Virus record (IMG/VR): IMGVR_UViG_3300048854_000069
Span: 1-48,764 of that record
Strand: one strand, 5' to 3'
Length of the DNA: 48,764 nt
DNA from: a virus
Lineage: Duplodnaviria; Caudoviricetes
Positions 1-48,764 of the stretch are shown one piece after another. The translations under genes and the position numbers were made by a program. Numbering within the stretch: the stretch's first letter is position 1; each line of letters starts with the position of its first letter. The notes below the pieces were generated by a model. That model saw only the letters and a list, made by a program, of their open reading frames with translations. It was not told the DNA's origin and ran no database searches.

Positions 1-127
1 TGCCAGCGCGCCGAAGGGAGATGGAAATGCTTAAGTGCCCACAATGCCAAGGTGGCGGCTATGTCACGCACGCGCTTGGCGAAGGCAAGTGCTCAGTTTG
101 CAAAGGAACCGGCTATATAGAGCAAGC
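1..127. repeat. Terminal direct repeat (identical to 48638-48764); circular-assembly overlap
   Basis: Bases 1-127 equal 48638-48764. 127 is a common de Bruijn k-mer size, so the contig is a closed circle of about 48,637 bp. Confidence 0.9.
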
Positions 128-350
128 CGCACGCGCCACGCCAGCGGACCAAGTAGAAATGAAACTTCGCCGACTCATGGGGGCGATCAATTCTTATGAG
201 AAAGCGACAGGGATTGGCGGATGGTACGCAGAGCAAGTGCAAGAAGCATCCAACAGCTTGCTAAAGGCATTAGGCAGCGAAATACGTTTCGGTCTAGGCG
301 ATGAAAACCCTATCGCTGCCAGCGCGCCGAAGGGAGATGGAAATGACTGA
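27..350 (+). CDS. Small accessory protein with N-terminal DnaJ-like CxxCxGxG zinc finger (cassette copy A)
   Basis: CPQCQGGG...CSVCKGTG motifs; GGGAG RBS in the upstream junction repeat; duplicated at 48348-48671. Confidence 0.75.
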   Translation: MLKCPQCQGGGYVTHALGEGKCSVCKGTGYIEQAARATPADQVEMKLRRLMGAINSYEKATGIGGWYAEQVQEASNSLLKALGSEIRFGLGDENPIAASAPKGDGND

Positions 351-1122
351 CTACGAATTGGAAGTGTTATTCGCGGTAGTCAGACTTGAATGGCAAGCCG
401 ACAAAACTAGCGCGACGCCGCTGCATATTGTTTATGCCAGAGCTATCGAGCAAGCCGCACGCGCCACGCCAGCGGACCAAGCCCTGCCGATTGCCTACGA
501 ATATCAGCACGACGAGGGGCATATTACGTTCGTTGACCCGTGGCAGAAAGAAAACGGATGGGAAGAGGCTAACGACCGATGGACGCTTGTCGGACCGGTA
601 TATCGGCGCGCATTCCAACCCCCGCAAAACGCTGCCGACCATATTGTTGATGCCAACAAAAAGGTTGATGGGGATAGCGATAGAACCCTCGCATTTATAG
701 ATTTGCTGAATCATTACGATTCGACAATGCGCAACCTACTGGCACTTCCGTCAGGCCGCACTCAAGAGCAAAAAGATCGGGGGCGGCTGGCTCTGATCGA
801 AGCATTTGAGGCACAAGCCCCGCAACCCGAGGCGCAGAGCGTGCGGGATGCGGGGCATGCCATTCCTAGCGGCTGGCGATTCTATAGCGCGGATTTTTCC
901 GTCAATGCGAAAGATCAGCGATGCCCGGGCCATGTGATGCTCATTCGTGACCCTGACGGGAAAGCAGCTTGGCTCGGTCTTTCGGATGAAGAGCGCGAAA
1001 TTATTGATTTGCACGTGCAAGGAAAAGGCTTGACGTTTGACGCGGCTCTGTCGAATGCGTGCGAAGTGGCCCTGAAGTCAGCACCGCCCCAGAAACCAGT
1101 AAGCGATGAGGTGAAGCCATGA
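343..1122 (+). CDS. Mosaic multi-module accessory protein
   Basis: ATG at 343 follows the GGGAGATGGAA junction repeat. Contains the EQAARATPADQ linker and a helical module paralogous to one in 47078-48355. Confidence 0.75.
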   Translation: MTDYELEVLFAVVRLEWQADKTSATPLHIVYARAIEQAARATPADQALPIAYEYQHDEGHITFVDPWQKENGWEEANDRWTLVGPVYRRAFQPPQNAADHIVDANKKVDGDSDRTLAFIDLLNHYDSTMRNLLALPSGRTQEQKDRGRLALIEAFEAQAPQPEAQSVRDAGHAIPSGWRFYSADFSVNAKDQRCPGHVMLIRDPDGKAAWLGLSDEEREIIDLHVQGKGLTFDAALSNACEVALKSAPPQKPVSDEVKP

Positions 1123-1262
1123 GATGGATGCCAAAGTTTTATTCGTTGTTCAGCGCCATCATGTTCGCGTTTGGCGTGCTGTTTGCCGCCCTTGACCAGT
1201 ATCCGCGATCCACGGTGATGCTGCTGTCGGCAATCGTTCTTCAACTGTATGCGATGGAGTAA
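1119..1262 (+). CDS. Small hydrophobic protein (47 aa, about 2 TM), not in ORF track
   Basis: ATGA overlap with the upstream stop, GAGGTG RBS; MRWMPKFYSLFSAIMFAFGVLFAALDQYPRSTVMLLSAIVLQLYAME. Confidence 0.6.
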   Translation: MRWMPKFYSLFSAIMFAFGVLFAALDQYPRSTVMLLSAIVLQLYAME

Positions 1263-1292
1263 CTCCCGCTCTACGCGGGAAGAGGAATTGAG

Positions 1293-1490
1293 ATGAAAAA
1301 GACGAGATGGTTTTCAGCGGACGTCAAGCCGGTCCGAGTCGGGCTATACGAGTGCCGCCGCTACAGGAATTCCGCCGAGATTCTCTTATGGAACGGTAAG
1401 GACTGGTCCTATCCTTGGGGACAGGTCTGGGCATGTATGACCATCGAATCCGGCGACAAATGGCGCGGTCTGGCGGAGCCGCCGAAGTGA
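1293..1490 (+). CDS. Hypothetical phage protein (WF...KPVRVGxYE type)
   Basis: GAGGA RBS; Trp-rich 65-aa ORF of a type common in betaproteobacterial phages. Confidence 0.7.
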   Translation: MKKTRWFSADVKPVRVGLYECRRYRNSAEILLWNGKDWSYPWGQVWACMTIESGDKWRGLAEPPK

Positions 1491-1544
1491 CCGCGCACGT
1501 CTCCGCCTTTCTGCAGGTTGCAGCCGTATATTTGGGAGTGAAGC

Positions 1545-1742
1545 ATGAAGATTCGGCTTGATGCATGGCTTGCGCGCGAGTTCGATCCACCGCCGCATAT
1601 CGTGACGGCTCGCAACTGGATCCAGCAAGGTAAGATCTGGCCGGCTCCGGTCAAGGTCGGCCGTGCCTATTACGTCGAAGAAAACGCAACATTCCAAGAT
1701 GCGAACCTTCGCCCTACTCTCGCCCAAAGAATTCCAAAATAA
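1545..1742 (+). CDS. xis: Excisionase (lambda Xis-like winged helix)
   Basis: 65 aa, WIQQGKIWPAPVKVGRAYYV resembles lambda-family Xis; directly upstream of int; GGGAG RBS. Confidence 0.85.
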   Translation: MKIRLDAWLAREFDPPPHIVTARNWIQQGKIWPAPVKVGRAYYVEENATFQDANLRPTLAQRIPK

Positions 1743-1743
1743 T

Positions 1744-2829
1744 ATGGCCGCCAGACCTCGTATTCGCCGCCGCGCCAATTGGCCCGAGCACCTTCACGAG
1801 CCACGCCCGGGCTATTTCACATGGCTCGATCCTCGCGACGGCAGAACGCACATTCTTGGGCGAATTCCGGTTGCTCAGGCGATTCACGAGGCGCATGAAG
1901 CGAATCTCGTCGTTGAAAACAGCAAGCGTACGCGCTCGCTGGCCGATCGCCTGGAAGCGCCACGGGAGACAATTGCCGACCTGATAAAACGGATGCCCGA
2001 CGGCGGCCGCAAGAAATCGACGCTGGACTCGTATAAGTACCGGGACCGCGTGATTGCGAAGGAGCTGGGCGCGATCGCATGCATGGACCTAACGACGAAA
2101 CATATCGCCGACATGCTGGAAAAGATCGTGGACGAAGGCAAGGCGCAGTGGTCTATTCAAATTCGCAGCCGTCTGAAGATGATCTGCCGGCGCGGGAAAT
2201 CTCTCGGATGGATGAAAGAAAATCCAGCTGAAGACACCGAGCGCGCGCATGTAAAGGTCCGGCGTCGGCGCATGACACTGGAGGAGTTCAACCTCACATT
2301 TGAGAAGGCGCCAGAGGTTGCACCGTACCTTCAGAACGCGATGCTGCTGGCGATCATCTCCGCGCAGGACTTATCGACCATCGCCACATGGGAGCGATCG
2401 TTTCAGCAGGATGGATATGCGGTGCTATTGCGCGGCAAGACCGGCGCGAAGGTTGCGATTCCGCTGGAAATCCGCCTCAACGTTATCGGCATGTCGCTGG
2501 CCGACGTGATCGCTCGTTGCCGCGCAACGGGTGTCGTGAGCAAGTACCTTATCCATCACGTCAAGCACAACAACGCAGCGCCAAAAGGCGGGAAGGTGAA
2601 GACGAAGTCCATCTCGGACAAGTTCAGAGAGGCGCGAAAGCTCGCGGGGATAACCGATGCTGAAGCGCCGACGTTCCACGAGCTGCGTAGTCTGTCGAAA
2701 CGCTTATACGTCGAACAAGGCGGGGTCGACACCAAGGCATTACTCGGTCACAAGTCGGACGCAACTGCTGCTTTGTACGCCGATTCGCGCGGATTGGAGC
2801 CGGTCAAAGTCCGTATTAATGTGGCGTAG
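1744..2829 (+). CDS. int: Tyrosine integrase, lambda-Int family with N-terminal arm-binding domain
   Basis: MAARPR start, KTG, HELRSLS (HxxR) and LLGHK...ALY motifs. Box I reads SAQDL instead of TGQR. Confidence 0.9.
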   Translation: MAARPRIRRRANWPEHLHEPRPGYFTWLDPRDGRTHILGRIPVAQAIHEAHEANLVVENSKRTRSLADRLEAPRETIADLIKRMPDGGRKKSTLDSYKYRDRVIAKELGAIACMDLTTKHIADMLEKIVDEGKAQWSIQIRSRLKMICRRGKSLGWMKENPAEDTERAHVKVRRRRMTLEEFNLTFEKAPEVAPYLQNAMLLAIISAQDLSTIATWERSFQQDGYAVLLRGKTGAKVAIPLEIRLNVIGMSLADVIARCRATGVVSKYLIHHVKHNNAAPKGGKVKTKSISDKFREARKLAGITDAEAPTFHELRSLSKRLYVEQGGVDTKALLGHKSDATAALYADSRGLEPVKVRINVA

Positions 2830-3038
2830 TTCTGAACGGAATTCGATAACAAATTCTGAACACCCACCGCCTGGCAAGGGTTTTCGTCCGATGGTCCGAA
2901 TCGAAGCGGTATGCCCATAGATTATGGTCAAACGCTTATTGGTATTGAGCGGGAGCGTATTTTTGAGGGTCCCGAAAACACAATAAAAGGGAGTGTTGCG
3001 ATGTAATAGAATCAGTGACTTAACGACCGGTTCTGAAC
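2830..3038. other. Probable attP region
   Basis: Non-coding gap downstream of int. TTCTGAAC repeats at 2830, 2854 and 3031 (arm-type sites); IHF-like AATCAGTGACTTA at 3010-3022. Confidence 0.65.
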
Positions 3039-3281
3039 ATGCCCTTCGAAGACCATTGGACACCCAAGCCATACGACTATGACCGCGCGACTTCGGGCCT
3101 TGCCGAGAAGCTCCAGGCGTACATGGATCTGGCTGACGCCCACGAGGATGAAGCAGTCGCTGCAGGTATTCGAGGAACAGCACGGCAAATCTACGACCGA
3201 TGGCGGCAGTTCTCAACGGAGGCGGGAATGCTGAAGGCTGAGGATGATGCGCGGTGTCGTAGGATACTGCGGCTGCCGTGA
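3039..3281 (+). CDS. Hypothetical protein
   Basis: 80-aa ORF next to att with plausible composition. Confidence 0.55.
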   Translation: MPFEDHWTPKPYDYDRATSGLAEKLQAYMDLADAHEDEAVAAGIRGTARQIYDRWRQFSTEAGMLKAEDDARCRRILRLP

Positions 3282-3311
3282 GTGATTGATTTGCCGAGAG
3301 GCAGGAGATGG

Positions 3312-3560
3312 ATGATGCCGTGCACAAACGAAGATCTGCGCCGATACATCGAGATGTTCTTCGAAGACGAGGCGCATCACCACGAGGATATTCACGAGGT
3401 CGACTATACGAAGATTCGGGCCCTAGAAGCCTTCGATGCCTTGGTGAACCGCGAAACTGAGTTGCTCGCCCGAGTGCGCGACCTGGAAGACAGAGCGGCT
3501 AAGTCGGCCGCGGTAATCGTCCAGGCAATTGACCTTATGCAGGCACCCAAGAAGGCATGA
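3312..3560 (+). CDS. Hypothetical protein (C-terminal coiled coil)
   Basis: AGGAG RBS at 3303 before ATG 3312/3315; convergent with the lysis cassette. Confidence 0.55.
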   Translation: MMPCTNEDLRRYIEMFFEDEAHHHEDIHEVDYTKIRALEAFDALVNRETELLARVRDLEDRAAKSAAVIVQAIDLMQAPKKA

Positions 3561-3596
3561 CGACGGCCGTTATCGGAATAGCAATAACGGCAACTT

Positions 3597-3860
3597 TTAC
3601 TCGGCGCCGAACTTCCAGCCGCAGTGATCGATGCCCACCTTCAGATTGTTCGTGATCTGATCAACCAGGCCGCGCGACATCACCTTCACGTCATTATCGG
3701 TCGGCGTCTCGGGTTTGAACCAGATGCACGAGTTGTCTGTGATCCTAGTTGGGCCCGGAACCTCTTTGACCTGAACCGGGGTTGTCGGTGCTGTGGAGCA
3801 AGCGGCTAAGCTGCTCGCGAGCAGCGTCATCACTGAGAGCAGCTTGATCATTTTCAACAT
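3597..3860 (-). CDS. o-spanin (Rz1-like outer-membrane lipoprotein)
   Basis: Signal with lipobox LAAC; AGGAG RBS; overlaps the 3' end of the i-spanin; two further Cys. Confidence 0.8.
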   Translation of the reverse strand: MLKMIKLLSVMTLLASSLAACSTAPTTPVQVKEVPGPTRITDNSCIWFKPETPTDNDVKVMSRGLVDQITNNLKVGIDHCGWKFGAE

Positions 3861-4110
3861 TCGTTCTCTCCTGGGCGGCCGTGGCCGCAGTCTTTGCCGC
3901 GTCAGCATCGGCTTGGACATCAGCCGTCTTGCGTGAATTCAGGTTATCGATGGCGACCTGCACATTGGCGTTTGCAGCATCTACCTTGTTCGTCGCATCC
4001 TCTTTCGCCTTTGCGACCTTGATTTTTCCGTTCTGGTGCGTAATGACGGCAAAGACGCCAGATATTGCGACGAGCAGCCACGGCCCAAATTTCAGCAACA
4101 GTTCAATCAT
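3745..4110 (-). CDS. i-spanin (Rz-like)
   Basis: N-terminal TM helix then Ala-rich coiled coil; ATGA overlap with the endolysin stop. Confidence 0.8.
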   Translation of the reverse strand: MIELLLKFGPWLLVAISGVFAVITHQNGKIKVAKAKEDATNKVDAANANVQVAIDNLNSRKTADVQADADAAKTAATAAQERTNVENDQAALSDDAAREQLSRLLHSTDNPGSGQRGSGPN

Positions 4111-4709
4111 TCCCATGCTCCAGTGAGGAAGAGACGGCGCTCGCGCGCGCGTCGGGTGACAAGGCCGGGCATGACGTTGCCAGCTGCGAGGTTCCACTTT
4201 GGGAATTCGTTCGCCGCGCCGGCATAGTTGCCAGAGTTCAGCAGCTTGAGCAGCGTCGAGTTTTGAAGGTTCCCGGATCCAAGGTTGAAAGTGAAATCGA
4301 CGAGTGCGGCCTTCTCATGCGGCGCCAGCGGCACCTTAACCAGGCTGTCGACGGCCGCGGCGAAACGCATCAGATCGGCCGTGAGTCGAGCGTCAGCGCG
4401 TGACTGCGTCCAGACGGTTCCCTTCTCGATGCCCGCACCGGTCGCGCCCCAACCGATCGTCCATGGGTCGCCGCCGCTCGCGGGATCCGGGTATGCCGTC
4501 AGGCGGCAGCTTTCCGAAATTTTCGTCAGCGGCTCGCAGAGCGGATACCACGCGGGCGAAGCCACAGCTGGCGTGGCCACCGTTTCCTCGAGTGATGGAG
4601 TGGGCGGTTTGATCGCCGGCGTTGGCGGGGGCTCGTTCTTTACCGAGGGCAATCCTGCTGGCACCGGCGTGCGCTTGAAAAACCCCAGCAGCGTGTCGAG
4701 CCAGCTCAT
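4107..4709 (-). CDS. Endolysin, GH24 (T4/P21-type lysozyme) with Pro-rich N-terminal extension
   Basis: ESCRLTAYPDPASGGDPWTIGWG (E-D-T triad), ALVDFTFNLG and GLVTRRARER motifs. Confidence 0.9.
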   Translation of the reverse strand: MSWLDTLLGFFKRTPVPAGLPSVKNEPPPTPAIKPPTPSLEETVATPAVASPAWYPLCEPLTKISESCRLTAYPDPASGGDPWTIGWGATGAGIEKGTVWTQSRADARLTADLMRFAAAVDSLVKVPLAPHEKAALVDFTFNLGSGNLQNSTLLKLLNSGNYAGAANEFPKWNLAAGNVMPGLVTRRARERRLFLTGAWE

Positions 4710-4984
4710 TGCTGTACGGTCGGAGCGACCGGCTGAGGATTGGCGGCCGCCGTTGCTTGGCGCAACTCTTCCTGTTTCACGATGCGCGCAAGGGGCACGG
4801 CGATAGCACACGCCAGCGAGACAAGCGCGAAAGTGCGCGGAGGCAAAAACGACTGCACCATGGGCAGTTGATCTTGAAACTGCGCCAGCGCGCCGAATAC
4901 TGTCGCCAACGCACCGAAGCGCGACGCCCAGGACTTCAGCAGAACCGTGCGCGCTTTACCGACGAATTCTAATCGAATAGACAT
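4706..4984 (-). CDS. Holin (2 TM)
   Basis: 92 aa, KSWASRF...TM...TM...ARIVKQ pattern; immediately upstream of the endolysin; GGGGAG RBS. Confidence 0.75.
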   Translation of the reverse strand: MSIRLEFVGKARTVLLKSWASRFGALATVFGALAQFQDQLPMVQSFLPPRTFALVSLACAIAVPLARIVKQEELRQATAAANPQPVAPTVQQ

Positions 4985-5036
4985 GACTTCTCCCCGCGCG
5001 TGGCGCGCGTCATTGAAACGTTGATGAATGAGGGTG

Positions 5037-5558
5037 TTACTTTCCCCAAGCGTGGGGAGGAACGGCAGCCGCCGGCAATGTCGCCGAGTCGAGTTTCTTT
5101 TCCGTAGCCTTCGCGGCGCTGACGGCCTCGTCTGTCTTGGCGACAAGTACGTGCTGCTGACTGCGCAACTGATCGGAAAGCGCATCAGCTTTATTGCTCG
5201 CCTCTTGCGCAGCCTGGATCGCCGCGTTGTTCGCGCGGTCGCGCTTGATTGACGCTTTGTCGAACTTCTCTGTCAGGGCGTGGAGATCTGACTGCGTCTG
5301 CTTCAGTCCGCGCGTGACCGGCTCCAGATCGTATTGGAAAATCTGCAAGTTTTTGGCGTATTCCGCCGACTGCGTACCAAGCCGTTGTTCATAGCTCAGC
5401 TTGTCCTTTTCCCATGCGCTCTTCGCGAGCGTGCTGCCCGTATAGATGCCTGTGACGCCTACGCAAAGCACGACAAACACAATCACGGCGATCATCACCG
5501 GCAAGTGCCGGCGGCGAATGGTCATGAATGGCGGGGTCAGGTCGTTTTCGTTGCTCAC
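5037..5558 (-). CDS. Membrane-anchored coiled-coil protein
   Basis: One TM (VMIAVIVFVVLCVGV) then a long heptad region; GTG start overlapping the upstream stop. Confidence 0.7.
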   Translation of the reverse strand: MSNENDLTPPFMTIRRRHLPVMIAVIVFVVLCVGVTGIYTGSTLAKSAWEKDKLSYEQRLGTQSAEYAKNLQIFQYDLEPVTRGLKQTQSDLHALTEKFDKASIKRDRANNAAIQAAQEASNKADALSDQLRSQQHVLVAKTDEAVSAAKATEKKLDSATLPAAAVPPHAWGK

Positions 5559-6013
5559 GGTAATACCTCAATCTTCATCGGCGGATAGGAATTCGCTTCG
5601 TCTCGGCCAACCAGGTTGTTCTGAAACCGCGAAACGTTCCGGTACTCGTAAGGACCGGGCGGCAGTGTGTTGGGTATCTGAAACATTGAGCTGCGAATTG
5701 CGCATCCCTGAGCCGCGACGACAGCAGATCTGGGCAGCGGGACGAGCGCCTTTCGGGTTAAATCGTAAAGCGCTGGCGATTGCTCGGCGAGGATGTCTCT
5801 ATCAAGGCAGATCTGTCGGCGAACAATGACCCACTCGCCGCGCTTGAACTGATACGACTCCGTCCCTTGCTGGTCATAGATATGAAGCGCACCAGGATGG
5901 TATGGATTGCCGCCGACCAGCACGAACCACCAGAGCGCACCTGTTCCAAGAAACATCGCCAGCACCGAAAGAAAAGCGAAAAGTTGATGTCGATCGCCAA
6001 GTAGCTTTTTCAT
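5555..6013 (-). CDS. Membrane-anchored protein with beta-rich periplasmic domain
   Basis: Start MKKLLGDRH at 6013; N-terminal TM, two Cys, LPPGPYEY motif. Confidence 0.7.
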   Translation of the reverse strand: MKKLLGDRHQLFAFLSVLAMFLGTGALWWFVLVGGNPYHPGALHIYDQQGTESYQFKRGEWVIVRRQICLDRDILAEQSPALYDLTRKALVPLPRSAVVAAQGCAIRSSMFQIPNTLPPGPYEYRNVSRFQNNLVGRDEANSYPPMKIEVLP

Positions 6014-6228
6014 TTGACAATCACCTTTGCAATGACCGCCGTGACGACGGAGCCCATCACTGCGGTGGCCAGACCGTATGCAATGAGGCGAACTGGTCCA
6101 AACTCGGACTTCGTCACAAAAGTTTTGATTTGCTCGTTGACGGACCTCATCCACTCCTGCAGTGTCGCGATGTCGATCTCAATCTCGCGCACGCGCTTGT
6201 CTAAGCCCGAATAATCTTCACCTGGCAT
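6010..6228 (-). CDS. Small coiled-coil protein with C-terminal TM (lysis-cassette associated)
   Basis: 72 aa; GAGGG RBS; first gene after the moron terminator. Confidence 0.7.
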   Translation of the reverse strand: MPGEDYSGLDKRVREIEIDIATLQEWMRSVNEQIKTFVTKSEFGPVRLIAYGLATAVMGSVVTAVIAKVIVK

Positions 6229-6261
6229 TTCAAGCCCTCGTTTTGCCGGTTATCCGGGCAT

Positions 6262-6285
6262 AAAAAAAAGCCACCCGGAGGTGGC
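6262..6285 (-). terminator. Rho-independent terminator after the acyltransferase
   Basis: GCCACC-TCCG-GGTGGC followed by T8 on the minus strand. Confidence 0.85.
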
Positions 6286-6320
6286 CTTGTTTTGTCTTCT
6301 ATCAACTCAACTGATAACTG

Positions 6321-7502
6321 CTACGTTTTTAATGCGACCAATTCTTCAGCCGTCTCTGCTGGAGATCGCTTCACGGAAAGAGTTCGCTTTAAGAAAACCT
6401 GAACGGGCCGCTCAAATGCAAAATGAATTCCAGAGGCAACGATTGATATAAAAATGAACTTTCCGATGTAATGCGGGATACCGTTACTCAAATCGATTCG
6501 GTTCCACATCTCCGATGCAGGAACATGAACAAGGTAGAACGCAAACGAAATTTCTCCTGCCGCGAACATAAATCTTGAGCCTAGAAATCTAACGAGAATT
6601 GACTTTTCTGCCATTGCAAGCGATAGGATAATTATCGCGAACGGAATGGCGTATGCAACGTCCCAACGGAATGCGATGTTGGTAACCGTTTGATGCGTCA
6701 TTAACCACACAATAAAAGCGCAAGCTGCCCACCTTAGAACTCGCCACCACCCCTGCTTCCCAGCGACATACTCAGGAAATCTTAGCGTGAAGAGTGCAGC
6801 AAAAATTCCCAACGAAAAGTCTCCGAGCCTGTTTATCGGCGATCTATAAATCCATCGATGCGAGGAGTTCGGGTCAGTGTATGGAAGCGATTTTAATAAG
6901 GTGAACACAATAGCCAGACAAAGCATCGCTAAAACGACAGCAGCTACGATCGCAAGCAGCTTTCTCGGCGATGCTGCGACGTTTAACTTATGTATCAAGA
7001 AGGCCATCAGCGGAAAAGAAGCGTACAAAAACATTTCTACGCTGATGCTCCAAGACGGACCGACGATACCAAAAGCGACACTTATGTCAGGCGACCATGC
7101 TTGCAGAGCGGCAACATACACGAACGGGACCGGGCTTATACCTTCCCACCAGCCAACCGCAAAAAGTATGAAAATGTAAATAGGATAAACCCTCGATAGC
7201 CTGCTAATGACAAAATTCCAAAGCGGGCGTATCCGGAGGTCCTTAAATGTGTCGAAGTAGTTATAAGCCAACACAAATCCAGATAAGACATAAAAGAACG
7301 TAACGCCTGAATATCCTGAGTTCTCAAACACATAGAAAGCGCCACCCACGCCTGGCACCGTCAAATGCGACAGAACTACCATCAGGCAAGCTACTGCTCT
7401 CAGCCCAGTGAGCGCTGGGATTTGCTTGCGCTTTGTGAGTGGTTCTATTGGATCTCGAATCGCTGCCGGCCCAAACAGTTGAAGCTCTCTCAGAATGCCC
7501 AA
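6321..7502 (-). CDS. Acyltransferase family 3 (OafA/Oac-like), probable O-antigen/surface polysaccharide O-acylase moron
   Basis: IPALTGLRAVACLMVVLSH, GVTFFYVLSGF, WSISVEMFLY and GEISFAFYLVH motifs; about 10 TM; visibly AT-richer than flanks; TTG start with GGAG RBS. Confidence 0.9.
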   Translation of the reverse strand: MGILRELQLFGPAAIRDPIEPLTKRKQIPALTGLRAVACLMVVLSHLTVPGVGGAFYVFENSGYSGVTFFYVLSGFVLAYNYFDTFKDLRIRPLWNFVISRLSRVYPIYIFILFAVGWWEGISPVPFVYVAALQAWSPDISVAFGIVGPSWSISVEMFLYASFPLMAFLIHKLNVAASPRKLLAIVAAVVLAMLCLAIVFTLLKSLPYTDPNSSHRWIYRSPINRLGDFSLGIFAALFTLRFPEYVAGKQGWWRVLRWAACAFIVWLMTHQTVTNIAFRWDVAYAIPFAIIILSLAMAEKSILVRFLGSRFMFAAGEISFAFYLVHVPASEMWNRIDLSNGIPHYIGKFIFISIVASGIHFAFERPVQVFLKRTLSVKRSPAETAEELVALKT

Positions 7503-7571
7503 TTTGTTATCTCCGATCTATTTTTGGGCATTGTATTCCGAAAAATTAACGGAGATTCTATTGCACCCGTT

Positions 7572-8039
7572 TTACTGAGATGGGGAAATGGGCCACACCG
7601 GTGCTGCGAGTGTTAGATCAACCCGATTGACGAGGACGCGATAAGTCTTCCACGCTTTCAAAGCAGCCGTATCCGAGTCGGTCGCCATGTCTAAATCTAC
7701 GGCGTCCTGAAGCGGCGCGATCGCAGCCGTTGCGGTCGCTAACAGCGAATCGCGTATGCCGGTATTCGCGGCGAGAATTTCAGCTGGAGATGGGACGTAG
7801 GGGATTGGCGCAGCGAACACTGATCCGTCGTATGTCCATTGCTGTTGCACAGCAAGTCCGTCTGGAACCTCGACGCACTGATTGACGAATTCAGGCGTGT
7901 AACGATCAGAGAGCGCAACTTCGTCGCCTGCATGATGCAACACTGTTTGCCCGTCATCTGAAAACACGTCGATGTCCCATACGACTGGAGGAATAAGTTG
8001 GTAGACCAACCCGTCAACGATATATGCGTACGTTTTCAT
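7572..8039 (-). CDS. Tail fibre assembly chaperone (Tfa/Caudo_TAP-like)
   Basis: C-terminal IAPLQDAVDLDMAT...LKAWKTYRVLVNRVD...WP motif. Confidence 0.85.
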   Translation of the reverse strand: MKTYAYIVDGLVYQLIPPVVWDIDVFSDDGQTVLHHAGDEVALSDRYTPEFVNQCVEVPDGLAVQQQWTYDGSVFAAPIPYVPSPAEILAANTGIRDSLLATATAAIAPLQDAVDLDMATDSDTAALKAWKTYRVLVNRVDLTLAAPVWPISPSQ

Positions 8040-9403
8040 CAAGCAAACTCCCTTACAACAACGATCCCGTTTGTCCCAGCGCCGCCCGTCAGCGCTGCAG
8101 CTGAAGCACCTTGCGCTCGACCTGGCCCACCACTGCCAAAGCCCGTTGCTTGGGATCCGCTCGTGTTGTCCTGTTGACCACAACCGCCGACGCCAAACAT
8201 CGAATTTGCGCCGCTACCCGCTACTGCTCGAGCGCCTGCGATCGAATACGACCCGAGTGCTGCCTGACCGGCATAGTTGATGTCCCCGCCGGTTCCTGCT
8301 GCACCGCCAACCGTACCACCTTGAATCTGCGTTCCAGCCAGTGGAGCGGGAGCACCACCGCCAGCGCCGCCGGTTGTGCTGATCAACGCACCAAACGAAG
8401 ATGCCGTTCCGTTAAAACCAGTTACGCCGTTTCCGCCCAGTCCTCCGATTCCGGGTGTAACGCTTATCGGACCAGATGGGATAGAAGCGCCAACATATGT
8501 TTTGAATCCATAGCCACCGCCGCCCCCGCCAGGACTGGCAACGGCTTGGCCTGAACCAGTTGCTGGAGTTCCACCACCACCGCCCCCCGCAGCCTGAACT
8601 TGTACTTCAACACGTGTAGCGGCGGCCAAAGCTGTCCACGTGCTTTGCGCAGCGAATGCGCCACCATCAACGGAAGCTTGTATGTTCGTCGTGCTGCCCA
8701 CATTGATAAAGATCGTGGTGCGCAGCAAACGACCAGGTATTGGAGCCTGCAGTTGGGTAAGCAATGGGTTCGATAGAAACGGCGCACCACTGTATTGCGA
8801 GATGTTGGCGCTCGTAATACTGGTGGCGCCAAATGGGACGGAGATGACCCAAAGCCCGTTGAAACCCGCATCTGGTGTAGGCGTAACCTGCGAGCCACTC
8901 GTAGCGGCCACACCAGCTTTTAGTTGCAACTGGACAGTGTTGTCGCGATACGTGGTATTCGACGTTCCCGTGCCATTCGGACCGCTATATGCCTGAGCGG
9001 GATTGGTGGCGTTGTAATACGGGAGAACAACAGAGCCCGCATCGACTTCCTGAAATGCACCTTCGATCAGGTAGTTAATCGAGAACCCAGCAGTTGTAGG
9101 AGCCGGGCAAGCAAAGTTCACAGCATCCAGCTGAATGCCTTGCTTCACGATCTGATGAGCGTCTGCTGGAAGCGAAGAATACGCCCCGGTATCGGTTGCC
9201 TGATACGAATAAGCACGTCCCGGGTTGACGTTCACCGTCATGCCGGCCGGAGAAGTCGGAACGCAACCCAGACCAGAAAATAACGTCGACGTGCCGATCA
9301 TGTCTTGCAAAAGATGACCGATAGCGATCATCACATTCTTGTTCGTGCTGAGAATGTCAGTTTCGAGCGGGATTTGCCCCGGATAAACGGTTTGGCGACG
9401 CAT
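8039..9403 (-). CDS. Tail fibre protein with Gly-rich C-terminal domain
   Basis: Sits between the baseplate wedge gene and tfa; GGGGGG/GAGG repeats; C-terminal GIVVVREFA. Confidence 0.8.
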   Translation of the reverse strand: MRRQTVYPGQIPLETDILSTNKNVMIAIGHLLQDMIGTSTLFSGLGCVPTSPAGMTVNVNPGRAYSYQATDTGAYSSLPADAHQIVKQGIQLDAVNFACPAPTTAGFSINYLIEGAFQEVDAGSVVLPYYNATNPAQAYSGPNGTGTSNTTYRDNTVQLQLKAGVAATSGSQVTPTPDAGFNGLWVISVPFGATSITSANISQYSGAPFLSNPLLTQLQAPIPGRLLRTTIFINVGSTTNIQASVDGGAFAAQSTWTALAAATRVEVQVQAAGGGGGGTPATGSGQAVASPGGGGGGYGFKTYVGASIPSGPISVTPGIGGLGGNGVTGFNGTASSFGALISTTGGAGGGAPAPLAGTQIQGGTVGGAAGTGGDINYAGQAALGSYSIAGARAVAGSGANSMFGVGGCGQQDNTSGSQATGFGSGGPGRAQGASAAALTGGAGTNGIVVVREFA

Positions 9404-9422
9404 GGATTGGCTTCCAGAAAAG

Positions 9423-9445
9423 AAAAAACCCGCGCGCGGCGGGCT
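9423..9445 (-). terminator. Terminator-like hairpin upstream of the tail fibre
   Basis: GCCCGC-CGCGC-GCGGGT followed by a T-run. Confidence 0.6.
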
Positions 9446-9466
9446 GAATGTTTCGAAGGTGCTGCT

Positions 9467-10894
9467 TTAGCTGCTGATTCGCATCCATGCGATCGTCCCG
9501 ACTGGAATGACCGATGCCACCGCGGCATAGATGTCTGCATCCGAGACCGATGTTTGCACCATGTTTAGACTTGCATACTCACCGCGCGACGGAGTGCTGT
9601 AGCCTGATGGTGAAGACCCATAGCCAGCGACATACGGAATACCTGTTCCGATCGGGCGATACGCCGTCACGAATGCCTGGTACTGGTGAACCAGTGAACC
9701 GTACGCGCCCGCAACGCCATAGCCGCCGAGGTAGCCATACTTTGGCGCGACCGAAAAAGTCTTCGTGACACCATCGCCGACTGAGAAGTTGGCATTTGTG
9801 ACGGTGACATTCGCGCCTTTCTGCGTACTTGCATAGGTGCCAGACCACGACAGCGCAGCGCCAATAAGCGGAGCTGCCAAAAAGATGATCGAACCAGCAG
9901 CCGTGTACGAAAAATCTGTTGCTGTCGCTGGTCCTGTCGTTGTCGGAATGTACGACGTCACCGCATTTTGCTCAGCCTGCATTCCAAACAACGACAGCGT
10001 TCCGGGCCGATCGAGCGGCAAGATGGCAATTGAATCACCAGCCATTCCGCTAGGCTCGGTGAAAAGCATCGAGCACCGGTACCAGCCGTTCGGAAGCGGC
10101 TGTATTGCGGCGCTCGCACCGCCTGAAGTGCCAACAATTGCACCCGTGAACAGGTTGAACGTGGCGACCGCAGGTGGGCTAAGCTTGTCGTTAGTCAACT
10201 GGAACTGTGCGCCAACCGTGCCGGCCTTTGCAAAGATCGAATACGCCTGCGGCCCGACTGCGTTGTTCAGCAAGTAATACAGATTCCCGCCGGTGCTGGC
10301 CGTGAATGTGATCAGAGAGGCATTGTTCGATCCATCAGGCGCCGTGCCGGAGGTTGGCGTGATTGTTGTACCGAGATACAGCGAGAAGTTGTTGATCGAA
10401 GCCGCGTTGTTCGTCCGCGGTGTCGAATACAGTTGCTGCAGCCCCTGCCAATCGCTGCGAAATACCTGCGGCGTTCCAATAATCGTTATCGCATCAGTTC
10501 CGCCGTACCCGCCAGTGTCAGCGGCCCGCTTCGGCTCAATGATGACCGGCGCGCGGCCCGTCAGATCGATCAACACCTTCGTCACCGCCGCACGCGTCGC
10601 GCGCTCGCGGAACATGTTGATGATGATGCGGTTCAGAAACGACGTGTCGGTTTCGTTCGTCCTGCGTTGCAGGTTGGATCCGAAAAAGTCCGCTGCGATC
10701 ATGTCAAGCCAGCCGCCCGACGCCGTCTTGATCCGCGTCTGCAACTTGGCAAATACGATCAACGAATAAACGAACGCCAGCCCATGCGCGAAGCCTTGCA
10801 TCAGCGCGTCGACGAATGGCGGTGAATCGCCGAACCATCCTGGCGGCAAATAGCCGGTGAGCCGCTTATAAATGTCCTGCTGATCGCCGGTCAT
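9467..10894 (-). CDS. Baseplate wedge protein (gpI-like) with a probable inserted beta-rich domain
   Basis: WLDMIAADFFG...RR..ETD..F..RI motif; follows the gpJ-like gene. Confidence 0.75.
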   Translation of the reverse strand: MTGDQQDIYKRLTGYLPPGWFGDSPPFVDALMQGFAHGLAFVYSLIVFAKLQTRIKTASGGWLDMIAADFFGSNLQRRTNETDTSFLNRIIINMFRERATRAAVTKVLIDLTGRAPVIIEPKRAADTGGYGGTDAITIIGTPQVFRSDWQGLQQLYSTPRTNNAASINNFSLYLGTTITPTSGTAPDGSNNASLITFTASTGGNLYYLLNNAVGPQAYSIFAKAGTVGAQFQLTNDKLSPPAVATFNLFTGAIVGTSGGASAAIQPLPNGWYRCSMLFTEPSGMAGDSIAILPLDRPGTLSLFGMQAEQNAVTSYIPTTTGPATATDFSYTAAGSIIFLAAPLIGAALSWSGTYASTQKGANVTVTNANFSVGDGVTKTFSVAPKYGYLGGYGVAGAYGSLVHQYQAFVTAYRPIGTGIPYVAGYGSSPSGYSTPSRGEYASLNMVQTSVSDADIYAAVASVIPVGTIAWMRISS

Positions 10895-11625
10895 GTCTGC
10901 CTTATCGCATATCTGGATTTTGCTGCAATCGACAAACGAAGGCGATGCTCGTCAGTCAATGTTCGGCCTTTCAGTTTTTCGGAAACCGCTCGGTTGACTT
11001 CTGCCGACCGCGATCTCCCGCTGTTCGCTTCGCTCAACTTCCTAGCGTGCTCGGAACTTCTAGGTGGCTTCTTCTTGCCCTTGATCGCTGCCGAAATCTT
11101 CTCCCGGGTTTCTTGCGGGATCGTGAATCCGGTTTTGTAGGTGTCTGGCTTCTTTCTCACGTACCCAGCTTGCTGTTTTGCAAGTTTGGTAGCAAGCATC
11201 TTTGCGACGACTTCGGGAGGGCGCTTGCGACCTTTTAGAGGGTTGGCGCTATTCTTGAAACGCTCCTGCTGTGCGGCTCTCATACGTAGAATCGAAGCCA
11301 TCTCATGGGGGCGCCGTGTTCTGCCGTAACCTCCTTCGAGATGATTAGTCAGCCTGCATCCGATAAACCGGAAGTAAGCAATCCAGAATTGCTCCGACTC
11401 CTCCCAATCGCTTGTCACCGAATCGATAACGAAGGCTTCGGGCCGCAGCCCATCGGACAATAAACCGCAAATCCATCTTGCCGACATCGTGTGCGTTTTC
11501 TTTGCTGCGTTCACATGCACCGCAATTCGATTTGAAAGGGCCATCGTCGTTTTCCCAACGTAGCGAACGAAGCCGTCCCTTGGGTCGATCAGCCCATAGA
11601 TCGTGGTAACCTTGGCGTCAGCCAT
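10891..11625 (-). CDS. Free-standing GIY-YIG homing endonuclease with NUMOD3-type repeats
   Basis: TIYGLIDPRDGFVRYVGKT; basic repeats (ETREKISAAIKGK, EHARKLSEANSG); GAGGT RBS before ATG 11625. Confidence 0.85.
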   Translation of the reverse strand: MADAKVTTIYGLIDPRDGFVRYVGKTTMALSNRIAVHVNAAKKTHTMSARWICGLLSDGLRPEAFVIDSVTSDWEESEQFWIAYFRFIGCRLTNHLEGGYGRTRRPHEMASILRMRAAQQERFKNSANPLKGRKRPPEVVAKMLATKLAKQQAGYVRKKPDTYKTGFTIPQETREKISAAIKGKKKPPRSSEHARKLSEANSGRSRSAEVNRAVSEKLKGRTLTDEHRLRLSIAAKSRYAIRQT

Positions 11626-11653
11626 GCCACTTACCTCTGCATAGGTATAGGTT

Positions 11654-11705
11654 TGGTTAGAAGCCCCGATCGTGTTGATAGCACGCCGGGGCTTCGTCAA
11701 TTATA
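11654..11705 (-). promoter_or_regulatory. TATAAT box plus conserved hairpin leader of the GIY-YIG gene
   Basis: Minus strand TATAAT-TGAC-GAAGCCCCG...CGGGGCTTC-TAACCA; near-identical to 21843-21887. Confidence 0.7.
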
Positions 11706-11709
11706 AGGT

Positions 11710-12834
11710 CTACGAGACAGTTACTGTTCCTGCCTTCACGACCTGCTGAGACGTTGCCGCAATATCGGACGTGCCGCCGTTCAATGTCACGCCGGTCACG
11801 TTCGTCACGCCGGGCGATGCGTCGTATGCCACTTGCGACAAACGCGAATAGGCCAGCGACGTGCCGAGCGGCAGCGTATTGATGTAGGACTGCAGCGCGG
11901 CCTGAACAACTGCCGCGACCGCACTGTGCGTGTAGCCGGCTGCCGTGACGATCGTCATCACAACATTCGCGGTAACTACAGTCGGCGCAAACACGTCAAA
12001 CGTCACCGTCAACGGACGGACAGCATCGATCGCGTTGTAGACCGTCGAAAGCAGCGTCGATGAAGGCGCGCCGGTGCCGTCGTCGACCACCACGAAGAAA
12101 TAGCCGGGCTGATACACGCCTGCACGCGTCTGGTTTTCCGTCAGGGTGTAAGTCAGACCCTGCTGAAGCGACGTGATGGCATACGCTACCGCGGCCTTCG
12201 TTGCCTTTGACAAGCTCTGCACGTATGAAACGAAGCGCACGCGCAGCGCGCCGTCCGTTTCCGCATTCGCGCCGTTGGCAAGCGCCGCCGCGTTTGCGAC
12301 TGTATCGACGCCCGGAACCGCCTGAGCGAGCGTGCTAATCGCTCCGCTAACGACATTCGCGGCTGATCCGGCGACTGTCGCAGTAACGCTGACCGTGACA
12401 CTCAACGAGCCGGCCGCAATGACGTAACCGCCCAGCGACGCGCTGTAGGCGGGATTTGTCGTGTCGAGATTAACGGTGAATTGCTGTGTGCCGTCAGCTG
12501 TTTGCACAACCGCGCCCACCGGAACGACCGCTTGCTGCGTCGGCGTGAACCGAGAAAACGTGACTAGACCCGTCGCGTAGGTCGCGGCGAGCCGCGTCAA
12601 GCCGAAATCGGCAACCCACGAATCCAAGTCCGCACCGCTGGATGTTGCGGCGCGCGTCGTGGCGAGCAGCGCGAGGATCAAGCCCTGCAACCACATAACG
12701 ACAGCGCTGACCGACTCAAGTGACGCGCGCAGGATCGAGCCGATGGTCAAATCGACAAGCGCAGTCGCGTAGCCCTGCACGTTCGACACCATCTCCTGCA
12801 CAAGCGTCGAGAAGTCTTTTGTCGTCAGAGCCAT
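11710..12834 (-). CDS. Baseplate J-like protein
   Basis: GADLD..VADFGLTR..A..ATG.VTFSR and G.N.ETD..LR.R motifs. Confidence 0.9.
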   Translation of the reverse strand: MALTTKDFSTLVQEMVSNVQGYATALVDLTIGSILRASLESVSAVVMWLQGLILALLATTRAATSSGADLDSWVADFGLTRLAATYATGLVTFSRFTPTQQAVVPVGAVVQTADGTQQFTVNLDTTNPAYSASLGGYVIAAGSLSVTVSVTATVAGSAANVVSGAISTLAQAVPGVDTVANAAALANGANAETDGALRVRFVSYVQSLSKATKAAVAYAITSLQQGLTYTLTENQTRAGVYQPGYFFVVVDDGTGAPSSTLLSTVYNAIDAVRPLTVTFDVFAPTVVTANVVMTIVTAAGYTHSAVAAVVQAALQSYINTLPLGTSLAYSRLSQVAYDASPGVTNVTGVTLNGGTSDIAATSQQVVKAGTVTVS

Positions 12835-12838
12835 GTGT

Positions 12839-13222
12839 CTACTTATTCACGTCGAAGCTGAGAAGCACCGGCGCGCGGGTTTGCGCGTCGGTGTACTGGA
12901 TTTGAATCCGCATGGCGCCATTGCCGATCGGCGTGACCGAAATTGCTGGCTTCGGGCTCGTCGCGACGGCCGCTTCGAGGGCCACCTGAGATTGGACGAT
13001 TGCCCTGATCTCAGCCGGCGAAGCGTTCGATCCGATCTTCCCCGGAAGACCGCCGCCGTAATCCGGGTGAAATATGTAATCGCCCGGGTTTGTGCAAAGG
13101 CGCCGCACGATGCGCTGCTGCGTTCGCACGGTACCGCTCACTTGCTGGAAATCCCCGGTCGGGCCAAGCCCTACGTCGCTCCCGTACCACTGGAAGATGT
13201 CGGTCAGGAGTTGCTGAGCCAT
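12839..13222 (-). CDS. Baseplate wedge / sheath initiator (gpW/gp25-like)
   Basis: RRL.TNPGDYIFHPDYGGG motif; position upstream of gpJ. Confidence 0.75.
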   Translation of the reverse strand: MAQQLLTDIFQWYGSDVGLGPTGDFQQVSGTVRTQQRIVRRLCTNPGDYIFHPDYGGGLPGKIGSNASPAEIRAIVQSQVALEAAVATSPKPAISVTPIGNGAMRIQIQYTDAQTRAPVLLSFDVNK

Positions 13223-13225
13223 GCT

Positions 13226-13834
13226 TTATTCCTGTTGCGTGGGCGCATTTGTCGTCGCCGTAGACGATCCGCCTTGGACATTCGGAACCGGGTGGGTGTG
13301 TCCGTCGTAAATAGCGCGCATCTGGGCCATCGTGCGGGTCTGTGTGACCGTGTTGTCTTGAATGTCCGCTTGACTGGTTATTCCCAACGTCACGTTCAGC
13401 GACTTGTCGATCTGCACCGGACTGCCGGTGAAGTGGTGCCCGCTCGCGGCGTAGTATTCAATCGTCCCGTCGTTGTGCATCTTTAGGAACGATCCCGACT
13501 TCTGCACCGTCCATAGCTCGCCGCTCGGTACCGGTGGCGGCCGGTCGGAATCGCTGAAGATGAACCCGGTCACCTGAGCCGATTCGACATCGCCGTCGGC
13601 AAAGTCAACGACGGCTTGGTCGCCGATCTGCGGACCGTATGCGACGCCGTACCCCTGCCCGATAGCGCCGGTCAATATCGGAATCCAACCGGTCATCGTG
13701 CCGCTCGGTTGAAGCGCGACTTTCACCGAGTAGGTGTTGGGGTCATAGCTCTTTACGATGCCGTGTAGCCGCGCCACGTGAGTCGCAGACTGGAGAGCCG
13801 CACGCATCGACATCGCGTTCAGAAGGTCTCTCAT
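13226..13834 (-). CDS. Baseplate spike (gpV-like)
   Basis: OB-fold-like N-terminus (GWIP...PQIGDQAVV); C-terminal HTH iron-binding motif (YDGHTHP). Confidence 0.85.
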   Translation of the reverse strand: MRDLLNAMSMRAALQSATHVARLHGIVKSYDPNTYSVKVALQPSGTMTGWIPILTGAIGQGYGVAYGPQIGDQAVVDFADGDVESAQVTGFIFSDSDRPPPVPSGELWTVQKSGSFLKMHNDGTIEYYAASGHHFTGSPVQIDKSLNVTLGITSQADIQDNTVTQTRTMAQMRAIYDGHTHPVPNVQGGSSTATTNAPTQQE

Positions 13835-14961
13835 GAACCGGATACCTGCAAATCAGGGTTGTGATTCTTCGCGCGCACCGTCATCGAATAGCCTTCGTCC
13901 AGACTAAATTCGCGCGACACCGCGTCGACATAGAACATCTGGTTGAAATTTCCCTCGAACCCGATTGTCTGAATCATCACTCGCGGCGTCAGCAGGTTGT
14001 CGCCCGGCAGTGACCCGTTCAGCTTCACTTCATGCCGGATGATCTCGTTGTAGAGCGCCATCGCGCGCGCAGTTGCTGCCTCTTGCGTCAGCGATGGGAT
14101 GTTGAACTCATACGTCTGGACGCCACCGAACGGGCTTGCTTTACCGGCCTGAATCGTTTTCGCTTTGCTCGGGTAGAACGCGTCGAAGCCTTTCTTCTGC
14201 TTGTGGTTCCAGCTATGCACGACGACCGTGATTCCCTTGGCCACCGTCAAGCTGCGACTGAACGTCAGGTTCTGGACATTCGATACTGCATACCCGACGT
14301 CTCCGGTCGGCGGCTGCCACTGAATGACATACGGGTTGTCGTTGCTGCGCGGATCTGGGCCGAAATACAGCGTATGACCCTTCGCATAGACGACATACCC
14401 TTCCTGACTGGCGAGCCACGTGATCAGGTCCCACTCGCTGCGCTGCGACTGCAGGCGCACGTGATCGATCTGGTAGTACTTTCCGACGATCTCTTCGGTC
14501 GCGGTGACTTGTGGCGTCAGACCATGCTTATTCGCCAGCAGCGTCGCAATGTCCGACGACTTCAGGTTGTTCCACTGATCCGTGATCTTCGTGTCGATTA
14601 GCGCGGCGGTTAGATCGCGCCCGGTCAAAACGAGCCGCGTGCGGTCTGGCGACCACTCGATGTCATCGATGCGACCGTAGATCAGGCTCTGCAGGTCGCC
14701 ATCCGTGTAATTGGCGGGATCGTCCGGAAAACCCGCGAAGATCTCGACGAAGCCTTCGGTCATCGTCGAGAAACCGGCAATGTCGAACGGCGCGGCAAGA
14801 AGCGATGCGGCGAAGCTGATGCGGAATGTGTCGGCCTGATAGAACGAGTTGTTCTCAACCGACCACTCGACCCACCCCTGCACGATCGTGTCGTTCACTT
14901 TCACGAGCGCGCGCGGGCGCCGCGCAACGGACTGCGCGGGAAGTGCGTTGATCGATGTCAT
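13831..14961 (-). CDS. Baseplate hub (gpD / Mu gp44-like)
   Basis: LTGRDLTA.LID motif, 376 aa, position upstream of the spike. Confidence 0.8.
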   Translation of the reverse strand: MTSINALPAQSVARRPRALVKVNDTIVQGWVEWSVENNSFYQADTFRISFAASLLAAPFDIAGFSTMTEGFVEIFAGFPDDPANYTDGDLQSLIYGRIDDIEWSPDRTRLVLTGRDLTAALIDTKITDQWNNLKSSDIATLLANKHGLTPQVTATEEIVGKYYQIDHVRLQSQRSEWDLITWLASQEGYVVYAKGHTLYFGPDPRSNDNPYVIQWQPPTGDVGYAVSNVQNLTFSRSLTVAKGITVVVHSWNHKQKKGFDAFYPSKAKTIQAGKASPFGGVQTYEFNIPSLTQEAATARAMALYNEIIRHEVKLNGSLPGDNLLTPRVMIQTIGFEGNFNQMFYVDAVSREFSLDEGYSMTVRAKNHNPDLQVSGS

Positions 14962-15927
14962 TTAGGCGTTCAGTACGCCGCCTGACGTGTCAGACGAAGG
15001 CGGCACGGTTATTGTGTTGATGCCGGTGAGTTGCGGATCGCCCTTGAGTTGCGGGTTCGCCTTTGCAATACCGGTCCACGCATTCGAATCGCCGTATTCC
15101 TTCGCGGCCATCTGCATCAGGTTGCCGCCACCGACCGTGACCTGCTTCGCGCTCGAGTAAAGCGATCCGACGTTCGCGCCAATCCGGCCGGTCACCCGGT
15201 CCAGATTCACCAGCAGCGGGATTTGCTCGGCGGCAGTGATCTGGTTCGTCAATTTCGAGATGTTTTGCGCCAGGCTGTTATTCGGCAAAATTCCGCCAAG
15301 AGTCGTGACGTTAATCAGCGTGTTGTTCGTCTGCGCGATCAGCGTTTGCACCTGTCCGCGAAACTGCTGTATCGGCTGAAGCACGCTGTTCAACTGGCTC
15401 TGCGCTGCTTTTGCAAAGTCGGACACGCCTGCTATTGCCGACTGCACCGTGCCGAACGCTGATGTCAGCGACGGGCTGCCAATCGAGGAAAGAAGCCCCG
15501 ATGCCGTGGTCATATCGCCATTGATCAACGAATTGACCGAGTCGGTCGACAAGCTCGACACCGGCGCCGTCAGGTCCTGCACGACTTCGCATTCGATCCG
15601 ATAAGGGATCTCGTAGAAGCGATCGAAGTTCGGCTGGAACCGCTTCACGACCACAAGATACGAGAATTCCGACCATGTGACGTTGGTCGCCGCGCCGGCG
15701 ATGCGCAATCCGTCGACATACCGCGCGCGCTGCAGCGCGGCCTGTCCACGGAAGCGGCCAGACCAGACCAGCGGCTCGGGAAATGCACCCATCGCGTCGA
15801 CCACGCGCGCACCGCCAATCAGATCATGCGTGGCAAGCCGCTGCTCGCCACCAAACGGAATCGACTCCGGCACCTCGAACTGAGCGAAGGTAATCGCTCC
15901 GAGGGTGAGGTACACGTCTGGAGTCAT
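14962..15927 (-). CDS. Tail tube initiator/baseplate protein with C-terminal LysM-like segment
   Basis: EVPESIPFGGEQ N-terminus; NLMQMAAKEYGD..AW..IAKAN C-terminus. Confidence 0.7.
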   Translation of the reverse strand: MTPDVYLTLGAITFAQFEVPESIPFGGEQRLATHDLIGGARVVDAMGAFPEPLVWSGRFRGQAALQRARYVDGLRIAGAATNVTWSEFSYLVVVKRFQPNFDRFYEIPYRIECEVVQDLTAPVSSLSTDSVNSLINGDMTTASGLLSSIGSPSLTSAFGTVQSAIAGVSDFAKAAQSQLNSVLQPIQQFRGQVQTLIAQTNNTLINVTTLGGILPNNSLAQNISKLTNQITAAEQIPLLVNLDRVTGRIGANVGSLYSSAKQVTVGGGNLMQMAAKEYGDSNAWTGIAKANPQLKGDPQLTGINTITVPPSSDTSGGVLNA

Positions 15928-15930
15928 GCT

Positions 15931-17811
15931 TTATCTCATTCCCATTGGCCGAAGATTCATTGAGCCGTCAAATGTGCCAGGCATGTTTTGCGGCCGCGTC
16001 GCTTCAATGCCGATGTACTTGGCGACGTGTTTTCCGACCTTTTCACCGTTCAGGTAGACATCACCCGTTGGGCTGGTATCGACACCGCGCTTGGACGGGA
16101 TATATCGGCTGCCCGCCTCACCCGCATCAACGCGCCGCTGCGCATCAGGCGTGAGCTTTACACCACCGTCAGTTTTGGCAGCATTGATCTCGCGCTGCGT
16201 CAGCGGACTGAACGCATAGGCGGCCGCCGCCAAAGTGCCAAGCGCCAACACCGCAATGCCGATCGGGTTCGACAAGCCTGACAATGCGCCCGTCAATCCT
16301 TGGCCGGCTCCCAGCGAACCAGCCAGCCGAGCGATACCGGCAGCGCCGCCAGCCGCTTGCATTGAGAGAGCCAATCCGAAGCCGCGCAACGCCGCACTCA
16401 GCAGCAACCCACCGCCGCGAAGGCCGAGCCCCGCAGAAACGAACATCAGCGAATACGCGAGCGCACGAAAAGCACCCGGATACTTCTCGACAGTCTGCGA
16501 CAGCGAATCGAGGCCGCCTGCCAGTTTCAACAATCCGGTCGTGATCACCGGCAAATAGACCGAGCCGAAAACTGCAAGGAAGTTCTTCCAGGCGGCGTCG
16601 GCCGCAATCTCCGCGCCTTCCGGTGACTTGATGTATTGCTGATATGCCGAGTCAACGCCTTTAGCGTTACCAAAAATCTTCGCGTCTTTCTCGTACTTGT
16701 GCTGGCTGGTGATGAACGAGCCGATGAAATCGGCCGTGTTGCGGTTGAAGTTCCGCATCACAATGCCCGCCACTTGCTCGTCGGTCAGGTCCATGCCGAA
16801 ACGTTGCCGGATGCGCGGCGCGATGACCTTCTGGATAAACTCGTCTGGCCGGCTTGACGCCATTTCGAGATATTCAGGTGCTAAGCCGCCAACCATCGGC
16901 GTCAGCATATGCATCTTCTTCAGCGGGCCAGCGATCGACGGATCTTTCGCGATCGCGTCGTTGATCGCTTTTTGCATCAGCTTCGTCTGCGGGCTGACCG
17001 ACATGTCCCAAAGACCGAGGCTCGTCATGAAACCCTTGCCTTTGTTGTCCATGTGGCCGCCGAGCAGGCTACTCACATAGGTCATCGCCGCTGTACCGGC
17101 CGTCGGGCCAGTCTTGGCCTGCATGAATGCCGCAAACTGCCCGAAAAGGAACTTCGGGTCGAACATCGTGTACGCCAGCTTGCCCGTCTGTGAAGCGTGG
17201 AAATAGTCGTTCGGGCCGACCTTACCGCCCGATCCGAAATACACCTGCGACATCAAGTCGAGCTCGCGGCGCATCTCCGCAGGATTCTGTGCGACTCGAT
17301 CGCCGCGGTGCTCAAGCGCCTTCACCGAGTTGTAGACGAGGCCTTCAACCGGCTTGCCGTCGTTCTGAACCCGGGCAGCGACAGAAAACTTCTGGAACTG
17401 CTCGCTCATGCGCAGCGCGCCGGGCAGATCGCCGACCGCAGTATGCAGGTCGCGAATCAGCGCGATATTCTCACCGATCGTCGAGCCAAGATTCTTGTGC
17501 GCGAGTGTTTGCGCCTGCGCGAATGCCAATGCGTTGTCCGACGCGGAGAGATTCAACGCGGCAAACTTTTGCTGCTCCTGAGCAAGCTTTTTCGCTTCTT
17601 CGTATGGCGCTTTCAGCACGCCGGCAATCCCGGCGCTCAATCCGAGCATCAAGCCACCTTTAAGTGCTTGATTTTTTATGCTATCAATACGTTTTTGGAG
17701 GCGTGCTGCTTGCTCCTCCGTCCGCATGAAATCCTTCGACAGCGACGCCAAACCCAAACTGGCATGGTTGATCAGGCTTAAGCGGATCCCGATCTTATAG
17801 GCTTCAAACAT
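15931..17811 (-). CDS. Tape measure protein
   Basis: 626 aa, Ala/Gly-rich and helical with hydrophobic stretches; downstream of the chaperone genes. Confidence 0.8.
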   Translation of the reverse strand: MFEAYKIGIRLSLINHASLGLASLSKDFMRTEEQAARLQKRIDSIKNQALKGGLMLGLSAGIAGVLKAPYEEAKKLAQEQQKFAALNLSASDNALAFAQAQTLAHKNLGSTIGENIALIRDLHTAVGDLPGALRMSEQFQKFSVAARVQNDGKPVEGLVYNSVKALEHRGDRVAQNPAEMRRELDLMSQVYFGSGGKVGPNDYFHASQTGKLAYTMFDPKFLFGQFAAFMQAKTGPTAGTAAMTYVSSLLGGHMDNKGKGFMTSLGLWDMSVSPQTKLMQKAINDAIAKDPSIAGPLKKMHMLTPMVGGLAPEYLEMASSRPDEFIQKVIAPRIRQRFGMDLTDEQVAGIVMRNFNRNTADFIGSFITSQHKYEKDAKIFGNAKGVDSAYQQYIKSPEGAEIAADAAWKNFLAVFGSVYLPVITTGLLKLAGGLDSLSQTVEKYPGAFRALAYSLMFVSAGLGLRGGGLLLSAALRGFGLALSMQAAGGAAGIARLAGSLGAGQGLTGALSGLSNPIGIAVLALGTLAAAAYAFSPLTQREINAAKTDGGVKLTPDAQRRVDAGEAGSRYIPSKRGVDTSPTGDVYLNGEKVGKHVAKYIGIEATRPQNMPGTFDGSMNLRPMGMR

Positions 17812-18061
17812 GAATCGCTCGCTGAGGTTTCGCGCCCACGAATGGGCTGCAAATCGGTTTTCATGGGTTCAATACCCGAACATCCGTGCGCAATCGCACA
17901 ATGCCGAGACGTCCAGACTGCGGTTCACGAACCAAATGCCATTCGGCAAGCGCCTGGACATAGCAATGTTCAGCCTAGCTGCGCTGATCGCTGGCATATT
18001 TGCGCTCGGTGTCGTCTGTACGCTGATCTGGGCATTTATCGGCCCAATTTTCGGCCTTTAA
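17810..18061 (+). CDS. Small antisense membrane protein (possible moron)
   Basis: 83 aa with C-terminal TM; exactly fills the gap between two minus-strand tail genes. Confidence 0.5.
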   Translation: MNRSLRFRAHEWAANRFSWVQYPNIRAQSHNAETSRLRFTNQMPFGKRLDIAMFSLAALIAGIFALGVVCTLIWAFIGPIFGL

Positions 18062-18546
18062 ATCTCATGGTCATATTCCAGGCTTGGCGGCATAGCGCCC
18101 CGCCCAAGCATGCCGCGCACTAGCGCGCGCCCCATGATCTGTTGAATCAACCGGTGATTGTGTTCAACAGCCGGCCCGAGCACCGCACGCGGCTCCTGCT
18201 TCTCGGTACCAAGCTCGAACCACACCAAATGCTGGTCGTCTGAGCCCACGATGGCCTCGTTCCAGCTGGTCTGATGCGAAATCGAGTCACGCATCTCGCC
18301 TGATCGCAAGCCCGGATCGTTCTCGGAATATCCTTGCCGAACCCGGTCCTCTTTTGTCGACTCGGCCAGCTCGGGCCACGCACCGTATGGGCCGATACCC
18401 TGCTGATAAGAGCCGATCTCGTCCTTCGCCGTCTTTTCAATCGCCGACGCCGCTTTTTCCAAGCCGTGATGCGCTTCAAGCGCGACGCTTGCCTGAAGCG
18501 TCAGCAAATGCGCAGCAAATTTACCGAGACTCGAGAACTCCATCAT
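18058..18546 (-). CDS. HK97 gp10-like neck/tail-completion protein
   Basis: SGEMRDSI...VG......WFELGT.KQ.PR..LGPA motif. Confidence 0.7.
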   Translation of the reverse strand: MMEFSSLGKFAAHLLTLQASVALEAHHGLEKAASAIEKTAKDEIGSYQQGIGPYGAWPELAESTKEDRVRQGYSENDPGLRSGEMRDSISHQTSWNEAIVGSDDQHLVWFELGTEKQEPRAVLGPAVEHNHRLIQQIMGRALVRGMLGRGAMPPSLEYDHEI

Positions 18547-18722
18547 CACTTTTCCTCAAATTCCATCGTGGAATAGTTGAATTTGTGCCCTTCGAACTCG
18601 GAAAACTTGATGCAGAACGCGGCGCGCGTCGCGTCGTCCAGCGAGAAAGCCGTATCAAAGTCGATGCCGTTCTTGACGAGCCACAAGGCTTCGCTGATCG
18701 GTACCGACTTTGCTATTTTTTT
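18546..18722 (-). CDS. -1 frameshift extension of the tail assembly chaperone (gpGT-like)
   Basis: Slippery A-AAA-AAA immediately before TAG; the -1 frame is open (IAKSVPISEALWLVKNG...MEFEEK*). Confidence 0.75.
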   Translation of the reverse strand, partial: KKIAKSVPISEALWLVKNGIDFDTAFSLDDATRAAFCIKFSEFEGHKFNYSTMEFEEK

Positions 18723-19087
18723 ATGGCTTCCTGCGCCTCCTCGGGGTTTTCAGCACCGAAGTGCTCATTTACACCCTTCATGACCGCCTCGACGCCGTGA
18801 TCGTCAAGCCGCACGATCAACGCGTCGATCTCGCGCTCGGTATTCGGCTGCAGCACTGGATCGCCATCGACCGAAACCACGTAAGTCAGCGGCATCACCA
18901 TGCCGACGTACACTTGGTTCTTCGCCGCGTCGCCGAGAATCTTGATCAGCCGGAACTGGGACAATATGCCCGGCTTCTTCAGCGCGATCACACGGCCGGC
19001 AGAGTCCGTTACCGTGACTTCCTGCGCGGCTTGTGCGATCAGTTCCTTCGAGGGCGTAGCGCCCTCGTTCACCGTTACCTTTGCCAT
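18713..19087 (-). CDS. Tail assembly chaperone (gpG-like)
   Basis: Follows the tube gene; ends AIKK at the slippery site; GGGG RBS-like sequence. Confidence 0.8.
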   Translation of the reverse strand: MAKVTVNEGATPSKELIAQAAQEVTVTDSAGRVIALKKPGILSQFRLIKILGDAAKNQVYVGMVMPLTYVVSVDGDPVLQPNTEREIDALIVRLDDHGVEAVMKGVNEHFGAENPEEAQEAIKK

Positions 19088-19095
19088 GCTGCCCC

Positions 19096-19527
19096 TTATG
19101 CCGTCTTGATTTTGCGTGAACCCATGAACTTCAGGCTCATTTTCACAGTCGCGTCCGAAGACCACTCGCCCGCGTCATCCAGCGCCAGATAGACGCCGTC
19201 CGTGCGGTATTGCGTGGTCTGGCCGTTCGGCTCCTGCTTCGTCTCATAGATCTGGCAGGGCTGCTCGTTGATGCCGGCGTAATAGTTCGCTTCCAGCTGC
19301 GAGAAATAGTCGTCCAGCGTGCTGTCGCGCCGCTCGATGTCGAACGATCCAGACCAGCCGTCGAAGAAGCGAAGGTGGTCGGTTATGCCATTAAGCAGCT
19401 TCACGCGAACATCGGTCGTTTCCTGCTTCGAGCGGAACTTCGTGATACCCGTGATGCTCAGCGGACCGGTCGCCGTCTGGATCACGAGCGTCAGGTCGCG
19501 GCCGACCGAGTAATTATTTTGCGGCAT
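19096..19527 (-). CDS. Tail tube protein
   Basis: 143 aa, beta-rich, immediately downstream of the sheath. Confidence 0.8.
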   Translation of the reverse strand: MPQNNYSVGRDLTLVIQTATGPLSITGITKFRSKQETTDVRVKLLNGITDHLRFFDGWSGSFDIERRDSTLDDYFSQLEANYYAGINEQPCQIYETKQEPNGQTTQYRTDGVYLALDDAGEWSSDATVKMSLKFMGSRKIKTA

Positions 19528-19539
19528 GTCGCGGCCCCT

Positions 19540-21051
19540 TTACTTCGTGATGACGGTCGTCTGACCGCCTTGCAGGTTGATGAGGAAGTTGCGCACAACC
19601 GCCTTGTATCGCGCCTGCACGTCGGCCTGCATCCAGCCCTGGCTGATCCGCGAATCGGTGTTGTTCGACTTGTCGAGCGTGACCTTGTACGAATCGATCT
19701 GGCCGGCGTCGACCATGTTCTGCATGTACTGAGCAATCCCGGCATACGCTTCCGCTCGGGTCTGGTCGTACACCTGGAAGCCCTGCAAGCGACCGATAAA
19801 CTTGCCGCCCCACGCATTGAGCGAATAAGCGATGTAGTTCGTGAGGCGCGTGTAGGAATCTTCGTGCAGCGCTTGGTCGGAACTGGTGTTCAAGCCCAGC
19901 ACGTCGCTGAAGTAAGGGCCGCCCGGCGACGGATTCGTGATCACGTCGATGCCGGCCTGCACGAGCTGAAGCAGGTCTGCCTGCGCGTACGGTTGGCCGC
20001 TGACCGTGCGCTGCGTGCCGACGATCCCGTACAGTTGCTTGTTCAGCGACGAATTCTGCGGCGCAGCGTTGGCGAGGTAACCAACGATGAAGCCTTGCGG
20101 CGACGTCAGGCGAACCTGATTGTTCACCGTATCGTTGATGTAGACCCAGTCGCCGAGCATCAGCTTGAACGAATACGAGTCGATGCCCGCGGTGGCCTTC
20201 GTCGAAATAGCGTTCGCAATTGTGTCGCCTACCGGGCCGGTACCGACCATGTAGACGCCTTCCGACAGACCGAACGCCACCTGTGCGGCGTACGTGGTCG
20301 AATCGTCGCAATCCACCAGAGCGCCCACCGATGCGCCAGTCATGCGCAATGCATACATGCCCTTGCGCGCGGTCGTATCGACGCCGAGCAGCGTGGAACC
20401 CGTGATCGTGGTTGCACCGTCCGTGCCGCCAGAAAAAGTCGCGGTGGTGGGAACCGTCGGCACCGTCGTACCCGCGCCAGCCGAAGCCGTCACGAGTTGC
20501 GACGGGCCGCGCAGCTGGCTGTTGCCGTTGTTGATCGCCTGGACGATCGCTGCCGAGAGCGCAGCGCCGGTTCCGACCAGATTGTCGAAAACCTCGGCCG
20601 GATAACCGGGAAGTGTCAGCGTCAGCTTAAACGAGCTCGCTTTCGTGCCGGCCGTGAAGGTGGCAGACAGCCCGTTGCCGAGCGTGCCCGTGTATTTGGC
20701 GGTGAGCGTGACGAAGTTCGTGCCGAGAACAGCCGATGCAGCCGCGTCCGTTCCGTCGGAGACGCGCACGAGCGCATATGCACCGACAACGCCTTGCTGA
20801 CTCGCATTCCACAGCGCGGTCATCAGGTCGTATTTGCGGGCCTGCATCGGACCGAACTTGACCGATGCGTCGTTGTAAGCGGTCGCAAACACGGGAACAC
20901 CCACAGGGCCCCACGAGCCGACGCCAACGAGGCCGCCGATATTGCTCGGCACGCCGTTCACGGGCGCCGGGCCCGGTGGGACTATCTGGACAATTACGCC
21001 CGGAACCTGCTGGGCGGTGACATTCACTTGCCCCTGCTGTACCACAGTCAT
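19540..21051 (-). CDS. Contractile tail sheath protein
   Basis: 503 aa; PGV.VQIVPP, GVG.WGPV..PV, FSGGTDG and C-terminal sheath motifs. Confidence 0.9.
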   Translation of the reverse strand: MTVVQQGQVNVTAQQVPGVIVQIVPPGPAPVNGVPSNIGGLVGVGSWGPVGVPVFATAYNDASVKFGPMQARKYDLMTALWNASQQGVVGAYALVRVSDGTDAAASAVLGTNFVTLTAKYTGTLGNGLSATFTAGTKASSFKLTLTLPGYPAEVFDNLVGTGAALSAAIVQAINNGNSQLRGPSQLVTASAGAGTTVPTVPTTATFSGGTDGATTITGSTLLGVDTTARKGMYALRMTGASVGALVDCDDSTTYAAQVAFGLSEGVYMVGTGPVGDTIANAISTKATAGIDSYSFKLMLGDWVYINDTVNNQVRLTSPQGFIVGYLANAAPQNSSLNKQLYGIVGTQRTVSGQPYAQADLLQLVQAGIDVITNPSPGGPYFSDVLGLNTSSDQALHEDSYTRLTNYIAYSLNAWGGKFIGRLQGFQVYDQTRAEAYAGIAQYMQNMVDAGQIDSYKVTLDKSNNTDSRISQGWMQADVQARYKAVVRNFLINLQGGQTTVITK

Positions 21052-21063
21052 TTTCTGACTCCA

Positions 21064-21090
21064 ATAAAAAAGCCGCCCGTAGGCGGCTTG
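21064..21090 (-). terminator. Terminator after the HNH gene, fused to the sheath RBS
   Basis: AAGCCGCC-TACG-GGCGGCTT-TTTTATTGGAG. Confidence 0.8.
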
Positions 21091-21107
21091 CATTCAATGT
21101 GAAATGG

Positions 21108-21818
21108 CTACAGCAGAAAACCTAGCGACTGCATGAAATCGATCGGGTCTTTTGCATGCTTCGTTAAATTACATTTTGGACAAAGCAACTGCAGGTTCGA
21201 AGGGTCGTTTGTACCACCCTTCGAAAGCGCGGTCCGATGATCAATATGGAAATCAAATAGCTTCCCTTTGCAACATGCGCATCTACCGCGTTGCAGCGAT
21301 TTCAATCGCTCGACATCGTGCGGCGTAAATCTGCCTTCTGCGCATCGCTTCCTTGCCTTGTATGCGCGCTTGTGCATTGCGATCAACGGCCTATTCGCCC
21401 TCTCCCACACCATCCTTTTGGATCGCAAAACGTCTTGGTTCGCAGCTCGATATTCGCGCATAGCGGTCAATCTAACTGAGCGATTTTTCCAATAGTCACG
21501 CATTGACCATTCAAGGCGTTTCTCGGGATTGGCTTTTCGATAACGATCGTTTGCCGCCTTCGCAGCCTCCGGACTGTTTTCTCGATACCGTTTTGCCCTG
21601 TCCCGAACCTTTTCAGGATTCGCTTGCGCCCATGCCTTAGCCTGAGCCGCGCGCTTATCACGATTCTTCGCGTGATGTTCTGAATTGCTCTTGCTTTTGC
21701 AAGCCCGACACCACGGATTCAACCCATCGCTTCTGTGATTTTGCGCCCCGAAAGAGCTTACATGCTGTTCAATCCGGCATTTGCTGCATATCTTGGTGAT
21801 ACCATTGGCAACAGCCAT
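21108..21818 (-). CDS. Free-standing HNH endonuclease
   Basis: CACC...HIDH...GGTNDPSNLQLLC..CN..K; N-terminal CxxC pairs and basic helical repeats. Confidence 0.9.
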   Translation of the reverse strand: MAVANGITKICSKCRIEQHVSSFGAQNHRSDGLNPWCRACKSKSNSEHHAKNRDKRAAQAKAWAQANPEKVRDRAKRYRENSPEAAKAANDRYRKANPEKRLEWSMRDYWKNRSVRLTAMREYRAANQDVLRSKRMVWERANRPLIAMHKRAYKARKRCAEGRFTPHDVERLKSLQRGRCACCKGKLFDFHIDHRTALSKGGTNDPSNLQLLCPKCNLTKHAKDPIDFMQSLGFLL

Positions 21819-21842
21819 CGTTCACTCCGAAATAGTGGATGG

Positions 21843-21893
21843 TGGTTAGAAGCCCCGATCGTGTTAGCGCACATCGGGGCTTCGTCATTATGC
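21843..21893 (-). promoter_or_regulatory. CATAAT box plus conserved hairpin leader of the HNH gene
   Basis: Minus strand CATAAT-GAC-GAAGCCCCGATGTGCGCTAACACGATCGGGGCTTC-TAACCA. Confidence 0.7.
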
Positions 21894-21895
21894 CG

Positions 21896-22078
21896 TTACT
21901 TCTTGTCGTCGGTGACGAACACTTTCGGCATGTCGATGCTTTTCTCGGCCGCGACGTCTGCCACGCGCACCACGTACGAAGCGCGCTCAGACTTCAAAAC
22001 TTGATCCGCTTCAACGCCATCAGCGATCAGGTCGCCAACTTTGTAGTCACCAAACTGTTCGATTACACGCAAGCCCAT
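21896..22078 (-). CDS. Small virion-associated protein (60 aa) upstream of the sheath
   Basis: MGLRVIEQFGDYKVGD.I; GAGG RBS. Confidence 0.65.
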   Translation of the reverse strand: MGLRVIEQFGDYKVGDLIADGVEADQVLKSERASYVVRVADVAAEKSIDMPKVFVTDDKK

Positions 22079-22085
22079 GGCTGCC

Positions 22086-22925
22086 TCACTGATATGTGGT
22101 TTGAACCGGGCCACCATTGGCCGAAAACGTCTGCTCGATCGCGACGACCTGATATTGCTTGTCGACAACCGTTGTTGCGTACTCGACGGTGTACAGCAGG
22201 TCACGCCGGTACAGATTCGCTTTCTCGAGGTCGTCGAGCAGCGGACTGCCTTTGTAGATCAGCCGGCCGCCCGTGCCATCGGCAAGCGTAATGAATTTCA
22301 TGTCCGACAAAGCCGCGTCGATTGGTTGCGCGACTGCATCGCGACTGGCCGGCACGTCTGCCCAGATCGTGATCTGAAACGTACGCTCCTGGCGCCGCGT
22401 TTCGCGCACACCCTGTCCAGCGGTACCGACGCGTGCCGCGCTCACGACAGCGCCCGGCGCTACGTTGATCACCGCACCGGTGTTTGTCGTTCCCGGCACA
22501 TCACCCGCGATCAGCGCAGCGAGGCCGGTGGCGATGGATGTAAGCGAATCCGACGGCTGGACTGCATACGGATACGGCTTGTGATTCACGACGATCGCGA
22601 CGTTGTGCGCGGCGAACGGATTCGGAAAAGCGCCGCCGATTGTCACCGCTTGCCCCGCCACTGTCGCCGTAAGCGTCGGCGTTGTCGCAACGACACTCGC
22701 CGAGCGCGTCATGTAGCGCGACGTGTTGCGCTCGTCCGGCCGCGGATATACCGAGACGTTCACAACCTTCCTGGCGAGATCTGCGTCAAGCTGCGCCGGG
22801 ATCGGCCAACCGCGGCGAAACGCGACCGTCAGACCGGAAATTGATGGTTGAGCCGTGCCGTTCGGGTACGTGATCTGGCTGCAAAACGAAGCCAGCGAAG
22901 CCATCACATCGGATACGTCAGCCAT
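22086..22925 (-). CDS. Tail completion/terminator-like protein
   Basis: 279 aa between head-closure and sheath genes; GAGGG RBS. Confidence 0.65.
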   Translation of the reverse strand: MADVSDVMASLASFCSQITYPNGTAQPSISGLTVAFRRGWPIPAQLDADLARKVVNVSVYPRPDERNTSRYMTRSASVVATTPTLTATVAGQAVTIGGAFPNPFAAHNVAIVVNHKPYPYAVQPSDSLTSIATGLAALIAGDVPGTTNTGAVINVAPGAVVSAARVGTAGQGVRETRRQERTFQITIWADVPASRDAVAQPIDAALSDMKFITLADGTGGRLIYKGSPLLDDLEKANLYRRDLLYTVEYATTVVDKQYQVVAIEQTFSANGGPVQTTYQ

Positions 22926-22949
22926 CCCTACCCTCTCGTGCCATCGGCA

Positions 22950-23291
22950 TTACGTTTCCAATCGTTCGCACAGCGCGTTATAGCCCATCGAATTCCAGTA
23001 CGGCGCCAGCACTTGGTACCGCGCGCCAAGATCATCGGTGATGACGTCATGGTTCTGCAGCACGCCGTTCGCGCCCTTGAAAAACACGCGCCACAGCGTC
23101 GCCTTGCCGTCGGCAGGCAATTTTGTGCGATTGTCCTGCCCTTGACGATCAAGCTGGATGTTCGCCGGCACGCCAGAGAGAACGGACGTTTCCTTCGATG
23201 GATCAAGGCCGCCGTAATCGTCGTTGTAGCCAGGCGCTGACGCTTGCTGAGGTCGCGTGATTGCGATGACTCTCGGATACATGAAGCTCAT
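22950..23291 (-). CDS. Head closure / head-tail adaptor
   Basis: 113 aa, beta-rich (D.ITDDLG.RYQV); position in the neck module. Confidence 0.65.
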   Translation of the reverse strand: MSFMYPRVIAITRPQQASAPGYNDDYGGLDPSKETSVLSGVPANIQLDRQGQDNRTKLPADGKATLWRVFFKGANGVLQNHDVITDDLGARYQVLAPYWNSMGYNALCERLET

Positions 23292-23650
23292 ACCGCGAAA
23301 ATCCCCGCGCCGAATGTGCGCCGCAACTGAAGGAAGTACTGCCCATAGGGCGTACTCAAATACGAGTCACCCGTCAACCGAGCGACCGCCACCTTGTCGG
23401 AAAACTGGATTGCTGTATCCCCGGCTTTCTTCATGATCGCACCGGCTTCGTCGCCATCGGTCACGCCTTGCGCGTTCTGATCGCCAAAAGCGATCTGATG
23501 AGCGACCCAGTATGCGATCGCATCATCAGATACCGTGCCCCACGCGACCGGATCAATGTACGTCGCCGACTTGTTGATCCAATACTGGATTCGAGCCGGC
23601 AAGACATTGCTGAATTCAGGGAATTGGAGGATGAAGTCGTCCGGCGTCAT
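23288..23650 (-). CDS. DUF4054-like head-tail connector protein
   Basis: F...FPEF N-terminus, AH, and STPYGQ.F..L motifs. Confidence 0.75.
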   Translation of the reverse strand: MTPDDFILQFPEFSNVLPARIQYWINKSATYIDPVAWGTVSDDAIAYWVAHQIAFGDQNAQGVTDGDEAGAIMKKAGDTAIQFSDKVAVARLTGDSYLSTPYGQYFLQLRRTFGAGIFAV

Positions 23651-23652
23651 GA

Positions 23653-23919
23653 TTATTTCGAGTCGTCTTTCTTGGAACTGTCGACGCGCAGCGCGCCTTC
23701 GTCGAAGTAGCTTTTTGCCACGACGTTGTCCTTTCGGATTGCGTCGAGATCAGCCGATTCGATTTCAGCTTCGCCGGCGATAACGCGTGATTGCTGCGTC
23801 TTTTCGTCGGTCTCGGTGTGCGCGCCGGGGATCGTGACCGACAACGTCTTGTTGGTGCTCGCCATGCTCGACAGAATGATGTCGTGCTCGCGGATGTTCT
23901 TTACGATGACTTTCGCCAT
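23653..23919 (-). CDS. Hypothetical virion protein
   Basis: 88 aa after the terminator with GGAG RBS; usual post-capsid position. Confidence 0.7.
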   Translation of the reverse strand: MAKVIVKNIREHDIILSSMASTNKTLSVTIPGAHTETDEKTQQSRVIAGEAEIESADLDAIRKDNVVAKSYFDEGALRVDSSKKDDSK

Positions 23920-23931
23920 GTTCTGCTCCAA

Positions 23932-23955
23932 TAAAAAAGCGCCCGCAGGCGCTTA
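23932..23955 (-). terminator. Terminator after the second HNH gene, fused to the next RBS
   Basis: AAGCGCC-TGCG-GGCGCTT-TTTTATTGGAG. Confidence 0.8.
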
Positions 23956-24579
23956 TTCGTGTCTGTTGCTCTTGCGGACATTGTCCGCGCCCGGTATCGC
24001 TTGCAGGTTCCATGGAACATGCAGCCCACAAACTCGCTTGCCCTGCAACGGCACCACGTGATCGACGTGATGCTGAATGCCGGTTAATGTCGTGAGCGTT
24101 ATCGCTTTCCGATAAACCGCTTCGATCTCTGTATGATGGTCAAGCGTCAACCATGCGGGCATCGCTCGAAGTTCGGCTGCTCGGCGCTTGGCATCGTGCG
24201 CATTTTTTCTGTCTCGGTTGTTGGCTGCCCATTCCCGAGAAATCTCAGTGATACGCGATTTGTTATTCGCATTCCACTTCAGACAGTAAGCACGCGCCTT
24301 ATCACGATTAGCCTCTTGCCACGCCCGAAACTTATCGCGCTTCAGTTTTCTGTCCGCCTCAGACAACGAAGCGTATTGCCTGGCTTTTGTCTTTCGGTTC
24401 GATTCCGCGCACGCGAGAGGATTTTCGGCTTTCCATCGTGCCGATTTCATCCGTTCGCAATCACAACAGCATTGATTGCTTGTCCGTCGCTTTGCAACAT
24501 GCCCATATTTACATGGTACGCCGGTGAAGTAGTGGGCAGACTTGGCTTTGACTGCCTGCGAATAAGACTCTGGAAGCAT
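23953..24579 (-). CDS. Free-standing HNH endonuclease
   Basis: YFTG.PCK.GH...R.....C..C N-terminus; HVDHVVPLQG..VCGLHVPWNLQ......N..KSN. Confidence 0.9.
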   Translation of the reverse strand: MLPESYSQAVKAKSAHYFTGVPCKYGHVAKRRTSNQCCCDCERMKSARWKAENPLACAESNRKTKARQYASLSEADRKLKRDKFRAWQEANRDKARAYCLKWNANNKSRITEISREWAANNRDRKNAHDAKRRAAELRAMPAWLTLDHHTEIEAVYRKAITLTTLTGIQHHVDHVVPLQGKRVCGLHVPWNLQAIPGADNVRKSNRHE

Positions 24580-24582
24580 CTT

Positions 24583-24635
24583 TAGTTATCCAAACGTGTT
24601 GGATAAACTATACCGAAGTCTGCCCTCTATATCAA
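24583..24635 (-). promoter_or_regulatory. sigma70-like promoter and hairpin in front of the HNH gene
   Basis: TTGATA (24635-24630)-N17-TATAGT (24612-24607); inverted repeat TTATCCAA...TTGGATAA just before the ATG. Confidence 0.65.
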
Positions 24636-25627
24636 ACGTTATCCATGTAATACGCGGACTTCGGATAGCGCCAGAACACCCCGCTGTACTTGTACTCGCC
24701 CGGCACGCGAACCGCGAGGTTCAACGGCTGAGGAGCCAGAAAGCGCAACGGCAGCGGAACGTACATTGCCAGACGCGACGGATCCTTCTTGTAAAAGACC
24801 GCACGCGTGACACCGCCTTGGCCAGCCGTATCAAGACCGTAGCCAGGCTGGATGTTCAACTGAATGTTCTTCGAGTTGAAAGCGATGTTGTTCTGCTTCA
24901 AATACGTCAGAATCGTCGTATCCGTGTTCGCCGAACGCGGCGTGCTCGCGAGATACGAGTACACCAGCGGCGGCAGCAAAACCGTATCCGGCAGATCGTT
25001 GTATGCCGTGTTGGTCCACACGAGATTCAAGCCGGCGTTGAAATCCGACAGAATCTGTGCAACGGTCGTTGTACCGTTGGCCCAGTTGCCTGCGGTTGCA
25101 TTGCCACGCGGAACCAGCGGGTTGTTGAACAGGCCGGTCAGGTCCTTTTCGCCGTACAGACCAACATTGTTCAGGTGCCGACGATAGCCTTCTTCAGCAG
25201 CCATCAAGCGCGCTTGCGGCAACGGCTGACGCAAATATGCCGAACGACGCAGCTCTTCTGACGTGTAGTCATAGCCGATCGCGCCTTGGTAGACGGGATT
25301 CGACTTCTGGTCGTTCGAAACATCAACGAGCGGGATGTCGTGACCTTTACCGCTGATGCGCTTGCCGCGACCGACGAAGTCCATCACTTCATAACGGATC
25401 GAATCTGCCCATTCACCGGCTTCCGTGTTGATCGGGATGAATTGCTCGTATTGCATCGGTACGTACAGACGCTTGAACGTCTGCGCTTCGGTGTAAGCCA
25501 GTTGGCTCACAAGGAACGCGAGCGCGTTCGTATCGTCACCGACCGAGATCGGCGAACCGATCGCTTGCCGCAAGTGAGGACGGATCGAGTCGAATGCGAC
25601 GATCCGCTGCTGTTCGTACTTATTCAT
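24632..25627 (-). CDS. Major capsid protein (DUF2184 family, HK97 fold)
   Basis: 331 aa; Y...EL..., G..GLFNNP, PDT.LLPP and YPKS..Y.D motifs. Confidence 0.85.
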   Translation of the reverse strand: MNKYEQQRIVAFDSIRPHLRQAIGSPISVGDDTNALAFLVSQLAYTEAQTFKRLYVPMQYEQFIPINTEAGEWADSIRYEVMDFVGRGKRISGKGHDIPLVDVSNDQKSNPVYQGAIGYDYTSEELRRSAYLRQPLPQARLMAAEEGYRRHLNNVGLYGEKDLTGLFNNPLVPRGNATAGNWANGTTTVAQILSDFNAGLNLVWTNTAYNDLPDTVLLPPLVYSYLASTPRSANTDTTILTYLKQNNIAFNSKNIQLNIQPGYGLDTAGQGGVTRAVFYKKDPSRLAMYVPLPLRFLAPQPLNLAVRVPGEYKYSGVFWRYPKSAYYMDNV

Positions 25628-25657
25628 TTGATGAACTCCAGTGTGCAGATCGTTGTA

Positions 25658-26137
25658 TTAACCAGAAATCCGAACCATGCCGAGCGCGCCCGATGCCGTG
25701 GTGGTTTCCCACACAGCGTTCGGAACTGCCACACGACCGGTGCCCGCTGCGCCGCCCGTTACACCGCCGAGCGTGCCGTTGCCAGCTGTCAAGCTGAGAA
25801 CTGCGTCGCCGCGTGTAACTGCTTCGGCAGCCAGCACCCAGATGTACCCTTCCTTAAGGATGGGTACCGTGTCGTACTGGTTGTAAAGCAGAACGCCAGA
25901 CGAGTTAGCCGGGCGGATGGCGTAGCGCACGGAGATGCCGATGATCTTGTCGGCGTCAGCGGCAGGCGCTTTACAGGTGTCGTCGGCGGCGGAACGCGCG
26001 ACAGCACGACCAAAGTCGATGCCGATTGTCAGATCGTTCGTCTTGCTTTCGATGGTTGGAACGTTCAGGTCGGCGATCATGCCGGGATAGCCCGGATCGT
26101 GAAGCATGCCGCCGTAGGTGCTCAAATCGATGCTCAT
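25658..26137 (-). CDS. Capsid decoration/cement protein
   Basis: 159 aa between the protease and MCP; IDFG.AV and G.IWV motifs. Confidence 0.7.
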   Translation of the reverse strand: MSIDLSTYGGMLHDPGYPGMIADLNVPTIESKTNDLTIGIDFGRAVARSAADDTCKAPAADADKIIGISVRYAIRPANSSGVLLYNQYDTVPILKEGYIWVLAAEAVTRGDAVLSLTAGNGTLGGVTGGAAGTGRVAVPNAVWETTTASGALGMVRISG

Positions 26138-26164
26138 GTTCTTTTCCTTTGAGGCGTTGTCAGG

Positions 26165-27394
26165 TTAGGCGGCGGTTTGCCACGCGTTGGCCATGCGGTG
26201 CGCAAGCAATTCAGTTCCGCACAGGTCGGCCTCTGCATCGTTGGCATTCTTTTCCTTGCCGGTTTTCCCGAGCAAAGCGTCGCTGGTTTTGCGATCAAGA
26301 TCTGCGTCGGCAGCCGATTGCACTTCGATGGTCGCAGCCACGGCATTGAACGCGGCGCGCACGGAAACTTCGTCAGCTTGATCGGGCGTCTTGCCGCCCA
26401 GAACAGCTTCGACGACTGCTTTTGCGCGAGCATCGTTTGCGGTAACGCCGGTCAGCACTTCGCGACGAATCGCGAGGCAGGTCTTACCGTCGGTGGCGAT
26501 CGCGGGCATGAGCCGTTTGGCTTCGTTCAACGTCTTTGCCCAGTCAGCAACCATTGCGTCGCGCGCGGCCGGCGTCATGACATCCTTCTTCAAGGCGTCG
26601 ATCTCGGCGTCTTTGGCGATCAGCAGCGCGTCTTTCGCTGCGAATTCCTCCGTCACCTTGTCGCCGGCAACGGTGATCGACTTGTCGCCGATCTTGTAGG
26701 TGATTGCAGGGATCGTCGGTGCGCGGTTCTTCAACGCATCACGGTCGCCTACGAGCTTGTCAACGGCAGCCGCAGCGGCTTCATCCAGTTCAAACGGGAT
26801 GCCGTCGATGGTCACTTTGCGAACTGCCATCGGGTGTACTCCTGTAGGTTGAGAATCTGCGATTCGGCAAGCCGAACCACACCGCGCGGAGTCGACCACT
26901 GCAACGTGGTTTCCGCGGATGTTCCTTTGCACGCCGTCAAAGGCCGTGCCGTCTGGCAGGTAGCCGGGCGTCATATCTAGGCTGAACGAATATCCATTCG
27001 AGACTTCGGCCTTGCCGTCGTTGACAGCCTTGACGGCCTTCGCGTCGGTCAACGTCAAGATGCCGTTCATCAAACCGCCGTCCTGATGGATGCCGGTTGC
27101 GTGGCCCACAGTGACTTCATCGCGGTTATCGTCGTTGACGACGTTCCCGGCCGGATGATCGTTCGTGACAGGGACGCCTTCGAAGCTGGCGATGCTGTCG
27201 GTCGTGAAAACTTCCTCGGGCGGCCGATAGAGCCGAATCGCCGACATCGGATTGAGGTGATTCAGGCCGAGCTCGTATGCTCGATACACTTGAATCCCCG
27301 TGCGCGCGATGGTCGCTGGCGCGACTAAGTGGCCGTCAGCGGTGACCGTACGCTTGGACAGCGTCATGCGGTCATTTGCGATTACGGTTTTCAT
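26165..27394 (-). CDS. DUF2213 prohead protease/scaffold
   Basis: ARTGIQ.Y, RPPEEVF, PVT.DHP, S.GY and NHVAVV..AR.G motifs; helical C-terminal scaffold. Confidence 0.85.
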   Translation of the reverse strand: MKTVIANDRMTLSKRTVTADGHLVAPATIARTGIQVYRAYELGLNHLNPMSAIRLYRPPEEVFTTDSIASFEGVPVTNDHPAGNVVNDDNRDEVTVGHATGIHQDGGLMNGILTLTDAKAVKAVNDGKAEVSNGYSFSLDMTPGYLPDGTAFDGVQRNIRGNHVAVVDSARCGSACRIADSQPTGVHPMAVRKVTIDGIPFELDEAAAAAVDKLVGDRDALKNRAPTIPAITYKIGDKSITVAGDKVTEEFAAKDALLIAKDAEIDALKKDVMTPAARDAMVADWAKTLNEAKRLMPAIATDGKTCLAIRREVLTGVTANDARAKAVVEAVLGGKTPDQADEVSVRAAFNAVAATIEVQSAADADLDRKTSDALLGKTGKEKNANDAEADLCGTELLAHRMANAWQTAA

Positions 27395-28779
27395 CGTGGC
27401 TTCTTCGTCGAAACAGGGTCGGCAGTGACAGGCGGAACGGCCGGCGCGGCGACTTCAGGAACGTCTGAAAGCTTTGCGATGTCCGCTTCCGTCAGGTTCT
27501 TGTAGGTGCCACGCTCTTTCAATTCACGACCGAGCACGCGCTTGCTGATCAGCCCGAGACCCAGATAAACGTCATCGGTCTGCGCTTGGTTCAGATCAAT
27601 CTCAGACGCTTCCTTGTCGTCGGTCTGCCACAAGCTGTTGAACGACCACTTGTAGTCATCCGGCATTTCGCCGAGCGTCGAGCGCACAAGAATTTCGTCG
27701 AGGTATTCGAGCTGCGGGCGAATGTCGCTTTCCTGCTCCGAGCTGATCCGGTCGTAGTAATTGCGAAGGTCACCCTCACCGGTCGCGTTCAGTCCACTTG
27801 CGGATTGCCCGAACAAGCGCGTCATCGGAATGTCAGCGGCGCCGCACACGTCGATAGCGAATTCCTGCGCAACCTTATCGAGACCAGCAAAGCTGTTCGA
27901 CTTCTTCGTGTACGTTTCCCCGGAACCAAGCAAAAGCATCCGATTGAACGACTTCATCAGCGCGGCCGTCTGGAATCGCTTGACGAGAATCGCTTCGCCG
28001 TTGGGACGGCTCAAAATGTCACTGAGCTCTTCGCTCGTCACCACATCGACATTCGCCTCGAAGATCATCGTGGCGATGCCTGCGGTCGTCGTGTCACGAC
28101 GTCGCACGCTGTCATAGACGTGCTGCAGTTCGCTGTCATCCCACATGGCGTTTGCTGTCCATGCGAAATACGGAAGCTTCTGGCCGTTGAAACGAAGCAG
28201 GCGCGTGCAATGAACCTGGACAGCGCTTTCCGCGATGCTGTACATCTCAGGCTTGCCGAAGTGCGGACTGGTGAGATCAGAAACAACAGGACCGGTCGCA
28301 GAGACGCGCCAACGATCAAGCACATGCAAGTATCGGAGATCGCCTTTTTGAATCTTGGTGACGTCCAGCGGCTTCGAAAGATCCTTGTCGCGCGTGCCGA
28401 TGACGATCACTGAGCCGCCATACAGCCGCGACCAGTAAAGAGCGTCACGAACTTTGGTCTTCACACCAAACTGCTTTTCGGCAGTCTCGACGGCCTGCTG
28501 CACGTCGGCGCGCGTATCGTCGAAAGAGATCGATCGCCACGCGCGCGTCATGTCGTCCGCCGGCGCATTGACGATCCGCTTCGATAACCACGACGAGCGA
28601 TACATCTGCTCGAGCTCAAAGCGCGTCAGCGGCGCAACGACCCCGTACTCCGTGTACGACATCTTGTCGCGCGGCGTGCCGAGGCCAGCGATGACGTTCT
28701 GCAACCCATCGCCAACTGCTACCGGCTGATTTGTCCGGGCGATCGCCGCTCCAGCCGTCTTCACATTTCGTTTCGACAT
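27391..28779 (-). CDS. Portal protein (DUF1073 family)
   Basis: Y..SW...RIV..PA.DM.R, RLYGG, and IP.TRLFGQS..GLNATGE.D..NYYD motifs. Confidence 0.9.
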   Translation of the reverse strand: MSKRNVKTAGAAIARTNQPVAVGDGLQNVIAGLGTPRDKMSYTEYGVVAPLTRFELEQMYRSSWLSKRIVNAPADDMTRAWRSISFDDTRADVQQAVETAEKQFGVKTKVRDALYWSRLYGGSVIVIGTRDKDLSKPLDVTKIQKGDLRYLHVLDRWRVSATGPVVSDLTSPHFGKPEMYSIAESAVQVHCTRLLRFNGQKLPYFAWTANAMWDDSELQHVYDSVRRRDTTTAGIATMIFEANVDVVTSEELSDILSRPNGEAILVKRFQTAALMKSFNRMLLLGSGETYTKKSNSFAGLDKVAQEFAIDVCGAADIPMTRLFGQSASGLNATGEGDLRNYYDRISSEQESDIRPQLEYLDEILVRSTLGEMPDDYKWSFNSLWQTDDKEASEIDLNQAQTDDVYLGLGLISKRVLGRELKERGTYKNLTEADIAKLSDVPEVAAPAVPPVTADPVSTKKPR

Positions 28780-28780
28780 G

Positions 28781-30370
28781 TCAGATGAGATCGTAGATGG
28801 ACGACTTAAAGCCCCCCGGTTGGAAGCAGATCATTACGGCATCTGCTCGGTTCGGCGATCGGCTGCCGTCTGGAGATTTATCGACGACCACTTTCCCAAC
28901 GCCGTTTATCGAATAGGTGGGCTGAGACAACTCAGAGGTCAATGCTGTCAATTCAGGCAACGCGCTGGAGATCGAAATAATCTCGTCTGGCTCGTATTCC
29001 ATGCCTTCTACTATCGCGCGATACGTCTTTTGGAACCGCATGCGCAACGCCCACCACGCCTGAGCTTTAGCGTTCAGGAAGAAATCCTTGTTCTTTCGTT
29101 TGGGCACCATCTCGCGCTCTGGATCAAGTACCGCACCAGACCCACGAAACGGTTCGGCATAGACTGGGCTTCGATTCTGGCGCTCTCGTTCCTCATTTAC
29201 GACACGAGCGTCACCGCGGACACCAGCTCCAAGACCGTCCGCGTCATAAAAGAACGCTGAGTAGTCTTTTTCGTCGGCAAGGTTGAACGCCCGCTGAACA
29301 GTGCCGAATATGTCATCGCCTTTTCCAGACCACGATTCGAGGAAGTTCAGAAGAATCCCTCGACGACCAGCAAACGAGTTCAGATCCTTACCCTCATCGG
29401 CCACATCAAGCGCGCCGCTCGCTGCTCCAGTCGGCTCGATACCGAGTTTCTTGTCCGCATCAATCGACGCCTGAACCCATGCCGACGGGATCAAGACACC
29501 TTCCACAGACGCGCTGTAGTTGATGTCGATTTCTTGCGCAACCGTTACTGGGTCTAGCTCAGATACTTGCTTGGCGTACCAAGCGTCATCCTTGCGCGGA
29601 TCGTCGCGCCAGTGAAACGTGAAAACCTTGATCCGGCCGCCAAACCGCTTCTGGGCGAAGGAATTGCCCATGCCGTTCGGCGTCGAAACGTCCTGGCGGC
29701 AGTTGGTTGTCGCAGATAACGATGCGTCGACAAGCTGCGGCCGCTCAAGGAACGCCGCCTCGTCGACCACGTAAAAGCTGGTGCGGTCACCGCGGCCAAT
29801 GCCATCGCCTGACTCGCCAGTGATCACGGAGCCCGTATCGGGAAATATCACCCGCATATGCGGGGCGTGCTTTGATCGGTCCCATGAACCGCGAAACTCA
29901 GGCGGCAACGACGAAATGAACGTGCGCGCCTTGTCGAACAACGATTTAGGCGAGCCGATCTTGTCGACGTATTCTTCCTTACGCGAGCCGAATCCGACCA
30001 CCACGCCCGGAGTGAACAGGCAGACGGTCGAAGCCAATCCCACGCTCAGCCACGACATTCCCATGTCGCGAGTCTTCTCGGTGAGACCCGGTTCCTGATT
30101 CTTCCAGCGGTCAAGGAACCATTGCACCCATTCTTCCTGCTTCGGAAAGAGAATGAACGGGATAGCCGACGGCAAGCCGCGCTCTACATTGCGCGGGTCA
30201 GCCGTCATGCCCCAGTCGATAATAAACTGAGCCGGGTTATCTCGGTAATACTGGTGAAGCGCGGGCAGCATCGACGGATCTTTCCGGATGCGTGCCAGCC
30301 TTTCTATCCGCCATTCGAAGACCGCTGTGTAATCTGGGTTGCGGAAGTCAAACGGGAACGGGACCGGCAT
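28781..30370 (-). CDS. terL: Terminase large subunit
   Basis: [10 protein letters not shown] Walker A variant, VVDEAAF Walker B, LDVADEG.D nuclease motif, SPN.ADA. Confidence 0.92.
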
Positions 30371-31015
30371 TTACTCGCCTTGAATCATCTTCTGGTAAAT
30401 CCGGGCAGCCTCGACCGGATCGTTCATGGCCCCAGGCGGCAACGCAGCAGGAGCCGTAGGCTGGGCAGCAATGTTGTATGCCTCGCGCTCAACGGCAATA
30501 AGCGTCTTCAGCGTCTCAGCCAGCTTCTTCATGCTGTCCACGCGGGCAGCACCCGAAATAACCTTGCGGTAGACGTCGTTCCGCTTGTCTTGACCCTTTT
30601 CGTCCTCGCTGCGCAGTAGCTCGCCGAGCTGCTCGAACAAGTCCGCATTACCGGTTTCATGTTCAAGCTCTTCCAGCAGCGACATCGCAAGCTTGCGCAT
30701 GCGCGCAATGTCCGTGCGATGAGCCAGCCGGATATTTGCAATGACCTCAGCGTTTGCCTCAACGATCGCCCTATCGGTTACCGCCTGCTCTGCGGTAACC
30801 TCTCTGGTAACCGTGCGGCTGGTAACCAGCGCGTCAGCCTTATCCTGTATGCGTTTGGAGAGATCGCGCTCCCATCCATCACGCTTTGCACGCTTCGCTA
30901 TGGCGACGTGCGAAATACCGTTCGCAGCAGCAATCTCGCGGACCGACAGCAGCCCTGCGCGGTAGTCCGCTTCGATGCGCTCCCAATCCGGCGCTGGCTT
31001 CTTTTCCTGCGCCAT
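30371..31015 (-). CDS. terS: Terminase small subunit
   Basis: PDWERIEADYRAG..S.REIA...GIS..AI.KRAK..GW HTH; directly upstream of terL. Confidence 0.85.
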   Translation of the reverse strand: MAQEKKPAPDWERIEADYRAGLLSVREIAAANGISHVAIAKRAKRDGWERDLSKRIQDKADALVTSRTVTREVTAEQAVTDRAIVEANAEVIANIRLAHRTDIARMRKLAMSLLEELEHETGNADLFEQLGELLRSEDEKGQDKRNDVYRKVISGAARVDSMKKLAETLKTLIAVEREAYNIAAQPTAPAALPPGAMNDPVEAARIYQKMIQGE

Positions 31016-31090
31016 AGTGTTTCTCAAAAAGATGCCCGCAGCCAACCGAAGCTGGCGCGGGCGCAATAGCTCTCACGAGCCCGAGGAGAC

Positions 31091-31360
31091 CTACTTCTTT
31101 CGCGTGATCCTGTGCCAGAGCGACACAATCTCACCATCCTCTGTCGCGCCGAATTCTTCCAGTCGGCGCCAAAGGAATTGCACTTCCTGATCTAGCCGCG
31201 TCTCTTCTACTTGCACTCGCGACCAGAGGCGTGCGATTTCGTGGTCGGCGTGCGCGCCGAACTCCTGAAGCCGACACCAGAATCGCTCATGGTGCGTTTG
31301 CTCTTCGGACTTGAGGCCGCCATGCAGCGCCGCGAACGGTCGAACCATGACGTCTGCCAT
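31091..31360 (-). CDS. Hypothetical protein with internal W-x-R-L-x-EFGA repeats
   Basis: FWCRLQEFGAHADHEIARLW / LWRRLEEFGATEDGEIVSLW; AGGA RBS. Confidence 0.6.
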   Translation of the reverse strand: MADVMVRPFAALHGGLKSEEQTHHERFWCRLQEFGAHADHEIARLWSRVQVEETRLDQEVQFLWRRLEEFGATEDGEIVSLWHRITRKK

Positions 31361-31365
31361 GACGC

Positions 31366-31686
31366 TTATTCCTGCGTGACGGTCGCGGAGATCGATGCGA
31401 ACGGCGTCACCATCACAGCCGGGGGCACTTCCACAGCGTCGACGAACGAGCACGTCACGGGATCGAAAAGATTCGCGCCATTCACGTCGAGCAATTGCGC
31501 TTGGCCAGTGAACGTGCCGTCAGCAATACCCGTGAAATCGGCGGTCAAGCCATCGACGTCCTGGGTTTGAACGACTGCGCCCGTCGAATCGATGATCGAG
31601 AAGCGTGATTTGCCAGCGGCAGCGCCGTTGGGGGAAGCGACAGCAGCGGCTGCCAACGAAACGAGAAGCGATACTTTGTACGTCAT
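31366..31686 (-). CDS. Small beta-sandwich-like protein
   Basis: 106 aa; GGAG RBS fused to the upstream terminator. Confidence 0.65.
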   Translation of the reverse strand: MTYKVSLLVSLAAAAVASPNGAAAGKSRFSIIDSTGAVVQTQDVDGLTADFTGIADGTFTGQAQLLDVNGANLFDPVTCSFVDAVEVPPAVMVTPFASISATVTQE

Positions 31687-31697
31687 GTGAATCTCCA

Positions 31698-31731
31698 ATA
31701 AAAAAGCCCGACGGCGTCAGCCTGTCGGGCA
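31698..31731 (-). terminator. Terminator fused to RBS
   Basis: GCCCGAC...GTCGGGC-TTTTTTATTGGAG. Confidence 0.75.
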
Positions 31732-31746
31732 TTGTTTGGGCGAGAG

Positions 31747-31965
31747 AAGCCGTTACCGGCGGCGCCTGGCGGTTCCTGTGTGCTGCGAGCTCGCAACTCG
31801 AAGAGGGCTCAGCCAATTCGAAACAGGGTCGGTCACAGGCGGCTGTCACTCTCACGGATGGCGAATGCTGCGGGGCGATGAAGCCCCTCACTGCTATGTT
31901 CAGCGCCCCGCGACGGGCCAGCAGCTAACCGGTTCGCGTTCCGGATGCAATCGCCATGCGTGAGA
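31747..31965 (-). ncRNA. Candidate structured RNA in the late leader (two multibranch domains)
   Basis: A 19-bp closing stem (31850-31868 with 31947-31965) encloses three hairpins; a second domain is closed by AGCCG/CGGCT and CCTGTG/CACAGG; no convincing ORF. Confidence 0.45.
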
Positions 31966-32015
31966 ATGTAACGGCCGCAGATAATTAGCCTGCAGCCGAA
32001 AAAACCATGAATTTC

Positions 32016-32198
32016 CTAATTCTTCACATTCAAAACGGCAACATCGAAGACGTGCTCTTTCTGTGCATTCTTCTCGAACCAAACGCACTTCGCACCTTCT
32101 TCGGGCCCCATCGGCGAGTAGTCGCCAATATCCGTAACGGTCATCTTCGGGCCGCCGCTTTTCAATTCCACGACATCGCCTTTTTTTACATCGCTCAT
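32016..32198 (-). CDS. DUF2158 / YodC-family small protein
   Basis: GDVVELKSGGPKMTV...C.WF signature; GGAG RBS. Confidence 0.85.
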   Translation of the reverse strand: MSDVKKGDVVELKSGGPKMTVTDIGDYSPMGPEEGAKCVWFEKNAQKEHVFDVAVLNVKN

Positions 32199-32277
32199 CT
32201 GTAGTCTCCTTTTTTCCCGCCAATTAGCGGAAAAGGAATACTACTGGCTCACCGAGGCGGTTACAACGAAGCAATGC

Positions 32278-32302
32278 AAAAAGCCCGCGCAGTGGCGGGC
32301 TT
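32278..32302 (-). terminator. tR'-like terminator downstream of the late promoter
   Basis: AAGCCCGC-CACTGC-GCGGGCTT-TTT about 80 nt after the late promoter. Confidence 0.8.
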
Positions 32303-32382
32303 CATTCCCTTTGGGCGACCTGATCCCGCCATTTGGCAGGATCAGAGCACGCAACAAAGGCGGCAATTAGTAATCTTGGCGG

Positions 32383-32411
32383 ATTATAGAATCGTTTCTG
32401 GGAGTTTACAA
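32383..32411 (-). promoter_or_regulatory. Late promoter pR'
   Basis: TTGTAA-N17-TATAAT at the 3' end of the Q-like gene. Confidence 0.8.
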
Positions 32412-32818
32412 GCAATCTTTTCTGGCTTTTCTACAACAGTTTCGCCGCTGATCCGGATGATTTCGCGCGTGAGGATTTGGCGTCCGTTGGCAAGCGACCG
32501 ATCAAGGTTTTCGCGCCGCACGCGCGCTTTGTGCCGGTGCCACATGCGCGTCTGAATCTGGTCCGGACTCATGTTCCAGACGTAGTGATATTTCAGAACC
32601 CACTTCGCGACATGATTCGGCATTGATCGCCAGGCGCGCTCGACCAGCCAGCCGTCCATTTCGTTGCGGATCACCGCGATCTTGGGATCGCCCTTCCCGT
32701 AGTCGCGAATGAGGATGTACCACTTCGCCCAGAGCGCGCACGCATCTTCGCTGCCACCGGACGAAAGCACGACTCTCGCCCAATTCTCAAGCCGGCTCTC
32801 CAAATTTTCAAAGCTCAT
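32384..32818 (-). CDS. Late antiterminator Q-like protein
   Basis: ESRLENWAR N-terminus and VERAW..MP...K.VL..HY motif; position just before pR'. Confidence 0.7.
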   Translation of the reverse strand: MSFENLESRLENWARVVLSSGGSEDACALWAKWYILIRDYGKGDPKIAVIRNEMDGWLVERAWRSMPNHVAKWVLKYHYVWNMSPDQIQTRMWHRHKARVRRENLDRSLANGRQILTREIIRISGETVVEKPEKIACKLPETIL

Positions 32819-33021
32819 GCTACCTCCGGTGTGAATTTTCGGCATTTGCGCATTTCGTAGATGTCGATGCTGGCTTTCTGCTGGCCGGTCGAGCACACGA
32901 ACTTGCGCGTTCCGCCCCACTGCGAACTGACGAGCTGGACGCACGACAGGCAGGTTGCGTTTTGCTTTTGCTCGAGCACGACGCATGGATCTTGGTATTC
33001 GTGGCGGCGCAAAGCGGTCAT
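32815..33021 (-). CDS. Small Cys-rich protein
   Basis: YQDP..VLE.KQ..TC..C...C...C; ATGA overlaps on both sides. Confidence 0.7.
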   Translation of the reverse strand: MTALRRHEYQDPCVVLEQKQNATCLSCVQLVSSQWGGTRKFVCSTGQQKASIDIYEMRKCRKFTPEVA

Positions 33022-33305
33022 GTGTTCAGCGCCTCGATCGTCCATTCCAGCAACATGACCTCGTCGGCCTTAAGCGGCAGCAGCGCCTTGCGGTCGCCGT
33101 GGATTCCGTGCGCGCCGGTGTGGTGTGGCTCGCAAAGCGGAATCGCCAGCCATGCAGAGCCGCGCTGCGCACCACCCTGTCCTTCCCGAGCGTGGTGAAC
33201 TTGCGCTGGGGTTTCGCCATAGCCGAGCGCGCGGCAGAGAATGCAGCCGAGGCGAGCGACGCGTCCCATGTATTCGCTCTCGGCCCGAGTGGGTTTCTTG
33301 CTCAT
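33018..33305 (-). CDS. Ref-like HNH recombination-enhancement nuclease
   Basis: GCILC...PAQVHH.R.G.G...R......IPLC..HH motif. Confidence 0.75.
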   Translation of the reverse strand: MSKKPTRAESEYMGRVARLGCILCRALGYGETPAQVHHAREGQGGAQRGSAWLAIPLCEPHHTGAHGIHGDRKALLPLKADEVMLLEWTIEALNT

Positions 33306-33646
33306 AGCGTCCTCGCCTCAGCACGCCGCGTGCTTTCGATAGTTCGCCAGCACTCGATTTTTGCTTCGGCGGAAACCATCATCCAGCGCAAGGTTTCCTC
33401 TTTCTCGACGGCCGCTTTGAGTGCTTCCAACACGCCGATGTAATCCGGATCGGCATATGCTTCACGCTCCTGCATAGCGGCCGTCTTGTGCCCCTGAAGC
33501 TCAGCGTCGCGCATACACAGCGATTTCTTACTTTTCCGGAAGTTTTCGAGATAGATGCGATCTGCCTTTGCCTGCGCGTATGCCGGTGCGTTATCGCGGA
33601 TCCAGTCGAGACAGCGGAAAATGTTGATCTGGCTTTCTTCGCTCAT
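33302..33646 (-). CDS. Conserved helical phage protein (nin region)
   Basis: YA.AKA....LE..RKS...QEREAYA...Y...WRT..S..R pattern. Confidence 0.7.
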   Translation of the reverse strand: MSEESQINIFRCLDWIRDNAPAYAQAKADRIYLENFRKSKKSLCMRDAELQGHKTAAMQEREAYADPDYIGVLEALKAAVEKEETLRWMMVSAEAKIECWRTIESTRRAEARTL

Positions 33647-33966
33647 GCCCACACCCGCGCCTGAATGCCGAGCGCGAGCTGCAGCGCTTCCGGGATGTTG
33701 GTTTCGATGGGCGTTTCGTCGTCAATCTGCACGCCACTGATAGGCCGCAGCCAAGCGTCGGGGATGATTCCCAGAGCGCTGCGTGACGGCTTCTTTGTTT
33801 CGGGATTGAAGCTGTTCAGTGGCGCAGACGCTTCGACAAGCCAGCAGGGATAGCGTCCTGTCCCGTGTTCGCCGCGATATTCGAGCACTTCAACGATGCG
33901 CCCCAAATTAGGTGCGCTGGAACACTCAACCACGATGTATGCAATATCGCCCGGTTTGCAGTTCAT
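33643..33966 (-). CDS. Hypothetical protein (MNCKPGD.A type)
   Basis: MNCKPGDIA...G.IVEV...D.WLRPI pattern; overlapping start/stop. Confidence 0.7.
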   Translation of the reverse strand: MNCKPGDIAYIVVECSSAPNLGRIVEVLEYRGEHGTGRYPCWLVEASAPLNSFNPETKKPSRSALGIIPDAWLRPISGVQIDDETPIETNIPEALQLALGIQARVWA

Positions 33967-34322
33967 GCTGCTCTCCCGAAAAGTGCCTCAGTCAGGGGGT
34001 CACGGAAAGGACGAATTTCGCGCTTTGCGAGCTCAAGCTTTTCCGCCATGCGCCTACGCTCGCCAAGATTCTCGCGGTACCTTCGCGCGCTACTCGAAAC
34101 GTCAGGTGCGCTACCAACTGCCCACAAGCGTTTCGAATAGGTTTTATTGCTGCCTTCAACGGAATATCCGGACACATGGATTAGTCCGGCTGCCCGTGCT
34201 GAGCTCACACGATGCTGGACAGCTGAAGCATGCAAGTGCATCTTTTCTTGCATCTGCCGCGTAGTCATCGGGCCATGCTCCTGGAGCGCCGCAAGCAACT
34301 GACCTAAGGCTGTTTGTTTCAT
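33963..34322 (-). CDS. Winged-HTH protein
   Basis: L..HGPMT..QM...M.L..S.V pattern. Confidence 0.65.
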   Translation of the reverse strand: MKQTALGQLLAALQEHGPMTTRQMQEKMHLHASAVQHRVSSARAAGLIHVSGYSVEGSNKTYSKRLWAVGSAPDVSSSARRYRENLGERRRMAEKLELAKREIRPFRDPLTEALFGRAA

Positions 34323-34639
34323 ACCGACTCCCGTTCCATCAATTCCTCAAGCCACTGAATCGCTTGCCCCGTCCGCACGTGATCGCTCGTGACGCGAAGT
34401 ACGGTCCATCCTAAAATCGCCGCGCGCGCGTATTTCTCGCAGTCGGCGGCGAAGCCGGTGCCACGTGAGTGCCGACCGTTCGTCCATGTGCCACCCTCAA
34501 CCTCAACAGCGATCTTTTCTTCGGGCCACGCAAAGTCGAGACGCCACTTGCGCGGAGCGGCAAACACGTGCTCGCGCTTGGCCGGCTGCATCTTTGCTCC
34601 GCGAATATGCAGCGCGAACAGTTCTTCGATGGCGCTCAT
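34319..34639 (-). CDS. PD-(D/E)XK endonuclease (DUF559/Vsr-like)
   Basis: RKWRLDFAWP..KIAVEVEGG...GRH...D.EKY..A...GW.VLR motif. Confidence 0.8.
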   Translation of the reverse strand: MSAIEELFALHIRGAKMQPAKREHVFAAPRKWRLDFAWPEEKIAVEVEGGTWTNGRHSRGTGFAADCEKYARAAILGWTVLRVTSDHVRTGQAIQWLEELMERESV

Positions 34640-36006
34640 TCGAACCCCCGCGAGCGCGACGACTTCTGGACCGCGTTCGTAGGCCATGGGCCAGCGTGGT
34701 TTTCGAATTTCATGAACTCTCCGCGATAGGTGAGCGCAACGTCGCCAGTGCGTCCGTGGCGAAATTTCGCAAAACGCACCTGAGCGAAGCCGAACCACTG
34801 ATCGCCGGCGTCCGGGTTGGCAACTTGCTCGCGATGTATGAAGAGCACTGCGTCGGCGTCTTGTTCGATCGACCCCGAGTCACGAAGATCGGAAAGCATC
34901 GGCAACTTGTTCGCACGTTCCTCTGACTTTCGATTGAGCTGCGCAAGGGCAATGATTGCGACGTTCAGTTCCTTTGCGAGCGCCTTCAGGCCTCGCGATA
35001 TGCCCTCGATCTCCGCATTACGGTTTGCGCCATCGCCAGTCATGAGTTGCAGGTAGTCGACGATGATCACGTCGAGGCCGGCCTTGCGCTTCACCAGACG
35101 CGCCTTTGCGCGGACGTCCAGCATGCGCAGCGCAGCTTGGTCGTCGATGTAAAGGTTAAGGTCCTTAATCTTCATCGTCGCGGCTGTGACGCGATTCCAA
35201 TAATCGTTATCGTCCTCGGGCGACTTCATGACGGTGTCCAGCGGGATGCGGCCGAGTGCAGCGAGGTTCCGATCGTGCAACTCGGACTCCGGCATTTCCA
35301 TCGATAAGAACAAAGCGCTGTGGTCGATGGCCACATGCGTCGCTATGTTCAACGCAAGAGCCGTCTTCCCCATGCCTGGTCGCGCGGCGAGAATCACCAG
35401 CCAACCCGGCCGCAAGCCGCCGTTCAGTTGACGGTCGATGTCGTCGAGGCCAGTCTTGATGACCCGGTCGGAGCCGGTGGACCGACGCTCAAGCGCGCTG
35501 ATGTGATCGGCCAGACCCTGCGCTGCGAGCTTCGGCTCCCGCTTTATCGTCGCCTCGCCGAGCGCCTCAAGCCTCGAGGATGCGCGGTCGATCAGCACGC
35601 CAGCGCTTTCCGGCGTGGCGCCGACTGAGTCCTGAATCTCGGATGCGACTGCCAGCAGCCCGCGCTTCTGCGCACGGTCTCGGACAATCTCAGCGTAGCG
35701 CGCGATGTTCACGGAGCTCGCCGTGCCCTGCGCAATATCGTTCAGATACTTCAAGCCGCCAACTGCGTCAGAGCGCCCTTCCGCCTGCAGTCGCTCGAAA
35801 AGCGTGATCACGTCGGCACCGATGCCACTTTCGATCATCTTCACGATCTGAGCGAAAATCGAACGGTGGTCGCCGCGGTAAAAATGCTCGGCGCGAAGGT
35901 CGCCGATCCGATCGATCGAATCGTTGTCGATCAGCAATGCGCCAAGGACGCTCTGCTCGTGCTCGACGCTGTGCGGAACTGCGCGCTCAATGTCGTTGGC
36001 GCTCAT
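34636..36006 (-). CDS. dnaB: Replicative DNA helicase, DnaB family
   Basis: PHS.E.EQ.VLG, AARPGMGKT, SMEM, IVDYLQLM and DLRDSGSIEQDAD motifs. Confidence 0.95.
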   Translation of the reverse strand: MSANDIERAVPHSVEHEQSVLGALLIDNDSIDRIGDLRAEHFYRGDHRSIFAQIVKMIESGIGADVITLFERLQAEGRSDAVGGLKYLNDIAQGTASSVNIARYAEIVRDRAQKRGLLAVASEIQDSVGATPESAGVLIDRASSRLEALGEATIKREPKLAAQGLADHISALERRSTGSDRVIKTGLDDIDRQLNGGLRPGWLVILAARPGMGKTALALNIATHVAIDHSALFLSMEMPESELHDRNLAALGRIPLDTVMKSPEDDNDYWNRVTAATMKIKDLNLYIDDQAALRMLDVRAKARLVKRKAGLDVIIVDYLQLMTGDGANRNAEIEGISRGLKALAKELNVAIIALAQLNRKSEERANKLPMLSDLRDSGSIEQDADAVLFIHREQVANPDAGDQWFGFAQVRFAKFRHGRTGDVALTYRGEFMKFENHAGPWPTNAVQKSSRSRGFE

Positions 36007-36779
36007 GCGGCCTCCTGGTCATGGAATCGGCCTTCGCGAATCTTTGCGAAGTTCTCGGCTTTGCAAATCCAATCCAACCCTGGCGTAAAAGGCTTTTTAT
36101 TCGCTCCGCTTACTTTCCCGGTCAAAAACGGAGACGAGCCGATGTAATCGAAGAATCGCTTCCACCAATCCAAATTTTGGCGTTTCGCGTCCTCGTTCCA
36201 GCGCACACGCAAGTGCTCAGCGCGCGCCGGAGTCCAATCTCGAATCACAGGACTCGTCGGCAAAAGTTCGTGGTACAGAGCAAGAATTTCCTGATGCGGA
36301 CAAACTGGCTTTTCAGGACGAGCACGTTTCGGCTGATGGTCGTCAGCTTGGCTGGCGACAACCAACACGTCAGTGTTGGTTAGGTTGTTCCCTTCCTTTC
36401 CCTTCCCTTCCCTTCCATCAATGAGTGCTCCGTGAGTGGTGTCGGAGTGCTCATTGCCAGACGGCATAGGTAGACCGGATTTCGATGGGCGGTTGATAAC
36501 TTGGTGCCGAGTGAAACCCTTGATGTGCAAGTACTTCTCTCCATTCACTGCATACTCAATGAGCACTCCTTGAGCAATCAACTCCTGAACCAATGGCTCA
36601 CAGTCCATCGCATCAGCAGGGAAGATTTGCATCTTCAGTTTCTTCGCCGAACGCTGAAGATTTCCGTTGTCGTCAGCAAAATTCCATGTGCCGATGAAAA
36701 ATAAACGAGCACTCAATGAGCACTCCGTGAGCTTTTCATCTGTCCAGAAATCAGGTTTGATGGTGCGAATGCGTGCCAC
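36003..36779 (-). CDS. Replication initiator protein
   Basis: MARIRTIKP.FW N-terminus, REGKGKEG linker, C-terminal F.KI.EG; GTG start with GGGAG RBS; upstream of dnaB. Confidence 0.85.
   Translation of the reverse strand: MARIRTIKPDFWTDEKLTECSLSARLFFIGTWNFADDNGNLQRSAKKLKMQIFPADAMDCEPLVQELIAQGVLIEYAVNGEKYLHIKGFTRHQVINRPSKSGLPMPSGNEHSDTTHGALIDGREGKGKEGNNLTNTDVLVVASQADDHQPKRARPEKPVCPHQEILALYHELLPTSPVIRDWTPARAEHLRVRWNEDAKRQNLDWWKRFFDYIGSSPFLTGKVSGANKKPFTPGLDWICKAENFAKIREGRFHDQEAA
36419..36731. repeat. Probable origin iterons inside the initiator gene
   Basis: CAATGAG(C/T)(A/G)CTCC at about 36419, 36444 (inverted), 36557 and 36715. Confidence 0.6.
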
Positions 36780-36780
36780 G

Positions 36781-36936
36781 TTACTTGCTCCCGATAGTGC
36801 GCACGAGCGACCGGCATAACAGGTGCACCTGTTGCTGCTTTGCCGCCTTTGTCTTCAGACGCGCTACGTTCTTCGCCATATCCATCTGTTGGCGTTTCGT
36901 ATCGGTTTCTTGAGAAAATAGGTCGGGCGCGTTCAT
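36781..36936 (-). CDS. Small hypothetical protein (51 aa)
   Basis: ATGA overlap; fills the gap before the initiator. Confidence 0.55.
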   Translation of the reverse strand: MNAPDLFSQETDTKRQQMDMAKNVARLKTKAAKQQQVHLLCRSLVRTIGSK

Positions 36937-37247
36937 GCGGCCACCTTCGGCAGCCCAAGAAGCTGCTGCGGCTTGCCCGTGGCGACGCACATCGTTTCGC
37001 CCAGCACGGCCAGCCGCTTCGCATCAAGGAGTTCGCGCACGCGGCCGCATACGCTGGAGAGGCGCATGTTTGTAATGGCCGCGATTTCTTCGCGCGTGAA
37101 AGTGCCGATGCCGGGAGCGATGTCGTCAAAGCACGCCATGACCTGCTTCTGGCGCGCTGACAACTCCCTCACGGAAATCGAGTGGAACGACGCCTGTTGA
37201 GTGGCAGCGACCCGATGCCCGGAGATCGGGCTGAAAAAATCGTCCAT
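36933..37247 (-). CDS. Winged-HTH protein
   Basis: TREEIA....MRLSSVCGRV.EL; AGGAG RBS. Confidence 0.7.
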   Translation of the reverse strand: MDDFFSPISGHRVAATQQASFHSISVRELSARQKQVMACFDDIAPGIGTFTREEIAAITNMRLSSVCGRVRELLDAKRLAVLGETMCVATGKPQQLLGLPKVAA

Positions 37248-37336
37248 CGTGGGAACTCCTGCATTTAGCAGTGCAAATCGAACAGAAGCGGTTTCTCGAT
37301 TGAAACGGCTTGTGTTTGATCTCTTCCCGACGCTGC

Positions 37337-37597
37337 TTACCGCCCTGCTACGCGCCCACACTCGTAGGAGACGCCGACGCTTGCCATCACTGTCAGCGCG
37401 CTCAGTCGTTGTGTTGAGATCAACTCGACGCCGGCAAGCCGAAGCATTGCCTTGATCTGGTCGAATCGGAAACCGCGTTGGCCTGAAAGGAAGCGGGATG
37501 TTTCCGAAGAATCGATCTTCAGTTCATCCATCGCGCGCTTGCTTTCAGGTCCGCGCAGCAGGTTGGCAATAATTTCTGTCGGATCAGGCTCAGTCAT
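37337..37597 (-). CDS. CII-like transcriptional regulator
   Basis: Downstream of cro; D.SE.SRFLSG HTH-like segment; GGGGAG RBS. Confidence 0.6.
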   Translation of the reverse strand: MTEPDPTEIIANLLRGPESKRAMDELKIDSSETSRFLSGQRGFRFDQIKAMLRLAGVELISTQRLSALTVMASVGVSYECGRVAGR

Positions 37598-37660
37598 GGC
37601 ACTTCACTCCCCGTCAAAATGTGCTGCGCCCTTTTGAGCGTCAGCGTGGTTAAAGTTGGA

Positions 37661-37864
37661 TCAAGCAGAAGAAACAGAGACAGGCTCTTCGACTTCCAGC
37701 AACAAATCCTCGAGTTTTTTGACGATCTCGTAGGACGTGCGCTTACCTCGCGTTCCCTTGTAAAGGTGCGAGATGGTGGACTGAGAGATCCCGGTTCGGC
37801 GCTGAATCTCAGATTGATTCAGGCCTCGGGTCAGAAGTCGTTCGATTAGGGTCTGTGCGTTCAT
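37661..37864 (-). CDS. cro: Cro-like HTH repressor
   Basis: GLNQSEI.RRTGISQSTISHL XRE HTH; divergent from cI. Confidence 0.85.
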   Translation of the reverse strand: MNAQTLIERLLTRGLNQSEIQRRTGISQSTISHLYKGTRGKRTSYEIVKKLEDLLLEVEEPVSVSSA

Positions 37865-37939
37865 GTACTTGAGCATATTGCATTTGTACTCGATGCGCAA
37901 GTACCAAAACACTTGACTAGCGATATTACAATTGCAATT
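37865..37939. promoter_or_regulatory. oR: divergent pR/pRM with three 14-bp operators
   Basis: ATTGCATTTGTACT (37877), degenerate AGTACCAAAACACT (37900), ATTACAATTGCAAT (37925); minus-strand TTGCGC-N17-TATGCT; plus-strand TACAAT at 37927. Confidence 0.75.
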
Positions 37940-38521
37940 ATGAAAACCCTATCTGACCGCGTGCTTAACCGGCGCACCGAACTGAAAATGTCTCAGGCAG
38001 ACCTAGCAAAGGCGTCGGGCATTTCTCAGTCGACCATCGCGCAGATCGAGTCAGGTCGGAACAAAGGATCGAAGCATTTGTTGGCGTTGGCAGATGCCTT
38101 GATGGTTGAAGCTCGTTGGCTGCAGCACGGCGGCCGAGCGGCAATGGAAGAACTGCGCGAAGCGGTTGTGCCTCATATTCCGGATGACGACCTGTCAAGA
38201 ACGATGCAAGAACTCAATGCCGCAGTTCACGGTTTTCCAAGCAGGTTTTCGCCCACCGTTGCAGTTCTGCTTCGAATGTTGATCGAATCGATTGAGGCCG
38301 GCGTTCCTGCAGTACGTCTTCAGGCAATCCAAGCAATGTTCGAGGCTCTACTCGATGCTCAGAAGGCAAAAATGCCCTCAGATCGATCAATCGAGTCTGA
38401 AGCCCCCGCTTCAAAATCTGAACAAGTGTCGAAAGGTCGAGCCGGGGTGAAAGCCGCGCTGCCTGAAACCGAAAATTCAGATAAAAGTGGCCATGAGAGA
38501 CGAACCGGGACAGAGCGATGA
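37940..38521 (+). CDS. cI: CI-like repressor (XRE HTH; no recognisable S24 peptidase domain)
   Basis: MSQADLAKASGISQSTIAQIESG HTH; helical, low-complexity C-terminus. Confidence 0.8.
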   Translation: MKTLSDRVLNRRTELKMSQADLAKASGISQSTIAQIESGRNKGSKHLLALADALMVEARWLQHGGRAAMEELREAVVPHIPDDDLSRTMQELNAAVHGFPSRFSPTVAVLLRMLIESIEAGVPAVRLQAIQAMFEALLDAQKAKMPSDRSIESEAPASKSEQVSKGRAGVKAALPETENSDKSGHERRTGTER

Positions 38522-38729
38522 CAACGTCATTGAGCTTGCAACATTTCGCAGGCCTGCAGCGGCAAAACAGCGAGAAGAGCGCAAATCATCAATACATATC
38601 GATGTAGACGACGCAGGCGAACTTGATTGCACGCCCCTTCGCGTGCACCCTGATCACGCTCTGACGCTATTGTCAGCATGCATTGAACTGTCCGGCCATT
38701 TACTGGACGTGTACTCGCACCGAAGATAG
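38493..38729 (+). CDS. Small protein overlapping the cI 3' end
   Basis: DNVIELATFRR motif typical of small phage regulators. Confidence 0.55.
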   Translation: MRDEPGQSDDNVIELATFRRPAAAKQREERKSSIHIDVDDAGELDCTPLRVHPDHALTLLSACIELSGHLLDVYSHRR

Positions 38730-38738
38730 CCACTTAAA

Positions 38739-39152
38739 ATGAAAAAAATCGGTTTGTTGTCAAAAATCAATGCCGGAGTAGCCGTCTCAGCAGCAATGCT
38801 GTTGGCGGGTCCCGCGCACGCCGATGTGCTGGTGAACGACCAGGTGCTGCCGCTGATGGAAAAAATCCCAACGCATGATGGCTGGACGCTTGCGGACTTT
38901 AAGCGGCGTAATCACCTCAAAATTTTATCGGCTCTTGCAGGTCCTGCGGAGCCCGAGGAGAACCTGCGTCCAACCGACTACGTGATCGACGTCATGTTCG
39001 ACCGGACCGAAAACTTCGACGACTTTCCCTGCGACCTCAAGCACATCGCCGGCGGTGGCTACGCGCGCTATGTGAAGCGCGGCAAGAAGTATCTGCCGGA
39101 CGCCCCACTCGCGGAATACCTGACGACCGGTCGCTGCCCGACAAAAGATTAG
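38739..39152 (+). CDS. Exported protein in the immunity operon
   Basis: Signal peptide ending AHA; two Cys. Confidence 0.65.
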   Translation: MKKIGLLSKINAGVAVSAAMLLAGPAHADVLVNDQVLPLMEKIPTHDGWTLADFKRRNHLKILSALAGPAEPEENLRPTDYVIDVMFDRTENFDDFPCDLKHIAGGGYARYVKRGKKYLPDAPLAEYLTTGRCPTKD

Positions 39153-39234
39153 CGGGCCAAATCTCAACGCGCCTCAAACAGCGTAAAGCAGCCTTCGATC
39201 CACATAAGCCACAAATTCGCTGTTACAAATTTCA

Positions 39235-39276
39235 GTTGCAATTGTACTTGCGCTTATTAAGTACATTTGCAATACT
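39235..39276 (+). promoter_or_regulatory. Early promoter pL1 with two repressor operators
   Basis: TTGCGC-N17-AATACT overlapped by GTTGCAATTGTACT (39235) and AGTACATTTGCAAT (39260). Confidence 0.8.
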
Positions 39277-39315
39277 ACGTCCATGCGCTGAACAGTTCGG
39301 TGCACGGAGGGTGAG

Positions 39316-39612
39316 ATGAAAGCAGCAACGGTCGTAGAAGTTGAGCGCATGCAGCAACCCGTTTTCGACAGCGAGCAGTCTGCTGGCGATGACCGGGCCG
39401 ACGCAGAAGCCGAAGTGAAGGCTAAGGCGCATGAAGCAGTTCGGTTTATTGACATCATCGACGAGCTGACGGAAACAGACGAAATGATGCTGATCAACCG
39501 AATCCAGCAGTGCCGGAAAGGCGCCGCGCATGACGTTTTTAAGATTTTCAGCGCAGCGCACGACCGAGCAGTGAAATCAGTTGCCGCAAGCATTGCGAAA
39601 GCGTCCAACTGA
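39316..39612 (+). CDS. Hypothetical protein
   Basis: GGAGG RBS; first gene after pL1. Confidence 0.7.
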   Translation: MKAATVVEVERMQQPVFDSEQSAGDDRADAEAEVKAKAHEAVRFIDIIDELTETDEMMLINRIQQCRKGAAHDVFKIFSAAHDRAVKSVAASIAKASN

Positions 39613-39713
39613 AAAACGAATGCAGGACGTTTGCAGTTGCCAGTTCGGGGAGCTGGCAGCGACAAGCGCCTTGCGGTCAGTAGTACTGATGTCTTACCAA
39701 CACAAGGAAAACC

Positions 39714-40985
39714 ATGACAACCGAACTTGTAGTACCGGACAAGATCGAATCCGCATCAAGCCAGTTGATCACGATCGAGCCCAAGAAATACGTAGAACTG
39801 GTATTTGCTCCGTTTAAGACGAAGCTCGCTGCGGCAATTGAAGCAGATTCCGAAGTGAGGTTTGACATCACCACAACGGCAGGGATGGCTGTTGCTGTAA
39901 AACGGCGTGCGGTCTTTCGCGATGAGATCCGAATTGCAACAGAAGCAGCGCGCAAAGAGCGCAAAGCCCCGATTCTCGAAATCGGGAAGTTGCTCGACGA
40001 GGGCGCAAAGAAGATCTTTGCTCAGGCCGAGCCATATGAATCGAAGTACGACGATCTGATCACCGCCGAAATACGTCGTAAGGAAGCGATCAAGATCGAG
40101 CAGCGCCGTGTCGAGGAAGAGCGCCAGGCAAAGATTCAAGCAGCCATCGACGACATTAAGGCTTTCGCCGTTCGTGTCGCGGGGAAGTCATCAGCTGAAA
40201 TTGACAAAGCATCGGTCGAACTTGATTTTTTTGAGATCGCTTACGAAAGATTTGGAGATCGTACCGGCGAGGCAAGTCTTGCTAAATCGAACACCATTCA
40301 AAAGCTGTCTGAGATGCATGACGAAGCGCTGGCGCGCGAGCAGGAAGCAGCGCGTGTAGCCGCGCAGCTGGAAGCCGACCGGATCGAGCGCGAACGCGTG
40401 GCCGAAGCGAACCGCGCCGAGTCCGATCGCCTGGCGAAGCTGGCACGCGAAATCGAAGAGCGTGACGCCGCCGCACGGGCCGAAGAGGATCAGCGCAACC
40501 GTGCTGCCGCCGAAGCGCGCGCCAAGGCCGACAAGGAAGCCGAAGATCGACGCGCAGAACAGGACCGCATTGCTGAAGCGAACCGCGTCGCCGCACAGAA
40601 GATACTCGACGATCAAGCCGCCGCACTTCGCGCCCAGCAAGAAGCCGCCGACAAGGTTGCACGGGATGCGCGCGAAGCCGAGGAAAAGAAAGCGGCCGAG
40701 GCGCGCGCCGAGGAAGAACGGATTGCGCGCGAAGCACGCGAGGCAGAACAACGCAGACTGGACGCTGAAGCAGGCGAAGCTCGCAGAATCGAACAGGAAG
40801 CTGCAGATGCTGAGCGCGCGGCTGAAGAAGCAAAGCATGCCGCTGACAAAAAATTGCGTGACGCCGCGCCTTTGTTGCTTGCTGCCCTTGAAGAACTTCT
40901 TGCTTATGGCCTAAAGATGAGTGCAAAGCATGAAGCTCCGTCATTCCAAAGAGCTCGCGATGCGATCGCAGCTGCCACTATTTAA
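39714..40985 (+). CDS. Long coiled-coil protein preceding the recombination genes
   Basis: E/A/R-rich heptads; RKE.KAPILE.GKLLD motif; AAGGA RBS. Confidence 0.75.
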   Translation: MTTELVVPDKIESASSQLITIEPKKYVELVFAPFKTKLAAAIEADSEVRFDITTTAGMAVAVKRRAVFRDEIRIATEAARKERKAPILEIGKLLDEGAKKIFAQAEPYESKYDDLITAEIRRKEAIKIEQRRVEEERQAKIQAAIDDIKAFAVRVAGKSSAEIDKASVELDFFEIAYERFGDRTGEASLAKSNTIQKLSEMHDEALAREQEAARVAAQLEADRIERERVAEANRAESDRLAKLAREIEERDAAARAEEDQRNRAAAEARAKADKEAEDRRAEQDRIAEANRVAAQKILDDQAAALRAQQEAADKVARDAREAEEKKAAEARAEEERIAREAREAEQRRLDAEAGEARRIEQEAADAERAAEEAKHAADKKLRDAAPLLLAALEELLAYGLKMSAKHEAPSFQRARDAIAAATI

Positions 40986-41000
40986 TCACCAGGAGCCGAG

Positions 41001-42119
41001 ATGGCCGATACCGATACACGTTCGTTGAGCACAATCGTTTCCGAACCCGAGATGCCACGCGAAGACACCAGCAGTGCAGCACTGATTTTGTCCGGTGACG
41101 CGATGGATCGTGCAATCAAATTCGCTGACCTCATGGCCACTGGTCGGTCGACGGTGCCAAAGCATCTGCAGGGCAACCGTGGCGACTGCCTAGCTGTAAC
41201 GATTCAGGCCATGCAGTGGGGAATGATGCCGTTCGCCGTTGCGCAGAAAACGCATGTAGTGAGCGGCACACTCGGTTACGAGGCTCAGCTTGTCAATGCC
41301 GTTATCACCGCGCGTGCTCCAGTCACTGGCCGCATGAACTACGAATGGTTCGGTGATTGGGACAAGATCGCAGGACGCTTTAAAGAAATACCCGCGAAGA
41401 ACAATCCGGGTGAGATGCGCATCGTCAAGGACTGGACGATTAAGGATGAGGAAGGCCTTGGCGTGCGGGTATGGGCGACATTCAAGGGCGAAGCCGAACC
41501 GCGCGAACTGCGCTTATTGCTTGCGCAAGCCGGCGTTCGAAACTCTCCGCTGTGGGGGCAAGATCCGAAGCAGCAACTTGCATACCTTGCTGTTAAGCGC
41601 TGGTCACGTCTGTATTGTCCGGACGTGATTCTCGGCGTCTATACCCCCGACGAACTAGAAGAGCGCGCACCGCGCGACATGGGTAAAGCCGATGTGTTGC
41701 AGCCGGATCAGCCTGTTGCGTCCGACGAGTTACTTCGCCAAGCACAGTCCGCAGCTGATAAAGGCGTTGGCGAGTATCAAAAGTTCTGGTCGGCGACGAG
41801 TAAAGAGAATCGGAAATTGCTCGCGGGCGAGCACGAAGCGCTGAAGCGAACCGCTATCGACGCAGACAGAAACCGCACCGTTGATAACGTCACCGACGTT
41901 GATGACAAGCCAGCAACCAGTACCGCTCAGACTGCCAGTGCGCCCGCGATTAGTGCAGACGAAGTGTCCGCCAATATGGCAAACGCTGCAGAACGCAACG
42001 ATATGGAGAGTCTTCTCGCTGCTGCCGACATGATCCGGGCAGTGACCGATGAGCAGCAGCGCACGAAGCTCAGCAAGCAGTTTGCGGAATTGCGTGAGCA
42101 ACTTGAGGGAGCACAGTAA
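41001..42119 (+). CDS. recT: RecT-family single-strand annealing protein
   Basis: VP.HL.G..GDC.A...QA.QWGM.PFAVAQKT...G.LGYEAQL, W..DP.QQL.Y and GVYTPDE motifs. Confidence 0.85.
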   Translation: MADTDTRSLSTIVSEPEMPREDTSSAALILSGDAMDRAIKFADLMATGRSTVPKHLQGNRGDCLAVTIQAMQWGMMPFAVAQKTHVVSGTLGYEAQLVNAVITARAPVTGRMNYEWFGDWDKIAGRFKEIPAKNNPGEMRIVKDWTIKDEEGLGVRVWATFKGEAEPRELRLLLAQAGVRNSPLWGQDPKQQLAYLAVKRWSRLYCPDVILGVYTPDELEERAPRDMGKADVLQPDQPVASDELLRQAQSAADKGVGEYQKFWSATSKENRKLLAGEHEALKRTAIDADRNRTVDNVTDVDDKPATSTAQTASAPAISADEVSANMANAAERNDMESLLAAADMIRAVTDEQQRTKLSKQFAELREQLEGAQ

Positions 42120-42754
42120 TGAAATTGATTCACTGTGAACAAGGTAGTCCGGAATGGCACGCAGCTCGCGCCGGGTGTATCACCGCGTCCATGTTCAAAG
42201 TCGCGCGATCACGTCTCAAGAAAGATAACCGACCCACTGAGGCTGCGCTTAACTATGCGTTCCGGACAGCAGTCGAGCGGATCGCTGGTGCTCCCCTTGA
42301 TGAGGGGTTTGAGACATGGCAGATGCGACGCGGACATGATCTGGAACCGGCTGCACGCCTGGCTCACGAAACGTCCGCTGGCGTCATGGTGCAGAGAGCT
42401 GGATTCGTGACGACCGATGATGGGTTGTTTGGCGCCAGCGCCGACGGACTGATTGACGAGGACGGAGGCAGCGAATACAAGTGCCTTGTGTCACCCGAAG
42501 GCCTGCGTGACGTTCTTTTAGCCGATGACATCTCGGAGTTCGCCGACCAGATCCAAGGTTGCATGTGGATAACGGGCCGGAAGTACTGGCACTTTGCGCT
42601 CTACTGCCCAGCTCTTGAATCTATCGGAAAGGAATTGTACTGGCGTCGAATCGAACGCGACGACGACTACATTGAAGCGCTAGAGGTAGACCTCATGCAG
42701 TTTGCGGCTTTGGTTAGCGAGTACGAGCGAACGCTTAGGTATCAGGCGGCATAG
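42119..42754 (+). CDS. YqaJ / lambda-exonuclease-family 5'-3' exonuclease
   Basis: QGSPEWH.AR.G.ITAS, RG..LEP.AR, GAS.DGL, EYKC and Q.QG.MW motifs. Confidence 0.9.
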   Translation: MKLIHCEQGSPEWHAARAGCITASMFKVARSRLKKDNRPTEAALNYAFRTAVERIAGAPLDEGFETWQMRRGHDLEPAARLAHETSAGVMVQRAGFVTTDDGLFGASADGLIDEDGGSEYKCLVSPEGLRDVLLADDISEFADQIQGCMWITGRKYWHFALYCPALESIGKELYWRRIERDDDYIEALEVDLMQFAALVSEYERTLRYQAA

Positions 42755-42838
42755 TTTCCCGAGGTTTCCGGTGATCCATAGCGTGCGCTTGCGTGCGCCA
42801 AAACCGGCCAAACTTATTTTCGAGTAGTATCAAAAATA

Positions 42839-42880
42839 ATCGCAAATGTACTTGCATTGCATGAGTACATTTGCAATACT
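42839..42880 (+). promoter_or_regulatory. Second early promoter pL2 with two repressor operators
   Basis: TTGCAT-N17-AATACT; ATCGCAAATGTACT (42839) and AGTACATTTGCAAT (42864); same layout as pL1. Confidence 0.8.
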
Positions 42881-42927
42881 TCTCTACATGCACTCAGCCA
42901 CGGTGGCGAGACGAAACGGGAAAAGAA

Positions 42928-43077
42928 ATGAACCGCGCTCAATGCGACAACGATCTGCTTCAAGCGTGCGACCAAATACATGCAAAGACCGCTGTTGCTG
43001 CGGTTATCACTTTAGTAGGCGTGGGCTTTATCTGGTTCTTGTGCGTGGCGATACCAGCGGGAGCTCTTTGGAAATGA
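42928..43077 (+). CDS. Small TM protein
   Basis: MNRAQCDNDLL...single TM; ATGA overlap with the next ORF. Confidence 0.6.
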   Translation: MNRAQCDNDLLQACDQIHAKTAVAAVITLVGVGFIWFLCVAIPAGALWK

Positions 43078-43196
43078 AGCTTTGGCAAATCTGGGCAATC
43101 ACATTTTTAGTCGGCAGCGCGTACCTGATTCTGTGCGCTGAGATTGATTACCGTGCAGCGCGGTCCGAACGCTGTTCCGTTATGCACTGCACTTAA
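43074..43196 (+). CDS. Small TM protein (40 aa)
   Basis: MKLWQIWAITFLVGSAYLILC... Confidence 0.55.
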   Translation: MKLWQIWAITFLVGSAYLILCAEIDYRAARSERCSVMHCT

Positions 43197-43218
43197 CTGC
43201 TCCCGAAAAGGCTCACCC

Positions 43219-43377
43219 ATGAACACACTTCACTTCGCACTCCTTCTCTGGGCATTCGCAGCAACGGCGGTTGTTCTGTTCATCTACGGCGCCGCGATTG
43301 ATGACGGCGGCCACAAGGCACGGCGCGAAGCGGAACAGCGGGACGCCTGGGCGGATCGGATTGCGGCAGGTCAGTAA
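43219..43377 (+). CDS. Small TM protein
   Basis: MNTLHFALLLWAFAATAVVLFIYGA... Confidence 0.6.
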   Translation: MNTLHFALLLWAFAATAVVLFIYGAAIDDGGHKARREAEQRDAWADRIAAGQ

Positions 43378-43472
43378 CGAAGCATCTCCGAATTGATAAC
43401 TGGCCCCGGCTTAACCGGGATGGTGACTCAAGCAGGAGGCGTTATGCAAATGGCGGGAGAAAGCCCCGCAAA

Positions 43473-43524
43473 GATCGAAACCGCTGTGAAGCGGTCTTCC
43501 GGTAGAGCCGGAACTGACGAGATC
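43473..43524 (+). ncRNA. Hammerhead ribozyme, type II topology
   Basis: GATC-GAAA-CCGC(TGTGAA)GCGG-TC^-TTCCGG(TAGAG)CCGGAA-CTGACGA-GATC: all core nucleotides (CUGANGA, GAAA, GUC triplet) and three perfectly paired stems. Confidence 0.9.
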
Positions 43525-43554
43525 GTATCCAACTAACTTCGAGGAGTTACCAAC

Positions 43555-44034
43555 ATGTTTCGCAAAGCAATCGCAGTAGCAGCATTCGCAGTCGTGTTTG
43601 TCGGTCATGCCCAGGCATCGGGCATCGAAGGTGGTGTTGTGGTCGGCGCCGGCGCATCGGCATTCGGCGGCAGCGTGTCCGGTTCTGCATCGAGCATCAG
43701 CAACGGCAACGCGGTAACGGCTGCGCAAGTCGGCGGCACGGGCAAGTCGTTTCAGTCGGCCAACGGTTCGACGGGCGGCACGGCAACCATCGGTGGCACG
43801 GTGAACGCTGGCGGCGCCACGGTCGGCACGAGCACCACGCAGTACAGCAATTCGGCAGTCACGGGTCACGCAGTTGGAAATGCGCCGACGAATGTCGGTG
43901 ATTCGATCGCGAACGGCGGCGCAGCGTATGGCAACACGACCACGGGCGCAGTCGGTACGGCTCAGTTCGCTACCGGTGCAATCGGCGCAGTGGCAGGCAT
44001 TGGCGGTATCGCAGCAATCAACTACGTCCACTAA
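43555..44034 (+). CDS. Secreted Gly/Ala/Ser/Thr-rich protein
   Basis: Sec signal ending AQA; GAGGAG RBS; low-complexity beta-prone mature region with no Cys. Confidence 0.8.
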   Translation: MFRKAIAVAAFAVVFVGHAQASGIEGGVVVGAGASAFGGSVSGSASSISNGNAVTAAQVGGTGKSFQSANGSTGGTATIGGTVNAGGATVGTSTTQYSNSAVTGHAVGNAPTNVGDSIANGGAAYGNTTTGAVGTAQFATGAIGAVAGIGGIAAINYVH

Positions 44035-44099
44035 GCAGCGGACATCCGATCAACAAGGTGCAGGCCGGCTGGAACCCGGCCTGTTCCCCGGAGCCAAAA

Positions 44100-44633
44100 A
44101 TGAAAACGACTTTCATCGCCCTCATCGTTTCGCTCTTCGCAGCTAGCTCTGCGATGGCTGAAGTTTCCAGCAATGCCACGAATACGTCAACCACGGCTTC
44201 GACAGCCGGCGCGACCAACGCAGGGAACGCGCAAAACCTCGCACTGAACAGCTATGCACCCGGCAGCCAGACAATTCGCACGACCGGCAATGCGGTTGTG
44301 AGCGGCTTTGCGGGTTCGTTCTCATCCGATTACTGCGGCGGCACGATGGGCGGCTCGGTCGGCGCACCCGGCGTCGCGCTCGCATTCGGCGGCCCGAAGA
44401 TAGATCAATCGTGCGTGATGCTTCGCACCTTCGAGCGCGTCCAGCAAGCAGCCGTCGCCGATCCAGCAAACGCACGCGAGCTGCGCAACGCCGCGCTCGA
44501 CATCCTGGCTGAGATCGATCCGAAGATTCGCGCCATCTTCGTGAAGCACAACCTAGTTGACGGCGAGCCGACGGCGACAGCGATCACAACGAATTCCAGC
44601 GGGCAGCAAGTGTACGCGACCGCTCAACCCTGA
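44100..44633 (+). CDS. Secreted protein with Ser/Thr/Asn-rich N-terminus and Cys-flanked Gly-rich hairpin
   Basis: Signal ending AMA; DYCGGTMGGSVGAPGVALAFGGPKIDQSC; GGAG RBS. Confidence 0.8.
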   Translation: MKTTFIALIVSLFAASSAMAEVSSNATNTSTTASTAGATNAGNAQNLALNSYAPGSQTIRTTGNAVVSGFAGSFSSDYCGGTMGGSVGAPGVALAFGGPKIDQSCVMLRTFERVQQAAVADPANARELRNAALDILAEIDPKIRAIFVKHNLVDGEPTATAITTNSSGQQVYATAQP

Positions 44634-44641
44634 GAGACATC

Positions 44642-45289
44642 ATGCCGAACCACATCACGAACAAGATCAAAGCACCGACGCATGTTATCGCGGCCCTTGT
44701 CAACGAAAAGGGCGACGTGGATTTTCGCCGTGTCATCGACTTTACTGGCGAATTCCCGTTCAACGGCGTGAGCATGGCCGCCGAAACAATCGCTGAAAGC
44801 GTTGTCGGTAAGGGCTTGAGTGACTTTGAACCGTTGGCGGCGCTGCAGGCACACAGCCGCGCTAAGACGAAGATTCAGGATCTCACCGACGAATGTTTTG
44901 AGCAGTTCGTGCAAATGCTGCGCAACTTCCGCAAGTGCGGTGTTTTCCACAATATGGATTTTGCCCGCGAGCAATGGGGAACGAAGTGGAACGCCTACGA
45001 GTGCGAGGTCGACATCGAGGCCGGGACCGCAAAGTTCAACACCGCATGGAGCTGCCCAGAGCCGGTGCTCGAAAAGCTTTCGCGTCAATTCCCCGTCGAT
45101 TTGATTGAAGTTACTTTCGCCGACGAAGACATCGGCAGCAACTGCGGAACGTTCACGCTGAAGAACGGCGAAACGGTTGCATCCGACATCGCTCCGTCGT
45201 GGAGCAACCAGAGCGATGCAGAGAAAGCTAAGTGGCGAGCCTTTGCCTACGACGTCAAGGGTTGGACGCCCGACGAAGACGAAGAGTGA
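44642..45289 (+). CDS. DUF1281/YubB-like ferredoxin-fold protein
   Basis: MPNH..N, WGTKWNA, F.TAWS.P and ADED.G.NCG motifs. Confidence 0.7.
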   Translation: MPNHITNKIKAPTHVIAALVNEKGDVDFRRVIDFTGEFPFNGVSMAAETIAESVVGKGLSDFEPLAALQAHSRAKTKIQDLTDECFEQFVQMLRNFRKCGVFHNMDFAREQWGTKWNAYECEVDIEAGTAKFNTAWSCPEPVLEKLSRQFPVDLIEVTFADEDIGSNCGTFTLKNGETVASDIAPSWSNQSDAEKAKWRAFAYDVKGWTPDEDEE

Positions 45290-45343
45290 TTCTGATCAAC
45301 CGCGCCGCGGCTGCATCGCGCGCTAACCACTGAGGAAAAGATC

Positions 45344-45703
45344 GTGAATATCAGCCATCTCGCCGCTGTAGCCATCAAGAAATCTGGCATCGCAAATTGG
45401 GAACCGTACTTCTATGAGGTCGTTGGCTCGGATGCTTTTCTGATCAAAGGCGGAATACCTCGCTTGCTGAAATCGGGTCCGCGCAAAGGACAAAAGACTT
45501 GGGATGCGAAGTCGGCGACGAAGCTGATCGTAACCAAGATCGAGGTTGCTGCAGAAAGAGCGCGCTATGAACGGGAGACGGGCAATTGCTCGAATTGCTT
45601 TGGCGAGGGAAAGGTCACCGCAAGTGCTCGGATGCAGGGCACTGAGGTCATCAGAACGTATCGCCCTTGTCCCAACTGCTCCGCAACCGGCAAAGCCGAC
45701 TGA
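45344..45703 (+). CDS. Protein with C-terminal DnaJ-like zinc finger
   Basis: CSNCFGEG...CPNCSATG; GTG start after GAGGA; flanked by 16-bp direct repeats. Confidence 0.7.
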   Translation: MNISHLAAVAIKKSGIANWEPYFYEVVGSDAFLIKGGIPRLLKSGPRKGQKTWDAKSATKLIVTKIEVAAERARYERETGNCSNCFGEGKVTASARMQGTEVIRTYRPCPNCSATGKAD

Positions 45704-45729
45704 TCTAACCGCTAACCACTGAGGACGAT

Positions 45730-46143
45730 ATGAAGCTGAGCGAGAACGCAATTCAATGGCTGGCGAACGGTGAGCGCGGGCTTAGCAGCGAAACGATCTT
45801 TGCGACGATCACGGGGATGAAAGTTGGCGACTACCCAGACAAATCGCATCCGTATGACCCTGGTGACCTTCGCCGGTGCAGGTTGTTGCTTGATGCATGC
45901 CCTGAGATTGCTGAACGCCTGTCGCTGATGGCGCTCGTTTCGTCAGCATGGGCCGCGCTAACACCGCGCTGGCAAGAGCTCTGTGCAGTGATGGACGAGG
46001 AAACGCCGAACTGGCGCACACCCAGCCGATTTGACACCGCGCCAAGACCGTACGACGCAAGACGCGCCCGACGCACACCGGAAACATCGATTCCGCGCAC
46101 TACGTTTCTGAAGACGGCGGCCCGCGCCTGGTGCGCAGCGTAA
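45730..46143 (+). CDS. Conserved phage protein whose C-terminus runs out of frame into a methylase remnant
   Basis: WL..GE.G.SS, P.DP.DL.RC..LL motifs; the sequence after about 46041 belongs to the methylase frame. Confidence 0.6.
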   Translation: MKLSENAIQWLANGERGLSSETIFATITGMKVGDYPDKSHPYDPGDLRRCRLLLDACPEIAERLSLMALVSSAWAALTPRWQELCAVMDEETPNWRTPSRFDTAPRPYDARRARRTPETSIPRTTFLKTAARAWCAA

Positions 46144-46400
46144 TCGATGTCAGCAACGAACACGGCAAAGCGTTTCACCCGACCCAAAAGCCGCTGGGCA
46201 TTCTGGCGCCGCTGATTGAGTACTCGGTTCCGCGCGGCGGGATCGTGCTGGACCCGTTCCTTGGAAGCGGATCGACCGGTATCGCCGCGAAGCTGCTTGG
46301 GCGCCATTACATCGGCTGCGAGCTGGACCCTGCGTGCGTGCAGATGCAGGAAGCGCGGACACGCCAGCCAGGCCTGATGTTGGAGCAAGCGTGTTCCTAG
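46035..46400 (+). pseudogene. 5'-truncated N6/N4 DNA methyltransferase (beta class) remnant
   Basis: HPTQKP...LI..S...G..VLDPFLGSGST..A; in-frame stop at 46032; catalytic DPPY half absent. Confidence 0.75.
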
Positions 46401-46576
46401 ATGCCTACGCACGCGCCGCGATCAAAGCGCTGTATGCGTTTCTGGCAGCAGCCGTGCCGACAGACGTTTTGATCTACGCGTTGCTTACCGCTGTCATGGA
46501 ACTGGTGAACAAGCGATCAGGGTTGGATGTGCGGGTAATTTTCGGTGACGTCCAGATAACAAGACGAGGTAAGTGA
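46391..46576 (+). CDS. Small hydrophobic protein
   Basis: GTG start with GGAG RBS; overlaps both neighbours. Confidence 0.5.
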   Translation: MFLDAYARAAIKALYAFLAAAVPTDVLIYALLTAVMELVNKRSGLDVRVIFGDVQITRRGK

Positions 46577-47058
46577 TGCAAATGCCATCGATTCTCGACC
46601 CGTGCTGTGGGAGCCGCATGTTTTGGTTCGACAAGAAAAATCAGGGGGTTTTGTTCGGCGACATCCGCGATGAAGAGCACGTTCTTTGTGATGGCCGCTC
46701 GCTGAATATCACGCCGGATGTGCTGATGGATTTTCGCAAGATGGAGTTTCCAGACAGTACCTTTCGCCTGGTCGTATTCGATCCGCCGCACCTTCGCCGA
46801 GCTGGCCCAAATAGCTGGTTGAAGGCGAAGTACGGGATGCTTTCTGATGACTGGCGCGCGGATTTGCGGAAAGGCTTTGCTGAGTGTTTCCGCGTGCTGA
46901 AAGACGAAGGGATTTTGATATTCAAGTGGAACGAAACACAGATCAAGGTTAGCGAGATTCTCGCGCTGACAGATCACAAGCCACTGTTCGGGCACGTATC
47001 CGGGAAGGCGGCGAACACGCACTGGATCACGTTCATGAAGCAGCACGCGAAACCATAG
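46573..47058 (+). CDS. SAM-dependent (probable DNA adenine) methyltransferase
   Basis: ILDPCCGSRMFWFDK, VVFDPPH and GF.EC.RVLK..G.LIFKW motifs. Confidence 0.85.
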   Translation: MMQMPSILDPCCGSRMFWFDKKNQGVLFGDIRDEEHVLCDGRSLNITPDVLMDFRKMEFPDSTFRLVVFDPPHLRRAGPNSWLKAKYGMLSDDWRADLRKGFAECFRVLKDEGILIFKWNETQIKVSEILALTDHKPLFGHVSGKAANTHWITFMKQHAKP

Positions 47059-47077
47059 ACGCATAAGGACAACCATC

Positions 47078-48355
47078 ATGAACAAATGGATTATCGATGA
47101 GCCGACGTTACTACACATTATGAGTGTAGCGATTGGCGCAGCGTATGTAAGCGTCGAGGACGCATCAAAACGTCTTGGAGTTACCGCTCCAATCCTGCAA
47201 GCCGCCACTCGCGACGCGTCGGAACAATGCAAGTGTCGTCAACTCGGCGATTGGAAAGGCTTTCATCACCCGCTATGTGATGGAGCCGACTCTTTGCAAA
47301 GCTTCAGCGTGTGGTTAAACGAAAACCGAGATAAGGACGTTTCCGCAGTATTTCACGACATCGTAGCTCGCGTAAAAGATATGCAAGCCGCCACTCGCGA
47401 CCCACAACCCACCGGCTGGTTGCCAACCGCCGAGAACATCAATGCGCTTCCCGAGCCGATCCGAGCCTACATCATGGGGCTGGAAACGAACGCTGATCCA
47501 GCAGGCATGGTGCGTGAGAACGCGATCTTGCGATACGACAACGCTGAGTTTGAATCACGTCTTGCCGCCACGAGCGACGCGCCCCAAGGCGGGTTGACGG
47601 ATGATGCAACGCAAGCTGACTTGTGGCGATATGCGAAACAGCTTGCAAAAAATCAGGGCTATTCGACTGTCGAAGCCGCGATCAAAGCCGCCCCCGCCAA
47701 TCCCATGCAAGCGCATCCATCAATAGCAAGGGCGATCACTCAGGAAGAACGAGCATGCCGCGCCGAAGACGCCTTGATTAATTTGGTCAATCAAATTAGG
47801 AAGTCGAATCCCGTTGACGACCATGGGCACGACTTGAAAATGAATCGTGCGTATATTGAAGCATCGAAATTGCTTGATTCGAGTGACGCCAATCCCATTC
47901 AAGCGAGCCAAGATATTCGAGGCGGGAATGATCGGCATTTTTATGAATTGCTGAATGCATACGAGTCTGCCGTTCGAGAATTGCAAGCCACTCCGCAAGC
48001 ATTAGTGCATCTTCAAGAAAAGAAGGATACAGCGCGTCTCACCTTGATAAAAGCTTTTGAAAACCGCATCGCCCCAACTGCTGATGATGCAAAGCCTGTC
48101 GGGGAGGCTGTGGACTTGCACGAGGTCATTCATATGGCCCGGCAAAGCTGGCAACACCAATGGACTTACACGGTCGAAGATATTATCGCCGCCACTGCGC
48201 AAACTCCCAAAGAGGTTGCGGTAGATACAGAGCGCGGTAAGTGGGCACTGGCATATCTCGAATCCGAAGGGTGGACTGTGCAAGGCATTGACCGTCAAAT
48301 TGCTATCGACAGGGCTATCGTTGCCAGCGCGCCGAAGGGAGATGGAAATGCTTAA
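47078..48355 (+). CDS. Mosaic multi-module accessory protein (Ea22/Ead-like architecture)
   Basis: Segments separated by repeated QAATRD and ANP(M/I)QA linkers; ends in the ASAPKGDGNA junction repeat. Confidence 0.75.
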   Translation: MNKWIIDEPTLLHIMSVAIGAAYVSVEDASKRLGVTAPILQAATRDASEQCKCRQLGDWKGFHHPLCDGADSLQSFSVWLNENRDKDVSAVFHDIVARVKDMQAATRDPQPTGWLPTAENINALPEPIRAYIMGLETNADPAGMVRENAILRYDNAEFESRLAATSDAPQGGLTDDATQADLWRYAKQLAKNQGYSTVEAAIKAAPANPMQAHPSIARAITQEERACRAEDALINLVNQIRKSNPVDDHGHDLKMNRAYIEASKLLDSSDANPIQASQDIRGGNDRHFYELLNAYESAVRELQATPQALVHLQEKKDTARLTLIKAFENRIAPTADDAKPVGEAVDLHEVIHMARQSWQHQWTYTVEDIIAATAQTPKEVAVDTERGKWALAYLESEGWTVQGIDRQIAIDRAIVASAPKGDGNA

Positions 48356-48637
48356 GTGCCCACAATGCCAAGGTGGCGGCTATGTCACGCACGCGCTTGG
48401 CGAAGGCAAGTGCTCAGTTTGCAAAGGAACCGGCTATATAGAGCAAGCCGCACGCGCCACGCCAGCGGACCAAGTAGAAATGAAACTTCGCCGACTCATG
48501 GGGGCGATCAATTCTTATGAGAAAGCGACAGGGATTGGCGGATGGTACGCAGAGCAAGTGCAAGAAGCATCCAACAGCTTGCTAAAGGCATTAGGCAGCG
48601 AAATACGTTTCGGTCTAGGCGATGAAAACCCTATCGC
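48322..48637 (+). repeat. 316-bp tandem cassette unit (identical to 1-316)
   Basis: Unit bounded by TGCCAGCGCGCCGAAGGGAGATGGAAATG at 48322, 48638 (=1) and 317. Confidence 0.85.
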
Positions 48638-48671
48638 TGCCAGCGCGCCGAAGGGAGATGGAAATGCTTAA
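48348..48671 (+). CDS. Zinc-finger cassette protein, copy B
   Basis: Same as 27-350 except the last residue (GNA vs GND). Confidence 0.7.
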   Translation: MLKCPQCQGGGYVTHALGEGKCSVCKGTGYIEQAARATPADQVEMKLRRLMGAINSYEKATGIGGWYAEQVQEASNSLLKALGSEIRFGLGDENPIAASAPKGDGNA

Positions 48672-48764
48672 GTGCCCACAATGCCAAGGTGGCGGCTATG
48701 TCACGCACGCGCTTGGCGAAGGCAAGTGCTCAGTTTGCAAAGGAACCGGCTATATAGAGCAAGC

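Follow-up and report, generated by a model that had tools for sequence, protein, structure and literature searches.

In the portion cited here, Perreault et al. (2011, PMC3088659) report that type II hammerhead ribozymes are common in prophages, are located next to variable genes and may have a role in processing the mRNAs of phages. Pelagimyophages carry a partial curli operon, and the idea of a phage-borne fibre acting in 'sibling capture' is presented as a hypothesis in the excerpt used of that source (PMC7029224). F-ENA, a spore system of Firmicutes, is described in the excerpt used of PMC12357932 as a chaperone-free β fibre with an adjacent anchor gene, F-Anchor.

Here we describe a phage locus in which a predicted hammerhead precedes two adjacent genes, ORF1 and ORF2, for exported-type proteins (Table 1). 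The window, which is the whole stretch of viral DNA that was analysed (48,764 nucleotides, or 48.8 kb), is a complete virus record with direct terminal repeats. It encodes an integrase, a repressor-like protein, replication proteins and head and tail proteins of myovirus type, and the locus sits in an early arm that runs rightward and also encodes RecT and an exonuclease. A preliminary description of this DNA had taken the setting for a lytic early operon; the integrase and repressor instead identify the record as a temperate phage. The nearest named relatives of ORF1 and ORF2 both come from Paraburkholderia and Caballeronia.

Table 1 Features of the locus, with positions in the window
Feature	Positions	Strand	Basis or detail
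Structured leader: long imperfect hairpin plus 5-bp hairpin (43453–43469) directly 5′ of the ribozyme; variable	43378..43469	+	Folding
Type II hammerhead ribozyme (predicted)	43473..43524	+	Full core, three stems, RF02276 match
Weak 6-bp hairpin over the GAGGAG RBS (43541–43546)	43534..43549	+	TAACTT 43534–43539 / GAGTTA 43544–43549
ORF1, 159 aa, exported-type small-residue β protein, likely major subunit	43555..44034	+	Composition, homologues, low-confidence AF2 model
GC-rich intergenic hairpin without a U tail	44060..44084	+	CAGGCCGG 44061–44068 / CCGGCCTG 44076–44083
ORF2, 177 aa, exported-type, S/T/N arm, Cys79–Cys105 β-hairpin, three helices; likely anchor or cap	44100..44633	+	Homologues, AF2 model

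The window hammerhead shares its topology, its complete core and its location immediately ahead of a gene on a phage transcript with the prophage hammerheads of RF02276, as these are described in the portion of the literature cited above. It differs from them in a score below the gathering threshold, in having no clear pseudoknot between loop I and the tail, and in the export-like character of the downstream gene. Like curli (CsgA/CsgB with CsgG/CsgF), as far as the cited excerpt covers that system, the pair combines an exported, polar, low-complexity subunit with a partner. Unlike curli, it has no curlin repeat match and no CsgG, its subunit is predicted to be a long-strand meander rather than a short-repeat solenoid, and ORF2 carries a disulfide hairpin and helices. 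Curli membership was rejected, given that no curlin repeat was matched and that no CsgG gene, which was detected as a positive control in 4 of 14 genomes, is found in this complete record. The layout of a fibre gene with an adjacent anchor gene, which is a proposal for the window, is shared with F-ENA as described in the excerpt used, and F-ENA-2 is among the ORF1 fold rows at a background-level Z of 2.1; the window pair differs in having no DUF4183 or collagen match. By analogy, the pair would work like curli or F-ENA, as a subunit plus an anchor, yet it fails the defining sequence tests of both.

A conserved pair of genes for exported-type proteins

Loci were taken from viral, genome and metagenome contigs (50), from isolated Achromobacter phages (4) and from a sample of 401 genomes (29), where 43 of the 396 genomes scored have an ORF2 match. 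ORF2 is matched at 80 loci; the 68 with at least 650 nt upstream were counted, and 12 lacking upstream DNA were dropped. An ORF1-type gene was recognized by a filter, set after a first view of the loci, that specifies an export-like start, at least 55% small residues and an end no more than 500 nt upstream of ORF2. Such a gene precedes ORF2 at 62 of the 68 loci and in 33 of 36 clusters formed at 85% identity, compared with 10 of 862 control ORFs. Of the three clusters that fail the filter, two can be seen to carry an ORF1-type gene, and the third, L040, has none. A single cluster with an intervening 93-aa gene supplies 14 of the 62 paired loci, and the named members of that gene's own cluster are Burkholderia cepacia-complex proteins. 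The preliminary description had proposed a two-component exported system that it could not assign to a known one, and this reading is supported by the recurrence of the pair and by the lack of a match to any characterized family. Judged by sequence comparison, ORF1–ORF2 is a real, conserved and unnamed cassette whose products are of exported type. No description of the pair was found in open-access literature, a weak negative given that word searches of main text were used for unnamed proteins.

The upstream proteins are diverse. One of eight groups aligns confidently to the window ORF1 profile (probability 93.9) and another does so weakly, and most ORF1 groups are not demonstrably homologous by such alignments. 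Partner ORF1s keep an export-type start and low charge even where they cannot be aligned.

The pair is present in temperate phages, lytic phages and betaproteobacterial chromosomes. At locus L008 it follows RecT-YqaJ, as in the window, and elsewhere it precedes terminase or lies amid tRNA genes or next to housekeeping genes; the chromosomal copies adjoin serS/panD or the tuf-rpsJ cluster, and some copies adjoin terminase, portal or capsid genes. No accessory gene recurs among the neighbours scanned. On an ORF2 tree of 42 rows, of which 21 were labelled as phage and 8 as chromosome, three changes of label are needed, two of them forced by well-supported branches, so transfer of the cassette between phages and hosts, in either direction, has probably occurred on more than one occasion.

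The 8-bp hairpin previously noted between the two genes is present, and a comparable hairpin recurs in other spacers, with z < −2 in 17 of 24 ORF1–ORF2 spacers tested, mostly without a U tail; the window spacer itself has a z of −1.3. The hairpin is likely to be a 3′ stabilizer or an attenuator that favours ORF1. Promoter and terminator calling gave none for the cassette.

ORF1 is a small-residue protein with predicted long strands

ORF1 had been described as nearly all G/A/S/T/V/N without cysteine, and the count agrees, with 126 of 159 residues (79%) from this set, no Cys and three charged residues past position 21. Signal peptides were judged by eye and with a crude script filter; on this basis the ORF1 start is AxA-type (Sec-type). 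ORF1 has 14 homologues and no Pfam match at E ≤ 0.1, and six partner ORF1s from other loci have none at 0.05. The C-terminal residue is aromatic in many ORF1s.

An AF2 model of low confidence (pLDDT 49, pTM 0.31) contains four antiparallel 23-residue strands (37–59, 61–83, 88–110 and 118–140), with hydrophobic ends left unmodelled. Covariation among 32 sequences (effective depth 18) peaks at i + j = 171 for strands 2 and 3 (z 3.2), an antiparallel register previously read from the size pattern. For strands 3 and 4 the peak is at 226 (z 2.7) versus 228 expected, and no register was found for strands 1 and 2.

Conserved small residues occupy 16 of 39 columns on one strand face versus 3 of 35 on the other, which is polar and variable; the two faces were picked after the conservation columns had been viewed, so this contrast is not an independent test. 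Large hydrophobic residues are sparse on both faces (0.20 and 0.18). Lipid-facing barrel surfaces are hydrophobic and variable, and because the ORF1 strands have no face of this kind they read as a dry core of protein whose outer side faces water. In the model, this pattern fits a fibre or tube better than a pore. Fold matches to the same pLDDT 49 model are weak and at background level (Z ≤ 3.5), mostly to β-barrel pores; the best match to a solved pore has Z 3.5 and an rmsd of 4.0 over 74 residues.

ORF2 carries a predicted hairpin between invariant cysteines

The second protein begins at the ATG at 44100 and has 73 close homologues, with 337 cluster representatives at E ≤ 0.001. The S/T/N arm and Cys-bounded β-hairpin attributed to it earlier are both present, and C79 and C105 are invariant in 124 of 124 aligned sequences. 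An AF2 model places a β-hairpin (80–101) between these cysteines and three confident helices within 103–149, and the arm is unstructured when ORF2 is modelled alone (pLDDT < 50). In each strand of the hairpin, some 10 residues alternate between A/V/F/L and G/S/A, as they do in pore stems.

Searches with these proteins and models returned few leads. The ORF2 model has no PDB match by Foldseek at E ≤ 0.001, a best VIA Z of 5.0 that reflects generic helices and is uninformative, and matches to uncharacterized proteins only among viral models; apart from DUF6322 (0.89), which is a lead, the ESM Atlas gave nothing but clusters without names. There is no ORF2 match in plasmids. The window proteins have no informative match in Pfam, NCBIfam, PADLOC or PHROGs, and their best sequence matches in the PDB have E values of 0.17 and 0.12. 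The uncharacterized family phrog_20531 (PHROGs v4, RSP15 ORF122) is matched by 5 of 10 ORF2 relatives tested, including phiAxp-2 orf51 (E 1.4e-5) and L195 (E 1.3e-21), whereas the window's own ORF2 does not match it at E ≤ 0.001. The two share the Cys-hairpin-Cys-helix domain, and differ in that the RSP15 protein has a fused Gly/Asn/Gln tract and no ORF1 upstream.

Eighteen phage records match the RSP15 domain, and four more of these were examined. In Ralstonia phages RSP15 and RSL1, a long Gly/Asn/Gln tract is followed by the ORF2 domain within one protein, and no ORF1 lies before it. In Pelagibacter phages Mosig, HTVC023P and HTVC033P, the ORF2 domain precedes an exported-type protein of 461–611 aa, one of which is annotated as carbohydrate-binding. 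None of these five loci (RSP15, RSL1 and the three from Pelagibacter phages) is among the 80 counted above, and all five depart from the ORF1 rule. The ORF2 profile matches the RSL1 and pelagiphage forms with E values from 7e-9 to 2e-16. The association of ORF2 with other exported cargoes, or with a fused Gly/Asn/Gln tract, suggests that it is a generic anchor or base for exported cargo. No curli operon is annotated next to the pelagiphage homologues in the stretches examined. The large exported-type partner in the Pelagibacter phages (L255–L258) ends in a coiled-coil-like tail.

A predicted hammerhead ribozyme precedes the pair in one lineage

A hammerhead had been reported ahead of the first exported-type gene, and a full type II core is present there, with CUGANGA, GAAA and UH all in type II order. 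From 5′ to 3′, the parts are GATC (43473–43476), GAAA (43477–43480), stem III with a GTGA loop (43480–43495), stem I (43497–43513), CTGACGA (43514–43520) and GATC (43521–43524). Three stems close the core (I, 6–7 bp; II, 4 bp; III, 6 bp), and cleavage is predicted at a GUC site after C43496, which would leave 58 nt 5′ of the ORF1 start. The RF02276 model gives 30.1 bits (E 0.0019), under its gathering score of 37, and an Rfam scan at the gathering threshold returned no match. In a pairing-aware type II scan this is the sole match of the window, and 40 resampled windows gave none. A putative pseudoknot between loop I and the 3′ tail amounts to 3 bp by script with a 7-bp stem I; judged by eye, 4 bp would be possible were stem I to open to 4 bp. 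The predicted ribozyme is a further example of the known type II hammerheads and is ordinary in itself.

With the window as positive control, no hammerhead of any topology was found within 1300 nt upstream of ORF2 at the 66 other loci with enough DNA (0/66), and no ribozyme emerged when ten near loci were scanned permissively against Rfam. The same hammerhead pattern is frequent in viral contigs, with 125 loci in the 10 of 64 parts scanned and about 880 estimated in all, and none of the 125 has ORF1 or ORF2 nearby within the DNA retrieved. A gene start lies within 60 nt in 94 of 110 cases, and the downstream gene is export-like in 4 of 110 and not in the other 106. The frequency of viral hammerheads, mostly near gene starts, agrees with the portion of PMC3088659 cited.

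Six public sequencing runs (X2–X7) were compared over the region. Contigs from X3 and X5 keep both leader and ribozyme. In X4 and X6, positions 43472–43539 are kept (differences inside the ribozyme being listed in part), the leader is swapped and the signal-coding stretch has diverged. X7 contributes the 3′ tail only, and X2 an identical fragment plus a contig with a different leader. No RNA data set is listed among the sequencing runs that contain this sequence. The ribozyme thus persists in four near-identical relatives (X3–X6) while its flanks change, which argues that it is selected in this lineage and optional in the family. As an obligate part of the module it was rejected, both by the distant loci and by the similar hammerheads counted above. 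Of the suggested co-occurrence of both ORFs with an upstream hammerhead, the gene pair holds, and the ribozyme is restricted to near-identical kin. The predicted hammerhead is, on this comparison, a lineage-level add-on.

The leader folds at −33.4 kcal/mol, which 7 of 200 shuffles equal; a 19-mer from it has no exact match in viral contigs, and its DNA has no match in annotated phages. The hairpin said to occlude the RBS has the complementarity claimed for it, and its stability (−2.6 kcal/mol) is no better than chance, as 130 of 200 shuffles fold as well. A role for it as a switch was rejected, the fold being marginal and altered in two relatives (X3 and X5).

Other elements occupy the region upstream of the pair elsewhere. 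In L008 and L182, the two closest named-type prophage relatives, a different structured RNA fills the same slot before ORF1 (L008:5236–5405; L182:630–780), consisting of a closing stem, a pair of fixed hairpins whose loops are complementary, and an insert that varies. It has no convincing Rfam match (a weak isrK row, 22 bits), and we presume that it resembles the C4/CI-type phage RNAs. Its 23-nt core recurs in 38 viral stretches (L216–L253), none with ORF1 or ORF2 within 600 nt. As read by eye, a consensus promoter immediately precedes the pair at several other loci, and four from unrelated phages (L006, L176, L178 and L179) share a short hairpin motif just upstream of ORF1.

Proposed mechanism and alternatives

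Our preferred reading, to which we give a probability of roughly 45%, is that ORF1 and ORF2 are likely exported and form an envelope or surface fibre, with ORF1 as the predicted abundant, β-rich subunit and ORF2 as the predicted anchor or nucleating cap, and that the hammerhead, as a lineage add-on, likely cleaves the early transcript and so gives the pair its own mRNA end. Both proteins would cross the inner membrane by Sec. The four long ORF1 strands would pack through their Gly/Ala/Ser/Thr face, burying Gln67, Gln96 and Asn120, and build a narrow oligomeric barrel lengthened through the hydrophobic end segments. ORF2 would oligomerize and place its disulfide-closed amphipathic hairpin in or on the membrane, where its unstructured arm would template ORF1. 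The intergenic hairpin would leave ORF1 message in excess. Cleavage after C43496 would yield a 5′-OH and a hairpin-capped 58-nt leader, stabilizing the message; RNA ends of this kind resist RNase E. The phage would gain a sticky or shielded host surface. Because no channel gene travels with the pair, passage across the outer membrane is the weakest link, and ORF2 itself may serve as the route.

An extension of the fibre reading, which we regard as doubtful, makes ORF2 the prototype of an undescribed and widespread kind of minimal surface display. A ring of disulfide hairpins in the outer membrane would export and anchor interchangeable cargoes, whether a β-tube fibre, a stalk formed by a fused Gly/Asn/Gln tract or a protein that binds carbohydrate. 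In phages ranging from SAR11 podoviruses to Ralstonia jumbo phages, it would serve to make infected cells adhere to new hosts or withstand rivals, and the ribozyme-made mRNA end would boost it in this lineage.

The pair might instead be a membrane channel, with ORF1 strands or ORF2 hairpins building a β-barrel pore for uptake or phage exclusion. The pore-stem-like alternation in the ORF2 hairpin, where a hydrophobic face is plausible, the aromatic C-terminal residue of many ORF1s and the top weak ORF1 fold matches to complement, gasdermin-like and lysenin pores (Z 3.5–2.9) all point this way. The long ORF1 strands, however, have no lipid-facing face, the fold scores are at background, and the fused Gly/Asn/Gln-tract forms better suit a fibre or stalk, so that we consider a pore unlikely. 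Exported phage accessory proteins often serve superinfection exclusion, and a complex in the periplasm or outer membrane that does not polymerize, and that either hides a receptor or keeps DNA from entering, would suit the occurrence of the pair in early or accessory regions of unrelated phages, several with the promoter noted above. Such a complex appears rather improbable given the housekeeping chromosome contexts, the phages of widely differing hosts and types, and the lack of a PADLOC match.

We give very little credence to the two remaining alternatives. That ORF1 is a microcin-like toxin, with ORF2 as partner or immunity protein, is in keeping with the small, Gly/Ser/Ala-rich, exported-type ORF1 and a lactococcin 972 fold match (Z 2.9). 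Class II microcins, however, have a double-glycine leader and a dedicated ABC exporter, whereas ORF1 starts with an AxA-type, Sec-type sequence and no ABC exporter recurs among the neighbours scanned, and microcin membership was rejected on these grounds; ORF2 is also better conserved than ORF1 and found without it. Placement of the proteins on the virion, as accessory fibres or decoration, would explain why some copies adjoin terminase, portal or capsid genes, and is opposed by the export-type starts, by a variable position that is often distant from structural genes and by the chromosomal copies. The phiAxp-2 paper does not mention mass spectrometry. Among the three options of the preliminary description, a fibre with its anchor therefore fits best, though not as a member of curli, a pore less well and a microcin poorly.

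If the fibre reading is true, the locus represents a two-gene fibre system with no named family, common to temperate phages, lytic phages and betaproteobacterial chromosomes, and the proposal that infected cells become attached to new hosts through phage action would be testable with the isolated phages phiAxp-2, vB_Ade_ART, RSL1 and HTVC023P. The locus also offers a clean test of the role of phage hammerheads, because kin carry the same genes with and without the ribozyme.

Other observations in the phage genome

Immediately 5′ of the leader, positions 42930–43377 hold three tiny hydrophobic ORFs (48, 40 and 52 aa) with no family match, which are swapped for other DNA in run X5. Further upstream, the AT-rich intergenic stretch 42836–42890 contains three TTGCA copies and a sub-threshold promoter-like spacing (42852–42880) that was not called as a promoter; it may be the promoter or operator for the small genes and the cassette. 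On the other side, the gene at 44642–45289 (DUF1281_C / phrog_12644) is an insertion missing from relatives X4 and X5, which marks the cassette boundary. At 45730–46400, a methyltransferase C-terminal half (46131–46400) has no in-frame N-terminal half, so the gene appears truncated. An O-acetyltransferase gene adjoining the tail-fibre genes (6324–7502, minus strand) is a possible serotype-conversion gene, and three homing or endonuclease VII-like genes (10894–11700, 21108–21818 and 23953–24579, minus strand) lie amid the structural genes.

Follow-up and report, generated by a model that had tools for sequence, protein, structure and literature searches.

The stretch at 43473-43524 raises the question of whether an early transcript of this phage is cut by a hammerhead ribozyme of its own and, if so, what the cut does for the genes behind it. 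The window, that is the whole 48,764-nt stretch of DNA analysed, is a complete virus record with direct terminal repeats from a soil phage. It encodes an integrase, cro-like and cI-like regulators, a RecT-like protein and an exonuclease (PHROG-type annotation), and the phage is therefore taken to be temperate. The nearest named relatives of the genes downstream of the stretch belong to Caballeronia and Paraburkholderia, which suggests a Burkholderiaceae host, and the host is probably a member of that family. Phage hammerheads have been known since 2011, when Perreault et al. described type II hammerheads near prophage genes and proposed that they process transcripts into gene-length mRNAs (PMC3088659). 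Tandem prophage hammerheads cleaved in vitro and in E. coli, and 14 of 18 tested consensus hammerheads were active, 4 of 18 being inactive (PMC3088659). The chemistry of the class and its end groups (2',3'-cyclic phosphate and 5'-OH) are established, and a 2019 review described the roles of bacterial self-cleaving ribozymes as largely elusive (PMC6765202).

We found that 43473-43524 holds a complete type II hammerhead motif, the sole one in the phage (Table 1). An earlier sequence-only reading had listed its elements, and on checking the letters each of them was where that reading had placed it, including the cleavage site predicted after C43496, 58 nt ahead of the ATG at 43555. Only stem III had to be redrawn, as it had been given as 4 bp (CCGC/GCGG) and has 5 bp (CCGCT/AGCGG) below a GTGA tetraloop of the GNRA type. 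The topology is type II as read, with an intact core, stems I and III closed by loops and stem II open. Hammerhead positions are numbered here by the established convention; the core shows CUGAnGA, GAAA and an NUH triplet in which H is not G, namely GTC at 43494-96, and U1.7 is the first base of loop I, at 43503. The stretch had been described as an intergenic leader, but it is not plainly non-coding, being covered by a 30-codon ORF led by a Shine-Dalgarno (SD) sequence.

Table 1. Features of the early region around the hammerhead (window coordinates; L437 is a second prophage carrying a homologous element).
Feature	Position	Strand	Remark
Likely early promoter and inverted-repeat operator	42842..42880	+	Twin of 39237-39277; putative promoter function
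Operator arms, -35-like TTGCAT, 17 nt, -10-like AATACT	42842-52 and 42864-74 (arms); 42852-57 (-35-like); 42875-80 (-10-like)	+
Three small ORFs with hydrophobic stretches	42928-43077, 43074-43196, 43219-43377	+	Would remain on the 5' cleavage product
SD of the short ORF, AGGAGG	43434..43439	+	Anti-SD pairing -10.3 kcal/mol
30-codon ORF across the entire hammerhead	43444..43536	+	Stop 4 nt ahead of next SD
5-bp GC hairpin, GAAAG loop, upstream of ribozyme	43453..43469	+	Pair probability 0.98-1.0
A preceding stem II; predicted to contact U1.7	43472..43472	+	Conserved in the U1.7 form
Stem II, 5' strand GATC	43473..43476	+	Pairs with GATC 43521-24
Core G12 A13 A14 A15.1 (GAAA)	43477..43480	+	Identical in L437
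Stem-loop III, 5 bp, GTGA tetraloop	43481..43494	+	In L437 both bases of 2/5 pairs differ, with 0 pairs broken
U16.1 and C17; predicted cleavage 3' of C43496	43495..43496	+	Kept in L437
Stem-loop I, 6 bp TTCCGG 43497-502/CCGGAA 43508-13, 5-nt loop TAGAG	43497..43513	+
Core C3 U4 G5 A6 N7 G8 A9 (CTGACGA)	43514..43520	+	Identical in L437
Stem II, 3' strand GATC	43521..43524	+	Pairs with 43473-76
SD of the glycine-rich gene, GAGGAG	43541..43546	+	-8.4 kcal/mol
159-aa Gly/Ala-rich protein, signal-peptide-like N-terminus (by eye)	43555..44034	+	14 relatives
9-bp hairpin after the glycine-rich gene, possible 3' stabiliser	44060..44084	+	Predicted fold
177-aa protein, signal-peptide-like N-terminus, two invariant Cys	44100..44633	+	73 relatives

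A pairing scan for all three topologies on both strands of the window gave exactly one match, and in 60 of 60 windows simulated with an order-3 Markov model there were 0 matches at loose or strict settings. The comparison with Rfam that had been suggested beforehand came out in part: RF02276 matches 43473-43534 (E 0.001 on 1.5 kb, E 7.9e-6 on the whole record), but with 30.1 bits against a gathering cut-off of 37, so that the element is not a member of the family by score and a standard Rfam scan reports nothing. Nor does the element form part of a tandem array, since one hammerhead was present in the 48,764-nt record and one in 19 kb of genome G425.

A homologue was present in L437, an otherwise dissimilar 61.8-kb prophage which has only three short stretches in common with window positions 30000-48764, one of them being 43427-43535. 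It was retrieved by a pattern lying entirely upstream of the ribozyme, the hammerhead then being seen at equal spacing, and its hammerhead therefore counts as independent. The two elements differ at 15 of 52 ribozyme positions, 12 of which make up six compensated pairs while 3 lie in loops. The compensated pairs (2 in stem III and 4 of the 6 in stem I) amount to 6/11 pairs with 0 broken, and the changes spare 13/13 core bases, U1.7 and the A preceding stem II; the cleavage triplet of L437 is AUC. The sequence-only reading had named covariation in related prophages as a check, and these six compensated pairs with an intact core supply it and indicate selection on the fold. Stem II is invariant between the window and L437, and is therefore without covariation support from true homologues; a covariation count on 63 aligned sequences was circular because these had been selected for pairing. 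The L437 record had zero match to RF02276 at E <= 1, and the gene behind its hammerhead differs from the glycine-rich gene of the window. Among contigs from sequencing runs, X3 and X5 span the ribozyme and differ in it only by A43512G, by which a U-A pair of stem I becomes U-G. X4 and X6 resemble the window over 43472-43539, a stretch of 68 nt in which there are 8 substitutions (2 of them identified) and 4 gaps, X4 being identical to the window across 43513-43539; their similarity begins exactly at A43472, and their upstream DNA is unrelated to the window and mutually unlike. X7 has GAAC at the 3' strand of stem II, in an alignment that excludes the partner strand. The comparison left out X1, which may be the source sample, and X8-X24, whose shares were small; none of the 24 runs listed was an RNA run, which carries no information on expression.

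When characterizing the structural form of the element, we drew two samples of phage type II hammerheads. A loose pattern run over 1/64 parts of the viral collection gave an unbiased sample of 128 loci with 34 distinct type II hammerheads, and a second pattern, fixing GATC as stem II, retrieved 109 loci. These contained 91 distinct hammerheads, of which 79 had the form called here the U1.7 form. This form, in which stem-loop I has 17 nt and stem II at least 3 pairs, made up 15/34 of the unbiased sample. Its members had U at the first base of loop I in every case (15/15 and 79/79) and A directly 5' of stem II in 14/15 and 79/79, neither the loop U nor the flanking A being imposed by either search pattern, and a pseudoknot of at least 4 pairs was possible in 0/15 and 3/79 of them versus 11/19 of the other unbiased matches. 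We also observed that phage type II hammerheads fall into two groups, one with U1.7, a stem-loop I of 17 nt and no pseudoknot, the other with a stem-loop I of mostly 22-24 nt and a pseudoknot.

The window element is of the U1.7 form, with a 6-bp stem I, an unpaired T43503 and A43472 next to a 4-bp stem II. The pseudoknot of the RF02276 type between loop I and the 3' tail (at least 4 pairs) is absent from it by inspection, as within the 10 nt that follow stem II its loop TAGAG finds no more than 2 Watson-Crick partners. Judged by sequence, the element is a hammerhead in class and type II in topology, and lies outside RF02276 both by score and by pseudoknot. Fig. S5 of Perreault et al. gives scores for a U..A type of contact in type II hammerheads both with and without a pseudoknot (PMC3088659), and the non-pseudoknot form is therefore not new. 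The minimal fast hammerhead (O'Rourke et al., via PMC11875169) similarly leaves a U unpaired at the seventh base past the cut and has an A next to a stem II of 4 bp. Its A, however, closes the GNRA loop that caps stem II, whereas in the window stem II is open and the A lies 5' of the stem. We infer from the conservation of both bases that a U1.7-A tertiary contact docks stems I and II in the window element, matching in its anatomy the U1.7-A(L2.4) trans-Hoogsteen contact of the minimal hammerhead (PMC11875169).

In predicted folding, the hammerhead is the minimum-energy structure of the isolated 61-nt element. Stem II has a probability of 0.45 in this element, which drops to 0.06-0.24 once 133-243 nt of context are included, while stems I and III stay mostly above 0.7; the folding energy of 43440-43560 is ordinary (z -1.14). 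The SD of the glycine-rich gene was predicted to be about equally accessible before and after the cut, and cleavage as a switch of this downstream SD was rejected since the cut hardly altered its accessibility.

The transcript concerned would come from the likely promoter upstream of three small ORFs (Table 1), with a transcription start near 42887. This promoter-operator element and its twin at 39237-39277 carry the same -10-like box, and related half-sites lie in the gap separating the cro-like gene from the cI-like gene, at 37879 and 37936 (region 37863-37940). The operator motif had 6 of its 8 matches in the three regions, where shuffles give 2.2 in total. The promoter had been called a repressor-controlled pL2, and the operator with its -35-like and -10-like boxes, the near-twin and the cro/cI half-sites make this a fair inference, although a sigma-70 consensus scan flags no promoter at 42842-42880. 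A consensus scan showed no plus-strand terminator between 41513 and 45579. The first small ORF (42928-43077) matches phrog_28640, a family of unknown function, and the membrane location of all three was judged by eye only.

We consider it rather probable that the ribozyme cuts this early transcript and provides the downstream genes with a fixed, hairpin-capped 5'-OH end, on an mRNA that outlasts the upstream piece. Transcription would start at the operator-bearing promoter near 42850 and be followed by self-cleavage after C43496. The 5' piece, about 610 nt long, would retain the three small ORFs and end in a 2',3'-cyclic phosphate inside the short ORF, and the 3' piece would begin with a 5'-hydroxyl and the stem I hairpin, in a 58-nt leader before the first predicted secreted-protein gene. 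Without the 5'-monophosphate that stimulates RNase E, and with stem I as a cap, the 3' piece would outlive the 5' piece. Substrates with a 5'-hydroxyl are indeed poorly cleaved by the 5'-sensing route of RNase E, but its direct entry cuts whatever the 5' end (PMC4191395), which counts against this reading. In RiboJ the mRNA rises about twofold (PMC6206723), and by analogy the present unit may behave as a portable "cut plus ribosome-binding site" cassette. Splitting of the transcript with a 5'-OH end 58 nt before the ATG, the role given by the sequence-only reading, is plausible and had already been proposed by Perreault et al. in 2011 (PMC3088659). An SD and start codon followed within 75 nt in 10/15 and 45/79 hammerheads of the U1.7 form versus 472/4000 random windows. 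In genome G269 (L482, G269:C1:57963-59010) three U1.7-form hammerheads stand in tandem, each before a single small gene; model R1, with 78 candidates scored in each of 69 genomes, gave at least 1/69. Against the cutting of the transcript into a capped mRNA stand the weak stem II in long context, the RF02276 score below the cut-off, the small effect of the cut on SD access, the 4 of 18 consensus hammerheads that proved inactive, and a downstream gene pair that does without a hammerhead elsewhere. Moreover, ribosome traffic along the overlapping ORF might prevent the ribozyme from folding.

This ORF has the strongest SD among the 188 plus-strand ATGs of the early region, its pairing energy being reached by only 2/188 in 37900-48700, both using AGGAGG 43434-43439. 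The predicted cut falls inside it, after codon 17 plus 2 nt and 53 nt past its ATG. L437 keeps the SD, the ATG, the 30-codon length and the stop position (TAG for TAA, 2 nt before the next SD) with a diverged spacer, and the SD and ATG are kept with varying spacer in the window, L437 and a third temperate phage, L411. The peptide is not conserved, as 10 of 12 changed sense codons between window and L437 are non-synonymous, and an SD-led frame crossing the ribozyme is present in only 2/124 other phage type II hammerheads. These observations bear on a different reading, which we regard as unlikely: translation would gate the ribozyme, with ribosomes from the strong SD keeping the hammerhead unfolded and coupling into the downstream gene, and a drop in initiation on the short ORF (by stress, host shut-off or a protein on the hairpin codons 4-9) would allow folding and the cut. 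The chance is comparably small that ribosome traffic thus switches between a coupled polycistronic and a hairpin-capped mRNA, the upstream piece being left stop-less. Such gating agrees with the strength of the SD, the retention of SD and ATG, the equal length and the stop-to-stop change in L437, the rarity of the overlap, and an unconserved peptide, as expected if the act of translation matters; it agrees also with the island in common with G425, which spans from just before the SD to the stop. Yet the frame is present in only two lineages (the window with X3 and X5; L437), so that as a leader peptide it has a strong conserved SD and ATG with the frame kept in one independent homologue only, and an open frame over about ten changed codons is likely by chance (~0.6, our own estimate). 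X4 and X6 keep a hammerhead-like stretch behind other upstream DNA in place of the window's, and L411 has the SD, ATG and hairpin with no hammerhead after them; therefore, the two modules may be joined merely by recombination. A scan for the SD-ATG-loop pattern added no third case, as 35/37 stretches had neither hairpin nor hammerhead.

The position of the cut also suggested nonstop decay. tmRNA-linked nonstop decay is an established process, and a cut inside an ORF with a strong SD, 53 nt past its ATG, would leave the upstream piece stop-less, with ribosomes stalling after codon 17, tmRNA rescue and fast clearance of the mRNA of the three small ORFs, which would widen the contrast between the two pieces. 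We hold this to be improbable, as a conserved stop beyond the cut is unnecessary for such a role and hairpins at the 3' end of the 5' piece might delay exonucleases.

The GC hairpin between the SD and the ribozyme is identical in L437 and has 6 bp with one swapped pair in L411, and between window and L437 the 29 nt upstream show higher conservation than the ribozyme does (28/29 versus 37/52). The SD-ATG-hairpin block was common to the early leaders of three dissimilar temperate phages (window 43434-43469, L411:2629-2664 and L437), and over the first nine codons 3/4 changes between window and L411 were synonymous, with one hairpin pair swapped. Between cI and recT, L411 has a long non-coding stretch rich in hairpins (L411:2480-3100), for which Rfam gave no credible match. 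The upstream module was found in 0/69 genomes of one genus; 3/95 matches in another genus (3 mismatches) were rejected as they had no SD and lay in non-phage-looking contexts, and similar GC hairpins therefore arise elsewhere. The hairpin presumably resembles a lambdoid nut site (boxA-boxB).

The downstream gene pair, in turn, was found in many places. Its genes occur together in 106 of 171 fetched loci, many from Achromobacter and Bordetella genomes, and the pairing scan and model R1 found a hammerhead in 0 of the 171. The 106/106 loci holding both genes, including the syntenic Caballeronia prophage L131, are thus without hammerhead, and the ribozyme is therefore neither required by nor tied to these genes. 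L131 has a long multi-hairpin leader (L131:5203-5457) in the slot of the hammerhead and a different strong hairpin at the place of the window's 44060-44084 hairpin. By eye the leader recalls c4 antisense RNA, a likeness we do not claim, Rfam having given 0 matches. In an Allopusillimonas locus, L182:3871-4058 carries an RT-15 RNA (RF03018, 154 bits) about 1.4 kb upstream of the same gene pair. C79 and C105 of the 177-aa protein are invariant in 27 aligned sequences, and neither downstream protein matched a PHROG, Pfam or named atlas family, the atlas matches being uncharacterised. The couple of Gly-rich and Cys-pair genes is also present in phages such as phiAxp-2, and as a guess it may be a phage-carried pair of surface-fibre subunits.

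Both sets of observations would fit a hammerhead that is carried along as a passenger. It would be a mobile module exchanged between the early operons of phages, whether active or inactive, and would hardly affect the genes that follow; the SD-ATG-hairpin block would be a separate element such as an antitermination (nut-like) site. The gene pair lacks a hammerhead at all 106 other loci that have both genes, L131 has a different structured leader there, and the better-conserved upstream 29 nt recur in the early leader of L411. We nevertheless think this very improbable, because six compensated pairs and an invariant core indicate selection on the fold, and no N-like antiterminator was identified among the window proteins by PHROG and Pfam. 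There is even less to be said for cleavage lowering downstream expression in the manner of glmS, by removing coupling and exposing the 3' piece to decay. Decay of glmS mRNA depends on the 5' exonuclease RNase J and the host here is probably of the Burkholderiaceae, and a 5' hairpin usually protects; such repression would nonetheless fit the short-ORF stop, which sits in the arm of a predicted weak hairpin partly covering the next SD. In glmS itself cleavage does lead to decay (PMC6765202).

Among known systems, the closest is the type II hammerhead of Perreault et al. (RF02276), which has the same open stem II, closed stems I and III and full core, lies between small early phage genes before a start codon, and was proposed to cut polycistronic RNA (PMC3088659). 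The window differs in having no pseudoknot, a 4-bp rather than 2-bp stem II, a score below the Rfam cut-off, a single copy instead of a tandem array and an overlapping SD-led ORF (PMC3088659); the word "translation" is absent from the main text of that paper. HHphage of haloviruses HF1/HF2 also stands just before an early phage gene, with a mapped mRNA 5' end near the cut, but it has a variant core, belongs to an archaeal virus and lies 13 nt from the start codon, with no overlapping ORF reported in the passages on it (PMC3088659). RiboJ likewise yields a fixed 5' end by self-cleavage, with a hairpin ahead of the SD, but is engineered, was tested in E. coli and has no upstream ORF across the ribozyme in the description given (PMC6206723). 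glmS, too, lies in a bacterial leader and links self-cleavage with gene expression, but it has another fold, needs a metabolite cofactor and represses by cleavage (PMC6765202).

In a search of the phage collection 3 records were related by DNA, through protein genes only and with the ribozyme outside the matches, and the 118-nt unit had 13 matches at E 4, all at chance level. The plasmid collection held zero close DNA relatives, 43384-43620 gave 6 matches and 0 spanning the ribozyme among 397 scored Burkholderiaceae-level genomes, and 0 of 21 scanned RecT-related loci had a hammerhead. Three viral stretches from a core-plus-tail pattern, identical around the match, were rejected as having no hammerhead stems by inspection. 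Elsewhere in the window, neighbouring ORFs in 47078-48671 and 301-1122 end in or share identical short peptides (two terminate in the same nine residues), which suggests repeat-bounded gene cassettes, a likeness that comes partly from the record's terminal repeat; at 46131-46400 there is a short DNA methyltransferase-like ORF, possibly a fragment, in which only the C-terminal part of the family was matched.

The locus is real, conserved and of a known kind, and its unusual, testable feature is the overlapping SD-led ORF. Searches of the open-access literature gave neither a paper describing translation of an ORF across a natural hammerhead nor a description of a regulated natural hammerhead. 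The U1.7 form made up 15/34 of the unbiased sample and both copies tested lie under the Rfam cut-off; therefore, routine annotation may undercount such ribozymes. As a test case the locus is compact: it combines one ribozyme and a promoter candidate with a homologue whose compensated stems precede a different gene, and with relatives in which the same downstream genes lack a ribozyme. It would be a regulated natural hammerhead if translation of the overlapping ORF took place and controlled cleavage.
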